DNA of 64,000 nt, taken from Laetmonice hystrix. Lineage: Eukaryota. Below are positions 1-64,000 of this stretch, piece by piece. How positions within the stretch are numbered: the first letter of the stretch is position 1; each line of letters begins with the position of its first letter. Both the position numbers and the translations under genes were made by a program. The notes below the pieces were generated by a model that did not search any database, was not told where the DNA came from, and worked only from the letters and a program-made list of their open reading frames with translations. The stretch lies in NCBI GenBank assembly GCA_965235115.1, contig OZ249436.1, forward strand, positions 12,588,001 through 12,652,000. Direction: 5' to 3'.

Positions 1-3000
1 ATATGAGAGTAGATGATATATAGACGAGACGTAGGGCCTGCCTCCTGGACAATAAAGGCATGGAAACATGAAACATGAGGCGTCCCTATACTACTGGCTA
101 CTCTTGTATACAAGCAAACGGTACAGGGAGGCCAAACAGTACAGGGAGGAATCGCTACAAGGTATACTGGCTGACCTAGCACCTAAGCGAACACTACAGT
201 GAGGCCCAAGAGTACAGTGAGGCCAAATAGTACACTGTCGGGCCAAGCAGTGTGGGAGGCCAACCAGTAGGGTGAGAAGTCCCTACATCTTACCGGCTGG
301 CCTATAGTAGACATGCAAACACTACAGTGAGGTTGTGGAAATGAAAGGTACAAGCCAGGAGCATCTAATGTGAAAATCTGGAGAAGATACTGAAATGGGA
401 AGTGTACACATCACAAGCATATATCTGTAGCGAACGTACGAGACCTATACGTTTGACAGTTATACATCTGGCCTAAGAATAATAATTTTGGACGGGCGTA
501 GTTTAAGTTGACGTATCAAAAATGTAGCCATTTTTCGCTTATCATTGCTTTAATCTGTCTCTCGCCACAGGTGCCTGCCAGCCCGGCCAGGTGTACGTGG
601 TGATTCCACCGCTGGCCGGAAGGCGGCAGTGCAGTCAGCGCCGCCGCCGCCGCTTCAGTGGAGCTGCGCTGCACCCTAGTGTTTTCTGCCTGCAACATCT
701 GTGTGTCATCTTTCTTTGTTTGTTTGTTACTTGGGGATGGGATATCTAATATAGAAAAGGCGTACAACGTCATTTGCCATTGTTAACTAAACCTTGACGG
801 CAAACAGTCATTGGGACGACCTGACAACGTTGTCGGACGCGTACAAATGGTCGGTAGGGGACACAGATTATATGAGAGTAGATGATATATAGACGAGACG
901 TAGGGCCTGCCTCCTGGACAATAAAGGCATGGAAACATGAAACATGAGGCGTCCCTATACTACTGGCTACTCTTGTATACAAGCAAACGGTACAGGGAGG
1001 CCAAACAGTACAGGGAGGAATCGCTACAAGGTATACTGGCTGACCTAGCACCTAAGCGAACACTACAGTGAGGCCCAAGAGTACAGTGAGGCCAAATAGT
1101 ACACTGTCGGGCCAAGCAGTGTGGGAGGCCAACCAGTAGGGTGAGAAGTCCCTACATCTTACCGGCTGGCCTATAGTAGACATGCAAACACTACAGTGAG
1201 GTTGTGGAAATGAAAGGTACAAGCCAGGAGCATCTAATGTGAAAATCTGGAGAAGATACTGAAATGGGAAGTGTACACATCACAAGCATATATCTGTAGC
1301 GAACGTACGAGACCTATACGTTTGACAGTTATACATCTGGCCTAAGAATAATAATTTTGGACGGGCGTAGTTTAAGTTGACGTATCAAAAATGTAGCCAT
1401 TTTTCGCTTATCATTGCTTTAATCTGTCTCTCGCCACAGGTGCCTGCCAGCCCGGCCAGGTGTACGTGGTGATTCCACCGCTGGCCGGAAGGCGGCAGTG
1501 CAGTCAGCGCCGCCGCCGCCGCTTCAGTGGAGCTGCGCTGCACCCTAGTGTTTTCTGCCTGCAACATCTGTGTGTCATCTTTCTTTGTTTGTTTGTTACT
1601 TGGGGATGGGATATCTAATATAGAAAAGGCGTACAACGTCATTTGCCATTGTTAACTAAACCTTGACGGCAAACAGTCATTGGGACGACCTGACAACGTT
1701 GTTGGACGCTTACAGATGGTCTGTAGGGGACACAGATTAGATGGGAGTAGATGATAGACGAGACGTATGGCCTGCCTCCTGGACAATAAAGGCATGGAAA
1801 CATGAAACATGAGGCGTCCCTATACTACTGGCTACTCTTGTATACAAGCAAACGGTACAGGGAGGCCAAACAGTACAGGGAGGAATCGCTACAAGGTATA
1901 CTGGCTTACCTACCACCCAAGCGAACACTACAGTGAGGCCAAAGAGTACAGTGAGGCCAAATAGTACACTGTGGGGCCAAGCAGTGTGGGAGGCCAACCA
2001 GTAGAGTGAGAAGTCCCTACATCTTACCGGCTGGCCTATAGTAGCCATGCAAACACTACAGTGAGGTAGTGGAAATGAAAGGTACAGGCGAGGAGCATCT
2101 AATGTAAAAGTCTGGAGAACATACTGAAATGGGAAGTGTACACATCACAAGCATATATCTGTAGCGAACGTACGAGACCTATACGTTTGACAGTTATACA
2201 TCTGTCCTAAGAATAATAATTTTGGGCGGGCGTAGTTTAAGTTGACGTATCAAAAATGTAGCCATTTTTCGCTTATCATTGCTTTAACCTGTCTCTCGCC
2301 ACAGGTGCCTGCCAGCCCGGCCAGGTGTACGTGGTGATTCCACCGCTGGCCGGAAGGCGGCAGTGCAGTCAGCGCCGCCGCCGCCGCTTCAGTGGAGCTG
2401 CGCTGCACCCTGGTGTTTTCTGCCTGCAACATCTGTGTGTCATCTTTCTTTGTTTGTTTGTTACTTGGGGATGGGATATCTAATATAGAAAAGGCGTACA
2501 ACGTCATTTGCCATTGTTAACTAAACCTTGACGGCAAACAGTCATTGGGACGACCTGACAACGTTGTTGGACGCTTACAGATGGTCTGTAGGGGACACAG
2601 ATTAGATGGGAGTAGATGATAGACGAGACGTATGGCCTGCCTCCTGGACAATAAAGGCATGGAAACATGAAACATGAGGCGTCCCTATACTACTGGCTAC
2701 TCTTGTATACAAGCAAACGGTACAGGGAGGCCAAACAGTATAGGGAGGAATCGCTACAAGGTATACTGGCTGACCTACCACCCAAGCGAACACTACAGTG
2801 AGGCCAAAGAGTACAGTGAGGCCAAATAGTACACTGTGGGGCCAAGCAGTGTGGGAGGCCAACCAGTAGAGTGAGAAGTCCCTACATCTTACCGGCTGGC
2901 CTATAGTAGCCATGCAAACACTACAGTGAGGTAGTGGAAATGAAAGGTACAGGCGAGGAGCATCTAATGTAAAAGTCTGGAGAACATACTGAAATGGGAA

Positions 3001-6000
3001 GTGTACACATCACAAGCATATATCTGTAGCGAACGTACGAGACCTATACGTTTGACAGTTATACATCTGGCCTAAGAATAATAATTTTGGGCGGGCGTAG
3101 TTTAAGTTGACGTATCAAAAATGTAGCCATTTTTCGCTTATCATTGCTTTAACCTGTCTCTCGCCACAGGTGCCTGCCAGCCCGGCCAGGTGTACGTGGT
3201 GATTCCACCGCTGGCCGGAAGGCGGCAGTGCAGTCAGCGCCGCCGCCGCCGCTTCAGTGGAGCTGCGCTGCACCCTGGTGTTTTCTGCCTGCAACATCTG
3301 TGTGTCATCTTTCTTTGTTTGTTTGTTACTTGGGGATGGGATATCTGATATAGAAAAGGCGTACAACGTCATTTGCCATTGTTAACTAAACCTTGACGGC
3401 AAACAGTCATTGGGACGACCTGACAACGTTGTTGGACGCTTACAGATGGTCTGTAGGGGACACAGATTAGATGGGAGTAGATGATAGACGAGACGTATGG
3501 CCTGCCTCCTGGAGAATGAAGGCACGGAAACATGAAACATAAGGCGTCCCTATACTACTGGCTACTCTTGTATACAAGCAAACGGTACAGGGAGGCCAAA
3601 CAGTACAGGGAGGACTCGCTACAAGGTATACTGGCTGACCTAGCTCCCAAGCGAACACTACAGTGAGGCCAAAGAGTACATTGAGGCCAAATAGTACACT
3701 GTGGGGCCAAGCAGTGTGGGAGGCCAACCAGTAGAGTGAGAAGTCCCTACATCTTACCGGCTGGCCTATAGTAGCCATGCAAACACTACAGTGAGGTAGT
3801 GGAAATGAAAGGTACAGGCGAGGAGCATCTAATGTAAAAGTCTGGAGAACATACTGAAATGGGAAGTGTACACATCACAAGCATATATCTGTAGCGAACG
3901 TACGAGACCTATACGTTTGACAGTTATACATCTGGCCTAAGAATAATAATTTTGGGTGGGCGTAGTTTAAGTTGACGTATCAAAAATGTAGCCATTTTTC
4001 GCTTATCATTGCTTTAACCTGTCTCTCGCCACAGGTGCCTGCCAGCCCGGCCAGGTGTACGTGGTGATTCCACCGCTGGCCGGAAGGCGGCAGTGCAGTC
4101 AGCGTCGCCGCCGCTTCAGTGGAGCTGCGCTGCACCCTGGTGTTTTCTGCCTGCAACATCTGTGTGTCATCTTTCTTTGTTTGTTTGTTACTTGGGGATG
4201 GGATATCTGATATAGAAAAGGCGTACAACGTCATTTGCCATTGTTAACTAAACCTTGACGGCAAACAGTCATTGGGACGACCTGACAACGTTGTTGGACG
4301 CATACAGATGGTCTGTAGGGGACACAGATTAGATGGGAGTAGATGATAGACGAGACATATGGCCTGCCTCCTGGACAATAAAGGCATGGAAACATGAAAC
4401 ATGAGGCGTCCCTATACTACTGGCTACTCTTGTATACAAGCAAACGGTACAGGGAGGCCAAACAGTACAGGGAGGAATCGCTACAAGGTATACTGGCTGA
4501 CCTACCACCCAAGCGAACAGTACAGTGAGGCCAAAGAGTACAGTGAGGCCAAATAGTACACTGTGGGGCCAAGCAGTGTGGGAGGCCAACCAGTAGAGTG
4601 AGAAGTCCCTACATCTTACCGGCTGGCCTATAGTAGCCATGCAAACACTACAGTGAGGTAGTGGAAATGAAAGGTACAGGCGAGGAGCATCTAATGTGAA
4701 AATCTGGAGAACATACTGAAATGGGAAGTGTACACATCACAAGCATATATCTGTAGCGAACGTACGAGACCTATACGTTTGACAGTTATACATCTGGCCT
4801 AAGAATAATAATTTTGGGCGGGCGTAGTTTAAGTTGACGTATCAAAAATGTAGCCATTTTTCGCTTATCATTGCTTTAACCTGTCTCTCGCCACAGGTGC
4901 CTGCCAGCCCGGCCAGGTGTACGTGGTGATTCCACCGCTGGCCGGAAGGCGGCAGTGCAGTCAGCGCCGCCGCCGCCGCTTCAGTGGAGCTGCGCTGCAC
5001 CCTGGTGTTTTCTGCCTGCAACATCTGTGTGTCATCTTTCTTTGTTTGTTTGTTACTTGGGGATGGGATATCTGATATAGAAAAGGCGTACAACGTCATT
5101 TGCCATTGTTAACTAAACCTTGACGGCAAACAGTCATTGGGACGACCTGACAACGTTGTCGGACGCGTACAAATGGTCTGTAGGGGACACAGATTATATG
5201 AGAGTAGATGATATATAGACGAGACGTAGGGCCTGCCTCCTGGACAATAAAGGCATGGAAACATGAAACATGAGGCGTCCCTATACTACTGGCTACTCTT
5301 GTATACAAGCAAACGGTACAGGGAGGCCAAACAGTACAGGGAGGAATCGCTACAAGGTATACTGGCTGACCTAGCACCTAAGCGAACACTACAGTGAGGC
5401 CCAAGAGTACAGTGAGGCCAAATAGTACACTGTGGGGCCAAGCAGTGTGGGAGGCCAACCAGTAGGGTGAGAAGTCCCTACATCTTACCGGCTGGCCTAT
5501 AGTAGACATGCAAACACTACAGTGAGGTTGTGGAAATGAAAGGTACAAGCCAGGAGCATCTAATGTGAAAATCTGGAGAAGATACTCAAATGGGAAGTGT
5601 ACACATCACAAGCATATATCTGTAGCGAACGTACGAGACCTATACGTTTGACAGTTATACATCTGGCCTAAGAATAATAATTTTGGACGGGCGTAGTTTA
5701 AGTTGACGTATCAAAAATGTAGCCATTTTTCGCTTATCATTGCTTTAATCTGTCTCTCGCCACAGGTGCCTGCCAGCCCGGCCAGGTGTACGTGGTGATT
5801 CCACCGCTGGCCGGAAGGCGGCAGTGCAGTCAGCGCCGCCGCCGCCGCTTCAGTGGAGCTGCGCTGCACCCTAGTGTTTTCTGCCTGCAACATCTGTGTG
5901 TCATCTTTCTTTGTTTGTTTGTTACTTGGGGATGGGATATCTAATATAGAAAAGGCGTACAACGTCATTTGCCATTGTTAACTAAACCTTGACGGCAAAC

Positions 6001-9000
6001 AGTCATTGGGACGACCTGACAACGTTGTTGGACGCTTACAGATGGTCTGTAGGGGACACAGATTAGATGGGAGTAGATGATAGACGAGACGTATGGCCTG
6101 CCTCCTGGACAATAAAGGCATGGAAACATGAAACATGAGGCGTCCCTATACTACTGGCTACTCTTGTATACAAGCAAACGGTACAGGGAGGCCAAACAGT
6201 ACAGGGAGGAATCGCTACAAGGTATACTGGCTGACCTACCACCCAAGCGAACACTACAGTGAGGCCAAAGAGTACAGTGAGGCCAAATAGTACACTGTGG
6301 GGCCAAGCAGTGTGGGAGGCCAACCAGTAGAGTGAGAAGTCCCTACATCTTACCGGCTGGCCTATAGTAGCCATGCAAACACTACAGTGAGGTAGTGGAA
6401 ATGAAAGGTACAGGCGAGGAGCATCTAATGTAAAATTCTGGAGAACATACTGAAATGGGAAGTGTACACATCACAAGCATATATCTGTAGCGAACGTACG
6501 AGACCTATACGTTTGACAGTTATACATCTGGCCTAAGAATAATAATTTTGGGCGGGCGTAGTTTAAGTTGACGTATCAAAAATGTAGCCATTTTTCGCTT
6601 ATCATTGCTTTAACCTGTCTCTCGCCACAGGTGCCTGCCAGCCCGGCCAGGTGTACGTGGTGATTCCACCGCTGGCCGGAAGGCGGCAGTGCAGTCAGCG
6701 CCGCCGCCGCCGCTTCAGTGGAGCTGCGCTGCACCCTGGTGTTTTCTGCCTGCAACATCTGTGTGTCATCTTTCTTTGTTTGTTTGTTACTTGGGGATGG
6801 GATATCTGATATAGAAAAGGCGTACAACGTCATTTGCCATTGTTAACTAAACCTTGACGGCAAACAGTCATTGGGACGACCTGACAACGTTGTCGGACGC
6901 GTACAAATGGTCTGTAGGGGACACAGATTATATGAGAGTAGATGATATATAGACGAGACGTAGGGCCTGCCTCCTGGACAATAAAGGCATGGAAACATGA
7001 AACATGAGGCGTCCCTATACTACTGGCTACTCTTGTATACAAGCAAACGGTACAGGGAGGCCAAACAGTACAGGGAGGAATCGCTACAAGGTATACTGGC
7101 TGACCTAGCACCTAAGCGAACACTACAGTGAGGCCCAAGAGTACAGTGAGGCCAAATAGTACACTGTGGGGCCAAGCAGTGTGGGAGGCCAACCAGTAGG
7201 GTGAGAAGTCCCTACATCTTACCGGCTGGCCTATAGTAGACATGCAAACACTACAGTGAGGTTGTGGAAATGAAAGGTACAAGCCAGGAGCATCTAATGT
7301 GAAAATCTGGAGAAGATACTGAAATGGGAAGTGTACACATCACAAGCATATATCTGTAGCGAACGTACGAGACCTATACGTTTGACAGTTATACATCTGG
7401 CCTAAGAATAATAATTTTGGACGGGCGTAGTTTAAGTTGACGTATCAAAAATGTAGCCATTTTTCGCTTATCATTGCTTTAATCTGTCTCTCGCCACAGG
7501 TGCCTGCCAGCCCGGCCAGGTGTACGTGGTGATTCCACCGCTGGCCGGAAGGCGGCAGTGCAGTCAGCGCCGCCGCCGCCGCTTCAGTGGAGCTGCGCTG
7601 CACCCTAGTGTTTTCTGCCTGCAACATCTGTGTGTCATCTTTCTTTGTTTGTTTGTTACTTGGGGATGGGATATCTAATATAGAAAAGGCGTACAACGTC
7701 ATTTGCCATTGTTAACTAAACCTTGACGGCAAACAGTCATTGGGACGACCTGACAACGTTGTCGGACGCGTACAAATGGTCTGTAGGGGACACAGATTAT
7801 ATGAGAGTAGATGATATATAGACGAGACGTAGGGCCTGCCTCCTGGACAATAAAGGCATGGAAACATGAAACATGAGGCGTCCCTATACTACTGGCTACT
7901 CTTGTATACAAGCAAACGGTACAGGGAGGCCAAACAGTACAGGGAGGAATCGCTACAAGGTATACTGGCTGACCTAGCACCTAAGCGAACACTACAGTGA
8001 GGCCCAAGAGTACAGTGAGGCCAAATAGTACACTGTGGGGCCAAGCAGTGTGGGAGGCCAACCAGTAGGGTGAGAAGTCCCTACATCTTACCGGCTGGCC
8101 TATAGTAGACATGCAAACACTACAGTGAGGTTGTGGAAATGAAAGGTACAAGCCAGGAGCATCTAATGTGAAAATCTGGAGAAGATACTGAAATGGGAAG
8201 TGTACACATCACAAGCATATATCTGTAGCGAACGTACGAGACCTATACGTTTGACAGTTATACATCTGGCCTAAGAATAATAATTTTGGACGGGCGTAGT
8301 TTAAGTTGACGTATCAAAAATGTAGCCATTTTTCGCTTATCATTGCTTTAATCTGTCTCTCGCCACAGGTGCCTGCCAGCCCGGCCAGGTGTACGTGGTG
8401 ATTCCACCGCTGGCCGGAAGGCGGCAGTGCAGTCAGCGCCGCCGCCGCCGCTTCAGTGGAGCTGCGCTGCACCCTAGTGTTTTCTGCCTGCAACATCTGT
8501 GTGTCATCTTTCTTTGTTTGTTTGTTACTTGGGGATGGGATATCTAATATAGAAAAGGCGTACAACGTCATTTGCCATTGTTAACTAAACCTTGACGGCA
8601 AACAGTCATTGGGACGACCTGACAACGTTGTTGGACGCTTACAGATGGTCTGTAGGGGACACAGATTAGATGGGAGTAGATGATAGACGAGACGTATGGC
8701 CTGCCTCCTGGACAATAAAGGCATGGAAACATGAAACATGAGGCGTCCCTATACTACTGGCTACTCTTGTATACAAGCAAACGGTACAGGGAGGCCAAAC
8801 AGTATAGGGAGGAATCGCTACAAGGTATACTGGCTGACCTACCACCCAAGCGAACAGTACAGTGAGGCCAAAGAGTACAGTGAGGCCAAATAGTACACTG
8901 TGGGGCCAAGCAGTGTGGGAGGCCAACCAGTAGAGTGAGAAGTCCCTACATCTTACCGGCTGGCCTATAGTAGCCATGCAAACACTACAGTGAGGTAGTG

Positions 9001-12000
9001 GAAATGAAAGGTACAGGCGAGGAGCATCTAATGTAAAAGTCTGGAGAACATACTGAAATGGGAAGTGTACACATCACAAGCATATATCTGTAGCGAACGT
9101 ACGAGACCTATACGTTTGACAGTTATACATCTGGCCTAAGAATAATAATTTTGGGCGGGCGTAGTTTAAGTTGACGTATCAAAAATGTAGCCATTTTTCG
9201 CTTATCATTGCTTTAACCTGTCTCTCGCCACAGGTGCCTGCCAGCCCGGCCAGGTGTACGTGGTGATTCCACCGCTGGCCGGAAGGCGGCAGTGCAGTCA
9301 GCGCCGCCGCGCCGCTTCAGTGGAGCTGCGCTGCACCCTGGTGTTTTCTGCCTGCAACATCTGTGTGTCATCTTTCTTTGTTTGTTTGTTACTTGGGGAT
9401 GGGATATCTGATATAGAAAAGGCGTACAACGTCATTTGCCATTGTTAACTAAACCTTGACGGCAAACAGTCATTGGGACGACCTGACAACGTTGTTGGAC
9501 GCTTACAGATGGTCTGTAGGGGACACAGATTAGATGGGAGTAGATGATAGACGAGACGTATGGCCTGCCTCCTGGAGAATGAAGGCACGGAAACATGAAA
9601 CATAAGGCGTCCCTATACTACTGGCTACTCTTGTATACAAGCAAACGGTACAGGGAGGCCAAACAGTACAGGGAGGACTCGCTACAAGGTATACTGGCTG
9701 ACCTAGCTCCCAAGCGAACACTACAGTGAGGCCAAAGAGTACATTGAGGCCAAATAGTACACTGTGGGGCCAAGCAGTGTGGGAGGCCAACCAGTAGAGT
9801 GAGAAGTCCCTACATCTTACCGGCTGGCCTATAGTAGCCATGCAAACACTACAGTGAGGTAGTGGAAATGAAAGGTACAGGCGAGGAGCATCTAATGTGA
9901 AAATCTGGAGAACATACTGAAATGGGAAGTGTACACATCACAAGCATATATCTGTAGCGAACGTACGAGACCTATACGTTTGACAGTTATACATCTGGCC
10001 TAAGAATAATAATTTTGGGCGGGCGTAGTTTAAGTTGACGTATCAAAAATGTAGCCATTTTTCGCTTATCATTGCTTTAACCTGTCTCTCGCCACAGGTG
10101 CCTGCCAGCCCGGCCAGGTGTACGTGGTGATTCCACCGCTGGCCGGAAGGCGGCAGTGCAGTCAGCGCCGCCGCCGCCGCTTCAGTGGAGCTGCGCTGCA
10201 CCCTGGTGTTTTCTGCCTGCAACATCTGTGTGTCATCTTTCTTTGTTTGTTTGTTACTTGGGGATGGGATATCTGATATAGAAAAGGCGTACAACGTCAT
10301 TTGCCATTGTTAACTAAACCTTGACGGCAAACAGTCATTGGGACGACCTGACAACGTTGTCGGACGCGTACAAATGGTCTGTAGGGGACACAGATTATAT
10401 GAGAGTAGATGATATATAGACGAGACGTAGGGCCTGCCTCCTGGACAATAAAGGCATGGAAACATGAAACATGAGGCGTCCCTATACTACTGGCTACTCT
10501 TGTATACAAGCAAACGGTACAGGGAGGCCAAACAGTACAGGGAGGAATCGCTACAAGGTATACTGGCTGACCTAGCACCTAAGCGAACACTACAGTGAGG
10601 CCCAAGAGTACAGTGAGGCCAAATAGTACACTGTGGGGCCAAGCAGTGTGGGAGGCCAACCAGTAGGGTGAGAAGTCCCTACATCTTACCGGCTGGCCTA
10701 TAGTAGACATGCAAACACTACAGTGAGGTTGTGGAAATGAAAGGTACAAGCCAGGAGCATCTAATGTGAAAATCTGGAGAAGATACTCAAATGGGAAGTG
10801 TACACATCACAAGCATATATCTGTAGCGAACGTACGAGACCTATACGTTTGACAGTTATACATCTGGCCTAAGAATAATAATTTTGGACGGGCGTAGTTT
10901 AAGTTGACGTATCAAAAATGTAGCCATTTTTCGCTTATCATTGCTTTAATCTGTCTCTCGCCACAGGTGCCTGCCAGCCCGGCCAGGTGTACGTGGTGAT
11001 TCCACCGCTGGCCGGAAGGCGGCAGTGCAGTCAGCGCCGCCGCCGCCGCTTCAGTGGAGCTGCGCTGCACCCTAGTGTTTTCTGCCTGCAACATCTGTGT
11101 GTCATCTTTCTTTGTTTGTTTGTTACTTGGGGATGGGATATCTAATATAGAAAAGGCGTACAACGTCATTTGCCATTGTTAACTAAACCTTGACGGCAAA
11201 CAGTCATTGGGACGACCTGACAACGTTGTTGGACGCTTACAGATGGTCTGTAGGGGACACAGATTAGATGGGAGTAGATGATAGACGAGACGTATGGCCT
11301 GCCTCCTGGACAATAAAGGCATGGAAACATGAAACATGAGGCGTCCCTATACTACTGGCTACTCTTGTATACAAGCAAACGGTACAGGGAGGCCAAACAG
11401 TACAGGGAGGAATCGCTACAAGGTATACTGGCTGACCTACCACCCAAGCGAACACTACAGTGAGGCCAAAGAGTACAGTGAGGCCAAATAGTACACTGTG
11501 GGGCCAAGCAGTGTGGGAGGCCAACCAGTAGAGTGAGAAGTCCCTACATCTTACCGGCTGGCCTATAGTAGCCATGCAAACACTACAGTGAGGTAGTGGA
11601 AATGAAAGGTACAGGCGAGGAGCATCTAATGTAAAATTCTGGAGAACATACTGAAATGGGAAGTGTACACATCACAAGCATATATCTGTAGCGAACGTAC
11701 GAGACCTATACGTTTGACAGTTATACATCTGGCCTAAGAATAATAATTTTGGGCGGGCGTAGTTTAAGTTGACGTATCAAAAATGTAGCCATTTTTCGCT
11801 TATCATTGCTTTAACCTGTCTCTCGCCACAGGTGCCTGCCAGCCCGGCCAGGTGTACGTGGTGATTCCACCGCTGGCCGGAAGGCGGCAGTGCAGTCAGC
11901 GCCGCCGCCGCCGCTTCAGTGGAGCTGCGCTGCACCCTGGTGTTTTCTGCCTGCAACATCTGTGTGTCATCTTTCTTTGTTTGTTTGTTACTTGGGGATG

Positions 12001-15000
12001 GGATATCTGATATAGAAAAGGCGTACAACGTCATTTGCCATTGTTAACTAAACCTTGACGGCAAACAGTCATTGGGACGACCTGACAACGTTGTCGGACG
12101 CGTACAAATGGTCTGTAGGGGACACAGATTATATGAGAGTAGATGATATATAGACGAGACGTAGGGCCTGCCTCCTGGACAATAAAGGCATGGAAACATG
12201 AAACATGAGGCGTCCCTATACTACTGGCTACTCTTGTATACAAGCAAACGGTACAGGGAGGCCAAACAGTACAGGGAGGAATCGCTACAAGGTATACTGG
12301 CTGACCTAGCACCTAAGCGAACACTACAGTGAGGCCCAAGAGTACAGTGAGGCCAAATAGTACACTGTGGGGCCAAGCAGTGTGGGAGGCCAACCAGTAG
12401 GGTGAGAAGTCCCTACATCTTACCGGCTGGCCTATAGTAGACATGCAAACACTACAGTGAGGTTGTGGAAATGAAAGGTACAAGCCAGGAGCATCTAATG
12501 TGAAAATCTGGAGAAGATACTGAAATGGGAAGTGTACACATCACAAGCATATATCTGTAGCGAACGTACGAGACCTATACGTTTGACAGTTATACATCTG
12601 GCCTAAGAATAATAATTTTGGACGGGCGTAGTTTAAGTTGACGTATCAAAAATGTAGCCATTTTTCGCTTATCATTGCTTTAATCTGTCTCTCGCCACAG
12701 GTGCCTGCCAGCCCGGCCAGGTGTACGTGGTGATTCCACCGCTGGCCGGAAGGCGGCAGTGCAGTCAGCGCCGCCGCCGCCGCTTCAGTGGAGCTGCGCT
12801 GCACCCTAGTGTTTTCTGCCTGCAACATCTGTGTGTCATCTTTCTTTGTTTGTTTGTTACTTGGGGATGGGATATCTAATATAGAAAAGGCGTACAACGT
12901 CATTTGCCATTGTTAACTAAACCTTGACGGCAAACAGTCATTGGGACGACCTGACAACGTTGTCGGACGCGTACAAATGGTCTGTAGGGGACACAGATTA
13001 TATGAGAGTAGATGATATATAGACGAGACGTAGGGCCTGCCTCCTGGACAATAAAGGCATGGAAACATGAAACATGAGGCGTCCCTATACTACTGGCTAC
13101 TCTTGTATACAAGCAAACGGTACAGGGAGGCCAAACAGTACAGGGAGGAATCGCTACAAGGTATACTGGCTGACCTAGCACCTAAGCGAACACTACAGTG
13201 AGGCCCAAGAGTACAGTGAGGCCAAATAGTACACTGTGGGGCCAAGCAGTGTGGGAGGCCAACCAGTAGGGTGAGAAGTCCCTACATCTTACCGGCTGGC
13301 CTATAGTAGACATGCAAACACTACAGTGAGGTTGTGGAAATGAAAGGTACAAGCCAGGAGCATCTAATGTGAAAATCTGGAGAAGATACTGAAATGGGAA
13401 GTGTACACATCACAAGCATATATCTGTAGCGAACGTACGAGACCTATACGTTTGACAGTTATACATCTGGCCTAAGAATAATAATTTTGGACGGGCGTAG
13501 TTTAAGTTGACGTATAAAAAATGTAGCCATTTTTCGCTTATCATTGCTTTAATCTGTCTCTCGCCACAGGTGCCTGCCAGCCCGGCCAGGTGTACGTGGT
13601 GATTCCACCGCTGGCCGGAAGGCGGCAGTGCAGTCAGCGCCGCCGCCGCCGCTTCAGTGGAGCTGCGCTGCACCCTAGTGTTTTCTGCCTGCAACATCTG
13701 TGTGTCATCTTTCTTTGTTTGTTTGTTACTTGGGGATGGGATATCTAATATAGAAAAGGCGTACAACGTCATTTGCCATTGTTAACTAAACCTTGACGGC
13801 AAACAGTCATTGGGACGACCTGACAACGTTGTTGGACGCTTACAGATGGTCTGTAGGGGACACAGATTAGATGGGAGTAGATGATAGACGAGACGTATGG
13901 CCTGCCTCCTGGACAATAAAGGCATGGAAACATGAAACATGAGGCGTCCCTATACTACTGGCTACTCTTGTATACAAGCAAACGGTACAGGGAGGCCAAA
14001 CAGTATAGGGAGGAATCGCTACAAGGTATACTGGCTGACCTACCACCCAAGCGAACACTACAGTGAGGCCAAAGAGTACAGTGAGGCCAAATAGTACACT
14101 GTGGGGCCAAGCAGTGTGGGAGGCCAACCAGTAGAGTGAGAAGTCCCTACATCTTACCGGCTGGCCTATAGTAGCCATGCAAACACTACAGTGAGGTAGT
14201 GGAAATGAAAGGTACAGGCGAGGAGCATCTAATGTAAAAGTCTGGAGAACATACTGAAATGGGAAGTGTACACATCACAAGCATATATCTGTAGCGAACG
14301 TACGAGACCTATACGTTTGACAGTTATACATCTGGCCTAAGAATAATAATTTTGGGCGGGCGTAGTTTAAGTTGACGTATCAAAAATGTAGCCATTTTTC
14401 GCTTATCATTGCTTTAACCTGTCTCTCGCCACAGGTGCCTGCCAGCCCGGCCAGGTGTACGTGGTGATTCCACCGCTGGCCGGAAGGCGGCAGTGCAGTC
14501 AGCGCCGCCGCGCCGCTTCAGTGGAGCTGCGCTGCACCCTGGTGTTTTCTGCCTGCAACATCTGTGTGTCATCTTTCTTTGTTTGTTTGTTACTTGGGGA
14601 TGGGATATCTGATATAGAAAAGGCGTACAACGTCATTTGCCATTGTTAACTAAACCTTGACGGCAAACAGTCATTGGGACGACCTGACAACGTTGTTGGA
14701 CGCTTACAGATGGTCTGTAGGGGACACAGATTAGATGGGAGTAGATGATAGACGAGACGTATGGCCTGCCTCCTGGAGAATGAAGGCACGGAAACATGAA
14801 ACATAAGGCGTCCCTATACTACTGGCTACTCTTGTATACAAGCAAACGGTACAGGGAGGCCAAACAGTACAGGGAGGACTCGCTACAAGGTATACTGGCT
14901 GACCTAGCTCCCAAGCGAACACTACAGTGAGGCCAAAGAGTACATTGAGGCCAAATAGTACACTGTGGGGCCAAGCAGTGTGGGAGGCCAACCAGTAGAG

Positions 15001-18000
15001 TGAGAAGTCCCTACATCTTACCGGCTGGCCTATAGTAGCCATGCAAACACTACAGTGAGGTAGTGGAAATGAAAGGTACAGGCGAGGAGCATCTAATGTG
15101 AAAATCTGGAGAACATACTGAAATGGGAAGTGTACACATCACAAGCATATATCTGTAGCGAACGTACGAGACCTATACGTTTGACAGTTATACATCTGGC
15201 CTAAGAATAATAATTTTGGGCGGGCGTAGTTTAAGTTGACGTATCAAAAATGTAGCCATTTTTCGCTTATCATTGCTTTAACCTGTCTCTCGCCACAGGT
15301 GCCTGCCAGCCCGGCCAGGTGTACGTGGTGATTCCACCGCTGGCCGGAAGGCGGCAGTGCAGTCAGCGCCGCCGCGCCGCTTCAGTGGAGCTGCGCTGCA
15401 CCCTGGTGTTTTCTGCCTGCAACATCTGTGTGTCATCTTTCTTTGTTTGTTTGTTACTTGGGGATGGGATATCTGATATAGAAAAGGCGTACAACGTCAT
15501 TTGCCATTGTTAACTAAACCTTGACGGCAAACAGTCATTGGGACGACCTGACAACGTTGTCGGACGCGTACAAATGGTCTGTAGGGGACACAGATTATAT
15601 GAGAGTAGATGATATATAGACGAGACGTAGGGCCTGCCTCCTGGACAATAAAGGCATGGAAACATGAAACATGAGGCGTCCCTATACTACTGGCTACTCT
15701 TGTATACAAGCAAACGGTACAGGGAGGCCAAACAGTACAGGGAGGAATCGCTACAAGGTATACTGGCTGACCTAGCACCTAAGCGAACACTACAGTGAGG
15801 CCCAAGAGTACAGTGAGGCCAAATAGTACACTGTGGGGCCAAGCAGTGTGGGAGGCCAACCAGTAGGGTGAGAAGTCCCTACATCTTACCGGCTGGCCTA
15901 TAGTAGACATGCAAACACTACAGTGAGGTTGTGGAAATGAAAGGTACAAGCCAGGAGCATCTAATGTGAAAATCTGGAGAAGATACTCAAATGGGAAGTG
16001 TACACATCACAAGCATATATCTGTAGCGAACGTACGAGACCTATACGTTTGACAGTTATACATCTGGCCTAAGAATAATAATTTTGGACGGGCGTAGTTT
16101 AAGTTGACGTATCAAAAATGTAGCCATTTTTCGCTTATCATTGCTTTAATCTGTCTCTCGCCACAGGTGCCTGCCAGCCCGGCCAGGTGTACGTGGTGAT
16201 TCCACCGCTGGCCGGAAGGCGGCAGTGCAGTCAGCGCCGCCGCCGCCGCTTCAGTGGAGCTGCGCTGCACCCTAGTGTTTTCTGCCTGCAACATCTGTGT
16301 GTCATCTTTCTTTGTTTGTTTGTTACTTGGGGATGGGATATCTAATATAGAAAAGGCGTACAACGTCATTTGCCATTGTTAACTAAACCTTGACGGCAAA
16401 CAGTCATTGGGACGACCTGACAACGTTGTTGGACGCTTACAGATGGTCTGTAGGGGACACAGATTAGATGGGAGTAGATGATAGACGAGACGTATGGCCT
16501 GCCTCCTGGACAATAAAGGCATGGAAACATGAAACATGAGGCGTCCCTATACTACTGGCTACTCTTGTATACAAGCAAACGGTACAGGGAGGCCAAACAG
16601 TACAGGGAGGAATCGCTACAAGGTATACTGGCTGACCTACCACCCAAGCGAACACTACAGTGAGGCCAAAGAGTACAGTGAGGCCAAATAGTACACTGTG
16701 GGGCCAAGCAGTGTGGGAGGCCAACCAGTAGAGTGAGAAGTCCCTACATCTTACCGGCTGGCCTATAGTAGCCATGCAAACACTACAGTGAGGTAGTGGA
16801 AATGAAAGGTACAGGCGAGGAGCATCTAATGTAAAATTCTGGAGAACATACTGAAATGGGAAGTGTACACATCACAAGCATATATCTGTAGCGAACGTAC
16901 GAGACCTATACGTTTGACAGTTATACATCTGGCCTAAGAATAATAATTTTGGGCGGGCGTAGTTTAAGTTGACGTATCAAAAATGTAGCCATTTTTCGCT
17001 TATCATTGCTTTAACCTGTCTCTCGCCACAGGTGCCTGCCAGCCCGGCCAGGTGTACGTGGTGATTCCACCGCTGGCCGGAAGGCGGCAGTGCAGTCAGC
17101 GCCGCCGCCGCCGCTTCAGTGGAGCTGCGCTGCACCCTGGTGTTTTCTGCCTGCAACATCTGTGTGTCATCTTTCTTTGTTTGTTTGTTACTTGGGGATG
17201 GGATATCTGATATAGAAAAGGCGTACAACGTCATTTGCCATTGTTAACTAAACCTTGACGGCAAACAGTCATTGGGACGACCTGACAACGTTGTCGGACG
17301 CGTACAAATGGTCTGTAGGGGACACAGATTATATGAGAGTAGATGATATATAGACGAGACGTAGGGCCTGCCTCCTGGACAATAAAGGCATGGAAACATG
17401 AAACATGAGGCGTCCCTATACTACTGGCTACTCTTGTATACAAGCAAACGGTACAGGGAGGCCAAACAGTACAGGGAGGAATCGCTACAAGGTATACTGG
17501 CTGACCTAGCACCTAAGCGAACACTACAGTGAGGCCCAAGAGTACAGTGAGGCCAAATAGTACACTGTGGGGCCAAGCAGTGTGGGAGGCCAACCAGTAG
17601 GGTGAGAAGTCCCTACATCTTACCGGCTGGCCTATAGTAGACATGCAAACACTACAGTGAGGTTGTGGAAATGAAAGGTACAAGCCAGGAGCATCTAATG
17701 TGAAAATCTGGAGAAGATACTGAAATGGGAAGTGTACACATCACAAGCATATATCTGTAGCGAACGTACGAGACCTATACGTTTGACAGTTATACATCTG
17801 GCCTAAGAATAATAATTTTGGGCGGGCGTAGTTTAAGTTGACGTATCAAAAATGTAGCCATTTTTCGCTTATCATTGCTTTAACCTGTCTCTCGCCACAG
17901 GTGCCTGCCAGCCCGGCCAGGTGTACGTGGTGATTCCACCGCTGGCCGGAAGGCGGCAGTGCAGTCAGCGCCGCCGCCGCCGCTTCAGTGGAGCTGCGCT

Positions 18001-21000
18001 GCACCCTGGTGTTTTCTGCCTGCAACATCTGTGTGTCATCTTTCTTTGTTTGTTTGTTACTTGGGGATGGGATATCTGATATAGAAAAGGCGTACAACGT
18101 CATTTGCCATTGTTAACTAAACCTTGACGGCAAACAGTCATTGGGACGACCTGACAACGTTGTCGGACGCGTACAAATGGTCTGTAGGGGACACAGATTA
18201 TATGAGAGTAGATGATATATAGACGAGACGTAGGGCCTGCCTCCTGGACAATAAAGGCATGGAAACATGAAACATGAGGCGTCCCTATACTACTGGCTAC
18301 TCTTGTATACAAGCAAACGGTACAGGGAGGCCAAACAGTACAGGGAGGAATCGCTACAAGGTATACTGGCTGACCTAGCACCTAAGCGAACACTACAGTG
18401 AGGCCCAAGAGTACAGTGAGGCCAAATAGTACACTGTGGGGCCAAGCAGTGTGGGAGGCCAACCAGTAGGGTGAGAAGTCCCTACATCTTACCGGCTGGC
18501 CTATAGTAGACATGCAAACACTACAGTGAGGTTGTGGAAATGAAAGGTACAAGCCAGGAGCATCTAATGTGAAAATCTGGAGAAGATACTCAAATGGGAA
18601 GTGTACACATCACAAGCATATATCTGTAGCGAACGTACGAGACCTATACGTTTGACAGTTATACATCTGGCCTAAGAATAATAATTTTGGACGGGCGTAG
18701 TTTAAGTTGACGTATCAAAAATGTAGCCATTTTTCGCTTATCATTGCTTTAATCTGTCTCTCGCCACAGGTGCCTGCCAGCCCGGCCAGGTGTACGTGGT
18801 GATTCCACCGCTGGCCGGAAGGCGGCAGTGCAGTCAGCGCCGCCGCCGCCGCTTCAGTGGAGCTGCGCTGCACCCTAGTGTTTTCTGCCTGCAACATCTG
18901 TGTGTCATCTTTCTTTGTTTGTTTGTTACTTGGGGATGGGATATCTAATATAGAAAAGGCGTACAACGTCATTTGCCATTGTTAACTAAACCTTGACGGC
19001 AAACAGTCATTGGGACGACCTGACAACGTTGTTGGACGCTTACAGATGGTCTGTAGGGGACACAGATTAGATGGGAGTAGATGATAGACGAGACGTATGG
19101 CCTGCCTCCTGGACAATAAAGGCATGGAAACATGAAACATGAGGCGTCCCTATACTACTGGCTACTCTTGTATACAAGCAAACGGTACAGGGAGGCCAAA
19201 CAGTACAGGGAGGAATCGCTACAAGGTATACTGGCTGACCTACCACCCAAGCGAACACTACAGTGAGGCCAAAGAGTACAGTGAGGCCAAATAGTACACT
19301 GTGGGGCCAAGCAGTGTGGGAGGCCAACCAGTAGAGTGAGAAGTCCCTACATCTTACCGGCTGGCCTATAGTAGCCATGCAAACACTACAGTGAGGTAGT
19401 GGAAATGAAAGGTACAGGCGAGGAGCATCTAATGTAAAATTCTGGAGAACATACTGAAATGGGAAGTGTACACATCACAAGCATATATCTGTAGCGAACG
19501 TACGAGACCTATACGTTTGACAGTTATACATCTGGCCTAAGAATAATAATTTTGGGCGGGCGTAGTTTAAGTTGACGTATCAAAAATGTAGCCATTTTTC
19601 GCTTATCATTGCTTTAACCTGTCTCTCGCCACAGGTGCCTGCCAGCCCGGCCAGGTGTACGTGGTGATTCCACCGCTGGCCGGAAGGCGGCAGTGCAGTC
19701 AGCGCCGCCGCCGCCGCTTCAGTGGAGCTGCGCTGCACCCTGGTGTTTTCTGCCTGCAACATCTGTGTGTCATCTTTCTTTGTTTGTTTGTTACTTGGGG
19801 ATGGGATATCTGATATAAAAAAGGCGTACAACGTCATTTGCCATTGTTAACTAAACCTTGACGGCAAACAGTCATTGGGACGACCTGACAACGTTGTCGG
19901 ACGCGTACAAATGGTCTGTAGGGGACACAGATTATATGAGAGTAGATGATATATAGACGAGACGTAGGGCCTGCCTCCTGGACAATAAAGGCATGGAAAC
20001 ATGAAACATGAGGCGTCCCTATACTACTGGCTACTCTTGTATACAAGCAAACGGTACAGGGAGGCCAAACAGTACAGGGAGGAATCGCTACAAGGTATAC
20101 TGGCTGACCTAGCACCTAAGCGAACACTACAGTGAGGCCCAAGAGTACAGTGAGGCCAAATAGTACACTGTGGGGCCAAGCAGTGTGGGAGGCCAACCAG
20201 TAGGGTGAGAAGTCCCTACATCTTACCGGCTGGCCTATAGTAGACATGCAAACACTACAGTGAGGTTGTGGAAATGAAAGGTACAAGCCAGGAGCATCTA
20301 ATGTGAAAATCTGGAGAAGATACTCAAATGGGAAGTGTACACATCACAAGCATATATCTGTAGCGAACGTACGAGACCTATACGTTTGACAGTTATACAT
20401 CTGGCCTAAGAATAATAATTTTGGACGGGCGTAGTTTAAGTTGACGTATCAAAAATGTAGCCATTTTTCGCTTATCATTGCTTTAATCTGTCTCTCGCCA
20501 CAGGTGCCTGCCAGCCCGGCCAGGTGTACGTGGTGATTCCACCGCTGGCCGGAAGGCGGCAGTGCAGTCAGCGCCGCCGCCGCCGCTTCAGTGGAGCTGC
20601 GCTGCACCCTAGTGTTTTCTGCCTGCAACATCTGTGTGTCATCTTTCTTTGTTTGTTTGTTACTTGGGGATGGGATATCTAATATAGAAAAGGCGTACAA
20701 CGTCATTTGCCATTGTTAACTAAACCTTGACGGCAAACAGTCATTGGGACGACCTGACAACGTTGTTGGACGCTTACAGATGGTCTGTAGGGGACACAGA
20801 TTAGATGGGAGTAGATGATAGACGAGACGTATGGCCTGCCTCCTGGACAATAAAGGCATGGAAACATGAAACATGAGGCGTCCCTATACTACTGGCTACT
20901 CTTGTATACAAGCAAACGGTACAGGGAGGCCAAACAGTACAGGGAGGAATCGCTACAAGGTATACTGGCTGACCTACCACCCAAGCGAACACTACAGTGA

Positions 21001-24000
21001 GGCCAAAGAGTACAGTGAGGCCAAATAGTACACTGTGGGGCCAAGCAGTGTGGGAGGCCAACCAGTAGAGTGAGAAGTCCCTACATCTTACCGGCTGGCC
21101 TATAGTAGCCATGCAAACACTACAGTGAGGTAGTGGAAATGAAAGGTACAGGCGAGGAGCATCTAATGTAAAATTCTGGAGAACATACTGAAATGGGAAG
21201 TGTACACATCACAAGCATATATCTGTAGCGAACGTACGAGACCTATACGTTTGACAGTTATACATCTGGCCTAAGAATAATAATTTTGGGCGGGCGTAGT
21301 TTAAGTTGACGTATCAAAAATGTAGCCATTTTTCGCTTATCATTGCTTTAACCTGTCTCTCGCCACAGGTGCCTGCCAGCCCGGCCAGGTGTACGTGGTG
21401 ATTCCACCGCTGGCCGGAAGGCGGCAGTGCAGTCAGCGCCGCCGCCGCCGCTTCAGTGGAGCTGCGCTGCACCCTGGTGTTTTCTGCCTGCAACATCTGT
21501 GTGTCATCTTTCTTTGTTTGTTTGTTACTTGGGGATGGGATATCTGATATAGAAAAGGCGTACAACGTCATTTGCCATTGTTAACTAAACCTTGACGGCA
21601 AACAGTCATTGGGACGACCTGACAACGTTGTCGGACGCGTACAAATGGTCTGTAGGGGACACAGATTATATGAGAGTAGATGATATATAGACGAGACGTA
21701 GGGCCTGCCTCCTGGACAATAAAGGCATGGAAACATGAAACATGAGGCGTCCCTATACTACTGGCTACTCTTGTATACAAGCAAACGGTACAGGGAGGCC
21801 AAACAGTACAGGGAGGAATCGCTACAAGGTATACTGGCTGACCTAGCACCTAAGCGAACACTACAGTGAGGCCCAAGAGTACAGTGAGGCCAAATAGTAC
21901 ACTGTGGGGCCAAGCAGTGTGGGAGGCCAACCAGTAGGGTGAGAAGTCCCTACATCTTACCGGCTGGCCTATAGTAGACATGCAAACACTACAGTGAGGT
22001 TGTGGAAATGAAAGGTACAAGCCAGGAGCATCTAATGTGAAAATCTGGAGAAGATACTGAAATGGGAAGTGTACACATCACAAGCATATATCTGTAGCGA
22101 ACGTACGAGACCTATACGTTTGACAGTTATACATCTGGCCTAAGAATAATAATTTTGGACGGGCGTAGTTTAAGTTGACGTATCAAAAATGTAGCCATTT
22201 TTCGCTTATCATTGCTTTAATCTGTCTCTCGCCACAGGTGCCTGCCAGCCCGGCCAGGTGTACGTGGTGATTCCACCGCTGGCCGGAAGGCGGCAGTGCA
22301 GTCAGCGCCGCCGCCGCCGCTTCAGTGGAGCTGCGCTGCACCCTAGTGTTTTCTGCCTGCAACATCTGTGTGTCATCTTTCTTTGTTTGTTTGTTACTTG
22401 GGGATGGGATATCTAATATAGAAAAGGCGTACAACGTCATTTGCCATTGTTAACTAAACCTTGACGGCAAACAGTCATTGGGACGACCTGACAACGTTGT
22501 CGGACGCGTACAAATGGTCTGTAGGGGACACAGATTATATGAGAGTAGATGATATATAGACGAGACGTAGGGCCTGCCTCCTGGACAATAAAGGCATGGA
22601 AACATGAAACATGAGGCGTCCCTATACTACTGGCTACTCTTGTATACAAGCAAACGGTACAGGGAGGCCAAACAGTACAGGGAGGAATCGCTACAAGGTA
22701 TACTGGCTGACCTAGCACCTAAGCGAACACTACAGTGAGGCCCAAGAGTACAGTGAGGCCAAATAGTACACTGTGGGGCCAAGCAGTGTGGGAGGCCAAC
22801 CAGTAGGGTGAGAAGTCCCTACATCTTACCGGCTGGCCTATAGTAGACATGCAAACACTACAGTGAGGTTGTGGAAATGAAAGGTACAAGCCAGGAGCAT
22901 CTAATGTGAAAATCTGGAGAAGATACTGAAATGGGAAGTGTACACATAACAAGCATATATCTGTAGCGAACGTACGAGACCTATACGTTTGACAGTTATA
23001 CATCTGGCCTAAGAATAATAATTTTGGACGGGCGTAGTTTAAGTTGACGTATCAAAAATGTAGCCATTTTTCGCTTATCATTGCTTTAATCTGTCTCTCG
23101 CCACAGGTGCCTGCCAGCCCGGCCAGGTGTACGTGGTGATTCCACCGCTGGCCGGAAGGCGGCAGTGCAGTCAGCGCCGCCGCGCCGCTTCAGTGGAGCT
23201 GCGCTGCACCCTGGTGTTTTCTGCCTGCAACATCTGTGTGTCATCTTTCTTTGTTTGTTTGTTACTTGGGGATGGGATATCTGATATAGAAAAGGCGTAC
23301 AACGTCATTTGCCATTGTTAACTAAACCTTGACGGCAAACAGTCATTGGGACGACCTGACAACGTTGTTGGACGCTTACAGATGGTCTGTAGGGGACACA
23401 GATTAGATGGGAGTAGATGATAGACGAGACGTATGGCCTGCCTCCTGGAGAATGAAGGCACGGAAACATGAAACATAAGGCGTCCCTATACTACTGGCTA
23501 CTCTTGTATACAAGCAAACGGTACAGGGAGGCCAAACAGTACAGGGAGGACTCGCTACAAGGTATACTGGCTGACCTAGCTCCCAAGCGAACACTACAGT
23601 GAGGCCAAAGAGTACATTGAGGCCAAATAGTACACTGTGGGGCCAAGCAGTGTGGGAGGCCAACCAGTAGAGTGAGAAGTCCCTACATCTTACCGGCTGG
23701 CCTATAGTAGCCATGCAAACACTACAGTGAGGTAGTGGAAATGAAAGGTACAGGCGAGGAGCATCTAATGTAAAAGTCTGGAGAACATACTGAAATGGGA
23801 AGTGTACACATCACAAGCATATATCTGTAGCGAACGTACGAGACCTATACGTTTGACAGTTATACATCTGGCCTAAGAATAATAATTTTGGGCGGGCGTA
23901 GTTTAAGTTGACGTATCAAAAATGTAGCCATTTTTCGCTTATCATTGCTTTAACCTGTCTCTCGCCACAGGTGCCTGCCAGCCCGGCCAGGTGTACGTGG

Positions 24001-27000
24001 TGATTCCACCGCTGGCCGGAAGGCGGCAGTGCAGTCAGCGCCGCCGCCGCCGCTTCAGTGAAGCTGCGCTGCACCCTGGTGTTTTCTGCCTGCAACATCT
24101 GTGTGTCATCTTTCTTTGTTTGTTTGTTACTTGGGGATGGGATATCTGATATAGAAAAGGCGTACAACGTCATTTGCCATTGTTAACTAAACCTTGACGG
24201 CAAACAGTCATTGGGACGACCTGACAACGTTGTTGGACGCTTACAGATGGTCTGTAGGGGACACAGATTAGATGGGAGTAGATGATAGACGAGACGTATG
24301 GCCTGCCTCCTGGACAATGAAGGCACGGAAACATGAAACATAAGGCGCCCCTATACTACTGGCTACTCTTGTATACAAGCAAACGGTACAGGGAGGCCAA
24401 ACAGTACAGGGAGGACTCGCTACAAGGTATACTGGCTGACCTACCTCCCAAGCGAACACTACAGTGAGGCCAAAGAGTACATTGAGGCCAAATAGTACAC
24501 TGTGGGGCCAAGCAGTGTGGGAGGCCAACCAGTAGGGTGAGAAGTCCCTACATCTTACCGGCTGGCCTATAGTAGACATGCAAACACTACAGTGAGGTTG
24601 TGGAAATGAAAGGTACAAGCCAGGAGCATCTAATGTGAAAATCTGGAGAAGATACTCAAATGGGAAGTGTACACATCACAAGCATATATCTGTAGCGAAC
24701 GTACGAGACCTATACGTTTGACAGTTATACATCTGGCCTAAGAATAATAATTTTGGGCGGGCGTAGTTTAAGTTGACGTATCAAAAATGTAGCCATTTTT
24801 CGCTTATCATTGCTTTAACCTGTCTCTCGCCACAGGTGCCTGCCAGCCCGGCCAGGTGTACGTGGTGATTCCACCGCTGGCCGGAAGGCGGCAGTGCAGT
24901 CAGCGCCGCCGCCGCCGCTTCAGTGGAGCTGCGCTGCACCCTAGTGTTTTCTGCCTGCAACATCTGTGTGTCATCTTTCTTTGTTTGTTTGTTACTTGGG
25001 GATGGGATATCTGATATAGAAAAGGCGTACAACGTCATTTGCCATTGTTAACTAAACCTTGACGGCAAACAGTCATTGGGACGACCTGACAACGTTGTCG
25101 GACGCGTACAAATGGTCTGTAGGGGACACAGATTATAAGAGAGTAGATGATATATAGACGAGACGTAGGGCCTGCCTCCTGGACAATAAAGGCATGGAAA
25201 CATGAAACATGAGGCGTCCCTATACTACTGGCTACTCTTGTATACAAGCAAACGGTACAGGGAGGCCAAACAGTACAGGGAGGAATCGCTACAAGGTATA
25301 CTGGCTGACCTACCACCCAAGCGAACAGTACAGTGAGGCCAAAGAGTACAGTGAGGCCAAATAGTACACTGTGGGGCCAAGCAGTGTGGGAGGCCAACCA
25401 GTAGAGTGAGAAGTCCCTACATCTTACCGGCTGGCCTATAGTAGCCATGCAAACACTACAGTGAGGTAGTGGAAATGAAAGGTACAGGCGAGGAGCATCT
25501 AATGTGAAAATCTGGAGAACATACTGAAATGGGAAGTGTACACATCACAAGCATATATCTGTAGCGAACGTACGAGACCTATACGTTTGACAGTTATACA
25601 TCTGGCCTAAGAATAATAATTTTGGGCGGGCGTAGTTTAAGTTGACGTATCAAAAATGTAGCCATTTTTCGCTTATCATTGCTTTAACCTGTCTCTCGCC
25701 ACAGGTGCCTGCCAGCCCGGCCAGGTGTACGTGGTGATTCCACCGCTGGCCGGAAGGCGGCAGTGCAGTCAGCGCCGCCGCCGCCGCTTCAGTGGAGCTG
25801 CGCTGCACCCTGGTGTTTTCTGCCTGCAACATCTGTGTGTCATCTTTCTTTGTTTGTTTGTTACTTGGGGATGGGATATCTGATATAGAAAAGGCGTACA
25901 ACGTCATTTGCCATTGTTAATTAAACCTTGACGGCAAACAGTCATTGGGACGACCTGACAACGTTGTTGGACGCTTACAGATGGTCTGTAGGGGACACAG
26001 ATTAGATGGGAGTAGATGATAGACGAGACGTAGGGCCTGCCTCCTGGACAATAAAGGCATGGAAACATGAAACATGAGGCGTCCCTATACTACTGGCTAC
26101 TCTTGTATACAAGCAAACGGTACAGGGAGGCCAAACAGTACAGGGAGGAATCGCTACAAGGTATACTGGCTGACCTACCACCCAAGCGAACAGTACAGTG
26201 AGGCCAAAGAGTACAGTGAGGCCAAATAGTACACTGTGGGGCCAAGCAGTGTGGGAGGCCAACCAGTAGAGTGAGAAGTCCCTACATCTTACCGGCTGGC
26301 CTATAGTAGCCATGCAAACACTACAGTGAGGTAGTGGAAATGAAAGGTACAGGCGAGGAGCATCTAATGTGAAAATCTGGAGAACATACTGAAATGGGAA
26401 GTGTACACATCACAAGCATATATCTGTAGCGAACGTACGAGACCTATACGTTTGACAGTTATACATCTGGCCTAAGAATAATAATTTTGGGCGGGCGTAG
26501 TTTAAGTTGACGTATCAAAAATGTAGCCATTTTTCGCTTATCATTGCTTTAACCTGTCTCTCGCCACAGGTGCCTGCCAGCCCGGCCAGGTGTACGTGGT
26601 GATTCCACCGCTGGCCGGAAGGCGGCAGTGCAGTCAGCGCCGCCGCCGCCGCTTCAGTGGAGCTGCGCTGCACCCTAGTGTTTTCTGCCTGCAACATCTG
26701 TGTGTCATCTTTCTTTGTTTGTTTGTTACTTGGGGATGGGATATCTAATATAGAAAAGGCGTACAACGTCATTTGCCATTGTTAACTAAACCTTGACGGC
26801 AAACAGTCATTGGGACGACCTGACAACGTTGTCGGACGCGTACAAATGGTCTGTAGGGGACACAGATTATATGAGAGTAGATGATATATAGACGAGACGT
26901 AGGGCCTGCCTCCTGGACAATAAAGGCATGGAAACATGAAACATGAGGCGTCCCTATACTACTGGCTACTCTTGTATACAAGCAAACGGTACAGGGAGGC

Positions 27001-27506
27001 CAAACAGTACAGGGAGGAATCGCTACAAGGTATACTGGCTGACCTACCACCCAAGCGAACACTACAGTGAGGCCAAAGAGTACAGTGAGGCCAAATAGTA
27101 CACTGTGGGGCCAAGCAGTGTGGGAGGCCAACCAGTAGAGTGAGAAGTCCCTACATCTTACCGGCTGGCCTATAGTAGCCATGCAAACACTACAGTGAGG
27201 TTGTGGAAATGAAAGGTACAAGCCAGGAGCATCTAATGTGAAAATCTGGAGAAGATACTGAAATGGGAAGTGTACACATCACAAGCATATATCTGTAGCG
27301 AACGTACGAGACCTATACGTTTGACAGTTATACATCTGGCCTAAGAATAATAATTTTGGACGGGCGTAGTTTAAGTTGACGTATCAAAAATGTAGCCATT
27401 TTTCGCTTATCATTGCTTTAATCTGTCTCTCGCCACAGGTGCCTGCCAGCCCGGCCAGGTGTACGTGGTGATTCCACCGTTGGCCGGAAGGCGGCAGTGC
27501 AGTCAG
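1..27506. repeat. Macrosatellite, left block: about 32 head-to-tail monomers of 865-869 bp (continues beyond window start)
   Basis: Near-identical sequence recurs every 864-869 bp (ORF-track starts 516, 1385, 2250, 3115...). Variants: A (869 bp, gatgatatatagacg), B (865 bp, gatgatagacg), C (ggagaatgaaggcacgg). Ends at ...gcagtgcagtcag 27506. Confidence 0.99.
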
Positions 27507-28181
27507 TAGGTTCCTATGAGGTCAGATGGCGCCAGGGTTTGTGGGTAGTTCCTATAACTATCGTCAGATGGCGCCAGGGTTTGTCTAGGTAGTTCCTATG
27601 ATTATCGTCAGATGGCGCCAGGAGTTGTAGTTCCTATGATTATCGTCAGATGGCGCTAGGGTTTGTCTAGGTAGTTCCTATGATTATCGCCAGAGGGCGC
27701 CAGGGGTTGTAGTTCCTATCATTATCGTCAGATGGCGCTAGGGTTTGTCTAGGTAGTTCCTATCATTATCATCAGATGGCGCCAGGGTTTGTGTAGGTAG
27801 TCCCTATAACTATCGTCAGATGGCGCCAGGGTTTGTGTAAGTAGTTCCTATGAGTATCGTCAGATGGCGACAGGGTTTGTCTAGGTAGTTCCTATGATTA
27901 TGGTCAGAGGGCGCCAGGGGGTTGTACTTCCTATCATTATCGTCAGATGGCGCTAGGGTTTGTCTAGGTAGTTCCAATGGTTTTCGTCAGATGGCGCCAG
28001 GGTTTGTGTAAGTAGTTCCTATGAGTATCGTCAGATGGCGACAGGGTTTGTCTAGGTAGTTCCTATGATTATCGCCAGAGGGCGCCAGGGGTTGTAGTTC
28101 CTATCATTATTGTCAGATGGCGCTAGGGTTTGTCTAGGTTGTTCCTATGGTTATCGTCAGATGGCGCCAGGATTTGTGTAC
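27507..28181 (+). repeat. 38-44 bp minisatellite, copy 1 (about 16 units), consensus tagttcctatgattatcgtcagatggcgccagggtttgtctagg
   Basis: Directly visible tandem units with long (44 bp) and short (38 bp, ...aggggttg) variants. Confidence 0.97.
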
Positions 28182-30575
28182 TAGTCAGGGAGCATGTTGC
28201 ATGAAATAAAGTCCCGTGGGCATTTTGTGATGAAAGCAAGCGACCCCCCTAGATGTCTTTATGGGGTCCCAAATAATACAAAAAAACTTGTTGGCAATCT
28301 AGGAATGGCGGCTACTTCCGGTAAAACGCTATATCCAAAATGGCTGCCAGTCGCCATATTAAAATTGTATGTTTCGATTCCCTTGTCATAGAATCATGTA
28401 TAATAGCACTTTTTCCACTAAATCTCATACGAGGAATCGATTTCTGGCATTATTATTTGATTTGGAGGCCTCCTTCCGGTTGAAATCCAAGAAAAATGCT
28501 GCTAAATGTAACTACTGAACTACTTGGCCTAGGAACATGTGTGATAGGACTTTTTCGACCAAATGTGACATGAAGAATCTATTCCCGCCATTATTTTTCC
28601 ATTTGGAGGCCTCCTTGATGCGGATATCCAAGATGGCTGTCAATGATGAGCTTGAAAATATCTTTTATCAGTGCTCTTGAAGTCTGCATTGACTGGTCTA
28701 TCTTCAAGCAGTTAGCAACCCCCTAGATGTCTTTATGGGGTCCGAAATAATACAAACTTGTTGGCAACCAAGAATGGCAGCTACTTCCGGTAAAGAGCGA
28801 AATCCAAAATGGTTGCCAGTCGCCATATTAAAATTGTATGTTTCGATTCAGATGTCATAGAAGCATGTATAATAACACTTTTTCCACTAAATCTAACACG
28901 AGGAACCGATTTCTGGCATTATTATGCTATTTGGAGGCCTCCTCCCGGTTGAAATCTAAGATGGCCACCAGTGGCTAGTAACATGTATGATAGGACTTTT
29001 TCGACCAAATGTGGCATGAAGAATCTATTCCCGGCATTATTTTTTTCCATTATGAGGCCTCCCTGATGCTCATATCCAAGATGGCTGTCAGTGATGAGCT
29101 TGAAAATATCACTTATCAGTGCTCTTGAAGTCTGCATTGACCGAGAATTGCGCCGACTGTAAGTTAATTGCACGTTTTGATAGCTGGTCTATCTTCAAGC
29201 AATTAGCAACCCCCTAAATGTCTTTGTGGAGTCCGAAATAATACAAAACGAGCTTGTGAAGCTTATAGCCCCCACCAAGAACTATGGATTCTTGAAAAAA
29301 CGATTCAATTGCTCTTTGAAGGGCAAAGAAAATATTGTCAAATGAAACTCCGTCTGTACATGTACTTCGTCTGCATCTTAGTAACTATGCAGTTATGTAC
29401 AGTTTTGACAGCGTTATGCAGCGTGAAGATGTATTTTGTCTGCATCTTAGTAACTATGCAGTTGTGTACAGTTTGATAGCGTTATCCGGCGTGAAGATGT
29501 ACTTTGTCTACATCTTATAGTAACTATGCAGTTATGTTCAGTTTGATAGCGTTATCCGGCGTGAAGATGTACTTTGTCTGCATCTTATGCAGTTATATAT
29601 ACATACAGTTTGATAGTGTTATCCGGCGTGAAGGCAATTGCAAATACGCCTGACCTTGATTGATCTTTAGAGGTCAGTTATGTACAGTTTGATAGCGTTA
29701 TCCGGCGTGAAGTGTTTTATAGATACAGGCAATTGCAAATATGCTTGACTTTGATTGACCTTTAGAGGTTGGTTAAATTCATGGAAATTCATGGTTTTCT
29801 CTCTCAATTTTTATCCCGTCGGAGAGACAGCCCCCAACTGAGTAGGGACAAATTATCTGTGGGTCCAGGAACTATGCGTACTTCTGGCATGCTTGTTGCC
29901 CCTCATGCCTTCTGTCAGCGGGAACGAAATCCAGAAAATGTCAAATATCACTTATCTGTGGTAAGTCTGCATTGATCGAGAATAGCACTGACTTTAAATT
30001 GTTTGTCTGGACAATCTGTTTAAACCTTGCTAACTGCTTAAAGATGGACCAGCTATCAAAACGTGCAATATAACTTACAGTCAGTGCAATTCTCGGTTAA
30101 TGCAGACTTCAAAAGCACTGATAAGTGACATTTTCAAGCTCACCACCGACAGCCATCTTGGATATCAGCATCAAGGAGGCCTCCAAATGCAAAAATGGAA
30201 TAGGTTCTTCATGTCACATTTGGTCGAAAAAGTCCTATCATACATGTTCCTAGGCCAAGCAGTTCAATAGTTACATTTTTCAGCATGGCCACTGGCGGCC
30301 ATCTTGGATTTCTACCGGAAGGAGGCCTCCAAATAAAATAATAATGCCAGAAATCGATTCCTCGTATGAGATTTAGTGGAAAAAGTGCTATTATACATGA
30401 TTCTATGACAAGGGAATCGAAACATACAATTTTAATATGGCGACTGGCAGCCATTTTGGATTTCGCGCTTTACCGGAAGTAGCCGCCATTCCTAGATTGC
30501 CAACAAGTTTTTTTTGTATTATTTGGGACCCCATAAAGACATCTAGGGGGGTCGCTTGCTTTCATCACAAAATGC
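28182..30575. mobile_element. Non-autonomous long-inverted-repeat DNA element (possibly Academ-like)
   Basis: Left arm 28220-~29240 (two tandem ~0.5 kb units) is the reverse complement of ~30048-30575 (gcattttgtgatgaaagcaagcgacccccctagatg / catctaggggggtcgcttgctttcatcacaaaatgc). Arms are rich in CAAGATGGC/CAAAATGGC and CTTCCGG. Putative left end TAGTCAGGG at 28182; no matching right terminus or TSD; no transposase ORF. Superfamily is a guess. Confidence 0.7.
29350..29770 (+). repeat. ~70 bp tandem repeat (4-5 degenerate units) inside the inverted-repeat element
   Basis: Recurrent tctgcatcttagtaactatgcagttatgtacagtttgatagcgttatccggcgtgaagatgtactttg. Confidence 0.85.
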
Positions 30576-31349
30576 ATCGGTGTGGTAAAAACCCATTTTT
30601 CTCCGAGGCAAAGACATGAACGAATCATGAACGGGTAGGCCCACACTCGCTCTCTCTCGGATTTCGCCGTCTAAAGAGGAAGTAACTGGCGCCACCTGGT
30701 GAGTATTCGGGTAGGCCTACCTCTTTTTACCGAGGACTAACTAGTTACCGCGGACTACCGAGGATCACCGAGGATGGGAAGCACATAATACTTTTTGCCG
30801 AGGACTACCGGAGACGACCGAGCATCACCGAGGATGAGGCGCCAGAGGGCTAGGCGTGCATAAGCGATACCCCGGCCTCGATGTGGCTGCCCCCATGCAG
30901 CTGGGGAAGTAGTAGACTCTAGTAGCTAGGCCCCTACTGCCTATACTAGCCTATAGCATGAGTAGGCCATCCACTGACCTATTAGGCCAATTTAGGGCCT
31001 ATATATAGGCCTATAGGTCTACTGTAAATCAGGTATTTTTCGCGTGTTTTAATTTCGCGATTTTCGCGTTTAAAAAAACGCGAAATTAAGAAACGCGAAA
31101 TAAACACTTAGAATGGCGCATTTCCAGTAATATCCGCTTACAAAACAAAACAACACTTCATTACCTTCTTTAACTTGGCAGTTGCTTAGCTCTTGCTAAT
31201 TTGCGTGGTGGGGAATTAAAACTGTTGAATTTAATAGGCCCTAGGCCTACATGTCTTTACTTTTAGATGGGGATGCCATTGCCTAAACGCGAGTTTCTCT
31301 CCTTGGTAAAAACCACGTCTCCGACTGAATCCCCATTGACATGGAAGCA

Positions 31350-31491
31350 ATTTAAGGACGTCGCTAATTTAACATAGGCCTAGAAGTGAATGGTTGCTAG
31401 GTCGTTAACTTATTTTCGACCTAGCAACCCATTCACTTCTATGTTAAATTAGCGACGTCCTTAAATAAGGACCTTTAGTAAAACTGGCCCC
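31350..31491. mobile_element. Truncated palindromic MITE related to the one at 34488
   Basis: atttaaggacgtcgctaatttaacata...tatgttaaattagcgacgtccttaaat hairpin; right end tttagtaaaactggcccc resembles tttagtgagacgggcccc; left terminus missing. Confidence 0.7.
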
Positions 31492-32928
31492 GTCGACATA
31501 GGCCTAGAACATATAGCTAGGCCTACATATTCATATCGTATGCCCGGGCCCTGATTTCAATCACGACTTCATCGAGCACGCGCGCACAGGTCTGTCTGCA
31601 TTTATAAGTCCTAAAAGTTCTACACGCACAAAGTAGGTAGCTACACGTCTGCTGGGAATGACCCGTGTGTCCAATGATCAATAGACCTTCACTGCCGAAT
31701 TATTCACCAACCAAGTCCTTTTTAATCTCCACAAACCGGAGGCTGTAAATCAATGAACGTTATAGCAGATCATGAGCGAGATCAGATCCAATTTACCCCA
31801 CCAAACACAGTCCATGATGACGGCACACGGTCCAACATGAATGGTTAATGTCCGGCCATACAGCGGGTTTGATAACATGGGCCGAGTAATGGAGACATCA
31901 CAAAATACTGGACGGTGCAGCTCATTCCGCTACCCTCTAGATGTCCTAGAACGGTTATTCCTCCGTGGTAACCTCCAGACAAAATATTTGGGTAGGGGTT
32001 CGGGTTAAGGTCAGGGATAGGATAGGATAGGATAGGGATATGTTTTGGGGAGGTATAGGGACCGGGGTTAGGGGTTAAAGATAAGGTCAGGGTTAGGGAT
32101 CCTCAATTCTGACCAGATTTCATGGGGGTTAAGATACCACGCTAGATATATACCCAGAACTATAGACTGAAAGGTGCAATAGCCTGGTGTAAAACGCCTG
32201 GGCCAGATTATTCCACCATCTCGTCTAAGCCTGTATGCTTAGGTAAAGATAGTCTCAAGATATTTCAGAGCTATGCCTTGTTCAACGTTGTTCTCTGGAT
32301 GTCCAGGAATTATAGCCGGAGGTAGACCAATAGCCTGCCGTCAAAGGGTGGGGCCACATTATTCTCGTCTCGTCTAAGCCTGTATGCCTGTCAGAGCTAC
32401 AGTTGCGGATCTACCCGTATATGTAGGTAGTTCCTATGAATACCGTCAAATGACTTCAAATCACAAGTTCAGCCGTGTTTCAAGTCACAGTCAAGAAATT
32501 AGAGAAGGAAGGAAATGATAGAGTGGTATATATAGTTCACGGTAATGCAAACCTCTGACCCACTTAATCTGCGTGACGGAATCACATGTTTTTGGACATG
32601 CACTTTTGGGTCAAGTACTGCAAAGTGAAATCTCTGCTCTGTGGATGAAATCAAGTAGTCCGCAACATTTTCCGATGCGAGTATATGTATTTTTGCTTCA
32701 GATAAATGCAGTATTTTGATACTGTACTATAAGTATAGGCCTAACCACAGTGGCGGTTTTACTGTTAAGAATTTCCGTGACGGAATCACATGACGGAATC
32801 ACCAGTGCACTTTCATCCTTTTGCAATAGGCTAACAAATGAGCGAGTCATTATCTAAAAACGTTAAGTGTGGACCGCAGTATGGAGTGGAAATGGGGGAC
32901 CGATTGACCACCTACTCTGGTGTAAGGC

Positions 32929-33864
32929 CAGTTCCTATGAGTATCGTCAGATGGCGTCGGACAGGGTTTGCGTAGGTAGTTTCTATGAGTATCGCCAGAT
33001 AGCGCCATGGTTTGTGGGTAGTTCCTATAACTATCGTCAGATGGCGCCAGGGTTTGTCTAGGTAGTTCCTATGATTATCGTCAGATGGCGCTAGGGTTTG
33101 TCTAGGTAGTTCCTATCATTATCATCAGATGGCGCCAGGGTTTGTGTAGGTTCCTATAACTATCGTCAGATGGCGCCAGGGTTTGTCTAGGTAGTTCCTA
33201 TGATTATCGTCAGAGGGCGCCAGGAGTTGTAGTTCCTATCATTATCGTCAGATGGCGCTAGGGTTTGTCTAGGTAGTTCCTATGATTATCGTCAGAGGGC
33301 GCCAGGGGTTGTAGTTCTTATCATTATCGTCAGATGGCGCCAGGGTTTGTCTAGGTAGTTCTTAGAATTATCGTCAGAGGGTGCCAGGGGTTGTAGTTCC
33401 TATCATTATCGTCAGATGGCGCTAGGGTTTGTCTAGGTAGTTCCTATCATTATCATCAGATGGCGCCAGGGTTTGTGTAGGTAGTCCCTATAACTATCGT
33501 CAGATGGCGCCAGGGTTTGTGTAAGTAGTTACTATGAGTATCGTCAGATGGCGACAGGGTTTGTCTAGGTAGTTCCTATGATTATCGTCAGAGGGCGCCA
33601 GGGGTTGTAGTTCCTATCATTATCGTCAGATGGCGCTAGGGTTTGTCTAGGTAGTTCCAATGGTTATCGTCAGATGGCGCCAGGGTTTGTGTAAGTAGTT
33701 CCTATGAGTATCGTCAGATGGCGACAGGGTTTGTCTAGGTAGTTCCTATGATTATCACCAGAGGTCGCCAGGGGTTGTAGTTCCTATCATTATTGTCAGA
33801 TGGCGCTAGGGTTTGTCTAGGTAGTTCCTATGGTTATCGTCAGATGGCGCCAGGGTTTGTGTAC
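32929..33864 (+). repeat. 38-44 bp minisatellite, copy 2 (about 22 units)
   Basis: Same unit as 27507-28181, same order of variant units in the distal part, same exit sequence gtgtactagtcagggagcat. Confidence 0.97.
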
Positions 33865-34487
33865 TAGTCAGGGAGCATTGTAGCAACCGTTTTTGTCGCA
33901 ACGTCCATTTTTGTCGCAATGCGACATTTCCGGACGGCATTGCCGTCCGTAAATGTCGCAATGCGACAAAAATGGACAACAATGCCGTCCGGAAATGTCG
34001 CAACGGACATTGCGACATTTACAGACGGCATTGTTGTCCGGAAATGTCGCAGTGCAACATTTACGGGTGGCAATGCCGTCCGGAAATGTCGCAACCGGAG
34101 GTTGCGACAAAAACGGACGGGAACGGGCATGTAAAATGTAAGCGTGTCCGCTATTGTCGTAATGGGGAAACGGGGGGGGGGGCTTTTATGGAGTAGAACT
34201 ATTACGTATTTAGGTTGGGATTAGGTTTTGTTCAATCACGTGTTAAGTTTCAAGTGAACAACCGAGTACTGAATGTATTGTTGAAGTGTTGTGTTACCAT
34301 TATTCTTGAGTATCCTTATATATGCTTTATATACACTTTCACCTACTTAGGCCTACTAGTGTGTTTAACTTAATATTTAACTTCACTTACTGATAATATG
34401 CAGTACGTCTAACATTAATAATAATATCTTACTTATAAATTATATTTAACCTAAGCTTAGTCATACACTCGCATGTTGGCCAATCAG

Positions 34488-34864
34488 GGGCCCGTTTCAC
34501 TAAGGCTAGTTAATAACCAGATCGTTAAGTTAACATAGGAGTGAATGGAAGGCTGCTGGTTACAGCCAACATTCACTGCTATGTTAACTTAACGATCTGG
34601 TTATTAACCAGCCTAAAGCCGCTTTCACATGCACACGGTTTGCGGCGTGCGGTGTGCGTTTTTGCAGAAATGGAACAACTGAAAATAGATATAACCGTTC
34701 ACATGCCCCCGGTTTGCGGTGTGCGGCGATTTACATTGGCTACATTATTAACAAAAACGCACGCCGCACGCCGCACGCCGCACGCCGCACGCCGCACGCC
34801 GCACACCGCACGCCGCACGCCGCACACCGTATGCATGTGAAAGCGGCTTTAGTGAGACGGGCCC
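34488..34864. mobile_element. Palindromic PIF/Harbinger-like MITE with CAG target duplication
   Basis: cag|GGGCCCGTTTCACTAA...TTAGTGAGACGGGCCC|cag; arms gttaataaccagatcgttaagttaacatag / ctatgttaacttaacgatctggttattaac. Confidence 0.85.
34617..34848. mobile_element. Second MITE nested in the right arm of the 34488 element; contains (CGCCGCA)n
   Basis: taa|AGCCGCTTTCACATGCACACGG...CCGTATGCATGTGAAAGCGGCT|tta (TWA flanks, Harbinger-like). Removing it essentially restores the host palindrome. Confidence 0.85.
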
Positions 34865-35595
34865 CAGGGCCTAGCGCATAAATTAAAGACCGCGTGGTCA
34901 CCGGAGACAAAGCCTGGAGGAGAGAGACACTCCAGAGAGAGAAAGGGGTGCGCGCTGGATATGGATGTAGGCCTACATTGAATACGAGAATATAACCTCT
35001 CTCAAGATGTGAACATCACACAGCTGTCCTTGTTTCTTTTAATACAAAGCCTGTTTATCTTAAGGTGAACTACCCTAAGACCAGCGGTAACAGTTAAGAG
35101 TAATTTTCCCTCTCTGAGGGTGGTGTCATCCTGAGTATTGTTATTTATTATTATTATCTTGCTAAAGTTGAACAGTACTCTAGTTATTTCTTGTATACTT
35201 GAGGTTCCCACCGCGGCCTCGGCCACTCTCGGCCAATCAGCTTCGATGATCGTTTCCAACCCGCGGTCACATTACTATTAATGAGGCCTCGGCCCAGGAC
35301 ATGTGCCGCTCTCGGCCAATCAGCTTCGATGATCGTTTTCCATGTTCCCCCATTACGACAATAACGGACACGCTTACATTTTACATGCCCAATGCCGTAG
35401 GTAAATGTCGCAATGCGACATTTCCGGACGGAATTGCCGTCCGTAAATGTCGCATTGCGACAAAAATGGACATTGCGACAAAAACGGCCGTCCGTAAATG
35501 TCGCAATGTCCGTTGCGACATTTCCGGACAGCATTGTTGTCCGGAAATCTCGCATTGCGACAAAAATGGACGTTGCGACAAAAACGGTTGCTACA

Positions 35596-38500
35596 CTGCA
35601 CCCTGGTGTTTTTCTGCCTGCAACATCTGTGTGTCATCTTTCTTTGTTTGTTTGTTACTTGGGGATGGGATATCTGATATAGAAAAGGCGTACAACGTCA
35701 CTTGCCATTGTTAACTAAACCTTGACGGCAAACAGTCATTGGGACGACCTGACAACGTTGTTGGACGCTTACAGATGGTCTGTAGGGGACACAGATTAGA
35801 TGGGAGTAGATGATAGACGAGACGTATGGCCTGCCTCCTGGACAATAAAGGCATGGAAACATGAAACATGAGGCGTCCCTATACTACTGGCTACTCTTGT
35901 ATACAAGCAAACGGTACAGGGGGGCCAAACAGTACAGGGAGGAATCGCTACAAGGTATACTGGCTGACCTAGCACCAAAGCGAACACTACAGTGAGGCCA
36001 AAGAGTACAGTCAGGCCAAATAGTACACTGTGGGGCCAAGCAGTGTGGGAGGCCAACCAGTAGAGTGAGAAGTCCCTACATCTTACCGGCTGGCCTATAG
36101 TAGCCATGCAAACACTACAGTGAGGTAGTGGAAATGAAAGGTACAGGCGAGGAGCATCTAATGTGAAAATCTGGAGAACATACTGAAATGGGAAGTGTCC
36201 ACATCACAACCATATATCTGTAGCGAACGTACGAGAGCTATACGTTTGACAGTTATACATCTGGCCTAAGAATAATAATTTTGGGCGGGCGTAGTTTAAG
36301 TTGACGTACCAAAAATGTAGCCATTTTTCGCTTATCATTGCTTTAACCTGTCTCTCGCCACAGGTGCCTGCCAGCCCGGCCAGGTGTACGTGGTGATTCC
36401 ACCGCTGGCCGGAAGGCGGCAGTGTAGTCAGCGCCGCCGCCGCCGCTTCAGTGGAGCTGCGCTGCACCCTGGTGTTTTCTGCCTGCAACATCTCTGTACT
36501 CTTTCTTTGTTTGTTTGTTACTTGGGGATGGGATATCTGATATAGAAAAGGCGTACAACGTCATTTGCCATTGTTAACTAAACCTTGACCGCAAACAGTC
36601 ATTGGGACAACCTGACAACGTTGTCGGACGCTTACAGATGGTCTGTAGGGGACACAGATTAGATGGGAGTAGATGATATAGGCCCTATAGACGAGACGTA
36701 TGGCCTGCCTCCTGGACAATAAAGGCATGGAAACATGAAACATGAGGCGTCCCTATACTACTGGCTACTCTTGTATACAAGCAAACGGTACAGGGAGGCC
36801 AAACAGTACAGGGAGGAATCGCTACAAGGTATACTGGCTGACCTAGCACCCAAGCGAACACTACAGTGAGGCCAAAGAGTACAGTGAGGCCAAATATAGT
36901 ACACTGTGGGGCCAAGCAGTGTGGGAGGCCAAGCAGTAGAGTGAGAAGTCCCTACATCTTACCGGCTGGCCTATAGTAGCCATGCAAACACTACAGTGAG
37001 GTAATGGAAATGAAAGGTACAGGCGAGGAGCATCTAATGTGAAAATCTGGAGAAGATACTCAAATGGGAAGTGTACCTACACATCACAACCATATATCTG
37101 TAGCGAACGTACGAGAGCTATACGTTTGACAGTTATACATCTGGCCTAAGAATAATAATTTTGGGCGGGCGTAGTTTCAAGTTGACGTATCAAAAATGTA
37201 GCCATTTTTCGCTTATCATTGCTTTAACCTGTCTCTCGCCACAGGTGCCTGCCAGCCCGGCCAGGTGTACGTGGTGATTCCACCGCTGGCCGGAAGACGG
37301 CAGTGCAGTCAGCGCCGCCGCCGCCGCTTCAGTGGAGCTGCGCTGCACCCTGGTGTTTTCTGCCTGCAACATCTGTGTGTCATCTTTCTTTGTTTGTTTG
37401 TTACTTGGGGATGGGATATCTGATATAGAAAAGGCGTACAACGTCATTTGCCATTGTTAACTAAACCTTTACGGCAAACAGTCATTGGGACGACCTGACA
37501 ACGTTGTCGGACGCTTACAGATGGTCTGTAGGGGACACAGATTAGATGGGAGTAGATCATATATAGACGAGACGTATGGCCTGCCTCCTGGACAATAAAG
37601 GCATAGAAACATGAAGCATGAGGCGTCCCTATACTACTGGCTACTCTTGTATACAAGCAAACGGTACAGGGAGGCCAAACAGTACAGGGAGGAATCGCTA
37701 CAAGGTATACTGGCTGACCTAGCACCTAAGCGAACACTACAGTGAGGCCCAAGAGTACAGTGAGGCCAAATAGTACACTGTGGGCCAAGCAGTGTGGGAG
37801 GCCAACCAGTAGAGTGAGAAGTCCCTACATCTTACCGGCTGGCCTATAGTAGCCATGCAAACACTACAGTGAGGTAGTGGAAATGAAAGGTACAAGCCAG
37901 GAGCATCTAATGTGAAAATCTGGAGAACATACTCAAATGGGAAGTGTACACATCACAACCATATATCTGTAGCGAACGTACGAGACCTATACGTTTGACA
38001 GTTATACATCTGGCCTAAGAATAATAATTTTGGGCGGGCGTAGTTTAAGTTGACGTATCAAAAATGTAGCCATTTTTCGCTTATCATTGCTTTAACCTGT
38101 CTCTCGCCACAGGTGCCTGCCAGCCCGGCCAGGTGTACGTGGTGATTCCACCGCTGGCCGGAAGGCGGCAGTGCAGTCAGCGCCGCCGCCGCCGCTTCAG
38201 TGGAGCTGCGCTGCACCCTGGTGTTTTCTGCCTGCAACATCTGTGTGTCATCTTTCTTTGTTTGTTTGTTACTTGGGGATGGGATATCTGATATAGAAAA
38301 GGCGTACAACGTCATTTGCCATTGTTAACTAAACCTTGACCGCAAACAGTCATTGGGACGACCTGACAACGTTGTTGGACGCTTACAGATGGTCTGTAGG
38401 GGACACAGATTAGATGGGAGTAGATGATATATAGACGAGACGTATGGCCTGCCTCCTGGACAATAAAGGCATGGAAACATGAAGCATGAGGCGTCCCTAT

Positions 38501-41500
38501 ACTACTGGCTACTCTTGTATACAAGCAAACGGTACAGGGAGGCCAAACAGTACAGGGAGGAATCGCTACAAGGTATACTGGCTGACCTAGCACCTAAGCG
38601 AACACTACAGTGAGGCCCAAGAGTACAGTGAGGCCAAATAGTACACTGTGGGCCAAGCAGTGTGGGAGGCCAACCAGTAGAGTGAGAAGTCCCTACATCT
38701 TACCGGCTGGCCTATAGTAGCCATGCAAACACTACAGTGAGGTAGTGGAAATGAAAGGTACAAGCCGGGAGCATCTAATGTGAAAATCTGGAGAAGATAC
38801 TCAAATAGGAAGTGTACACATCACAACCATAGGCCTATATCTGTAGCGAACGTACGAGACCTATACGTTTGACAGTTATACATCTGGCCTAAGAATAATA
38901 ATTTTGGGCGGGCGTAGTTTAAGTTGACGTATCAAAAATGTAGCCATTTTTCGCTTATCATTCCTTTAACCTGTCTCTCGCCACAGGTGCCTGCCAGCTG
39001 TTTTCTGCCTGCAACATCTGTGTGTCATCTTTCTTTGTTTGTTTGTTACTTGGGGATGGGATATCTGATATAGAAAAGGCGTACAACGTCACTTGCCATT
39101 GTTAACTAAACCTTGACGGCAAACAGTCATTGGGACGACCTGACAACGTTGTTGGACGCTTACAGATGGTCTGTAGGGGACACAGATTAGATGGGAGTAG
39201 ATGATAGACGAGACGTATGGCCTGCCTCCTGGACAATAAAGGCATGGAAACATGAAACATGAGGCGTCCCTATACTACTGGCTACTCTTGTATACAAGCA
39301 AACGGTACAGGGGGGCCAAACAGTACAGGGAGGAATCGCTACAAGGTATACTGGCTGACCTAGCACCAAAGCGAACACTACAGTGAGGCCAAAGAGTACA
39401 GTCAGGCCAAATAGTACACTGTGGGGCCAAGCAGTGTGGGAGGCCAACCAGTAGAGTGAGAAGTCCCTACATCTTACCGGCTGGCCTATAGTAGCCATGC
39501 AAACACTACAGTGAGGTAGTGGAAATGAAAGGTACAGGCGAGGAGCATCTAATGTGAAAATCTGGAGAACATACTGAAATGGGAAGTGTCCACATCACAA
39601 CCATATATCTGTAGCGAACGTACGAGAGCTATACGTTTGACAGTTATACATCTGGCCTAAGAATAATAATTTTGGGCGGGCGTAGTTTAAGTTGACGTAC
39701 CAAAAATGTAGCCATTTTTCGCTTATCATTGCTTTAACCTGTCTCTCGCCACAGGTGCCTGCCAGCCCGGCCAGGTGTACGTGGTGATTCCACCGCTGGC
39801 CGGAAGGCGGCAGTGTAGTCAGCGCCGCCGCCGCCGCTTCAGTGGAGCTGCGCTGCACCCTGGTGTTTTCTGCCTGCAACATCTCTGTACTCTTTCTTTG
39901 TTTGTTTGTTACTTGGGGATGGGATATCTGATATAGAAAAGGCGTACAACGTCATTTGCCATTGTTAACTAAACCTTGACCGCAAACAGTCATTGGGACA
40001 ACCTGACAACGTTGTCGGACGCTTACAGATGGTCTGTAGGGGACACAGATTAGATGGGAGTAGATGATATAGGCCCTATAGACGAGACGTATGGCCTGCC
40101 TCCTGGACAATAAAGGCATGGAAACATGAAACATGAGGCGTCCCTATACTACTGGCTACTCTTGTATACAAGCAAACGGTACAGGGAGGCCAAACAGTAC
40201 AGGGAGGAATCGCTACAAGGTATACTGGCTGACCTAGCACCCAAGCGAACACTACAGTGAGGCCAAAGAGTACAGTGAGGCCAAATATAGTACACTGTGG
40301 GGCCAAGCAGTGTGGGAGGCCAAGCAGTAGAGTGAGAAGTCCCTACATCTTACCGGCTGGCCTATAGTAGCCATGCAAACACTACAGTGAGGTAATGGAA
40401 ATGAAAGGTACAGGCGAGGAGCATCTAATGTGAAAATCTGGAGAAGATACTCAAATGGGAAGTGTACCTACACATCACAACCATATATCTGTAGCGAACG
40501 TACGAGACCTATACGTTTGACAGTTATACATCTGGCCTAAGAATAATAATTTTGGGCGGACGTAGTTTCAAGTTGACGTATCAAAAATGTAGCCATTTTT
40601 CGCTTATCATTGCTTTAACCTGTCTCTCGCCACAGGTGCCTGCCAGCCCGGCCAGGTGTACGTGGTGATTCCACCGCTGGCCGGAAGACGGCAGTGCAGT
40701 CAGCGCCGCCGCCGCCGCTTCAGTGGAGCTGCGCTGCACCCTGGTGTTTTCTGCCTGCAACATCTGTGTGTCATCTTTCTTTGTTTGTTTGTTACTTGGG
40801 GATGGGATATCTGATATAGAAAAGGCGTACAACGTCATTTGCCATTGTTAACTAAACCTTTACGGCAAACAGTCATTGGGACGACCTGACAACGTTGTCG
40901 GACGCTTACAGATGGTCTGTAGGGGACACAGATTAGATGGGAGTAGATCATATATAGACGAGACGTATGGCCTGCCTCCTGGACAATAAAGGCATAGAAA
41001 CATGAAGCATGAGGCGTCCCTATACTACTGGCTACTCTTGTATACAAGCAAACGGTACAGGGAGGCCAAACAGTACAGGGAGGAATCGCTACAAGGTATA
41101 CTGGCTGACCTAGCACCTAAGCGAACACTACAGTGAGGCCCAAGAGTACAGTGAGGCCAAATAGTACACTGTGGGCCAAGCAGTGTGGGAGGCCAACCAG
41201 TAGAGTGAGAAGTCCCTACATCTTACCGGCTGGCCTATAGTAGCCATGCAAACACTACAGTGAGGTAGTGGAAATGAAAGGTACAAGCCAGGAGCATCTA
41301 ATGTGAAAATCTGGAGAACATACTCAAATGGGAAGTGTACACATCACAACCATATATCTGTAGCGAACGTACGAGACCTATACGTTTGACAGTTATACAT
41401 CTGGCCTAAGAATAATAATTTTGGGCGGGCGTAGTTTAAGTTGACGTATCAAAAATGTAGCCATTTTTCGCTTATCATTGCTTTAACCTGTCTCTCGCCA

Positions 41501-44500
41501 CAGGTGCCTGCCAGCCCGGCCAGGTGTACGTGGTGATTCCACCGCTGGCCGGAAGGCGGCAGTGCAGTCAGCGCCGCCGCCGCCGCTTCAGTGGAGCTGC
41601 GCTGCACCCTGGTGTTTTCTGCCTGCAACATCTGTGTGTCATCTTTCTTTGTTTGTTTGTTACTTGGGGATGGGATATCTGATATAGAAAAGGCGTACAA
41701 CGTCATTTGCCATTGTTAACTAAACCTTGACCGCAAACAGTCATTGGGACGACCTGACAACGTTGTTGGACGCTTACAGATGGTCTGTAGGGGACACAGA
41801 TTAGATGGGAGTAGATGATATATAGACGAGACGTATGGCCTGCCTCCTGGACAATAAAGGCATGGAAACATGAAGCATGAGGCGTCCCTATACTACTGGC
41901 TACTCTTGTATACAAGCAAACGGTACAGGGAGGCCAAACAGTACAGGGAGGAATCGCTACAAGGTATACTGGCTGACCTAGCACCTAAGCGAACACTACA
42001 GTGAGGCCCAAGAGTACAGTGAGGCCAAATAGTACACTGTGGGCCAAGCAGTGTGGGAGGCCAACCACTGGAGTGAGAAGTCCCTACATCTTACCGGCTG
42101 GCCTATAGTAGCCATGCAAACACTACAGTGAGGTAGTGGAAATGAAAGGTACAAGCCGGGAGCATCTAATGTGAAAATCTGGAGAAGATACTCAAATAGG
42201 AAGTGTACACATCACAACCATAGGCCTATATCTGTAGCGAACGTACGAGACCTATACGTTTGACAGTTATACATCTGGCCTAAGAATAATAATTTTGGGC
42301 GGGCGTAGTTTAAGTTGACGTATCAAAAATGTAGCCATTTTTCGCTTATCATTCCTTTAACCTGTCTCTCGCCACAGGTGCCTGCCAGCTGTTTTCTGCC
42401 TGCAACATCTGTGTGTCATCTTTCTTTGTTTGTTTGTTACTTGGGGATGGGATATCTGATATAGAAAAGGCGTACAACGTCACTTGCCATTGTTAACTAA
42501 ACCTTGACGGCAAACAGTCATTGGGACGACCTGACAACGTTGTTGGACGCTTACAGATGGTCTGTAGGGGACACAGATTAGATGGGAGTAGATGATAGAC
42601 GAGACGTATGGCCTGCCTCCTGGACAATAAAGGCATGGAAACATGAAACATGAGGCGTCCCTATACTACTGGCTACTCTTGTATACAAGCAAACGGTACA
42701 GGGGGGCCAAACAGTACAGGGAGGAATCGCTACAAGGTATACTGGCTGACCTAGCACCAAAGCGAACACTACAGTGAGGCCAAAGAGTACAGTCAGGCCA
42801 AATAGTACACTGTGGGGCCAAGCAGTGTGGGAGGCCAACCAGTAGAGTGAGAAGTCCCTACATCTTACCGGCTGGCCTATAGTAGCCATGCAAACACTAC
42901 AGTGAGGTAGTGGAAATGAAAGGTACAGGCGAGGAGCATCTAATGTGAAAATCTGGAGAACATACTGAAATGGGAAGTGTCCACATCACAACCATATATC
43001 TGTAGCGAACGTACGAGAGCTATACGTTTGACAGTTATACATCTGGCCTAAGAATAATAATTTTGGGCGGGCGTAGTTTAAGTTGACGTACCAAAAATGT
43101 AGCCATTTTTCGCTTATCATTGCTTTAACCTGTCTCTCGCCACAGGTGCCTGCCAGCCCGGCCAGGTGTACGTGGTGATTCCACCGCTGGCCGGAAGGCG
43201 GCAGTGTAGTCAGCGCCGCCGCCGCCGCTTCAGTGGAGCTGCGCTGCACCCTGGTGTTTTCTGCCTGCAACATCTCTGTACTCTTTCTTTGTTTGTTTGT
43301 TACTTGGGGATGGGATATCTGATATAGAAAAGGCGTACAACGTCATTTGCCATTGTTAACTAAACCTTGACCGCAAACAGTCATTGGGACAACCTGACAA
43401 CGTTGTCGGACGCTTACAGATGGTCTGTAGGGGACACAGATTAGATGGGAGTAGATGATATAGGCCCTATAGACGAGACGTATGGCCTGCCTCCTGGACA
43501 ATAAAGGCATGGAAACATGAAACATGAGGCGTCCCTATACTACTGGCTACTCTTGTATACAAGCAAACGGTACAGGGAGGCCAAACAGTACAGGGAGGAA
43601 TCGCTACAAGGTATACTGGCTGACCTAGCACCCAAGCGAACACTACAGTGAGGCCAAAGAGTACAGTGAGGCCAAATATAGTACACTGTGGGGCCAAGCA
43701 GTGTGGGAGGCCAAGCAGTAGAGTGAGAAGTCCCTACATCTTACCGGCTGGCCTATAGTAGCCATGCAAACACTACAGTGAGGTAATGGAAATGAAAGGT
43801 ACAGGCGAGGAGCATCTAATGTGAAAATCTGGAGAAGATACTCAAATGGGAAGTGTACCTACACATCACAACCATATATCTGTAGCGAACGTACGAGACC
43901 TATACGTTTGACAGTTATACATCTGGCCTAAGAATAATAATTTTGGGCGGACGTAGTTTCAAGTTGACGTATCAAAAATGTAGCCATTTTTCGCTTATCA
44001 TTGCTTTAACCTGTCTCTCGCCACAGGTGCCTGCCAGCCCGGCCAGGTGTACGTGGTGATTCCACCGCTGGCCGGAAGACGGCAGTGCAGTCAGCGCCGC
44101 CGCCGCCGCTTCAGTGGAGCTGCGCTGCACCCTGGTGTTTTCTGCCTGCAACATCTGTGTGTCATCTTTCTTTGTTTGTTTGTTACTTGGGGATGGGATA
44201 TCTGATATAGAAAAGGCGTACAACGTCATTTGCCATTGTTAACTAAACCTTTACGGCAAACAGTCATTGGGACGACCTGACAACGTTGTCGGACGCTTAC
44301 AGATGGTCTGTAGGGGACACAGATTAGATGGGAGTAGATCATATATAGACGAGACGTATGGCCTGCCTCCTGGACAATAAAGGCATAGAAACATGAAGCA
44401 TGAGGCGTCCCTATACTACTGGCTACTCTTGTATACAAGCAAACGGTACAGGGAGGCCAAACAGTACAGGGAGGAATCGCTACAAGGTATACTGGCTGAC

Positions 44501-46849
44501 CTAGCACCTAAGCGAACACTACAGTGAGGCCCAAGAGTACAGTGAGGCCAAATAGTACACTGTGGGCCAAGCAGTGTGGGAGGCCAACCAGTAGAGTGAG
44601 AAGTCCCTACATCTTACCGGCTGGCCTATAGTAGCCATGCAAACACTACAGTGAGGTAGTGGAAATGAAAGGTACAAGCCAGGAGCATCTAATGTGAAAA
44701 TCTGGAGAACATACTCAAATGGGAAGTGTACACATCACAACCATATATCTGTAGCGAACGTACGAGACCTATACGTTTGACAGTTATACATCTGGCCTAA
44801 GAATAATAATTTTGGGCGGGCGTAGTTTAAGTTGACGTATCAAAAATGTAGCCATTTTTCGCTTATCATTGCTTTAACCTGTCTCTCGCCACAGGTGCCT
44901 GCCAGCCCGGCCAGGTGTACGTGGTGATTCCACCGCTGGCCGGAAGGCGGCAGTGCAGTCAGCGCCGCCGCCGCCGCTTCAGTGGAGCTGCGCTGCACCC
45001 TGGTGTTTTCTGCCTGCAACATCTGTGTGTCATCTTTCTTTGTTTGTTTGTTACTTGGGGATGGGATATCTGATATAGAAAAGGCGTACAACGTCATTTG
45101 CCATTGTTAACTAAACCTTGACCGCAAACAGTCATTGGGACGACCTGACAACGTTGTTGGACGCTTACAGATGGTCTGTAGGGGACACAGATTAGATGGG
45201 AGTAGATGATATATAGACGAGACGTATGGCCTGCCTCCTGGACAATAAAGGCATGGAAACATGAAGCATGAGGCGTCCCTATACTACTGGCTACTCTTGT
45301 ATACAAGCAAACGGTACAGGGAGGCCAAACAGTACAGGGAGGAATCGCTACAAGGTATACTGGCTGACCTAGCACCTAAGCGAACACTACAGTGAGGCCC
45401 AAGAGTACAGTGAGGCCAAATAGTACACTGTGGGCCAAGCAGTGTGGGAGGCCAACCACTGGAGTGAGAAGTCCCTACATCTTACCGGCTGGCCTATAGT
45501 AGCCATGCAAACACTACAGTGAGGTAGTGGAAATGAAAGGTACAAGCCGGGAGCATCTAATGTGAAAATCTGGAGAAGATACTCAAATAGGAAGTGTACA
45601 CATCACAACCATAGGCCTATATCTGTAGCGAACGTACGAGACCTATACGTTTGACAGTTATACATCTGGCCTAAGAATAATAATTTTGGGCGGGCGTAGT
45701 TTAAGTTGACGTATCAAAAATGTAGCCATTTTTCGCTTATCATTCCTTTAACCTGTCTCTCGCCACAGGTGCCTGCCAGCTGTTTTCTGCCTGCAACATC
45801 TGTGTGTCATCTTTCTTTGTTTGTTTGTTACTTGGGGATGGGATATCTGATATAGAAAAGGCGTACAACGTCATTTGCCATTGTTAACTAAACCTTGACG
45901 GCAAACAGACATTGGGACGACCTGACAACGTTGTTGGACGCTTACAGATGGTCTGTAGGGGACACAGATTAGATGGGAGTAGATGATAGACGAGACGTAT
46001 GGCCTGCCTCCTGGACAATAAAGGCATGGAAACATGAAACATGAGGCGTCCCTATACTACTGGCTACTCTTGTATACAAGCAAACGGTACAGGGAGGCCA
46101 AACAGTACAGGGAGGAATCGCTACAAGGTATACTGGCTGACCTACCACCCAAGCGAACACTACAGTGAGGCCAAAGAGTACAGTGAGGCCAAATAGTACA
46201 CTGTGGGGCCAAGCAGTGTGGGAGGCCAACCAGTAGAGTGAGAAGTCCCTACATCTTACCGGCTGGCCTATAGTAGCCATGCAGACACTACAGTGAGGTA
46301 GTGGAAATGAAAGGTACAGGCGAGGAGCATCTAATGTGAAAATCTGGAGAACATACTGAAATGGGAAGTGTACACATCACAACCATATATCTGTAGCGAA
46401 CGTACGAGACCTATACGTTTGACAGTTATACATCTGGCCTAAGAATAATAATTTTAGGCGGGCGTAGTTTCAAGTTGATCTACCAAAAATGTAGCCATTT
46501 TTCGCTTATCATTGCTTTAACCTGTCGCTCGCCACAGGTAGGCCTACCTGCCAGCCCGGCCAGGTGTAGGCCCTACGTGGTGATTCCACCGCTGGCCGGA
46601 AGGCGGCAGTGCAGTCCGCGCCGCCGCCGCCGCCGCTTCAGTATAGAGCTGCGCTGCACCCTGGTGTTTTCTGCCTGCAACATCTGTGTGTCATCTTTCT
46701 TTGTTTGTTTGTTACTTGGGGATGGGATATCTGATATAGAAAGGGCGTACAACGTCATTTGCCATTGTTAACTAAACCTTGACGGCAAACAGTCATTGGG
46801 ACGACCTGACAACGTTGTCGGACGCTTACAGATGGTCTGTAAGGGACAC
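35596..46849. repeat. Macrosatellite, right block: about 13 monomers as three copies of a 3391 bp 4-monomer higher-order repeat plus a decayed end
   Basis: Equivalent ORF starts at 35796, 39187, 42578, 45969 (spacing 3391). Every fourth monomer has the same 97 bp deletion. Same orientation as the left block. Confidence 0.99.
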
Positions 46850-47359
46850 CTCACTCAGCCATATTTATCAGCCTATTTTGTCAATGAGTGGGCTAGAACC
46901 TGGGCCAGAGGCGGCCTATAGGCCGACTTCAGCCCCCCCCCCCCCCCCCCGGAAAAAGTATCTTCCGACGCTAGATTCTGTTTGCCTAGGCCCCTCAATA
47001 ATACAATGGAAATTATCGAGCCACTCAATAATTCATGGAAATTACCGGCCTGGGGCTGGTTAGCTCGAGAAACTCTAACCCTCGAGCTCCCGAAGAGTCA
47101 ACAGTTCAGTCATCGACTGGCATGGTAAGCCTACAACGGGACTAAAAAATCTGATGTAGGCTACCTACGGTTAGGCCTACTCAGTTCCGTTGACTTCGTA
47201 TGTTACCATCTTACTCCAACAAGCTAGTTACCATCTTTGCTATCTAAATTACAACTTTATTATCTGGTCTCTAAACGTGACATAAGAACCAAATACAAAA
47301 CTATTAGGCTTATGCTATTGCGGTAATGATGCGTTATCCGGCGTTAATTTAGTTTACTG

Positions 47360-47490
47360 TGCTGCCATCTTTTGGATTGCTGAGAATTAATTTTGACTGC
47401 AATTTTTCCGCCAGGTGGCAATGTCTGTGCAGGACGACGGCCAGTGTGAGAATGACATAAACAAAAGTTTCTTATAAATTCAGGATTAAG
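47360..47490 (+). promoter_or_regulatory. Probable promoter / 5' UTR exon region of CIAO2A with YY1-like and CTCF-like motifs
   Basis: gctgccatctt (reverse of AAGATGGCAGC, YY1-like) near 47361; CCGCCAGGTGGCAA 47408-47421; donor aag|gtaata at 47490/47491; acceptor ttatttatag|g at 47850/47851 just before the ATG. Confidence 0.45.
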
Positions 47491-47856
47491 GTAATAGTTT
47501 CCATAGCTGCACACATCAAACATTAGATTTTTATCTTCTTAATCATTATAATGATAAACATTCTTATTCGTACTCTTAGATGCCTGTAATGTTATTATGT
47601 TATTGGAATTATTATGTGGAACACCTATTATCGCCCTATCAACACTCCCATCACAATGTACGCAATTATGATTTATGACTAATGAAATATCTCTTTATTC
47701 CCCCCCCCCCCCCCATTCAACTTTGTTGACCATTATATTGCATAATTTAATAGGGTAATGGAAAACCTTAATTTTATCATTGAAATGTCATGAATGAAGT
47801 TTACTTTTCATATTTGTAAATTGTATGAGAACCCTGCGCATTATTTATAGGCCAAT

Positions 47857-50608
47857 ATGTCGTCTAGTTTCGATGCAGCGGAACTTCAAGAGCTAGCCTT
47901 TACTGTCTACGGTGAGTTCACCCCATTAAACTATAGACTAGCATAGTCTCCTGTCCTGGGGTGCATTGCATATAAAAAATCGATCTCGGCCCGCTCCATT
48001 AAAATGCCCCGTTAGATAGTGGGGCCCTTTTTAGGTGCCTGTTAAAAAACAGCAGCTAACGGAAATTGTAGTGGCTGGGAATTTTTTATGCATTGCAACA
48101 GCCTGTTAACTGACCGTAAGTGGAGGATTTAACGAGCGGGACTTATTATGCAATGCACCCCAGGGTCCTAAATTCATTAAACACCCAGCTGTTCAAGACA
48201 CCAGACACATTAACTAATGTATAGAACATTATGATGTTGCGATATGAAATGGTTGGCTATGGCAGACCTTAGGATTTGAAAAGTGCAGGGGAGTGATTAA
48301 TAGCTCCCCTCAGCTACTCTAGGAGAGTGATCTGGAAGCTCCCTTCAACCGAGGATTTTTCATATTACGATGTCTGTGGTCTCAACAGGTGTTTCGACTG
48401 TTTCGAATAGCGCGTGGTTGACAATGTATCGCTTGACTGGGTGCGATGACGCCGATTGGTCGGACCAATGGTAACACGGTTCTCAAAGTGGAAAGCCGAT
48501 CAAATACGTTGTAGTATATTGTATTCGGGACAAAAGTACAACATGGCGGTGATCAAAAATACACGCTGGACTGATCAACATTATCATGGTGGGGCTGAAC
48601 CACCGGCGATCTAGAAACCCTCCAGCATGTTTGCTGAGGTGCGCTATTCAATAGCAAGTACCTACGGGCGCGTATTTTCGCTCCTCTCCTAAGCTGTTTA
48701 GGGGCGTGCGAGAGCAATCACGCCCGTCAAAACCTAAGGTCTGCTATGGTTGTCGAATGATTTTCCTTGCCACAAAGTGGCTTCAGAATATTTTATTTCT
48801 GTGACTTGACAATGTAGACCTCATCCGTGACATCCGTGACCCTGAGAAACCAGAAAACTTGGAGGAGTTGGAGGTTGTATATGAGGAAGGAGTCTCTGTA
48901 CAGGTCCTCAATGCTGACACCTGCCTCATCTCTATCGAATTCAAACCAACTGTGCCACATTGCTCTCTCGCCACCCTTATAGGTATGCAATTTAATTGAG
49001 ATAACCTTGTTATATATTTTAGTTTATATCATGAAAATGTTTAGAAACTGGAATGTAGATAAGATTTTCCTAACTTTTTAAATTATACTCTCTATGGCTT
49101 GAAGCATTCAAATTATATGATTATTGGTGTCATCAAATTTTAATTGCTAACATTTAGAATGTTACTGCGATGCCTACAGATAGGATGTCATGACTAAATT
49201 CACTCTGATATTCAATTTTCATTATATCTAGAATTGAAATTGTTTGCCACAGGACTTTGTTTGAGAGTGAAGTTAGAGAGGATGCTGCCACAAAAACACA
49301 AGGTATGACCATAGTTTGAAGACTTCAGTCTTTAGCTCCTTGAACATTGGAAAAACAACTTATTATTCTATAGACAAAGCTCTGTAAATTTGTATACATC
49401 TCAACAACAAGGTTTCAAAATTCTTACACTGGAAAATTTTATGTGCTATTTTGGTGTCGGAACTAAAGCTGTGTTCCAGAATTATTTTCTTGTATTTCGT
49501 AAAACCTTAAGGCAAAGTCTTGAGGTGGGACATAAAATGCTAAAATAAGTCGCTCACATTTAGGGATCTCATGTCATTCTTAAGTAATATGATAACAGGT
49601 AAATAAATACTGTATCTTAGAGCCTCCATCGACTTAGTCAGAATTGCCAGCATTCTCAAAGAAGAAGTAATCATTGTAGTGCTTCACTGTCTAGAAATTA
49701 GAAAATAGGCTTTGTTCTTATTAACCTACAACCAACTATAGTATTTGAGGGACTATAGGTTGTGACATTTTTACCCAAAATGTCTGCCTGTAACCTATAC
49801 TTTGACGTGACATATCTATGGATTTGTACAACCATCAACCATGCAACTTATATAATAGGCCCTAGGTCAAACAGTGCCCCGTAAGGCCTACCTGTGAACT
49901 TTGAACATTAGCCATGAGGCATACATTGATACGCAAGATATTGTGACTCACAGATTAATAGATGTGGAGATTCTGGTGGCAGGGTATAGGCCTACAGTGT
50001 GCGACCTATACTCTGCTGTGACCGATTTATGTATTATGTCAGGTGGGAAGGCCTCTGTGACCTATAGTCCCCTGTGACTTATTTTCCATACTTTTCTTTC
50101 AGTTGGACATATTCATCAAAGAGGGAACCCACTCTACAAGGGATGAAAGTATGTATACCATAAATAACGATAAAATATTCACTTTTGGTAAAGGGATCAC
50201 CTTTTGTTTTAGATATGTTTGGGTAAGAAATGCAAAGATAGTAGCCATCCTAATGTGGTAATAGTAAAATTGAAAATATGACAAAGTTACTGGCATTTGT
50301 TTTGCTCGAGTAATAATCATTTTCAGTTGGAAAGGGAATGCCGAGCATTTAATTGTTCATTAATCATGTAGTAATAGATATTAGTCATCTTGAATCTGTA
50401 AAAAAAGACACAGTAGAGCAATTATTATTACCGGTACCCCCATACTGCAGACCCTGATCTAGATTACAGTGATTATGCAAATTGTTTGCCCTTTTCCCTT
50501 GTTTTAGTAAACAAGCAAATCAATGACAAGGAACGGATATCAGCAGCGATGGAAAATCCAAATCTACGCAGTTTAGTAGAAGAATGCATTGCTGAACAGG
50601 ACATGTAA
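47857..50608 (+). CDS. CIAO2A: Cytosolic iron-sulfur assembly component 2A (MIP18 family, FAM96A), 138 aa
   Basis: Exons 47857-47911, 48818-48982, 49253-49302, 50103-50148, 50508-50608; all GT-AG, phase-compatible, 417 nt. Translation [39 protein letters not shown]...[73 protein letters not shown]... carries the FAM96A signature ([19 protein letters not shown]). Confidence 0.96.
47956..48163. mobile_element. Intronic MITE (Harbinger-like ends) in CIAO2A
   Basis: ctggggtgcattgcata ... tatgcaatgcaccccag terminal inverted repeat. Confidence 0.75.
48257..48749. mobile_element. Intronic MITE in CIAO2A
   Basis: ctatggcagaccttaggatttga ... tcaaaacctaaggtctgctatgg imperfect TIR, with further internal inverted similarity (gaatagcgc / gcgctattc). 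Confidence 0.7.
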
Positions 50609-52729
50609 TTGTATTAAAGTTTCATTCATTTAAGCTCATGAACAGTTGAAGCCATTATCTTAACACAGTTCAAGGGGTGCTACGGGAATGTTCCGTTATA
50701 AGAAGTGATAAGCTTTTCAGATAAATGCCAGTCATAGAGGTGACAGAGTGTCAAACCAGATGTGTGGGGACATGTAAACGTGGTTGCTATTGAGAGGGTA
50801 TAGTGTAGTGCAGTAATATGATATGGTCTCATGTCGTGAACCAGAAAGGCTGAACTTCCAAAAATTGAGGGAAACGTGTCTGGTACACAAGACCTTTAGA
50901 CAAGGTAGAAGGTGGTTGAGGACAGCAAGACTATTCAGTGAAGATATTAGTGATGCTAGTTCAGAATAACAGTATTTATATTCATTACTCTGATGGCATA
51001 CCCTGATTGGAACAGCATCACTCCACCAATCCGAGCCAGAAATCAGTAACCAGACATGAGTAGATTATTGGCCTGACTTAATTGTGCTATGTGACTTCTG
51101 TTTCAAAAAAATGGGAAAACTAGAAGGGGCACCTGTGCTGGTCAGCAATAGACCTTTACAGGAAAGCTTGAAAGAGCAAGTTTGATTGCTTTTATTCTTA
51201 GAAATACACGTATTTGTCCTTGAAATGCACAATTAAAGTTAGCTAGTAGGCATTTAGCAAATTGTTAGTCAAGTGCCATCCGGAACCAAATGGAAAAGAT
51301 TGATTTAAATTGGAGGTCCTTGAAGCTGGATAATTTTCTCAAGTTCAAACAGTTTGTGTATTAAACCTCAAGGCCTACTGGGGTGTCCTAAAATCTGATT
51401 ACATAACGGCAGAACAGCAGTAAAGGAGTTGGGTTGTCTCCAGTGCAAGGCACAGGTAGATACACTCACCACTGTTAACAAAGAGAATCCTTAATTGTAC
51501 AAATCAGTGAGAAGTTAGAAAGTCGCAGTGCATGGGGCCTACTTCATAGGCGTTTGTTATCAAAATTCATACATTATGCTGTACATAACACAATTATGAT
51601 GTTTGTTTGAAATACTTGATTTACTGTATCCAAAACTGTGATATGTATATAATCTGTTACTAAGATACTAGTTTGGATGGATATAAGAATTTTTAACATT
51701 GCACCATTGCCATAGAAATGCGCCCTCACAAGGATTTGAAAAAGCTTTGATATTTCATCAGCATCGTTTTCTAGACAAGGAGCTACTGGAGGGCTTTTGA
51801 AAAAGTAATTGCGGTTAGTTTCTAAATATGTATGGAGCATGAACAACCAAGAATGCATTGATTTTTTGGCTCATGCTTTTTCACACCAACAGATTTATGC
51901 TAATTGTATATTATGAATAAGAATACAAAAAGAATAGAATTTTGCCCTTTATTTCAAACCTTCGAATTATTATACAATTCCTGTGTTGCTTTCGTTTATA
52001 TTACCAACTTTGATAAAGGTGTGTAAATATAGCACAAGTATCATTTGATAGTGGGCTGGAAAAGTATGGATTTTGCTGACTAGTACCAACGTAGTATGAA
52101 GATGGTCCAATTTTTAGTTCATATAATATGCAAGTCATTTTCTTTCAATTTCTTCCAATGATTTAGTTACAACATGGTTTGTCATACTTGAATTGCTGTA
52201 ATGGTGCATTTTTTATGGAAAGTTTGAGAGTGGCAAAGTTTTCACTACATCAGTGTCAGCAACAGTTGGTACATGACATTTGTGTAATAAAATGTAAATA
52301 AATGATTCCATAACAATATATTGACACATATATATTTATCCTGGGCAGCCTTGTTAGTCATTCATGGGACCATTTCAGTTCCAAACCAAAGCAAACATCT
52401 CATTTATACATATACCGGTAACTTGAGGTCTGTCCACACTGTCATCTACTTAGGCAGTCCTCAACAAACTTTACTAGAACCTGAAAAAATACATTGTTTT
52501 GATCACATCCCGGACTTGATTACTGTCATCAGCTATCCGAAAAAAATATGATAGGAGAAATATACCTTACCCTGTTTACAAGTAATGCCAAATGACTTTA
52601 TACTTAAAAATATAGTATTCTCTTTGGTTCTCAAGGCAGTGTTTAAAAAACACTTTCCAAAGATATGTTAGTATACATCAATAAAGATTGCGACACTGGG
52701 CTTTTGTTCTTCAGAATGAGCACGTACTT

Positions 52730-53053
52730 CAGGGTGACCACACAAATTTCATTTTCAAATTCCCTGTGTTCTCCCTGCCCTGCAATAAAATTTTTCTTGT
52801 GATCTGATATGGCTGCTAATCAGGGTTTTTGCCAAATATGGCAGTCAGGCAGCCATCTTGAATCAGATTGCCATCATTTAATCCAACAACCAGATGTCCT
52901 TGAGTATTCACCTATTTTTTTTCTGTCCACATTTTTTCCCAATGTTTTGGAGATTTTTACAAATTCCCTGTGTTTTCCCTGCAGGGAATTTTTTTTTTTT
53001 TGGGGGGGGGGGGGGGGGCGATTTTTCCAGTTCCCTGTGCTGTAGTCACCCTG
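52730..53053. mobile_element. MITE with apparent 5 bp TSD downstream of the DMGDH stop
   Basis: tactt|CAGGGTGACCAC...GTAGTCACCCTG|tactt; internal ttccctgtg sub-repeats. Confidence 0.75.
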
Positions 53054-53261
53054 TACTTAACCATCACAAATGTCACTTCGTACTGTTGCACTCAAGCATA
53101 TACCAGTAGTAATTTGATCATACATTAATACAAATTTTTGAATATGCATAAACAATACCTGTACTTTGTACTTTGAATGTTCTCTTACAAATTTTACTGC
53201 AGATCACTCCACATGCCATTCCTCCTGCATTTACACATTTGACAAATTTTTCTCCACAAAA

Positions 53262-56200
53262 TCACGATGCTTTGGCAGCCTTTCGGGCTCTGACAGACTC
53301 AATCAACAGTGGAGCATCCTTGTACACAACTGCAGGTCGCTGTTCACCGAGCAACTCGACATTTACTATGGTGCCTGGTTGACTTAACTCTGTTGGAACA
53401 TATGCAAACGCAATGCTTTGTTGTACATTGTATCCATAGGCACCAGATGTTGTCATGCCGACCACCTGAAAAAATTAAATAAGAGCAAACAAATATGATT
53501 TAATTAAAGAGAGATCAAAACATCAGTAACTTAAGCTATAATAAAGCAACTCCTAAAACACATAAATATATTATCAATCAAGAAGATGGGGTACATTAAT
53601 GAAACTAGTGATAAAAATCCCTTGGTGTTCATGTTCAATTCATGTATGCTAGTGGAACACTAAGCAAACACACCTTGTCCTCATGCCATATGGACTCATT
53701 CCCCTCTGGGTCAACATCAGTAGTATCTACTGTCAGGAAGACCAACTTGCGCTTCAAACCTTCAGCTTTAATTTGTTGAAGTGCTGCTTTGCCAATAAAA
53801 TCTGCGTCCTGATGGATAAAGTGAAAAAATATAATGTAACAATAGAATTCAGAGGTTTACTTGAGGTTACTGTATTGATTTTATTGGTTACCTATGGCAA
53901 ATTATTATATTTCAAAACATGTTTGAATGAAGTATTAATGAGGGGGATAACATCCAGTACTTTCAAGAGCAACATAAAATATAAACTATTGTTGGTCATG
54001 TTATTCAAAACATAGATGTATCCCAAAGTCTTCAGTCAAACCATAACATTTGGGTTCCAAATTCTGAGGTGTTTCTGTTTTGATTACTTTTAATTAAATT
54101 ATTGTTTTCTGTTATTGTACATACCTTCTTCATCTTGACAAAGAATCCCAGTCCAGCTTCCAGTGGGTTTTGGTCTGTGGTCATCTGCAATGTCGAAGTC
54201 ATTCAAGACCTCAAGGCCTTTGCAGTAGACTAGATGTCTTTAAACTATACATGTGTACTTAATTATGATGGCTAAGCTAGATTGTCTGCATGTTCCTTAC
54301 AGTTAATACATGTTGTAGTAATATTGTATCTTATCAGCACCACATAACACTACCTTACCTCAGCTCCCCACATCCTGAAACCTTTTTCAAGTCGCATTGT
54401 ATTCAGGGCATAAGTTCCAAAGTCTCCAACGTCGTACTCTTTTCCAGCCTCCAGAAGTGCATTATAAACTGGGGCCATATCTTTCAAGTCCATGTAAAGT
54501 TCCCATCCTAGCTCACCTGAGAGGAATAACAAGCACAAACATCTCACTCAGAAACAGTTTTTGTATCCACATGTGAAATATTCAAAATAACATGATTAGT
54601 TCCCCATTACTTCTACCAGTTTCAAACACAAGAATCATTAATTTTCGTAAATAAAAAATAAACAATGGTACTTGGGTAAGTACAGATTTTAAAGAAATTT
54701 CCATCTACCAGCAACTAGTCTCATAAAGCAACCGGCATTTTTGAGTTTTAGTCTTTACTACCTGTGTACGATATCCTGAAGGCCTTGACTGGTACCCCTG
54801 CTACTGTACAGTCCTGAGCCGTTAAGAATTGGAATGCCTCGTTGGAGACATCATTTGTCACCAACTTTGCCATGATGTCCCGAGACCGTGGTCCTGCCAA
54901 TCCCAACACACCATAGTCTTCTGTAACTGTGCGACATTTGACGTCAAAGTTTCCTAACCAGGCCATCTCTTCCATCCATCTATAAGATAATCACACCGAA
55001 AGGTCATCATAAACATTGGCTGTACCAGTGATAGAGGAAATAACAGGACTAAGGTCATCATAAACATTGGCTGTACCAGTGATAGAGGAAATAACAGGAC
55101 TAAGGTCATCATAAACATTGGCTGTACCAGTGATAGAGGAAATAACAGGACTAAGGTCATCATAAACATTGGCTGTACCAGTGAAGGTCATCATAAACAT
55201 TGGCTGTACCAGTGAAGGTCATCATAAACATTGGCTGTACCAGTGATAGAGGAAATAACAGGACTAAGGTCATCATAAACATTGGCTGTACCAGTGATAG
55301 AGGAAATAACAGGACTAAGGTCATCATAAACATTGGCTGTACCAGTGATAGAGGAAATAACAGGACTAAGGTCATCATAAACATTGGCTGTACCAGTGAA
55401 GGTCATCATAAACATTGGCTGTACCAGTGATAGAGGAAATAACAGGACTATAAATTAGGGGTTTATGTTTTCGAAGGGTGACCAATGCTTGGTATGTTCC
55501 TCAATCCTGGGTCGCAACCAAAATGAGAGGCACAATGTGTTTTTTGTGGGTTACAAAAGGTAAACCAAAACTTAATGTGTCAACTGCCCCTTCCCTGACT
55601 TTAAAAGGTCAACTGATCCTCTCCTAACTTTAAAGCTGGTTTGCAAAAGATCAGCTTGATGTGTAAAACAAACATTACTCTCCAGCAGCAGGAGGGAGTT
55701 GGTACATGTCAACACCACTTTGGTTGAACCAAATTATAAAACCATGCTAGACGAAAGTAACTACCTGTACATACATGTCTTGTGATTAGACCCTTATGCA
55801 GGCTCCACTATCACACTTGCCTGAGGTCATGGAATTCGTTGCTGGATCCAGTGATGCAGAAGAAAGTGTTTGGACTTGTCTGGGTAACGGTGAGCTCTGC
55901 ATAGACCCTGCCACTGGGTGTTAGCATATGGCTGATATTCATGTGATTTACCTGGATGGCACAGCAGTAGAAATGAAAGGATGCTACCAGATTAACAAAT
56001 TCAAGTTATAGGAAATGTAGAATAACACAAATGAACATCTGTCGAATCTGATTTTGTAGTTCCTATACAAATAGGTTTTTTTAAATATTTAATCGTGACA
56101 CGTTTATCTGCTAAATCTTGCTCAAGATAAATACAACTTGTCTTATCTGCTATGTAGAAGTGTAGCTGAGTGCAGAGATCAACTAAAAACTACATGGTTG

Positions 56201-59200
56201 ACTAGTCACCTTGGGTACTGCATTGGCACATATGTAATCAATGAACTTGGAAGCATCTGGACCGGTGACCTCCAACTTGCCAAACGGTGTCAGGTCTATG
56301 ATTCCTGCCCTGGTCATCACCATGTCACACTCCCTCCTGACTGGCTCAAACCAGTTGGTGCGATGATAGCTGGGCTTGTATCCCGCATCATCACCAGGTA
56401 ACGCAAACCAGTTGGGCTGCTCCCAGCCTGAAACAAAACAATCATCTCTCCTGGATAACTCTTGCAGGCATTGTATCCTGCTGATGTGTAGCCTACTGCT
56501 CTGAGATTAGTTCCCGAAAAATGCATACTATACAACTGAGTGAAACTATAGCTCAGAGTAACCATTTAAAGATTAAATCCAATCGATCTGCTTCTCTTCT
56601 TAATGCCTTGAGTCTTCCTCTCAGATGAGTAGGCAGCCATGCACAGAAGAAACAGGAATACCTCAAGGCAACCATTCCACTTACCTGCATGGAATCCCAT
56701 TTCAGCCCCTTGATCCAGTAGGGTCTGATAGATGCTGTTTATGCGCTTTGTGGGTCGGCCTGCTGTTCGTTCCTCTTTCGGGTACCCAATCATATTGTTG
56801 AGCCCATAAGACTCACGGCACTTGGCAAATGTGTAAGTTTGATTTGTCCATGAAGCATAACGATTGGGGTCACATTCTAGCAAGTCATATGGTGGTTCAC
56901 CATTTAAGATCCAGTCAGTAAGATACTTTCCAACACCTCCCGCATGAACAATGCCATACCTGCAATCATATTAATTACCGGTAAATTAGACGAGAACAAA
57001 CCAGTATTAATACAGTCTTTATTTATCCGAACAGCTTGGTGCCTATTAAATGTGTTCGGATTTTGAAACATATGGATTACTGAATCATTTTAAATAGAAA
57101 ATGGCAGAAGAGGTTAACAGAAAGTATGTATGGATGGTGAGGTATATGGATTAAAGAAGCACGGATTAACGATGTCTGACTGGACCTGTACAGTAGACTT
57201 CCCATATAACGGCCTTGCATATACCAGACAATCGCCTATAACATACTGAAACTGGAAGTCCTGGTCCCGTCTAACGTTAATTCCAATTATATGCATATAA
57301 CAGACTTCACATATAACAGACAAAACCTCTGGTCCCAATTAGTACGTTAAATACGAAGTCTACTGTATATAAAAATAAACAACTTTGATACCACAAGTTG
57401 CAGGTCGAAATGCCAATGAAATGTACAATAAACATACGCCATCCCTACAGCTGCCCAGTAATTCCTCAAGCCTTGACATGGGCCGACCATGGGTAGGACA
57501 TCGGGCGTGTAGGTGATGGGTCCTGAGACTGTCTGAACTATCTCTGCATTCTGCAGTACAGGAAACATCCTCATAGCAGCCTCAATATTCCACTGAATCC
57601 GTTCAAGGTCAGGCTGATACAATTCCTTACCAAATCCTGTAAACCAAAAGAGGAACAATGTCAAGTTGTAGTATCTAAACCTTTTCACATATCTCTGGTT
57701 CTTTCCTGTGAGATAGAAATGCACTAATACGAGGTTCAGTACCCTGGTACCAATATATTACACAAATGTTTAGTAGGTACTGATTGATTGCAAATTTCTG
57801 TAATTAACAGCATCTGTGCTAACGCTGTATTCTGCATAAGTTATGGCTGTCTTTCTTACCAGGTGGTGGCCCTTCAGTGTACCAGTCCTCGACAAGTCTC
57901 ATTTTGTCAATGGCTTCGTATGGCCCAAAGAGCAGGCCTTGTCGCTCCATGCGCAGATAGTATGAGCCGTCCAGGTCACGGATGACAGGAATTTCTGGGC
58001 TAAGGGCCTCTACTTCAGGAATGGTTTTGGTCACCATGTATTGATGATCCACCGGGACCAGAGGCAGGTCTAGGCCTGCCATCTTACCCACCTCACGTCC
58101 CCAAAAACCTACAGAAATAAAAAGTCACAGAATAGTACTGGAAATTATTGTATTGTATTATAAACCTTACTTAAATGGCCATTATACTATTTTCATATTA
58201 ACAATTTAAGTGTATTTCAAATCTCAGTCTTACAATCAAGTAAATAAAAACTGCAGTTTTATTGCCCCATTACCTGCTGCATTGATTACTCGTTTGGCTT
58301 TTACTCCCCCTCGAGGGGTATCAATATCCCAACCACCATCAGCTGTCTGGCGCATAGCAGAAACAGGTGCTCCCTGTTGGATTGTCGCACCATACTTGCG
58401 CGCTCCAGCAGCAAATGCCATTGTCAGGGAGTAGGGGTCAATGTGCCCATCATCAGGTGTTAAAAGACCACCTAAAATCTAAAAGAAGGAAAAATTGCCA
58501 ATGTTAAAGGAGACCTCAATGACAATCAATAGCTTTTTACTTAATCTCTTGTCTACATTAAAGGGAGGGACAACACCCACGGCAAATAAGATTTTGTAGA
58601 CCAAATGAAACACCAGCATTTACCTTAGGGCAATAAATGCCACAATTACGTTGTCTGAATGAAGTAATTAACGTGTAACCGCCCGATATGTGATGCCGCT
58701 GGTTCTTATCTTAACCTGCTTGTGTGTTCATCAGAGCCGAATGCTGCACACCACGGAATATTGCTAACATTACGTGTTACTCTGCTCACAGACCTTGTCT
58801 ACACGATGTTTGGAGTCCCAACGTTTGTAAACATCCCAGGTGATGAACACACAAGCAGGAACCAGCGGCATCACACATCAGTCGTTTACACGTTAATTAC
58901 TTCATTCAGACAACGTAATTGTGGCATTTATTGCCCCAAGGTAAATGCTGGTGTTTCACTTGGTCTACGAAACCTTATTTGCCATGTGGGTTTTCCCTCC
59001 CTGTAAGAGTGAAACAACCAGTTACCTTTTAAAATATAGCCCCCTAAACTAAGCTTTATCTTGGTCTTAAATTTTGTAACTTAGTTCCAATGATGTAAAA
59101 GAGAAATTCAGCAAAGGCAGGCTCTTGTCATTCAACAGAATCAATAAATAATATATGGTACCAGGTCTTTATTGACGATCGGACAATGCTCCAAAACTTC

Positions 59201-62200
59201 ATCAGGAGAGACAAGCCACTGCCGTGCTTTGTTCCATCCCTGTCGTTGCATCTGATATTTGAATTCTTTCATCCTTTCGTCTGTAGACGCCAGACGAAGG
59301 CTGCCACATAAATGAAGACCAACCTCCTGTTTGAAACAAAAAAATGGTATTTATTCTGAATGGCCAGGGATTGGTGGTTTTCCATTGAAAATTGACATCG
59401 AGTTGGCCTACCGGGGTACATGGAATAATTCTTCGTGAATCGGCATAAGTCTGTGCTGTGAAAGACAAGTGAGTCACTCCACCAAACCATCATACAACTC
59501 CGTTAAATGGTAAGCAATTCATTCTTAGCCATACTCTCTTATACCTTGATCATTTTACTGAGGGAAGCCCCCCTCCCCTTGTTATGCACAAAACCTTCCA
59601 GTATTTAGAAGATTTGATATGCCGATCTTCTGATCCATAAGCATAATATATTAGGAAGATGGAAATGGTTGAGGGGTTCCATCAAGAGGAGGAGTAACAA
59701 TGTTGAGGGTTGGGTTAAACTTTAACCGTTAAAGCATTTGAGAGTTTTCTTGTGAGCCTCTATCCCCACCTGTCCAGTCTCCTCCTCCAGCTCCTGGTAC
59801 AACCTCAGACTGTAGTCGTGGATGTTCTTCACATTGATCCCTGGATGGAACGTAGTTGTGAGGCCTGCCTGCCAGCATAATTCGCAGAAAACACATTAGA
59901 AAAAATACCTATTTTAGATTACCCCTCTACTGGCTTTTCTGAATACAATATGTAAACTTTTTTTTAGATGAATACAATATGTATACATGTAAAGTTAATT
60001 TAATAGACAATTATATGGCATATATGGTATATAGAAATATTTAATAAAATAAATATTTTCTAGATGTGGGAGAGCCAACACTACCCTGCCAACATGACCA
60101 TTGAAAAAAACACATTACTAAAAGAAATAAATATCCGGTCTCCATTGTGAATTCTAGTGTAGAAATTAACAATGTCTTCTGCAAACCATTTACATTTATA
60201 GTCTTTCATTTGAAATGCCAATGTTACTGAAAATGACTTACAGCATGCCAGGTAGACCCAGCAGTCAACTCTGATTTTTCGAGGAGGACTACTCCTTCCT
60301 GTCCAGCCTTAGCCAGGTGATATGCAAGGCTGGCTCCAACCACGCCCCCGCCAATGATAATCGTCTCTGCCTGATCTTTCCATGCTTTCCCGACTGATCT
60401 ACAAAAATGCAAACAACTTTTATTTTTACAGTTGGATGAAATGTATTGAATGTTCAAAAAATATTATGGCTAGTAACAAGAAAGCCTAAGGCAGGATAAC
60501 ACAGGGGTTTAGACAATTTTTAGAAGAATTGAACTGACAAGAGCAAAATACATGTAGACAAATGTGATATTCATCTGATGGCCTTATGAAATTTTGTGGC
60601 AAAGCTCTTTGACTGACACTTCTAGATGACTGTGTGGAGTTCAATCAATCCTTTTTATCCTTGGTTCCTAGGCTAAAACCTTGTAGAATTCTTAGACTTT
60701 TCAATGACAATTCCACATCTTTATCATCTTTTGTCAGGACCTGTTTGGCGCGAAATGGCACATTCAATGCCACGGGAAAGGTTAACGGCTTTAATTCGAC
60801 CTGCCTCAAAGACGTACACTACATGTGTATATACCGGTAATAGCTAGCATAGCTTCAACATTGGAGGGGGACTAATTTTGTGCACTTGGACCCCCCATCC
60901 TTAAGCCAGACACTATAACCTTTTATTTCTAGGCTTATCTGAATATGTTTTGTATTTAGAAGAGTCTGGACTTTTCTTTGCCTCAGAGATGTCAGCCATA
61001 AATTGCTGAACTTTTCCATGATTGATGAAAGTGTCCACATATATACAAGTTTATGTGTAACTTAAAAACTATTGTGTCGTACATAAATAATAATGCTGTC
61101 AACATCTTGAAAGCATAGTTTAGACTCGCTCCATCATCTTCTGGTTTGCCCTATTGTGACAAATATTCCAACCTAATCACAAGATTATTAGCGGAACCTT
61201 TCAATAGTTGGCATACTCGCTGCTAGCTGTGCTCTTCAAGAAATCATTCTAGAATTTATAATACATGGTATCTCACGTTCATCACCTCCCCTGGGTAGCT
61301 GTAATCTGTTGAGATTAAAATAGAACTCTTGACACAGCACAGTTCTTTTTTCTTTTCCTTTTTTTAATTGACATCTTATCATCCCCAAAGAATACACCGT
61401 AGCTCTTCTTCACAAATTGTTCACTGCATGAAATTAACTGAAAAGATACAAGGGTTATATAAGTTATAGAAGAAGCATCCAAATAACAAAAACGATTCTC
61501 ATATCTAGGTGCGAACACCATGTCGTGCTTTTTTTTTATTAATTACCCTATATTTTCAATCAAGGTACATTTTGGGGTCATTTTGTTTGATAATTAATGT
61601 GGCCAGAAATGGGTCTTTTCTGGCTTCTGGGAGGGTGAGCCAACCGTTTATTCTACCCAAGGTTGTACTTCAGGAGTGGATCCAGGGTTTTGGTAAGGGG
61701 GAAGGGGGGAGGGGGGAGGGGGGAGGGTTTAAGGGTTAGAATTTGATCGGGGGGGGGCAGGGGTGTTATCATGGTCAATTCACAAAGTTCTATGGAGTAG
61801 GGGGGGTTAACCCAACCCCCCACCCCGGTCCGCCACTGGGCTTGTATTAGGGGCGTTTTTATAGTGGGCAGTAGAACTGGGCCCGTTTTTTTTGTTTACC
61901 TTTCCACTATGAGCAAGGGTGAGCTGAGCTGAGCAAGGGCGAGCTCATGCTCACCGTTTTGCTCACTGTTTTCGTTTTTTGGGGTGTTTTTCCGCGAGCT
62001 TGCTCACCATGAGCACGCCTGATGGAAAAAAGCAACCCCAAAAAACACGACAACGGTGAGAACGAGCTCATGCTCACCCTTGCTCAGCTCAGCTCACCCT
62101 TGCTCACGGTGGAAAAGTAAACAAAAAAACCGGGCCCTGGTCCTGCAGCAGGGCGAGGGTTCAGCACTGGCTGAAACCCAATAGCATGCGGCTGCTGACT

Positions 62201-63280
62201 GTGCAGAGGGTACTGAATAAATGCAGCGTGGCCCTGCCCCCTACTGATTACCATCTGACAGATGCTACAGTACGTGCTGCAAGTAACAAAGGCCTGAAAG
62301 GGATAGGCTACCGAGAATTTGGGCCAGAACCTATATCCACTACAACTGGTGAGTCTTGTTTCTCTTTCATGCATTGGTATCATGATCAGCTGTTGCTTCA
62401 CATCTCGATTGTGGTACTCTATAGTATAGGCCTAGGCTAGAGTAGAGAGCTGGCTTTGTGACGCCTAACGTTTGGCCTAGTGAGTTAGGCTAACGATGCC
62501 GAGATTAATGTATGGCGCAAATTTACGGCCTGAATGTTCATTGTCTACTGAGCAAGCACTGCAGTGCAGTCTCCATCATCACCCAAGCAAAAGCGTATAA
62601 CCTATTGGCATTGCCCTAGCCTAGGCCTATAGCTGGGTATTACTGTGCTGGTAATGGTATATAGCCACGCCTTCTTTTTCTCCAGTCTCACGAACGTGGT
62701 CATTCAAATACATTTGCTACATTATTGTCCTGACTGAGTCTGAGACAACCTGGATCATGGATGGGCAGACCATCGACCTGTAGTTTAGATAGCATAGCCT
62801 ATCGGGCATAGCGTAGAGTACTAGGATTTTAGTACTGGTAGTATACTATGACTAGCACTTTATTCAAGACATATATTTCATAACTGAGCAAATTAAACTT
62901 TAAAGGGCCTACCTAATGGAGATATATTCTAGCCTAGGACTAGGTCTAACCGTTAGGCCTACACTAGACATAAATTTTAATTGCAAGTGCTATAAATATA
63001 GTAACCCTCCTAGTTCTAACCTAGCCGAGGTCCGAGTCTGAAATGCAGCTAAGCACCTATAGCTATATAGGCCCCTATGGACATGATGGACTTAGCACGC
63101 GTGTCCATCTGATAGTGATACGTACGGTTTCTGGTCCGTGGCATCGGCCAGCTTCACGGCTGACGTCCCGAGACAACGCCGCTGAGCGCCGAGCGCGGTT
63201 CCACGCACCTGCTGACTCGTCGCACACCATATTAATTTGCCCCTGGAAGACGTACCCGCAAACATTCGCCAGAACACCAT
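53262..63280 (-). CDS. DMGDH: Dimethylglycine dehydrogenase, mitochondrial precursor (about 875 aa, 15 exons)
   Basis: Exons in transcript order: 63280-63126, 60398-60242, 59868-59770, 59326-59162, 58478-58274, 58108-57860, 57636-57438, 56959-56685, 56427-56210, 55951-55821, 54979-54762, 54516-54359, 54184-54125, 53808-53674, 53465-53262; phase-compatible, 2628 nt. Motifs: IIGGGVVG (FAD), AGSTWHAAGL (covalent FAD His), [52 protein letters not shown] (GcvT domain). Exon 1 looks like a mitochondrial transit peptide and is the least certain exon. Confidence 0.95.
55000..55450. repeat. Intronic 51 bp minisatellite with 31 bp short units
   Basis: aaggtcatcataaacattggctgtaccagtg(atagaggaaataacaggact) x about 10, essentially identical units. 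Confidence 0.97.
57191..57365. mobile_element. Tc1/mariner-pogo-type MITE with TA flanks in a DMGDH intron
   Basis: ta|CAGTAGACTTC...GAAGTCTACTG|ta. Confidence 0.75.
58562..59002. mobile_element. Kolobok-like MITE in a DMGDH intron
   Basis: ttaa|AGGGAGGG...CCCTCCCT|gtaa; long imperfect TIRs (aataaatgccacaattacgttgtctgaatgaagtaattaacgtgtaa and its reverse complement). TTAA target and purine-purine start fit Kolobok. Confidence 0.8.
61671..61837. mobile_element. G-rich hAT-like MITE; a related end starts at ~63865 and runs out of the window
   Basis: CAGGAGTGGATCCAGG...CCGGTCCGCCACTG; related CAGGGGCGGATCTAGG at 63865. No clear 8 bp TSD. Confidence 0.55.
61880..62136. mobile_element. Palindromic Harbinger-like MITE with CTG TSD in DMGDH intron 1
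   Basis: ctg|GGCCCGTTTTTTTGTTTACCTTTCCAC...GTGGAAAAGTAAACAAAAAAACCGGGCC|ctg; internal tgagc repeats mirrored. Confidence 0.85.
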
Positions 63281-64000
63281 ATTGGCAGTCTAGGCTAGAG
63301 TCTTAAGGGACGAGGCTCACGGTAACGACAGTCACACAAGTGACAAGAGATTGATATGCCCCGACTACGCAACTCAAACTGACATGTCAATATCATACAT
63401 AGGGCACTGCGAACTGGGTCAACGTGCCCTAGTTCCCCAGAAAGTTGACCTTTAGCTTTGACCCCTGCGCGGGCAGGCCACGCCCCACGCTGACCCCAGC
63501 TCACGTTCACAGAGGGCTTGCCCCCCACCTTTAGTAAACGCCTGGCTGTAGGCCTACACGTACACAATGCAGTATAAACATGTAACGGGATGAGGGACTT
63601 TTAGTTTTTACGACGGCAAGTATAGAACGAGATGCCTGGTGCATTAAATACGGCACCGAAACCGAAGGTGTCGTGGCGGATAACAAGGATTTTGAGAAAA
63701 AGAAAGCCTAGGCCAGCCGGGGCGCTCGGGAGGGGGGGGGGTAAGGCTGTCTATGCATACAATATATATGTTATAGGCCTAGACCATACTGTAGATATAG
63801 GCCTAGTATTTGCGGGGGGGGGCAGTGTGGGTGTGTATGGGGGGGGGGGGCAGGACTTACGTGGCAGGGGCGGATCTAGGGTCTATATTCAGGGGGGTCC
63901 GAGGGGGATCCAGCATAAAAAGGGCAAATCGAGGGGGGGGTCCGTTGTAAAACCAAAAGGCATTTTGGTTATAAAAAATTAAATTTGGCAAATTTGAGGG

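Follow-up and report, generated by a model that had tools for sequence, protein, structure and literature searches.

Tandem arrays of a putative two-part CTCF site in an insertion within an annelid macrosatellite

The window analyzed here (the whole stretch of 64,000 nucleotides from contig OZ249436.1 of Laetmonice hystrix) contains two macrosatellite arrays on the forward strand. The left array (1..27506) is built from an 867-bp unit with 865- and 869-bp variants, lacks the two-part site described below and continues past the left end of the window. The right array (35606..46850) consists of a different four-unit higher-order repeat of 881, 868, 874 and 768 bp. Divergence is 1.7% and 1.9% within the left and right arrays and 2.4% between them, with one fixed column. 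Between them lies an insertion of foreign DNA, 8.1 kb long (27507 to about 35600): a nest of transposon relics set into one 867-bp unit, of which it replaces about 30 bp. In a quick tree of a single gene, the DMGDH of the host clusters with those of Owenia and Capitella (SH-aLRT 96).

The insertion carries two tandem arrays of short units. Array A (27507..28185) has 16 units, the first of them damaged at the junction, and array B (about 32930..33868) contains 22 units built in the same way; the arrays are 97.7% identical. All 38 units lie on the forward strand, as the first-pass annotation had recognized when it described about 38 copies in two arrays of the same orientation. Each unit comprises an upstream motif, a 5-bp spacer, a 19-bp CTCF-type core and a 5–11-bp linker, and most are 44 or 38 bp long (44 bp in 23 of 36 intervals, 38 bp in eight, and 39, 41, 42, 42 and 48 bp in the remainder). 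A relaxed two-part pattern, allowing up to two mismatches, has 36 matches across the whole window, every one within the arrays, and none of 100 shuffled sequences contained any match. Elsewhere in the insertion, a degenerate lone unit (32420..32458, forward strand) keeps the upstream motif, the spacer and a C at core position 4 and has lost the 3′ half of the core; contigs link it to the array units. A lone core-only CTCF-type match of 17.0 bits (p 9e-7) lies on the reverse strand at 30687..30705, without an upstream motif.

The DNA between the arrays (28196..32929) is a mosaic of a foldback/MITE-like element with long inverted repeats (28220–30575), a 70-bp tandem repeat and smaller relics, in which no transposase-like frame was seen. 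The 18 frames of at least 80 aa around the insertion resemble repeat read-throughs when judged by eye, and none of the 16 sub-threshold Rfam matches to miRNA families touches the arrays, all of them falling on hairpins. Array B starts within a fragment of another high-copy repeat and stops at the insertion point of a non-autonomous terminal-inverted-repeat element with nested MITEs (33869..35605), whose ends we take to be hAT-like. A 10-bp copy of the start of this element follows array A (28186..28195, forward strand), which shows array A to have been copied from a B-like array after the element had inserted. A target duplication suspected at the array ends was rejected, as the shared sequence is this same element start; no target-site duplication was found at the 8.1-kb insertion, and none is left at the terminal-inverted-repeat element. 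At the right junction, the final ~10 bp of the element are also macrosatellite sequence; with 30 bp lost and this ~10 bp in common, the junctions resemble repair or rearrangement joints.

Two further structural readings were rejected. Helitrons start with TC and end in CTAG (CTRR) preceded by a GC-rich hairpin; no hairpin in the unit is stronger than those of shuffled sequences (z 0.52 and −0.72), and the unit is therefore no repeated terminator of the Helitron type. After the CTAG present here, the inverted-repeat element begins. LTR and Ngaro/PAT elements are marked by direct repeats, terminal or split, whose ends match, and by a second repeat pair, whereas arrays A and B begin at different points and blastn found no second pair.

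The carrier appears to occur in many copies. At 32093–33038, upstream of and into array B, near-identical public contigs run at a depth of about 800–2200, against about 40–55 on long flanking contigs, and the bins with canonical units reach a summed depth of 373,000–640,000, contig depth not being equal to copy number. Together with the near-identity of the two arrays, these depths suggest that the carrier is a young multi-copy repeat and that the unit itself is far more abundant. One run (X4) has a small share, and its two contigs cover neighboring relics, not the unit. At three positions all contig depth shows a base unlike that of the window, so the contig runs give no confirmation of this particular insertion. 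The exact unit pattern has no matches in metagenome_contigs or viral_contigs, and the relaxed two-part pattern has none in viral_contigs. In the metagenome, the two-part pattern has 14 matches, of which 11 look like chance, in prokaryote-type coding DNA; the design is found at three animal-like loci, one with three diverged tandem units. Locus L014 was rejected as animal-like because it sits in a 290-aa bacterial-type frame.

The core by itself is a modest match to CTCF. Scored with an approximate vertebrate CTCF matrix, it is mediocre: 26 of 37 scored units reach p<1e-4 and two reach p<1e-5, with a median of 9.4 bits. The best core-only match in the 867-bp macrosatellite unit scores 14.1 bits, better than a typical array unit, with an upstream match of 5/9. 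In the comparison with shuffled units that the first-pass annotation had proposed, the units beat most shuffles, but the core alone is still equalled by 53–92 of 20,000 (0.3–0.5%). Its description of the core itself was accurate: the commonest unit departs from the consensus it used at two positions, one mismatch remains in the G variant that has C at position 7, and the T/G variation is found at core position 12 (30 T, 8 G). The short 3′ core pattern matches exactly in 30 of 38 units, and the C closing GGCGC is retained in 33. The fixed departures from the vertebrate core, T at positions 4 and 7, both fall in the 5′ core part, which, in excerpts of a 2026 preprint (bioRxiv 10.64898/2026.10.19.759930), is absent from the invertebrate motif and ignored by invertebrate CTCF.

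Stronger evidence comes from a feature that the first-pass annotation had overlooked. In every unit the core is preceded, across the canonical spacer of 5 bp, by the upstream motif that CTCF fingers 9–11 read. Averaged over the units, the upstream match reaches 6.89/9 at spacer 5, whereas none of the 13 other spacers tested exceeds 3.53; the background per position is 0.0029 for 7/9 and 0.00025 for 8/9. Core and upstream motif at spacer 5 or 6 were jointly equalled in 0, 0, 0 and 1 of 20,000 shuffles each (two unit types, two shuffle modes), a result that counts as one observation because the 38 units are not independent. In none of seven control regions within the window did a good core and a good upstream motif occur together. 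When the unit bases are placed, by a mapping made in this analysis, onto the contacts of the human CTCF structure (PMC10484683, in part), where upstream bases at −16, −12, −10 and −9 are contacted specifically, the matching base is present in all 38 units at −12 (T) and in 35 each at −10 (C), −9 (C) and −16 (G). The units share order, orientation, spacer and contacted upstream bases with the vertebrate two-part motif as given in excerpts of PMC12885311 and PMC10484683, and differ from it in the T at core positions 4 and 7 and at upstream position 3 (35 of 38 units, where the vertebrate motif has C). With the upstream motif at the right spacing, the proposal that the units are CTCF sites stands on firmer ground than when it was first argued, and at the level of sequence it is well supported. 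Each unit is probably one complete two-part site, amplified head to tail, and the arrays would form a putative local barrier or anti-silencing cassette.

It is improbable that the likeness to CTCF is incidental and the unit a repeat internal to a transposon, to which some other factor (YY1/Pho-like, bHLH at an E-box or ZNF143/THAP11-like) or none binds. The finding was selected for its CTCF look, the core-only score recurs among shuffles at the frequency given above, and chance would explain 11 of the 14 metagenome matches; 29 of 38 units contain E-box and YY1-like words and eight a ZNF143/THAP11-like word, the YY1/Pho-like and ZNF143/THAP11-like labels being presumptive. Yet the upstream motif at exactly 5 bp lay outside that selection, with a background of 0.0003–0.003, and the unit hairpin, as noted, does not exceed shuffles. 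The G variant destroys the E-box and YY1-like words and still suits CTCF. The bHLH alternative raised earlier does have its E-box, but it is the weaker reading, with the word intact in only 29 units.

Variation among the units points the same way. The seven variant alleles found in at least four units each, a cut-off set after the data were seen, have a mean of +0.6 bits, whereas the mean over all 57 possible changes is −2.7 (p 0.005); the p value is 0.019 without CpG-type changes and 0.011 when matched for transitions, and 11 rare alleles look random (p 0.78). The variants that spread are biased toward those that the CTCF motif tolerates. This lean counts against a second alternative, which we consider unlikely: that a real two-part CTCF site, present by descent, was amplified neutrally and that the arrays are now methylated and silent, with little or no CTCF bound. 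A CpG at core positions 2–3 is present in 30 of 38 units, and full methylation at the core CpG blocks human CTCF (PMC10484683, in part). The array units have also lost the C at core position 4 that the degenerate unit and some loose-end variants keep, and the surroundings are satellite and transposon DNA. However, the arrays have a CpG observed/expected ratio of 0.76–0.83 and the genic part of the window one of 0.48, and the units show few CpG-type changes.

The first-pass annotation had placed the arrays inside a macrosatellite and likened them to DXZ4 as an insulator or loop anchor. The location is correct, but the arrays are part of the insertion and not of the 867-bp unit, and the loop-anchor claim was not upheld, since the sites lie outside the monomer, their carrier seems to be a young repeat and the invertebrate CTCFs tested do not anchor loops. 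In excerpts of PMC3491370, DXZ4/Dxz4 is likewise a tandem repeat with CTCF motifs, and an internal VNTR in the mouse monomers raises the number of sites; there, however, every monomer has the site within it, and the site is conserved across mammals, whereas none of the other 43 anchored macrosatellite monomers in the window contains the two-part motif. For the analogy to hold, the ~5.7-kb segment would have to form a tandem macrosatellite at other places in the genome. A selected insulator or loop anchor that is specific to this locus and belongs to the macrosatellite, parting the sub-arrays or shielding genes 13 kb downstream, is very doubtful. It would account for the single orientation of all sites and for the left and right satellite arrays differing in higher-order structure and slightly in sequence, but any interruption allows two sub-arrays to drift apart, and the junctions look like products of repair or rearrangement.

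Repeats carrying CTCF sites are already known from vertebrates, and the full two-part form has been described mainly there. Mouse DXPas34 (excerpts of PMC3149622) is also a minisatellite, with CpG-rich 30–34-bp monomers, a CTCF site in each and a proposed mobile-element origin; it is one rodent locus, at Tsix, with binding data, whereas the annelid family is apparently genome-wide, has the full two-part site and is known by sequence. The rodent B2 SINE (PMC3368268, in part) has spread CTCF sites with an M1+M2 two-part motif of 33/34 bp at shorter spacing, as lamprey hAT-Tip100 and Gypsy repeats have likewise spread CTCF sites (PMC5504073, in part). These vertebrate repeats are ChIP-proven and, in the excerpts concerned, not described as tandem arrays, in contrast to the 16–22 sites set head to tail here. 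What is new is a putative two-part CTCF site in a protostome repeat.

CTCF has been reported in annelids, and its eleven fingers have been called ancestral for bilaterians; echinoderm CTCF has lost two fingers, and the relevant fingers are diverged or lost in fly, sea urchin and sea squirt. The literature, as far as excerpted, dates the two-part motif to the vertebrate ancestor or calls it possibly vertebrate-restricted; excerpts of PMC12885311 describe the upstream motif as perhaps restricted to vertebrates and report that flies do not use it. In vertebrate cells, the CTCFs of fly, sea urchin, tunicate and lancelet did not anchor extrusion loops, according to parts of two 2026 preprints (including bioRxiv 10.64898/2026.10.19.759930).

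In the mechanism that we propose for the barrier cassette, fingers 9–11 would read the upstream motif, finger 8 would bridge the 5-bp spacer and fingers 3–7 would read the core. CTCF would bind unmethylated arrays at about one protein per 38–44-bp unit, keeping 0.7–0.9 kb nucleosome-poor, and DNA methylation could switch binding off through the CpG at the methylation-sensitive core position. The resulting local barrier or anti-silencing cassette would move along with a young composite repeat, which may be a non-autonomous element in dispersed copies or a tandem unit of ~5.7 kb, and the arrival of the arrays in the 867-bp macrosatellite would be an accident of insertion or rearrangement. More tentatively, the two-part code may date back to the bilaterian ancestor and annelid CTCF may still read it, perhaps with a preference for T at upstream position 3, and a selfish repeat with thousands of tandem site copies may shield its carriers from silencing and could titrate or redistribute CTCF genome-wide. 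The annelid repeat offers a ready-made test of whether DNA is read by fingers 9–11 in a protostome with an ancestral-type CTCF, and supplies thousands of natural variants for footprinting. If this reading is true, the repeat-driven spread of CTCF sites would extend from vertebrates to spiralians.

Array A (27507–28185, + strand) comprises 16 minisatellite units and array B (about 32930–33868, + strand) comprises 22. The unit count, shared orientation and T/G variation of the first-pass annotation all hold: the 38 units lie on the + strand, 30 with T and 8 with G, at a period of mostly 44 or 38 bp. Each unit reads (T/G/A)GTAGTTCC, then 5 bases, then a 19-bp CTCF-type core, and one full-length two-part site occupies 33 of its 38–44 bases. 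The final 515 bp of the two arrays align in register, with 502/514 identities.

The cores were scored with a vertebrate CTCF matrix after JASPAR MA0139.1; 37 units were scored, and the 38th was added for later counts. The median score was 9.4 bits, with p<1e-4 in 26/37 units and p<1e-5 in 2/37. Taken by itself, the core match would be weak evidence, because shuffled units attain the score in 53–92 of 20,000 trials and the macrosatellite monomer has a core-only match of its own at 14.1 bits. Single core-only matches of 15–17 bits, lacking the upstream motif, also occur at 30687–30705 (-), 62232–62250 (-) and 47405–47423 (+), the last in the stretch that separates the satellite from the first gene.

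In vertebrates, CTCF fingers 9–11 read a CTGCAGTTCC-type upstream motif, typically across a 5-bp linker, at 13–15% of sites (PMC12885311), and core and upstream motif together make a 33/34-bp site (PMC3368268). In the arrays, the match to the upstream 9-mer averages 6.89 at spacer 5; of the other 13 spacers between 0 and 13, none exceeds 3.53. Core plus upstream motif was attained in 0, 0, 0 and 1 of 20,000 shuffles. Outside the arrays, 136 of 47,060 positions have a 7/9 match at a spacer of 5 or 6, and 12 have an 8/9 match. In none of seven control regions in the window does a good core coincide with a good upstream motif. The human structure has specific upstream contacts at T(-12) and C(-10) and further contacts at -9, -15 and -16 (PMC10484683); on our own mapping, the units carry T(-12) in 38/38, C(-10), C(-9) and G(-16) in 35/38 each, and T, not C, at -15 in 35/38. 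The CTCF reading first proposed from the core, where support is modest, is thus strengthened by an upstream motif at a 5-bp spacer that had been missed. The units also contain E-box and YY1-like words (intact in 29/38) and a ZNF143/THAP11-like word (8/38), none of which accounts for both unit halves. The feature is real, and on sequence grounds complete two-part CTCF sites are strongly predicted.

Relative to the vertebrate core, the consensus has two departures, one at position 4 (T in 37/38) and one at position 7 (T in 34/38). Most units end in GGCGC (terminal C in 33/38), and 30/38 have a CpG at core positions 2–3. A 2026 preprint reports that the sequence recognised by every ortholog tested is without the 5' stretch of the vertebrate motif and its pair of cytosines, and that invertebrate CTCF requires a 3' terminal cytosine (10.64898/2026.10.19.759930); the C of the GGCGC end would probably be that cytosine. 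The seven core alleles common to at least four units average +0.6 bits, whereas the 57 substitutions that are possible average -2.7 (p 0.005; p 0.019 when CpG-type changes are left out; p 0.011 with transitions matched). The 11 rare alleles could not be told from random. Because the threshold was chosen after the data were seen and the units share descent, this apparent bias to better-scoring changes is suggestive only.

The DXZ4 analogy of the first-pass annotation is a misfit for this macrosatellite, which opens the window (1–27506) and resumes at about 35600–46850: the arrays sit in 8.1 kb of foreign DNA interrupting one 867-bp unit. After array B lies a non-autonomous terminal-inverted-repeat element (33869–35605), hAT-like by its end sequence. 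Array A is trailed by only the first 10 bp of this element and was therefore copied from a B-like array after the element inserted. The element's right end shares about 10 bp with the macrosatellite and about 30 bp of monomer are gone; judged from sequence, this junction is a rearrangement joint with no target duplication. Between the arrays lies a mosaic of inverted-repeat relics. It includes a foldback-like element (28220–30575) whose inverted repeats are about 480 bp long, whose left arm is duplicated in tandem, and which holds a 70-bp tandem repeat and many YY1-like words. Two MITEs, one with a 7-bp tandem repeat, are nested in the terminal-inverted-repeat element at 34480–34880.

Left of the insertion the satellite has irregular 865/869-bp variants; right of it (35606–46850), four units, one of them shortened by a deletion to 768 bp, form a higher-order repeat of 3391 bp. 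One fixed difference separates the two sides. In every 867-bp unit (e.g. at 26510–26760) a stretch resembling a splice acceptor precedes a short open frame that contains a run of arginines, and the monomer may be an amplified gene piece. A gene read by eye as CIAO2A/FAM96A-like (48500–50600, +) and the dimethylglycine dehydrogenase gene DMGDH (53200–60400, -), with a 51/31-bp minisatellite in an intron (55000–55450), lie 2–6 kb from the satellite.

Four public runs were found for 30580–33880, three of them, all from one sample, with 67–68% of sampled words. Contigs over 32093–33038 have depths of about 800–2200 and 0–2 differences from the window (32000–33075 compared); three long flanking contigs have about 40–55. 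Bins with canonical units reach summed depths of 373,000–640,000, with many diverged neighbours. From contig depth, which is no copy number, near-identical copies of the carrier (the composite repeat holding the arrays) number roughly tens and units roughly thousands. The carrier may be either a dispersed repeat or a ~5.7-kb tandem unit (28196–33878) whose last 1.1 copies landed here. At three positions all contig depth carries another base than the window; therefore, the public runs do not confirm this particular insertion.

When the host DMGDH was compared with 28 homologs picked from 120 and 8 listed, the best summed tblastn scores were those of a brachiopod, two annelids and a nemertean, and a quick single-gene tree grouped it with Owenia, Capitella and one further protein (SH-aLRT 96). 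Annelids are reported to have CTCF orthologs (PMC10658182), and of the motifs in open chromatin of Dimorphilus, that of CTCF is the most abundant (PMC7854359). An eleven-finger protein is described as the ancestral state, from which echinoderms and hemichordates have lost fingers (PMC13317027).

A relaxed two-part pattern matched 14 metagenome loci (9 distinct matches). Eleven (6 distinct matches) fall in 112–475-aa frames of prokaryote-like DNA and are taken as chance; L014, in a 290-aa bacterial-type frame, is one of them. Three loci look like animal non-coding DNA, L003 and L005 by appearance alone. The two-part site of L002 (1001–1030, -) is intronic to a TECPR1-like gene with best matches in insects, although the upstream motif is described as possibly vertebrate-restricted and absent in Drosophila (PMC12885311). 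The L003 match is also covered by a 130-codon stop-free frame. L005, eukaryotic, has three tandem diverged two-part units (68–225, -) with differing linkers, and an E-box palindrome in the linkers after them. Among the 9 distinct matches, these three take the top three places when compared at the five positions of the core that the pattern left free (1 in 84 by chance), which is no more than a lead to a two-part design in other animals.

The arrays are most likely rows of complete CTCF sites. The human CTCF footprint is reported as 40 bp (PMC3368268), close to the 38–44-bp period, and the units could therefore be filled nearly side by side. Unmethylated arrays would exclude nucleosomes and so locally shield the carrier from silencing, an effect that would be abolished if the core CpG were methylated; full methylation at this position inhibits human CTCF (PMC10484683). 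The vertebrate-style loop anchor originally suggested is unlikely, because the non-annelid CTCF orthologs reported on, from fly, sea urchin, tunicate and lancelet, do not restore loops or TADs when placed in vertebrate cells (10.64898/2026.10.19.759930; 10.64898/2026.10.19.760054).

In C. elegans, Helitron minisatellites are protein-independent barriers (10.64898/2026.08.08.743475). The two-part motif has been dated to the vertebrate ancestor (PMC5504073), and the literature searched, mostly without subscription papers, describes neither this motif in any annelid nor an array of this kind in any invertebrate. Repeats of CTCF sites are already known in vertebrates, as a minisatellite (DXPas34; PMC3149622), a macrosatellite (DXZ4; PMC3491370) and transposon-spread sites (B2, PMC3368268; lamprey hAT, PMC5504073); an array of predicted two-part sites in an annelid is a new variation on them.

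Follow-up and report, generated by a model that had tools for sequence, protein, structure and literature searches.

Short insertions that turn a TA dinucleotide into TA-GG(C)CC-TA have accrued in the DNA analyzed here, a 64,000-nucleotide stretch of Laetmonice hystrix (the window), chiefly in CpG-rich DNA close to gene starts. They are gains of a core between two TAs, their cores form a narrow family, their targets lean toward R-TA-Y, and they cluster in CpG-rich DNA outside gene bodies. On the basis of sequence comparison, and with moderate confidence, we interpret these scars as probable end-joining footprints of a TA-targeting cut-and-paste element that would have GGC...GCC ends and leave 3-base overhangs. 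Because no such element was found in the window or in 120 metagenome loci, nor a transposase domain in the locus ORFs scanned, we infer this parent from its putative products.

Results

Insertions at TA in the satellite

The window contains two arrays of the same satellite.

1..27507, + strand: satellite array 1, 862-869-base monomers, pre-insertion state (position check and alignment)
35617..46850, + strand: satellite array 2, three 3391-base four-monomer HORs plus a divergent terminal monomer and a partial monomer (alignment)

The alignment comprised 45 satellite monomers, 43 of them whole and 2 partial, and left out the partial monomer at 1-688. Outside microsatellites, each of the seven private insertions of 2-7 bases has the form TA-x-TA, which a random insertion of 4-7 bases is computed to take 1.8% of the time. 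The cores are GGCCC (two), GGCC (two), CC (one), and empty (two), the duplicated unit is TA (e.g., GTG-TA-CAC and GTG-TA-CGT), and all seven insertions lie in array 2. They are listed below (no strand assigned; position check and monomer alignment except for the last, from the alignment).

36679..36687 (copies 40070-40078 and 43461-43469): scar TA-GGCCC-TA, HOR monomer 2, one event
36895..36898 (copies 40286 and 43677): TA>TATA, HOR monomer 2, empty footprint or slippage
37074..37079 (copies 40465 and 43856): scar TA-CC-TA, HOR monomer 2
38830..38837 (copies 42221 and 45612): scar TA-GGCC-TA, HOR monomer 4
46539..46546: TA-GGCC-TA, terminal monomer, TG in sister monomers
46567..46575: scar TA-GGCCC-TA, terminal monomer
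46642..46645: TATA, terminal monomer, TG in sister monomers

The strings quoted in a first-pass annotation of this DNA (at 36679, 38830, 37074, 46539, 46567, and 36895) are all present, including their HOR copies, and the last entry is new. Copies 2 and 3 of the HOR are identical and copy 1 differs from them at 4 of 3391 bases, so an insertion present in all three does not count as three independent events. The annotation had placed the insertions at TA with the TA duplicated, and this describes all seven, two of them by way of TG: five, together with an inverted-repeat case given below, derive from a TA that now stands on both sides of the core, as in a Tc1/mariner footprint, and the two others (46539 and 46642), at consensus positions 752 and 838, derive from TG, end as TA...TA, and additionally require a TG>TA change. 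The satellite also supplies the pre-insertion state as proposed, no GG/CC insertion being found in the 31 aligned monomers of array 1.

Several indels in the 45-monomer alignment depart from this rule: an added C that splits the TA at consensus position 684 in 4 of 45 monomers, microsatellite changes of +CGC and -CGC, single-base deletions, a complex loss of 2 bases, and one HOR unit shortened by a 91-base deletion (777 versus 868 bases). Polarity cannot be set for an ATAT indel (TA versus TATATA; short in 20 monomers). A 32-base word of the satellite had no match in metagenome contigs. Judged by contig depth, the satellite probably exceeds a thousand monomer copies.

Polarity of the insertions

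The private insertions are distributed over three separate lineages of the monomer tree, which has no outgroup. Each is private to one of these lineages and the root can lie on only one, so the insertions on at least two lineages are gains, and most of the satellite insertions are therefore gains. An eighth insertion is polarized as a gain by the partner arm of an inverted repeat.

31375..31382, no strand assigned: TA-GGCC-TA in the left arm of inverted repeat 31350-31466, TA alone in the right arm (arm comparison)

Both results agree with the direction of change presumed in the annotation. The satellite tree carries five GG/CC scars against ∼116 substitutions (branch lengths summed by hand), all five on its array 2 half, which makes these scars a major source of insertions where the process is active.

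Enrichment and clustering in the window

The predicted k-mer enrichment over a Markov background was confirmed: TAGGCCTA occurs 17 times in 22,365 non-satellite bases against 0.46 expected (order-2 Markov), and a local Markov simulation gave a mean of 0.75 and a maximum of 3 (300 runs). It is the top 8-mer after poly-C in the non-satellite DNA of the window, and the scar process would explain this leading non-repeat word. TAGGCTA/TAGCCTA (12 versus 3.9 expected) and TAGGGCCTA/TAGGCCCTA (3 versus 0.36) are also enriched there; TAGGTA/TACCTA and TAGCTA are not. The clusters and neighboring genes are as follows.

30712..31525, no strand assigned: CpG-rich non-satellite DNA with clustered scars, among them the chain TAGGCCCTAGGCCTA at 31235
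47157..47179, no strand assigned: small cluster (GGC, CC, and GGCC cores) upstream of a FAM96A-like gene
48820..48981, + strand: exon of a FAM96A/CIAO2A (MIP18 family) gene
53265..60442, - strand: dimethylglycine dehydrogenase-like (DMGDH-like) gene, matched exons
62304..63805, no strand assigned: scar cluster 5' of the DMGDH-like gene, with 13 scars among 165 TA in 61.8-64 kb

Three concentrations had been noted in unique DNA. Those at 30.7-31.5 and 62.4-63.8 kb stand, with six TAGGCCTA each; that at 46.9-47.2 kb is weaker than claimed, because it holds just one TAGGCCTA, along with TAGGCTA and TACCTA. Counted per TA, the scar family is found at 28/621 in CpG-rich zones (near gene starts or intergenic) versus 4/960 in gene bodies, a density ∼11-fold higher for zones that were defined post hoc, with the data already seen. 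No scar lies in the 2,946 bases of matched stretches of the dimethylglycine dehydrogenase-like gene, and 26-64 kb of the window gave no Rfam match.

The idea that a scar becomes a new hot spot was not supported: three shared-TA chains are present in the window, but chaining in the metagenome loci is not above chance (4/178 versus 331/21,027). Three runs from one sample, compared with 45970-54990, showed heterozygous SNPs and net length differences of +6, +10, and -6 in unique DNA, with the signal swamped by high-copy satellite; the indels among those listed (12 of 165) all fell within the satellite monomer.

Core spectrum in metagenome loci

Cores were counted in 108 masked loci (334 kb) from a metagenome set that had been selected for the motif. 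The order seen in the window, GGCC > GGC/GCC > GGGCC/GGCCC with GGGC not enriched, recurs there: GGCC was observed 180 times versus 3.7 expected, GGC/GCC 140 versus 32, GGGCC/GGCCC 21 versus 1.5, and GGGGCC/GGCCCC 6 versus 0.3. No excess was found in these loci for GGGC/GCCC (4 versus 6.4), GG/CC (113 versus 110), or G/C (566 versus 617); GGGCCC was absent from them, and the blunt product GGCGCC had zero occurrences. The GC core was observed 83 times versus 69 expected. Single-base decay products are common (AGCC/GGCT, 35 versus 8; GACC/GGTC, 27 versus 7). C or T follows the TA in 75% of half-sites versus 50%, a bias toward R-TA-Y targets. A preference for palindromic flanks at the target did not reach significance (P=0.16).

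Comparison of repeat copies in the metagenome loci yielded two clean indels at TA, +GGCC (L017:2040) and +GGGCC (L031:69); TA-type changes made up 20 of 109 indels of 2-14 bases, most being of other types. At distances >1 kb from the match, TAGGCCTA was found at 3.2 per 10 kb in the metagenome loci versus 0.32 and 0.14 in controls, which were triple-motif matches in prokaryote (80 loci) and viral (17 loci) DNA; by eye, and among the matches listed, the control matches are mostly local tandem repeats.

Search for a parent element

The search suggested by the annotation, for inverted-repeat elements with TA|GG...CC|TA ends, found none in the ∼36 kb of non-satellite window DNA or in 120 metagenome loci (389 kb). 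TA-flanked elements with CA or CG ends were found, one in the window at 57189 and others in L006, L032 (twice), L034, L043, and L073.

57189..57367, no strand assigned: TA-flanked inverted-repeat element with CAG...CTG ends (inverted-repeat search)

This element could have supplied the weaker CAG/CTG scars, though not the GGCC ones. The window also holds GGG-ended elements with CWG duplications (61879-62137 and 34490-34866). No transposase domain was detected in the 29 of 105 long ORFs scanned in the metagenome loci. A 16-base inverted repeat reading TA|GGC...GCC|TA at 62425-62631 was rejected as the parent: no further copy of it turned up in the window or in the metagenome loci, its folding z is -1.5, its one viral-contig match is uninformative, and mirrored motif pairs of this kind arise by composition (29 of 1277 pairs).

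Discussion

Origin of the scars

In the excision model that we favor, a DNA transposon working like Tc1/mariner would insert at TA and duplicate it, with accessible, unmethylated germline DNA as its preferred target. Later excision would cut three bases inside the element ends, here proposed to be GGC...GCC, and leave each flank with a 3' overhang of terminal bases. The favored product of the end joining that follows would be GGCC, made through pairing of the last two bases (GC with GC). An alignment of all three bases around a central mismatch would give GGC or GCC, a one-base overlap GGGCC or GGCCC, and trimming CC or nothing. Ends of GGC predict both the enrichment of GGCC, GGC, and GGGCC and the lack of a GGGC/GCCC excess, and the spectrum fits filler from such putative overhangs except for GGGGCC. 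The first-pass proposal of a TA-targeting transposon with GG...CC ends is upheld in part: the TA duplication and the gains hold, and the core spectrum fits element-end overhangs, but no such element was recovered in the DNA searched, nor a transposase domain in the ORFs scanned. Several observations count against footprints: the GGGGCC/GGCCCC enrichment is not predicted by GGC ends; no parent was found, though CA- and CG-ended TA-flanked elements were; and two of the three terminal-monomer insertions replace TG (a chance of ∼0.0014 under even targeting, computed post hoc), where Tc1/mariner chemistry should duplicate TG. Also against them are the zero count of the blunt product GGCGCC, the uniformity of these scars where natural excisions in rice are heterogeneous, the small share of TA-type changes among repeat-copy indels in the metagenome loci (20 of 109), and the lack of chaining above chance in those loci.

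Since no TA|GG...CC|TA element was found in ∼0.4 Mb that does contain CA-ended ones, element-free repair is retained as a candidate, albeit a rather unlikely one. A break at TA with a 2-base stagger, made when ordinary CA-ended Tc1/mariner MITEs excise or when a nuclease of the host germline cuts open chromatin, would be filled in to duplicate the TA, and an X-family polymerase would add a few untemplated G to each 3' end to give TA-G(n)C(m)-TA. Terminal transferases show a G/C bias in the bases they add, and germline breaks can be directed to promoters. Repair of this kind accommodates every enriched core as G(n)C(m), including GGGGCC/GGCCCC (6 versus 0.3), the lack of a GG-ended parent among several hundred scars in DNA where CA-ended elements are present, the concentration of scars in CpG-rich DNA, and the GC count of 83, which matches the ∼86 predicted by independent addition. 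Set against this, independent G-runs predict ∼12 GGGC/GCCC cores where 4 were observed (P=0.006), and the lack of excess in GG/CC and G/C is hard to reconcile with free addition at two independent ends. If no persistent parent exists, which we doubt, a germline process would cut accessible R-TA-Y sites and write a near-constant GGCC palindrome between duplicated TAs. Such a process, on the same doubtful footing, would be common to more than one eukaryote lineage and would sometimes convert TG to TA; it could be a hit-and-run transposase that hardly ever leaves copies or a host nuclease with a polymerase.

Footprints of a PHIS-type (Harbinger-related) element, in effect an animal counterpart of PHISTA with G-run ends and a TA duplication, the footprints being trimmed to variable G(n)C(m), are less probable still. 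PHISTA does make TA duplications, G-run ends would allow GGGGCC, GG-ended PHIS are described as common in animals, and GGG-ended CWG-duplicating elements occur in the window; but such ends also predict GGGC and GGGCCC, neither of which is enriched, the animal PHIS groups in the available descriptions duplicate AT, ANT, CWG, TNA, or TWA rather than TA, and mPing/Pong excision is described, in the text available of PMC4423477, as frequently precise. We consider it very improbable that selection maintains TAGGCCTA as a promoter or transcription-factor motif, with the satellite cases incidental: the higher scar density in the post hoc CpG-rich zones (28/621 versus 4/960) would suit it, but the motif is made in one insertion step inside a satellite and an inverted-repeat arm, length variants that change its spacing are also enriched, and single-base decay products are common. 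Selection could retain some scars once formed. Least credible of all is an ancestral longer state with deletion between TAs, or slippage duplication, which draws on a tree without an outgroup and on tandem duplications being computed to read TA-x-TA 35% of the time, so that slippage may account for the TA>TATA cases and for the ATAT indel; insertions on at least two lineages must be gains, however. Inserted bases copy their neighbors in the TA-only cases, but four of six GG/CC cores lack a copy within 40 bases on either strand, and for the GG/CC cores the reading is largely refuted. The same four cores weaken the templated insertion that the annotation had offered as an option.

Returning to excision footprints, both the ends (GGC...GCC) and the overhang of the element still to be found are predicted from the core spectrum, and scars would preserve a record of past activity and of accessible germline chromatin after the element itself is lost. 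A caution also follows: a palindrome of this type close to a promoter can be a mutation scar rather than a binding site. Should no parent exist, the scars would be a new repair signature; in that improbable event, they would constitute an undescribed, sequence-stereotyped insertion signature that, in exposed DNA, adds roughly one event for every 10-25 substitutions.

Comparison with known systems

A literature search, covering listings and the starts of abstracts, gave no published description of a TA-GGCC-TA scar, including among the matches listed for papers that contain TAGGCCTA within longer strings. A GGC-ended, TA-duplicating animal family may exist in Repbase Reports, in most subscription journals, or in bioRxiv supplements; the parts available of PMC5753468 and PMC4455052 hold no table of terminal sequences.

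Within the literature compared, in the portions available, PHISTA of rust fungi is the sole family that joins TA duplication (PMC12730594, section 3.1.4) with GG...CC ends, and in its supplement all 10 rows among those listed, of 15, start with GGGGG. The present scars share the TA duplication; of the cores that relate to G-run ends, GGGGCC is enriched and GGGC and GGGCCC are not. The accessible text of PMC12730594 confines PHISTA to rust fungi and describes no footprints. Animal PHIS (ISL2EU, Pangu, NuwaI/II, PIF/Harbinger) resemble our scars in their GG or GGG ends, and GG-ended members are common among animals, but the duplications given in the available part of PMC4482050 are AT, ANT, CWG, TNA, or TWA, and the unit here is TA. 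Sailor, as partly described in PMC8533490, has a TA-containing target and an invertebrate range but mostly duplicates TATA and starts with GT or CC. As these groups are described there, neither yields TA-GGCC-TA from a TA site.

Similar footprints are left by the Stowaway/mariner elements of grasses, for which the available text of PMC1925063 and PMC4423477 compares homologous sites and finds 1-4 terminal bases inside duplicated TAs, with one site used repeatedly. Natural excisions in rice are heterogeneous (8 of 94 perfect, with frequent deletions and filler; PMC4423477, in part). In those plants a known element leaves varied scars, whereas the present scars are dominated by a single palindromic product and their parent was not found. 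There is also a likeness to Sleeping Beauty and Tc1/mariner, in which, according to the portion available of PMC7827188, insertion at TA duplicates the TA, and nonhomologous end joining (NHEJ) of the 3-base 3' overhangs left on donor DNA places a few bases between the TAs. The present cores differ in being GG/CC-based, which would need GGC ends, in having two events that start at TG, and in coming with no such element found in the DNA searched and no transposase domain in the ORFs scanned; and where the footprints in that account are a laboratory product, the present scars are a natural, dense germline signature.

TA-x-TA insertions in the satellite monomers

To characterize the short insertions, we aligned 45 monomers of the two satellite arrays to their own consensus.

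1-27.5 kb: satellite array 1, 865-base monomer
35.6-46.85 kb: satellite array 2, 865-base monomer; largely a 3391-base unit of four monomers, repeated three times
36679: insertion, core GGCCC
36895: insertion, core empty (TATA)
37074: insertion, core CC
38830: insertion, core GGCC
46539: insertion, core GGCC; sister monomers have TG
46567: insertion, core GGCCC
46642: insertion, core empty; sister monomers have TG

Every insertion string quoted in the first-pass annotation was present at its coordinates, and all seven private insertions (2-7 bases, outside microsatellites) read TA-x-TA in this alignment. Indels departing from this rule were a +C in four monomers, microsatellite changes, small deletions, a 91-base deletion, and an unpolarised ATAT. 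The single C lies inside TA at consensus position 684 (37178, 40569, 43960, and 46471), is common to monomer 2 of the four-monomer higher-order repeat (HOR) and the divergent terminal monomer of array 2, recurs in further monomer copies among the contigs, and may be ancestral.

By chance, TA-x-TA is produced by 1.8% of random 4-7-base insertions and 35% of tandem duplications. The empty cases could be slippage; the GG/CC cases are not, because no local template was found for four of six cores. In a tree of the 28 distinct monomers out of 43 (no outgroup, bootstrap not fully settled), the carriers formed three separate lineages, and therefore at least two insertion sets are gains at any root position. 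Independent evidence of polarity comes from an inverted repeat with TA-GGCC-TA in its left arm (31375) and TA in its right arm.

Enrichment and placement of scars in the window

The conspicuous frequency of the TA-GGCC-TA 8-mer noted in the first pass was borne out: TAGGCCTA occurred 17 times in 22.4 kb of non-satellite DNA versus 0.46 expected, and its count never exceeded 3 in 300 runs of a local simulation. In the same DNA, GGC/GCC cores (12 versus 3.9 expected) and GGGCC/GGCCC cores (3 versus 0.36) were also enriched, and GG, CC, and GC cores showed no excess. CCGG cores and CAG/CTG cores were in weaker excess, suggesting that other TA elements also leave scars.

57189-57367: TA-flanked CAG-ended element
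In the window: FAM96A-like gene
Minus strand: DMGDH-like gene

The 32 window scars were clustered (8 gaps of ≤30 bases versus 1.4 expected) and correlated with CpG observed/expected (rho 0.47, P=0.002). With zones drawn post hoc, scars per TA were 28/621 in CpG-rich zones versus 4/960 in gene bodies (odds 11, P=2e-8; odds 8.8 with the scar-free 28.2-30.6 kb zone added), and the 2,946 bases matched to DMGDH contained none. A 2.4-kb structure at 28220-30575, with an internal duplication and inverted arms of ~480 bases that are 91% alike, carried scars on 0 of 168 TA and is perhaps a young element.

Scar motifs in metagenome loci

Metagenome contigs were scanned for stretches of 30 bases holding three motifs, which yielded at least 120 loci; 12 of these were dropped (telomere-like, GC >55%, one duplicate). 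The 108 kept (334 kb) are loci selected for the motif and include at least one bacterial contig (L076); tandem repeats and the pattern match were masked. Observed versus expected counts were 180 versus 3.7 for GGCC, 140 versus 32 for GGC or GCC, 21 versus 1.5 for GGGCC or GGCCC, 6 versus 0.3 for GGGGCC or GGCCCC, 4 versus 6.4 for GGGC or GCCC, and 113 versus 110 for GG or CC, with no GGGCCC or GGCGCC core in the 108 loci. This spectrum is nearly that of the window.

Further motif copies were present in 68 of the 108 loci, and motif density >1 kb from the match was 3.2 per 10 kb; prokaryote loci picked with the same pattern had 0.32 and viral ones 0.14. We infer that the loci are eukaryotic from a reverse transcriptase, from inverted-repeat elements flanked by TA, and from the scarcity of coding frames; several may come from one species, and the 220 longest of 393 alignments included none to the window. 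Comparison of repeat copies within loci gave two clean indels in which TA gained GGCC or GGGCC, but only 20 of 109 indels (2-14 bases) were of the TA type, several inside telomere-like repeats. The targets were biased to R-TA-Y (75% versus 50%), which also fits four of five satellite TA sites, and the link to CpG was weak (rho 0.09, P=0.035). A Tc1-like element (L043:2152-3138) has scars at both its TA ends, and both arms of an inverted repeat (L048:296-713) carry an identical double TAGGCCTA.

Organization of the window

The HOR (3391 bases, 35617-45790) is present in three copies, two identical and the third differing at 4 bases; in array 1, different monomer types are intermingled and no fixed period is seen. 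The 865-base satellite is very high-copy (single-contig depths of tens of thousands versus ~50 in unique DNA; 45970-46872), had no Rfam match, and may be a major satellite, perhaps a centromeric one. Directly beside array 2 lies a 1.7-kb inverted-repeat element (33869-35605) that ends in CAGGG...CCCTG and contains nested MITEs; the final bases of the satellite monomer, at its 3' end, match the right end of this element. The satellite may have originated by tandem amplification of a unit including such an element end. A 44/38-base minisatellite forms two arrays, one (27521-28177) adjoining the end of array 1 and the other (32930-33863) this element. The window comes from a bilaterian invertebrate; its dimethylglycine dehydrogenase exon shared 70-73% identity with annelid, millipede, brachiopod, nemertean, and lancelet proteins, a spread compatible with several phyla. 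A 51/31-base minisatellite (55000-55430) starts at the DMGDH-like exon edge, its unit apparently reproducing the end of that exon together with the splice donor.

Origin of the scars

The insertion signature is real, polarised, and stereotyped, and is present both in the window and elsewhere. As described in PMC7827188, Sleeping Beauty and mariner nick the element three bases in from its ends; the donor flanks keep 3-base 3' overhangs, and NHEJ converts these to footprints between duplicated TAs. Were GGC overhangs left on both flanks, pairing of their last two bases would give GGCC, full alignment with a central mismatch GGC or GCC, and a one-base overlap GGGCC or GGCCC; a GGGC product would be impossible. 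The observed core order is the one predicted, and we lean slightly toward the scars being footprints of a putative GGC-ended TA-targeting transposon; an origin from any transposon with GG ends is reasonably likely. GGC ends do not allow the GGGGCC cores. Independent G-runs at both ends, from G-run termini or untemplated addition, would allow these and correctly predict the GC core, but they also predict ~12 GGGC/GCCC cores versus the 4 seen (P=0.006).

The first-pass proposal of a TA-targeting transposon with GG...CC ends stands as to TA duplication and gain polarity; the element itself was not recovered, with no TA|GG...CC|TA inverted-repeat element in the window or the metagenome loci. The searches returned TA-flanked elements ending in CAG, CAC, or CGA, along with Harbinger-like ones whose duplications are 3 bases long. 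Contigs built from short reads can be interrupted by elements that are young and long, and the missing parent is therefore not proof of absence. Replacement of TG in two of the three terminal-monomer insertions (chance ~0.0014 under even targeting, a post hoc value for a single-copy monomer in assembly sequence) counts against the transposon reading. An element-free process is a less likely source of the scars.

A perfect 16-base inverted repeat at 62425-62631, single copy and weakly folding, is formed by two mirrored scar chains (TA|GGC...GCC|TA) and is probably due to chance. MITEs that have GGGCCC ends and duplicate CAG or CTG lie at 34490-34866, with a Harbinger-like MITE (34614-34851) nested inside, and at 61879-62137; both resemble NuwaI by the group description in PMC4482050.

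Comparison with known systems

The TA-GGCC-TA scar was not described in the literature searched, whose coverage excludes Repbase Reports and most subscription journals. The scars work like Tc1/mariner footprints; scars alone are known here, so no membership is assigned. Natural footprints of the Tc1/mariner type are documented in grasses and, as presented there, are far more varied than the window scars (PMC1925063, PMC4423477). The animal PHIS groups described in PMC4482050 share GG ends but duplicate AT, ANT, CWG, TNA, or TWA, and Sailor, according to PMC8533490, duplicates mostly TATA and starts with GT or CC. In the literature examined, the only lineage combining TA with G-run ends is the fungal PHISTA, as characterized in PMC12730594.
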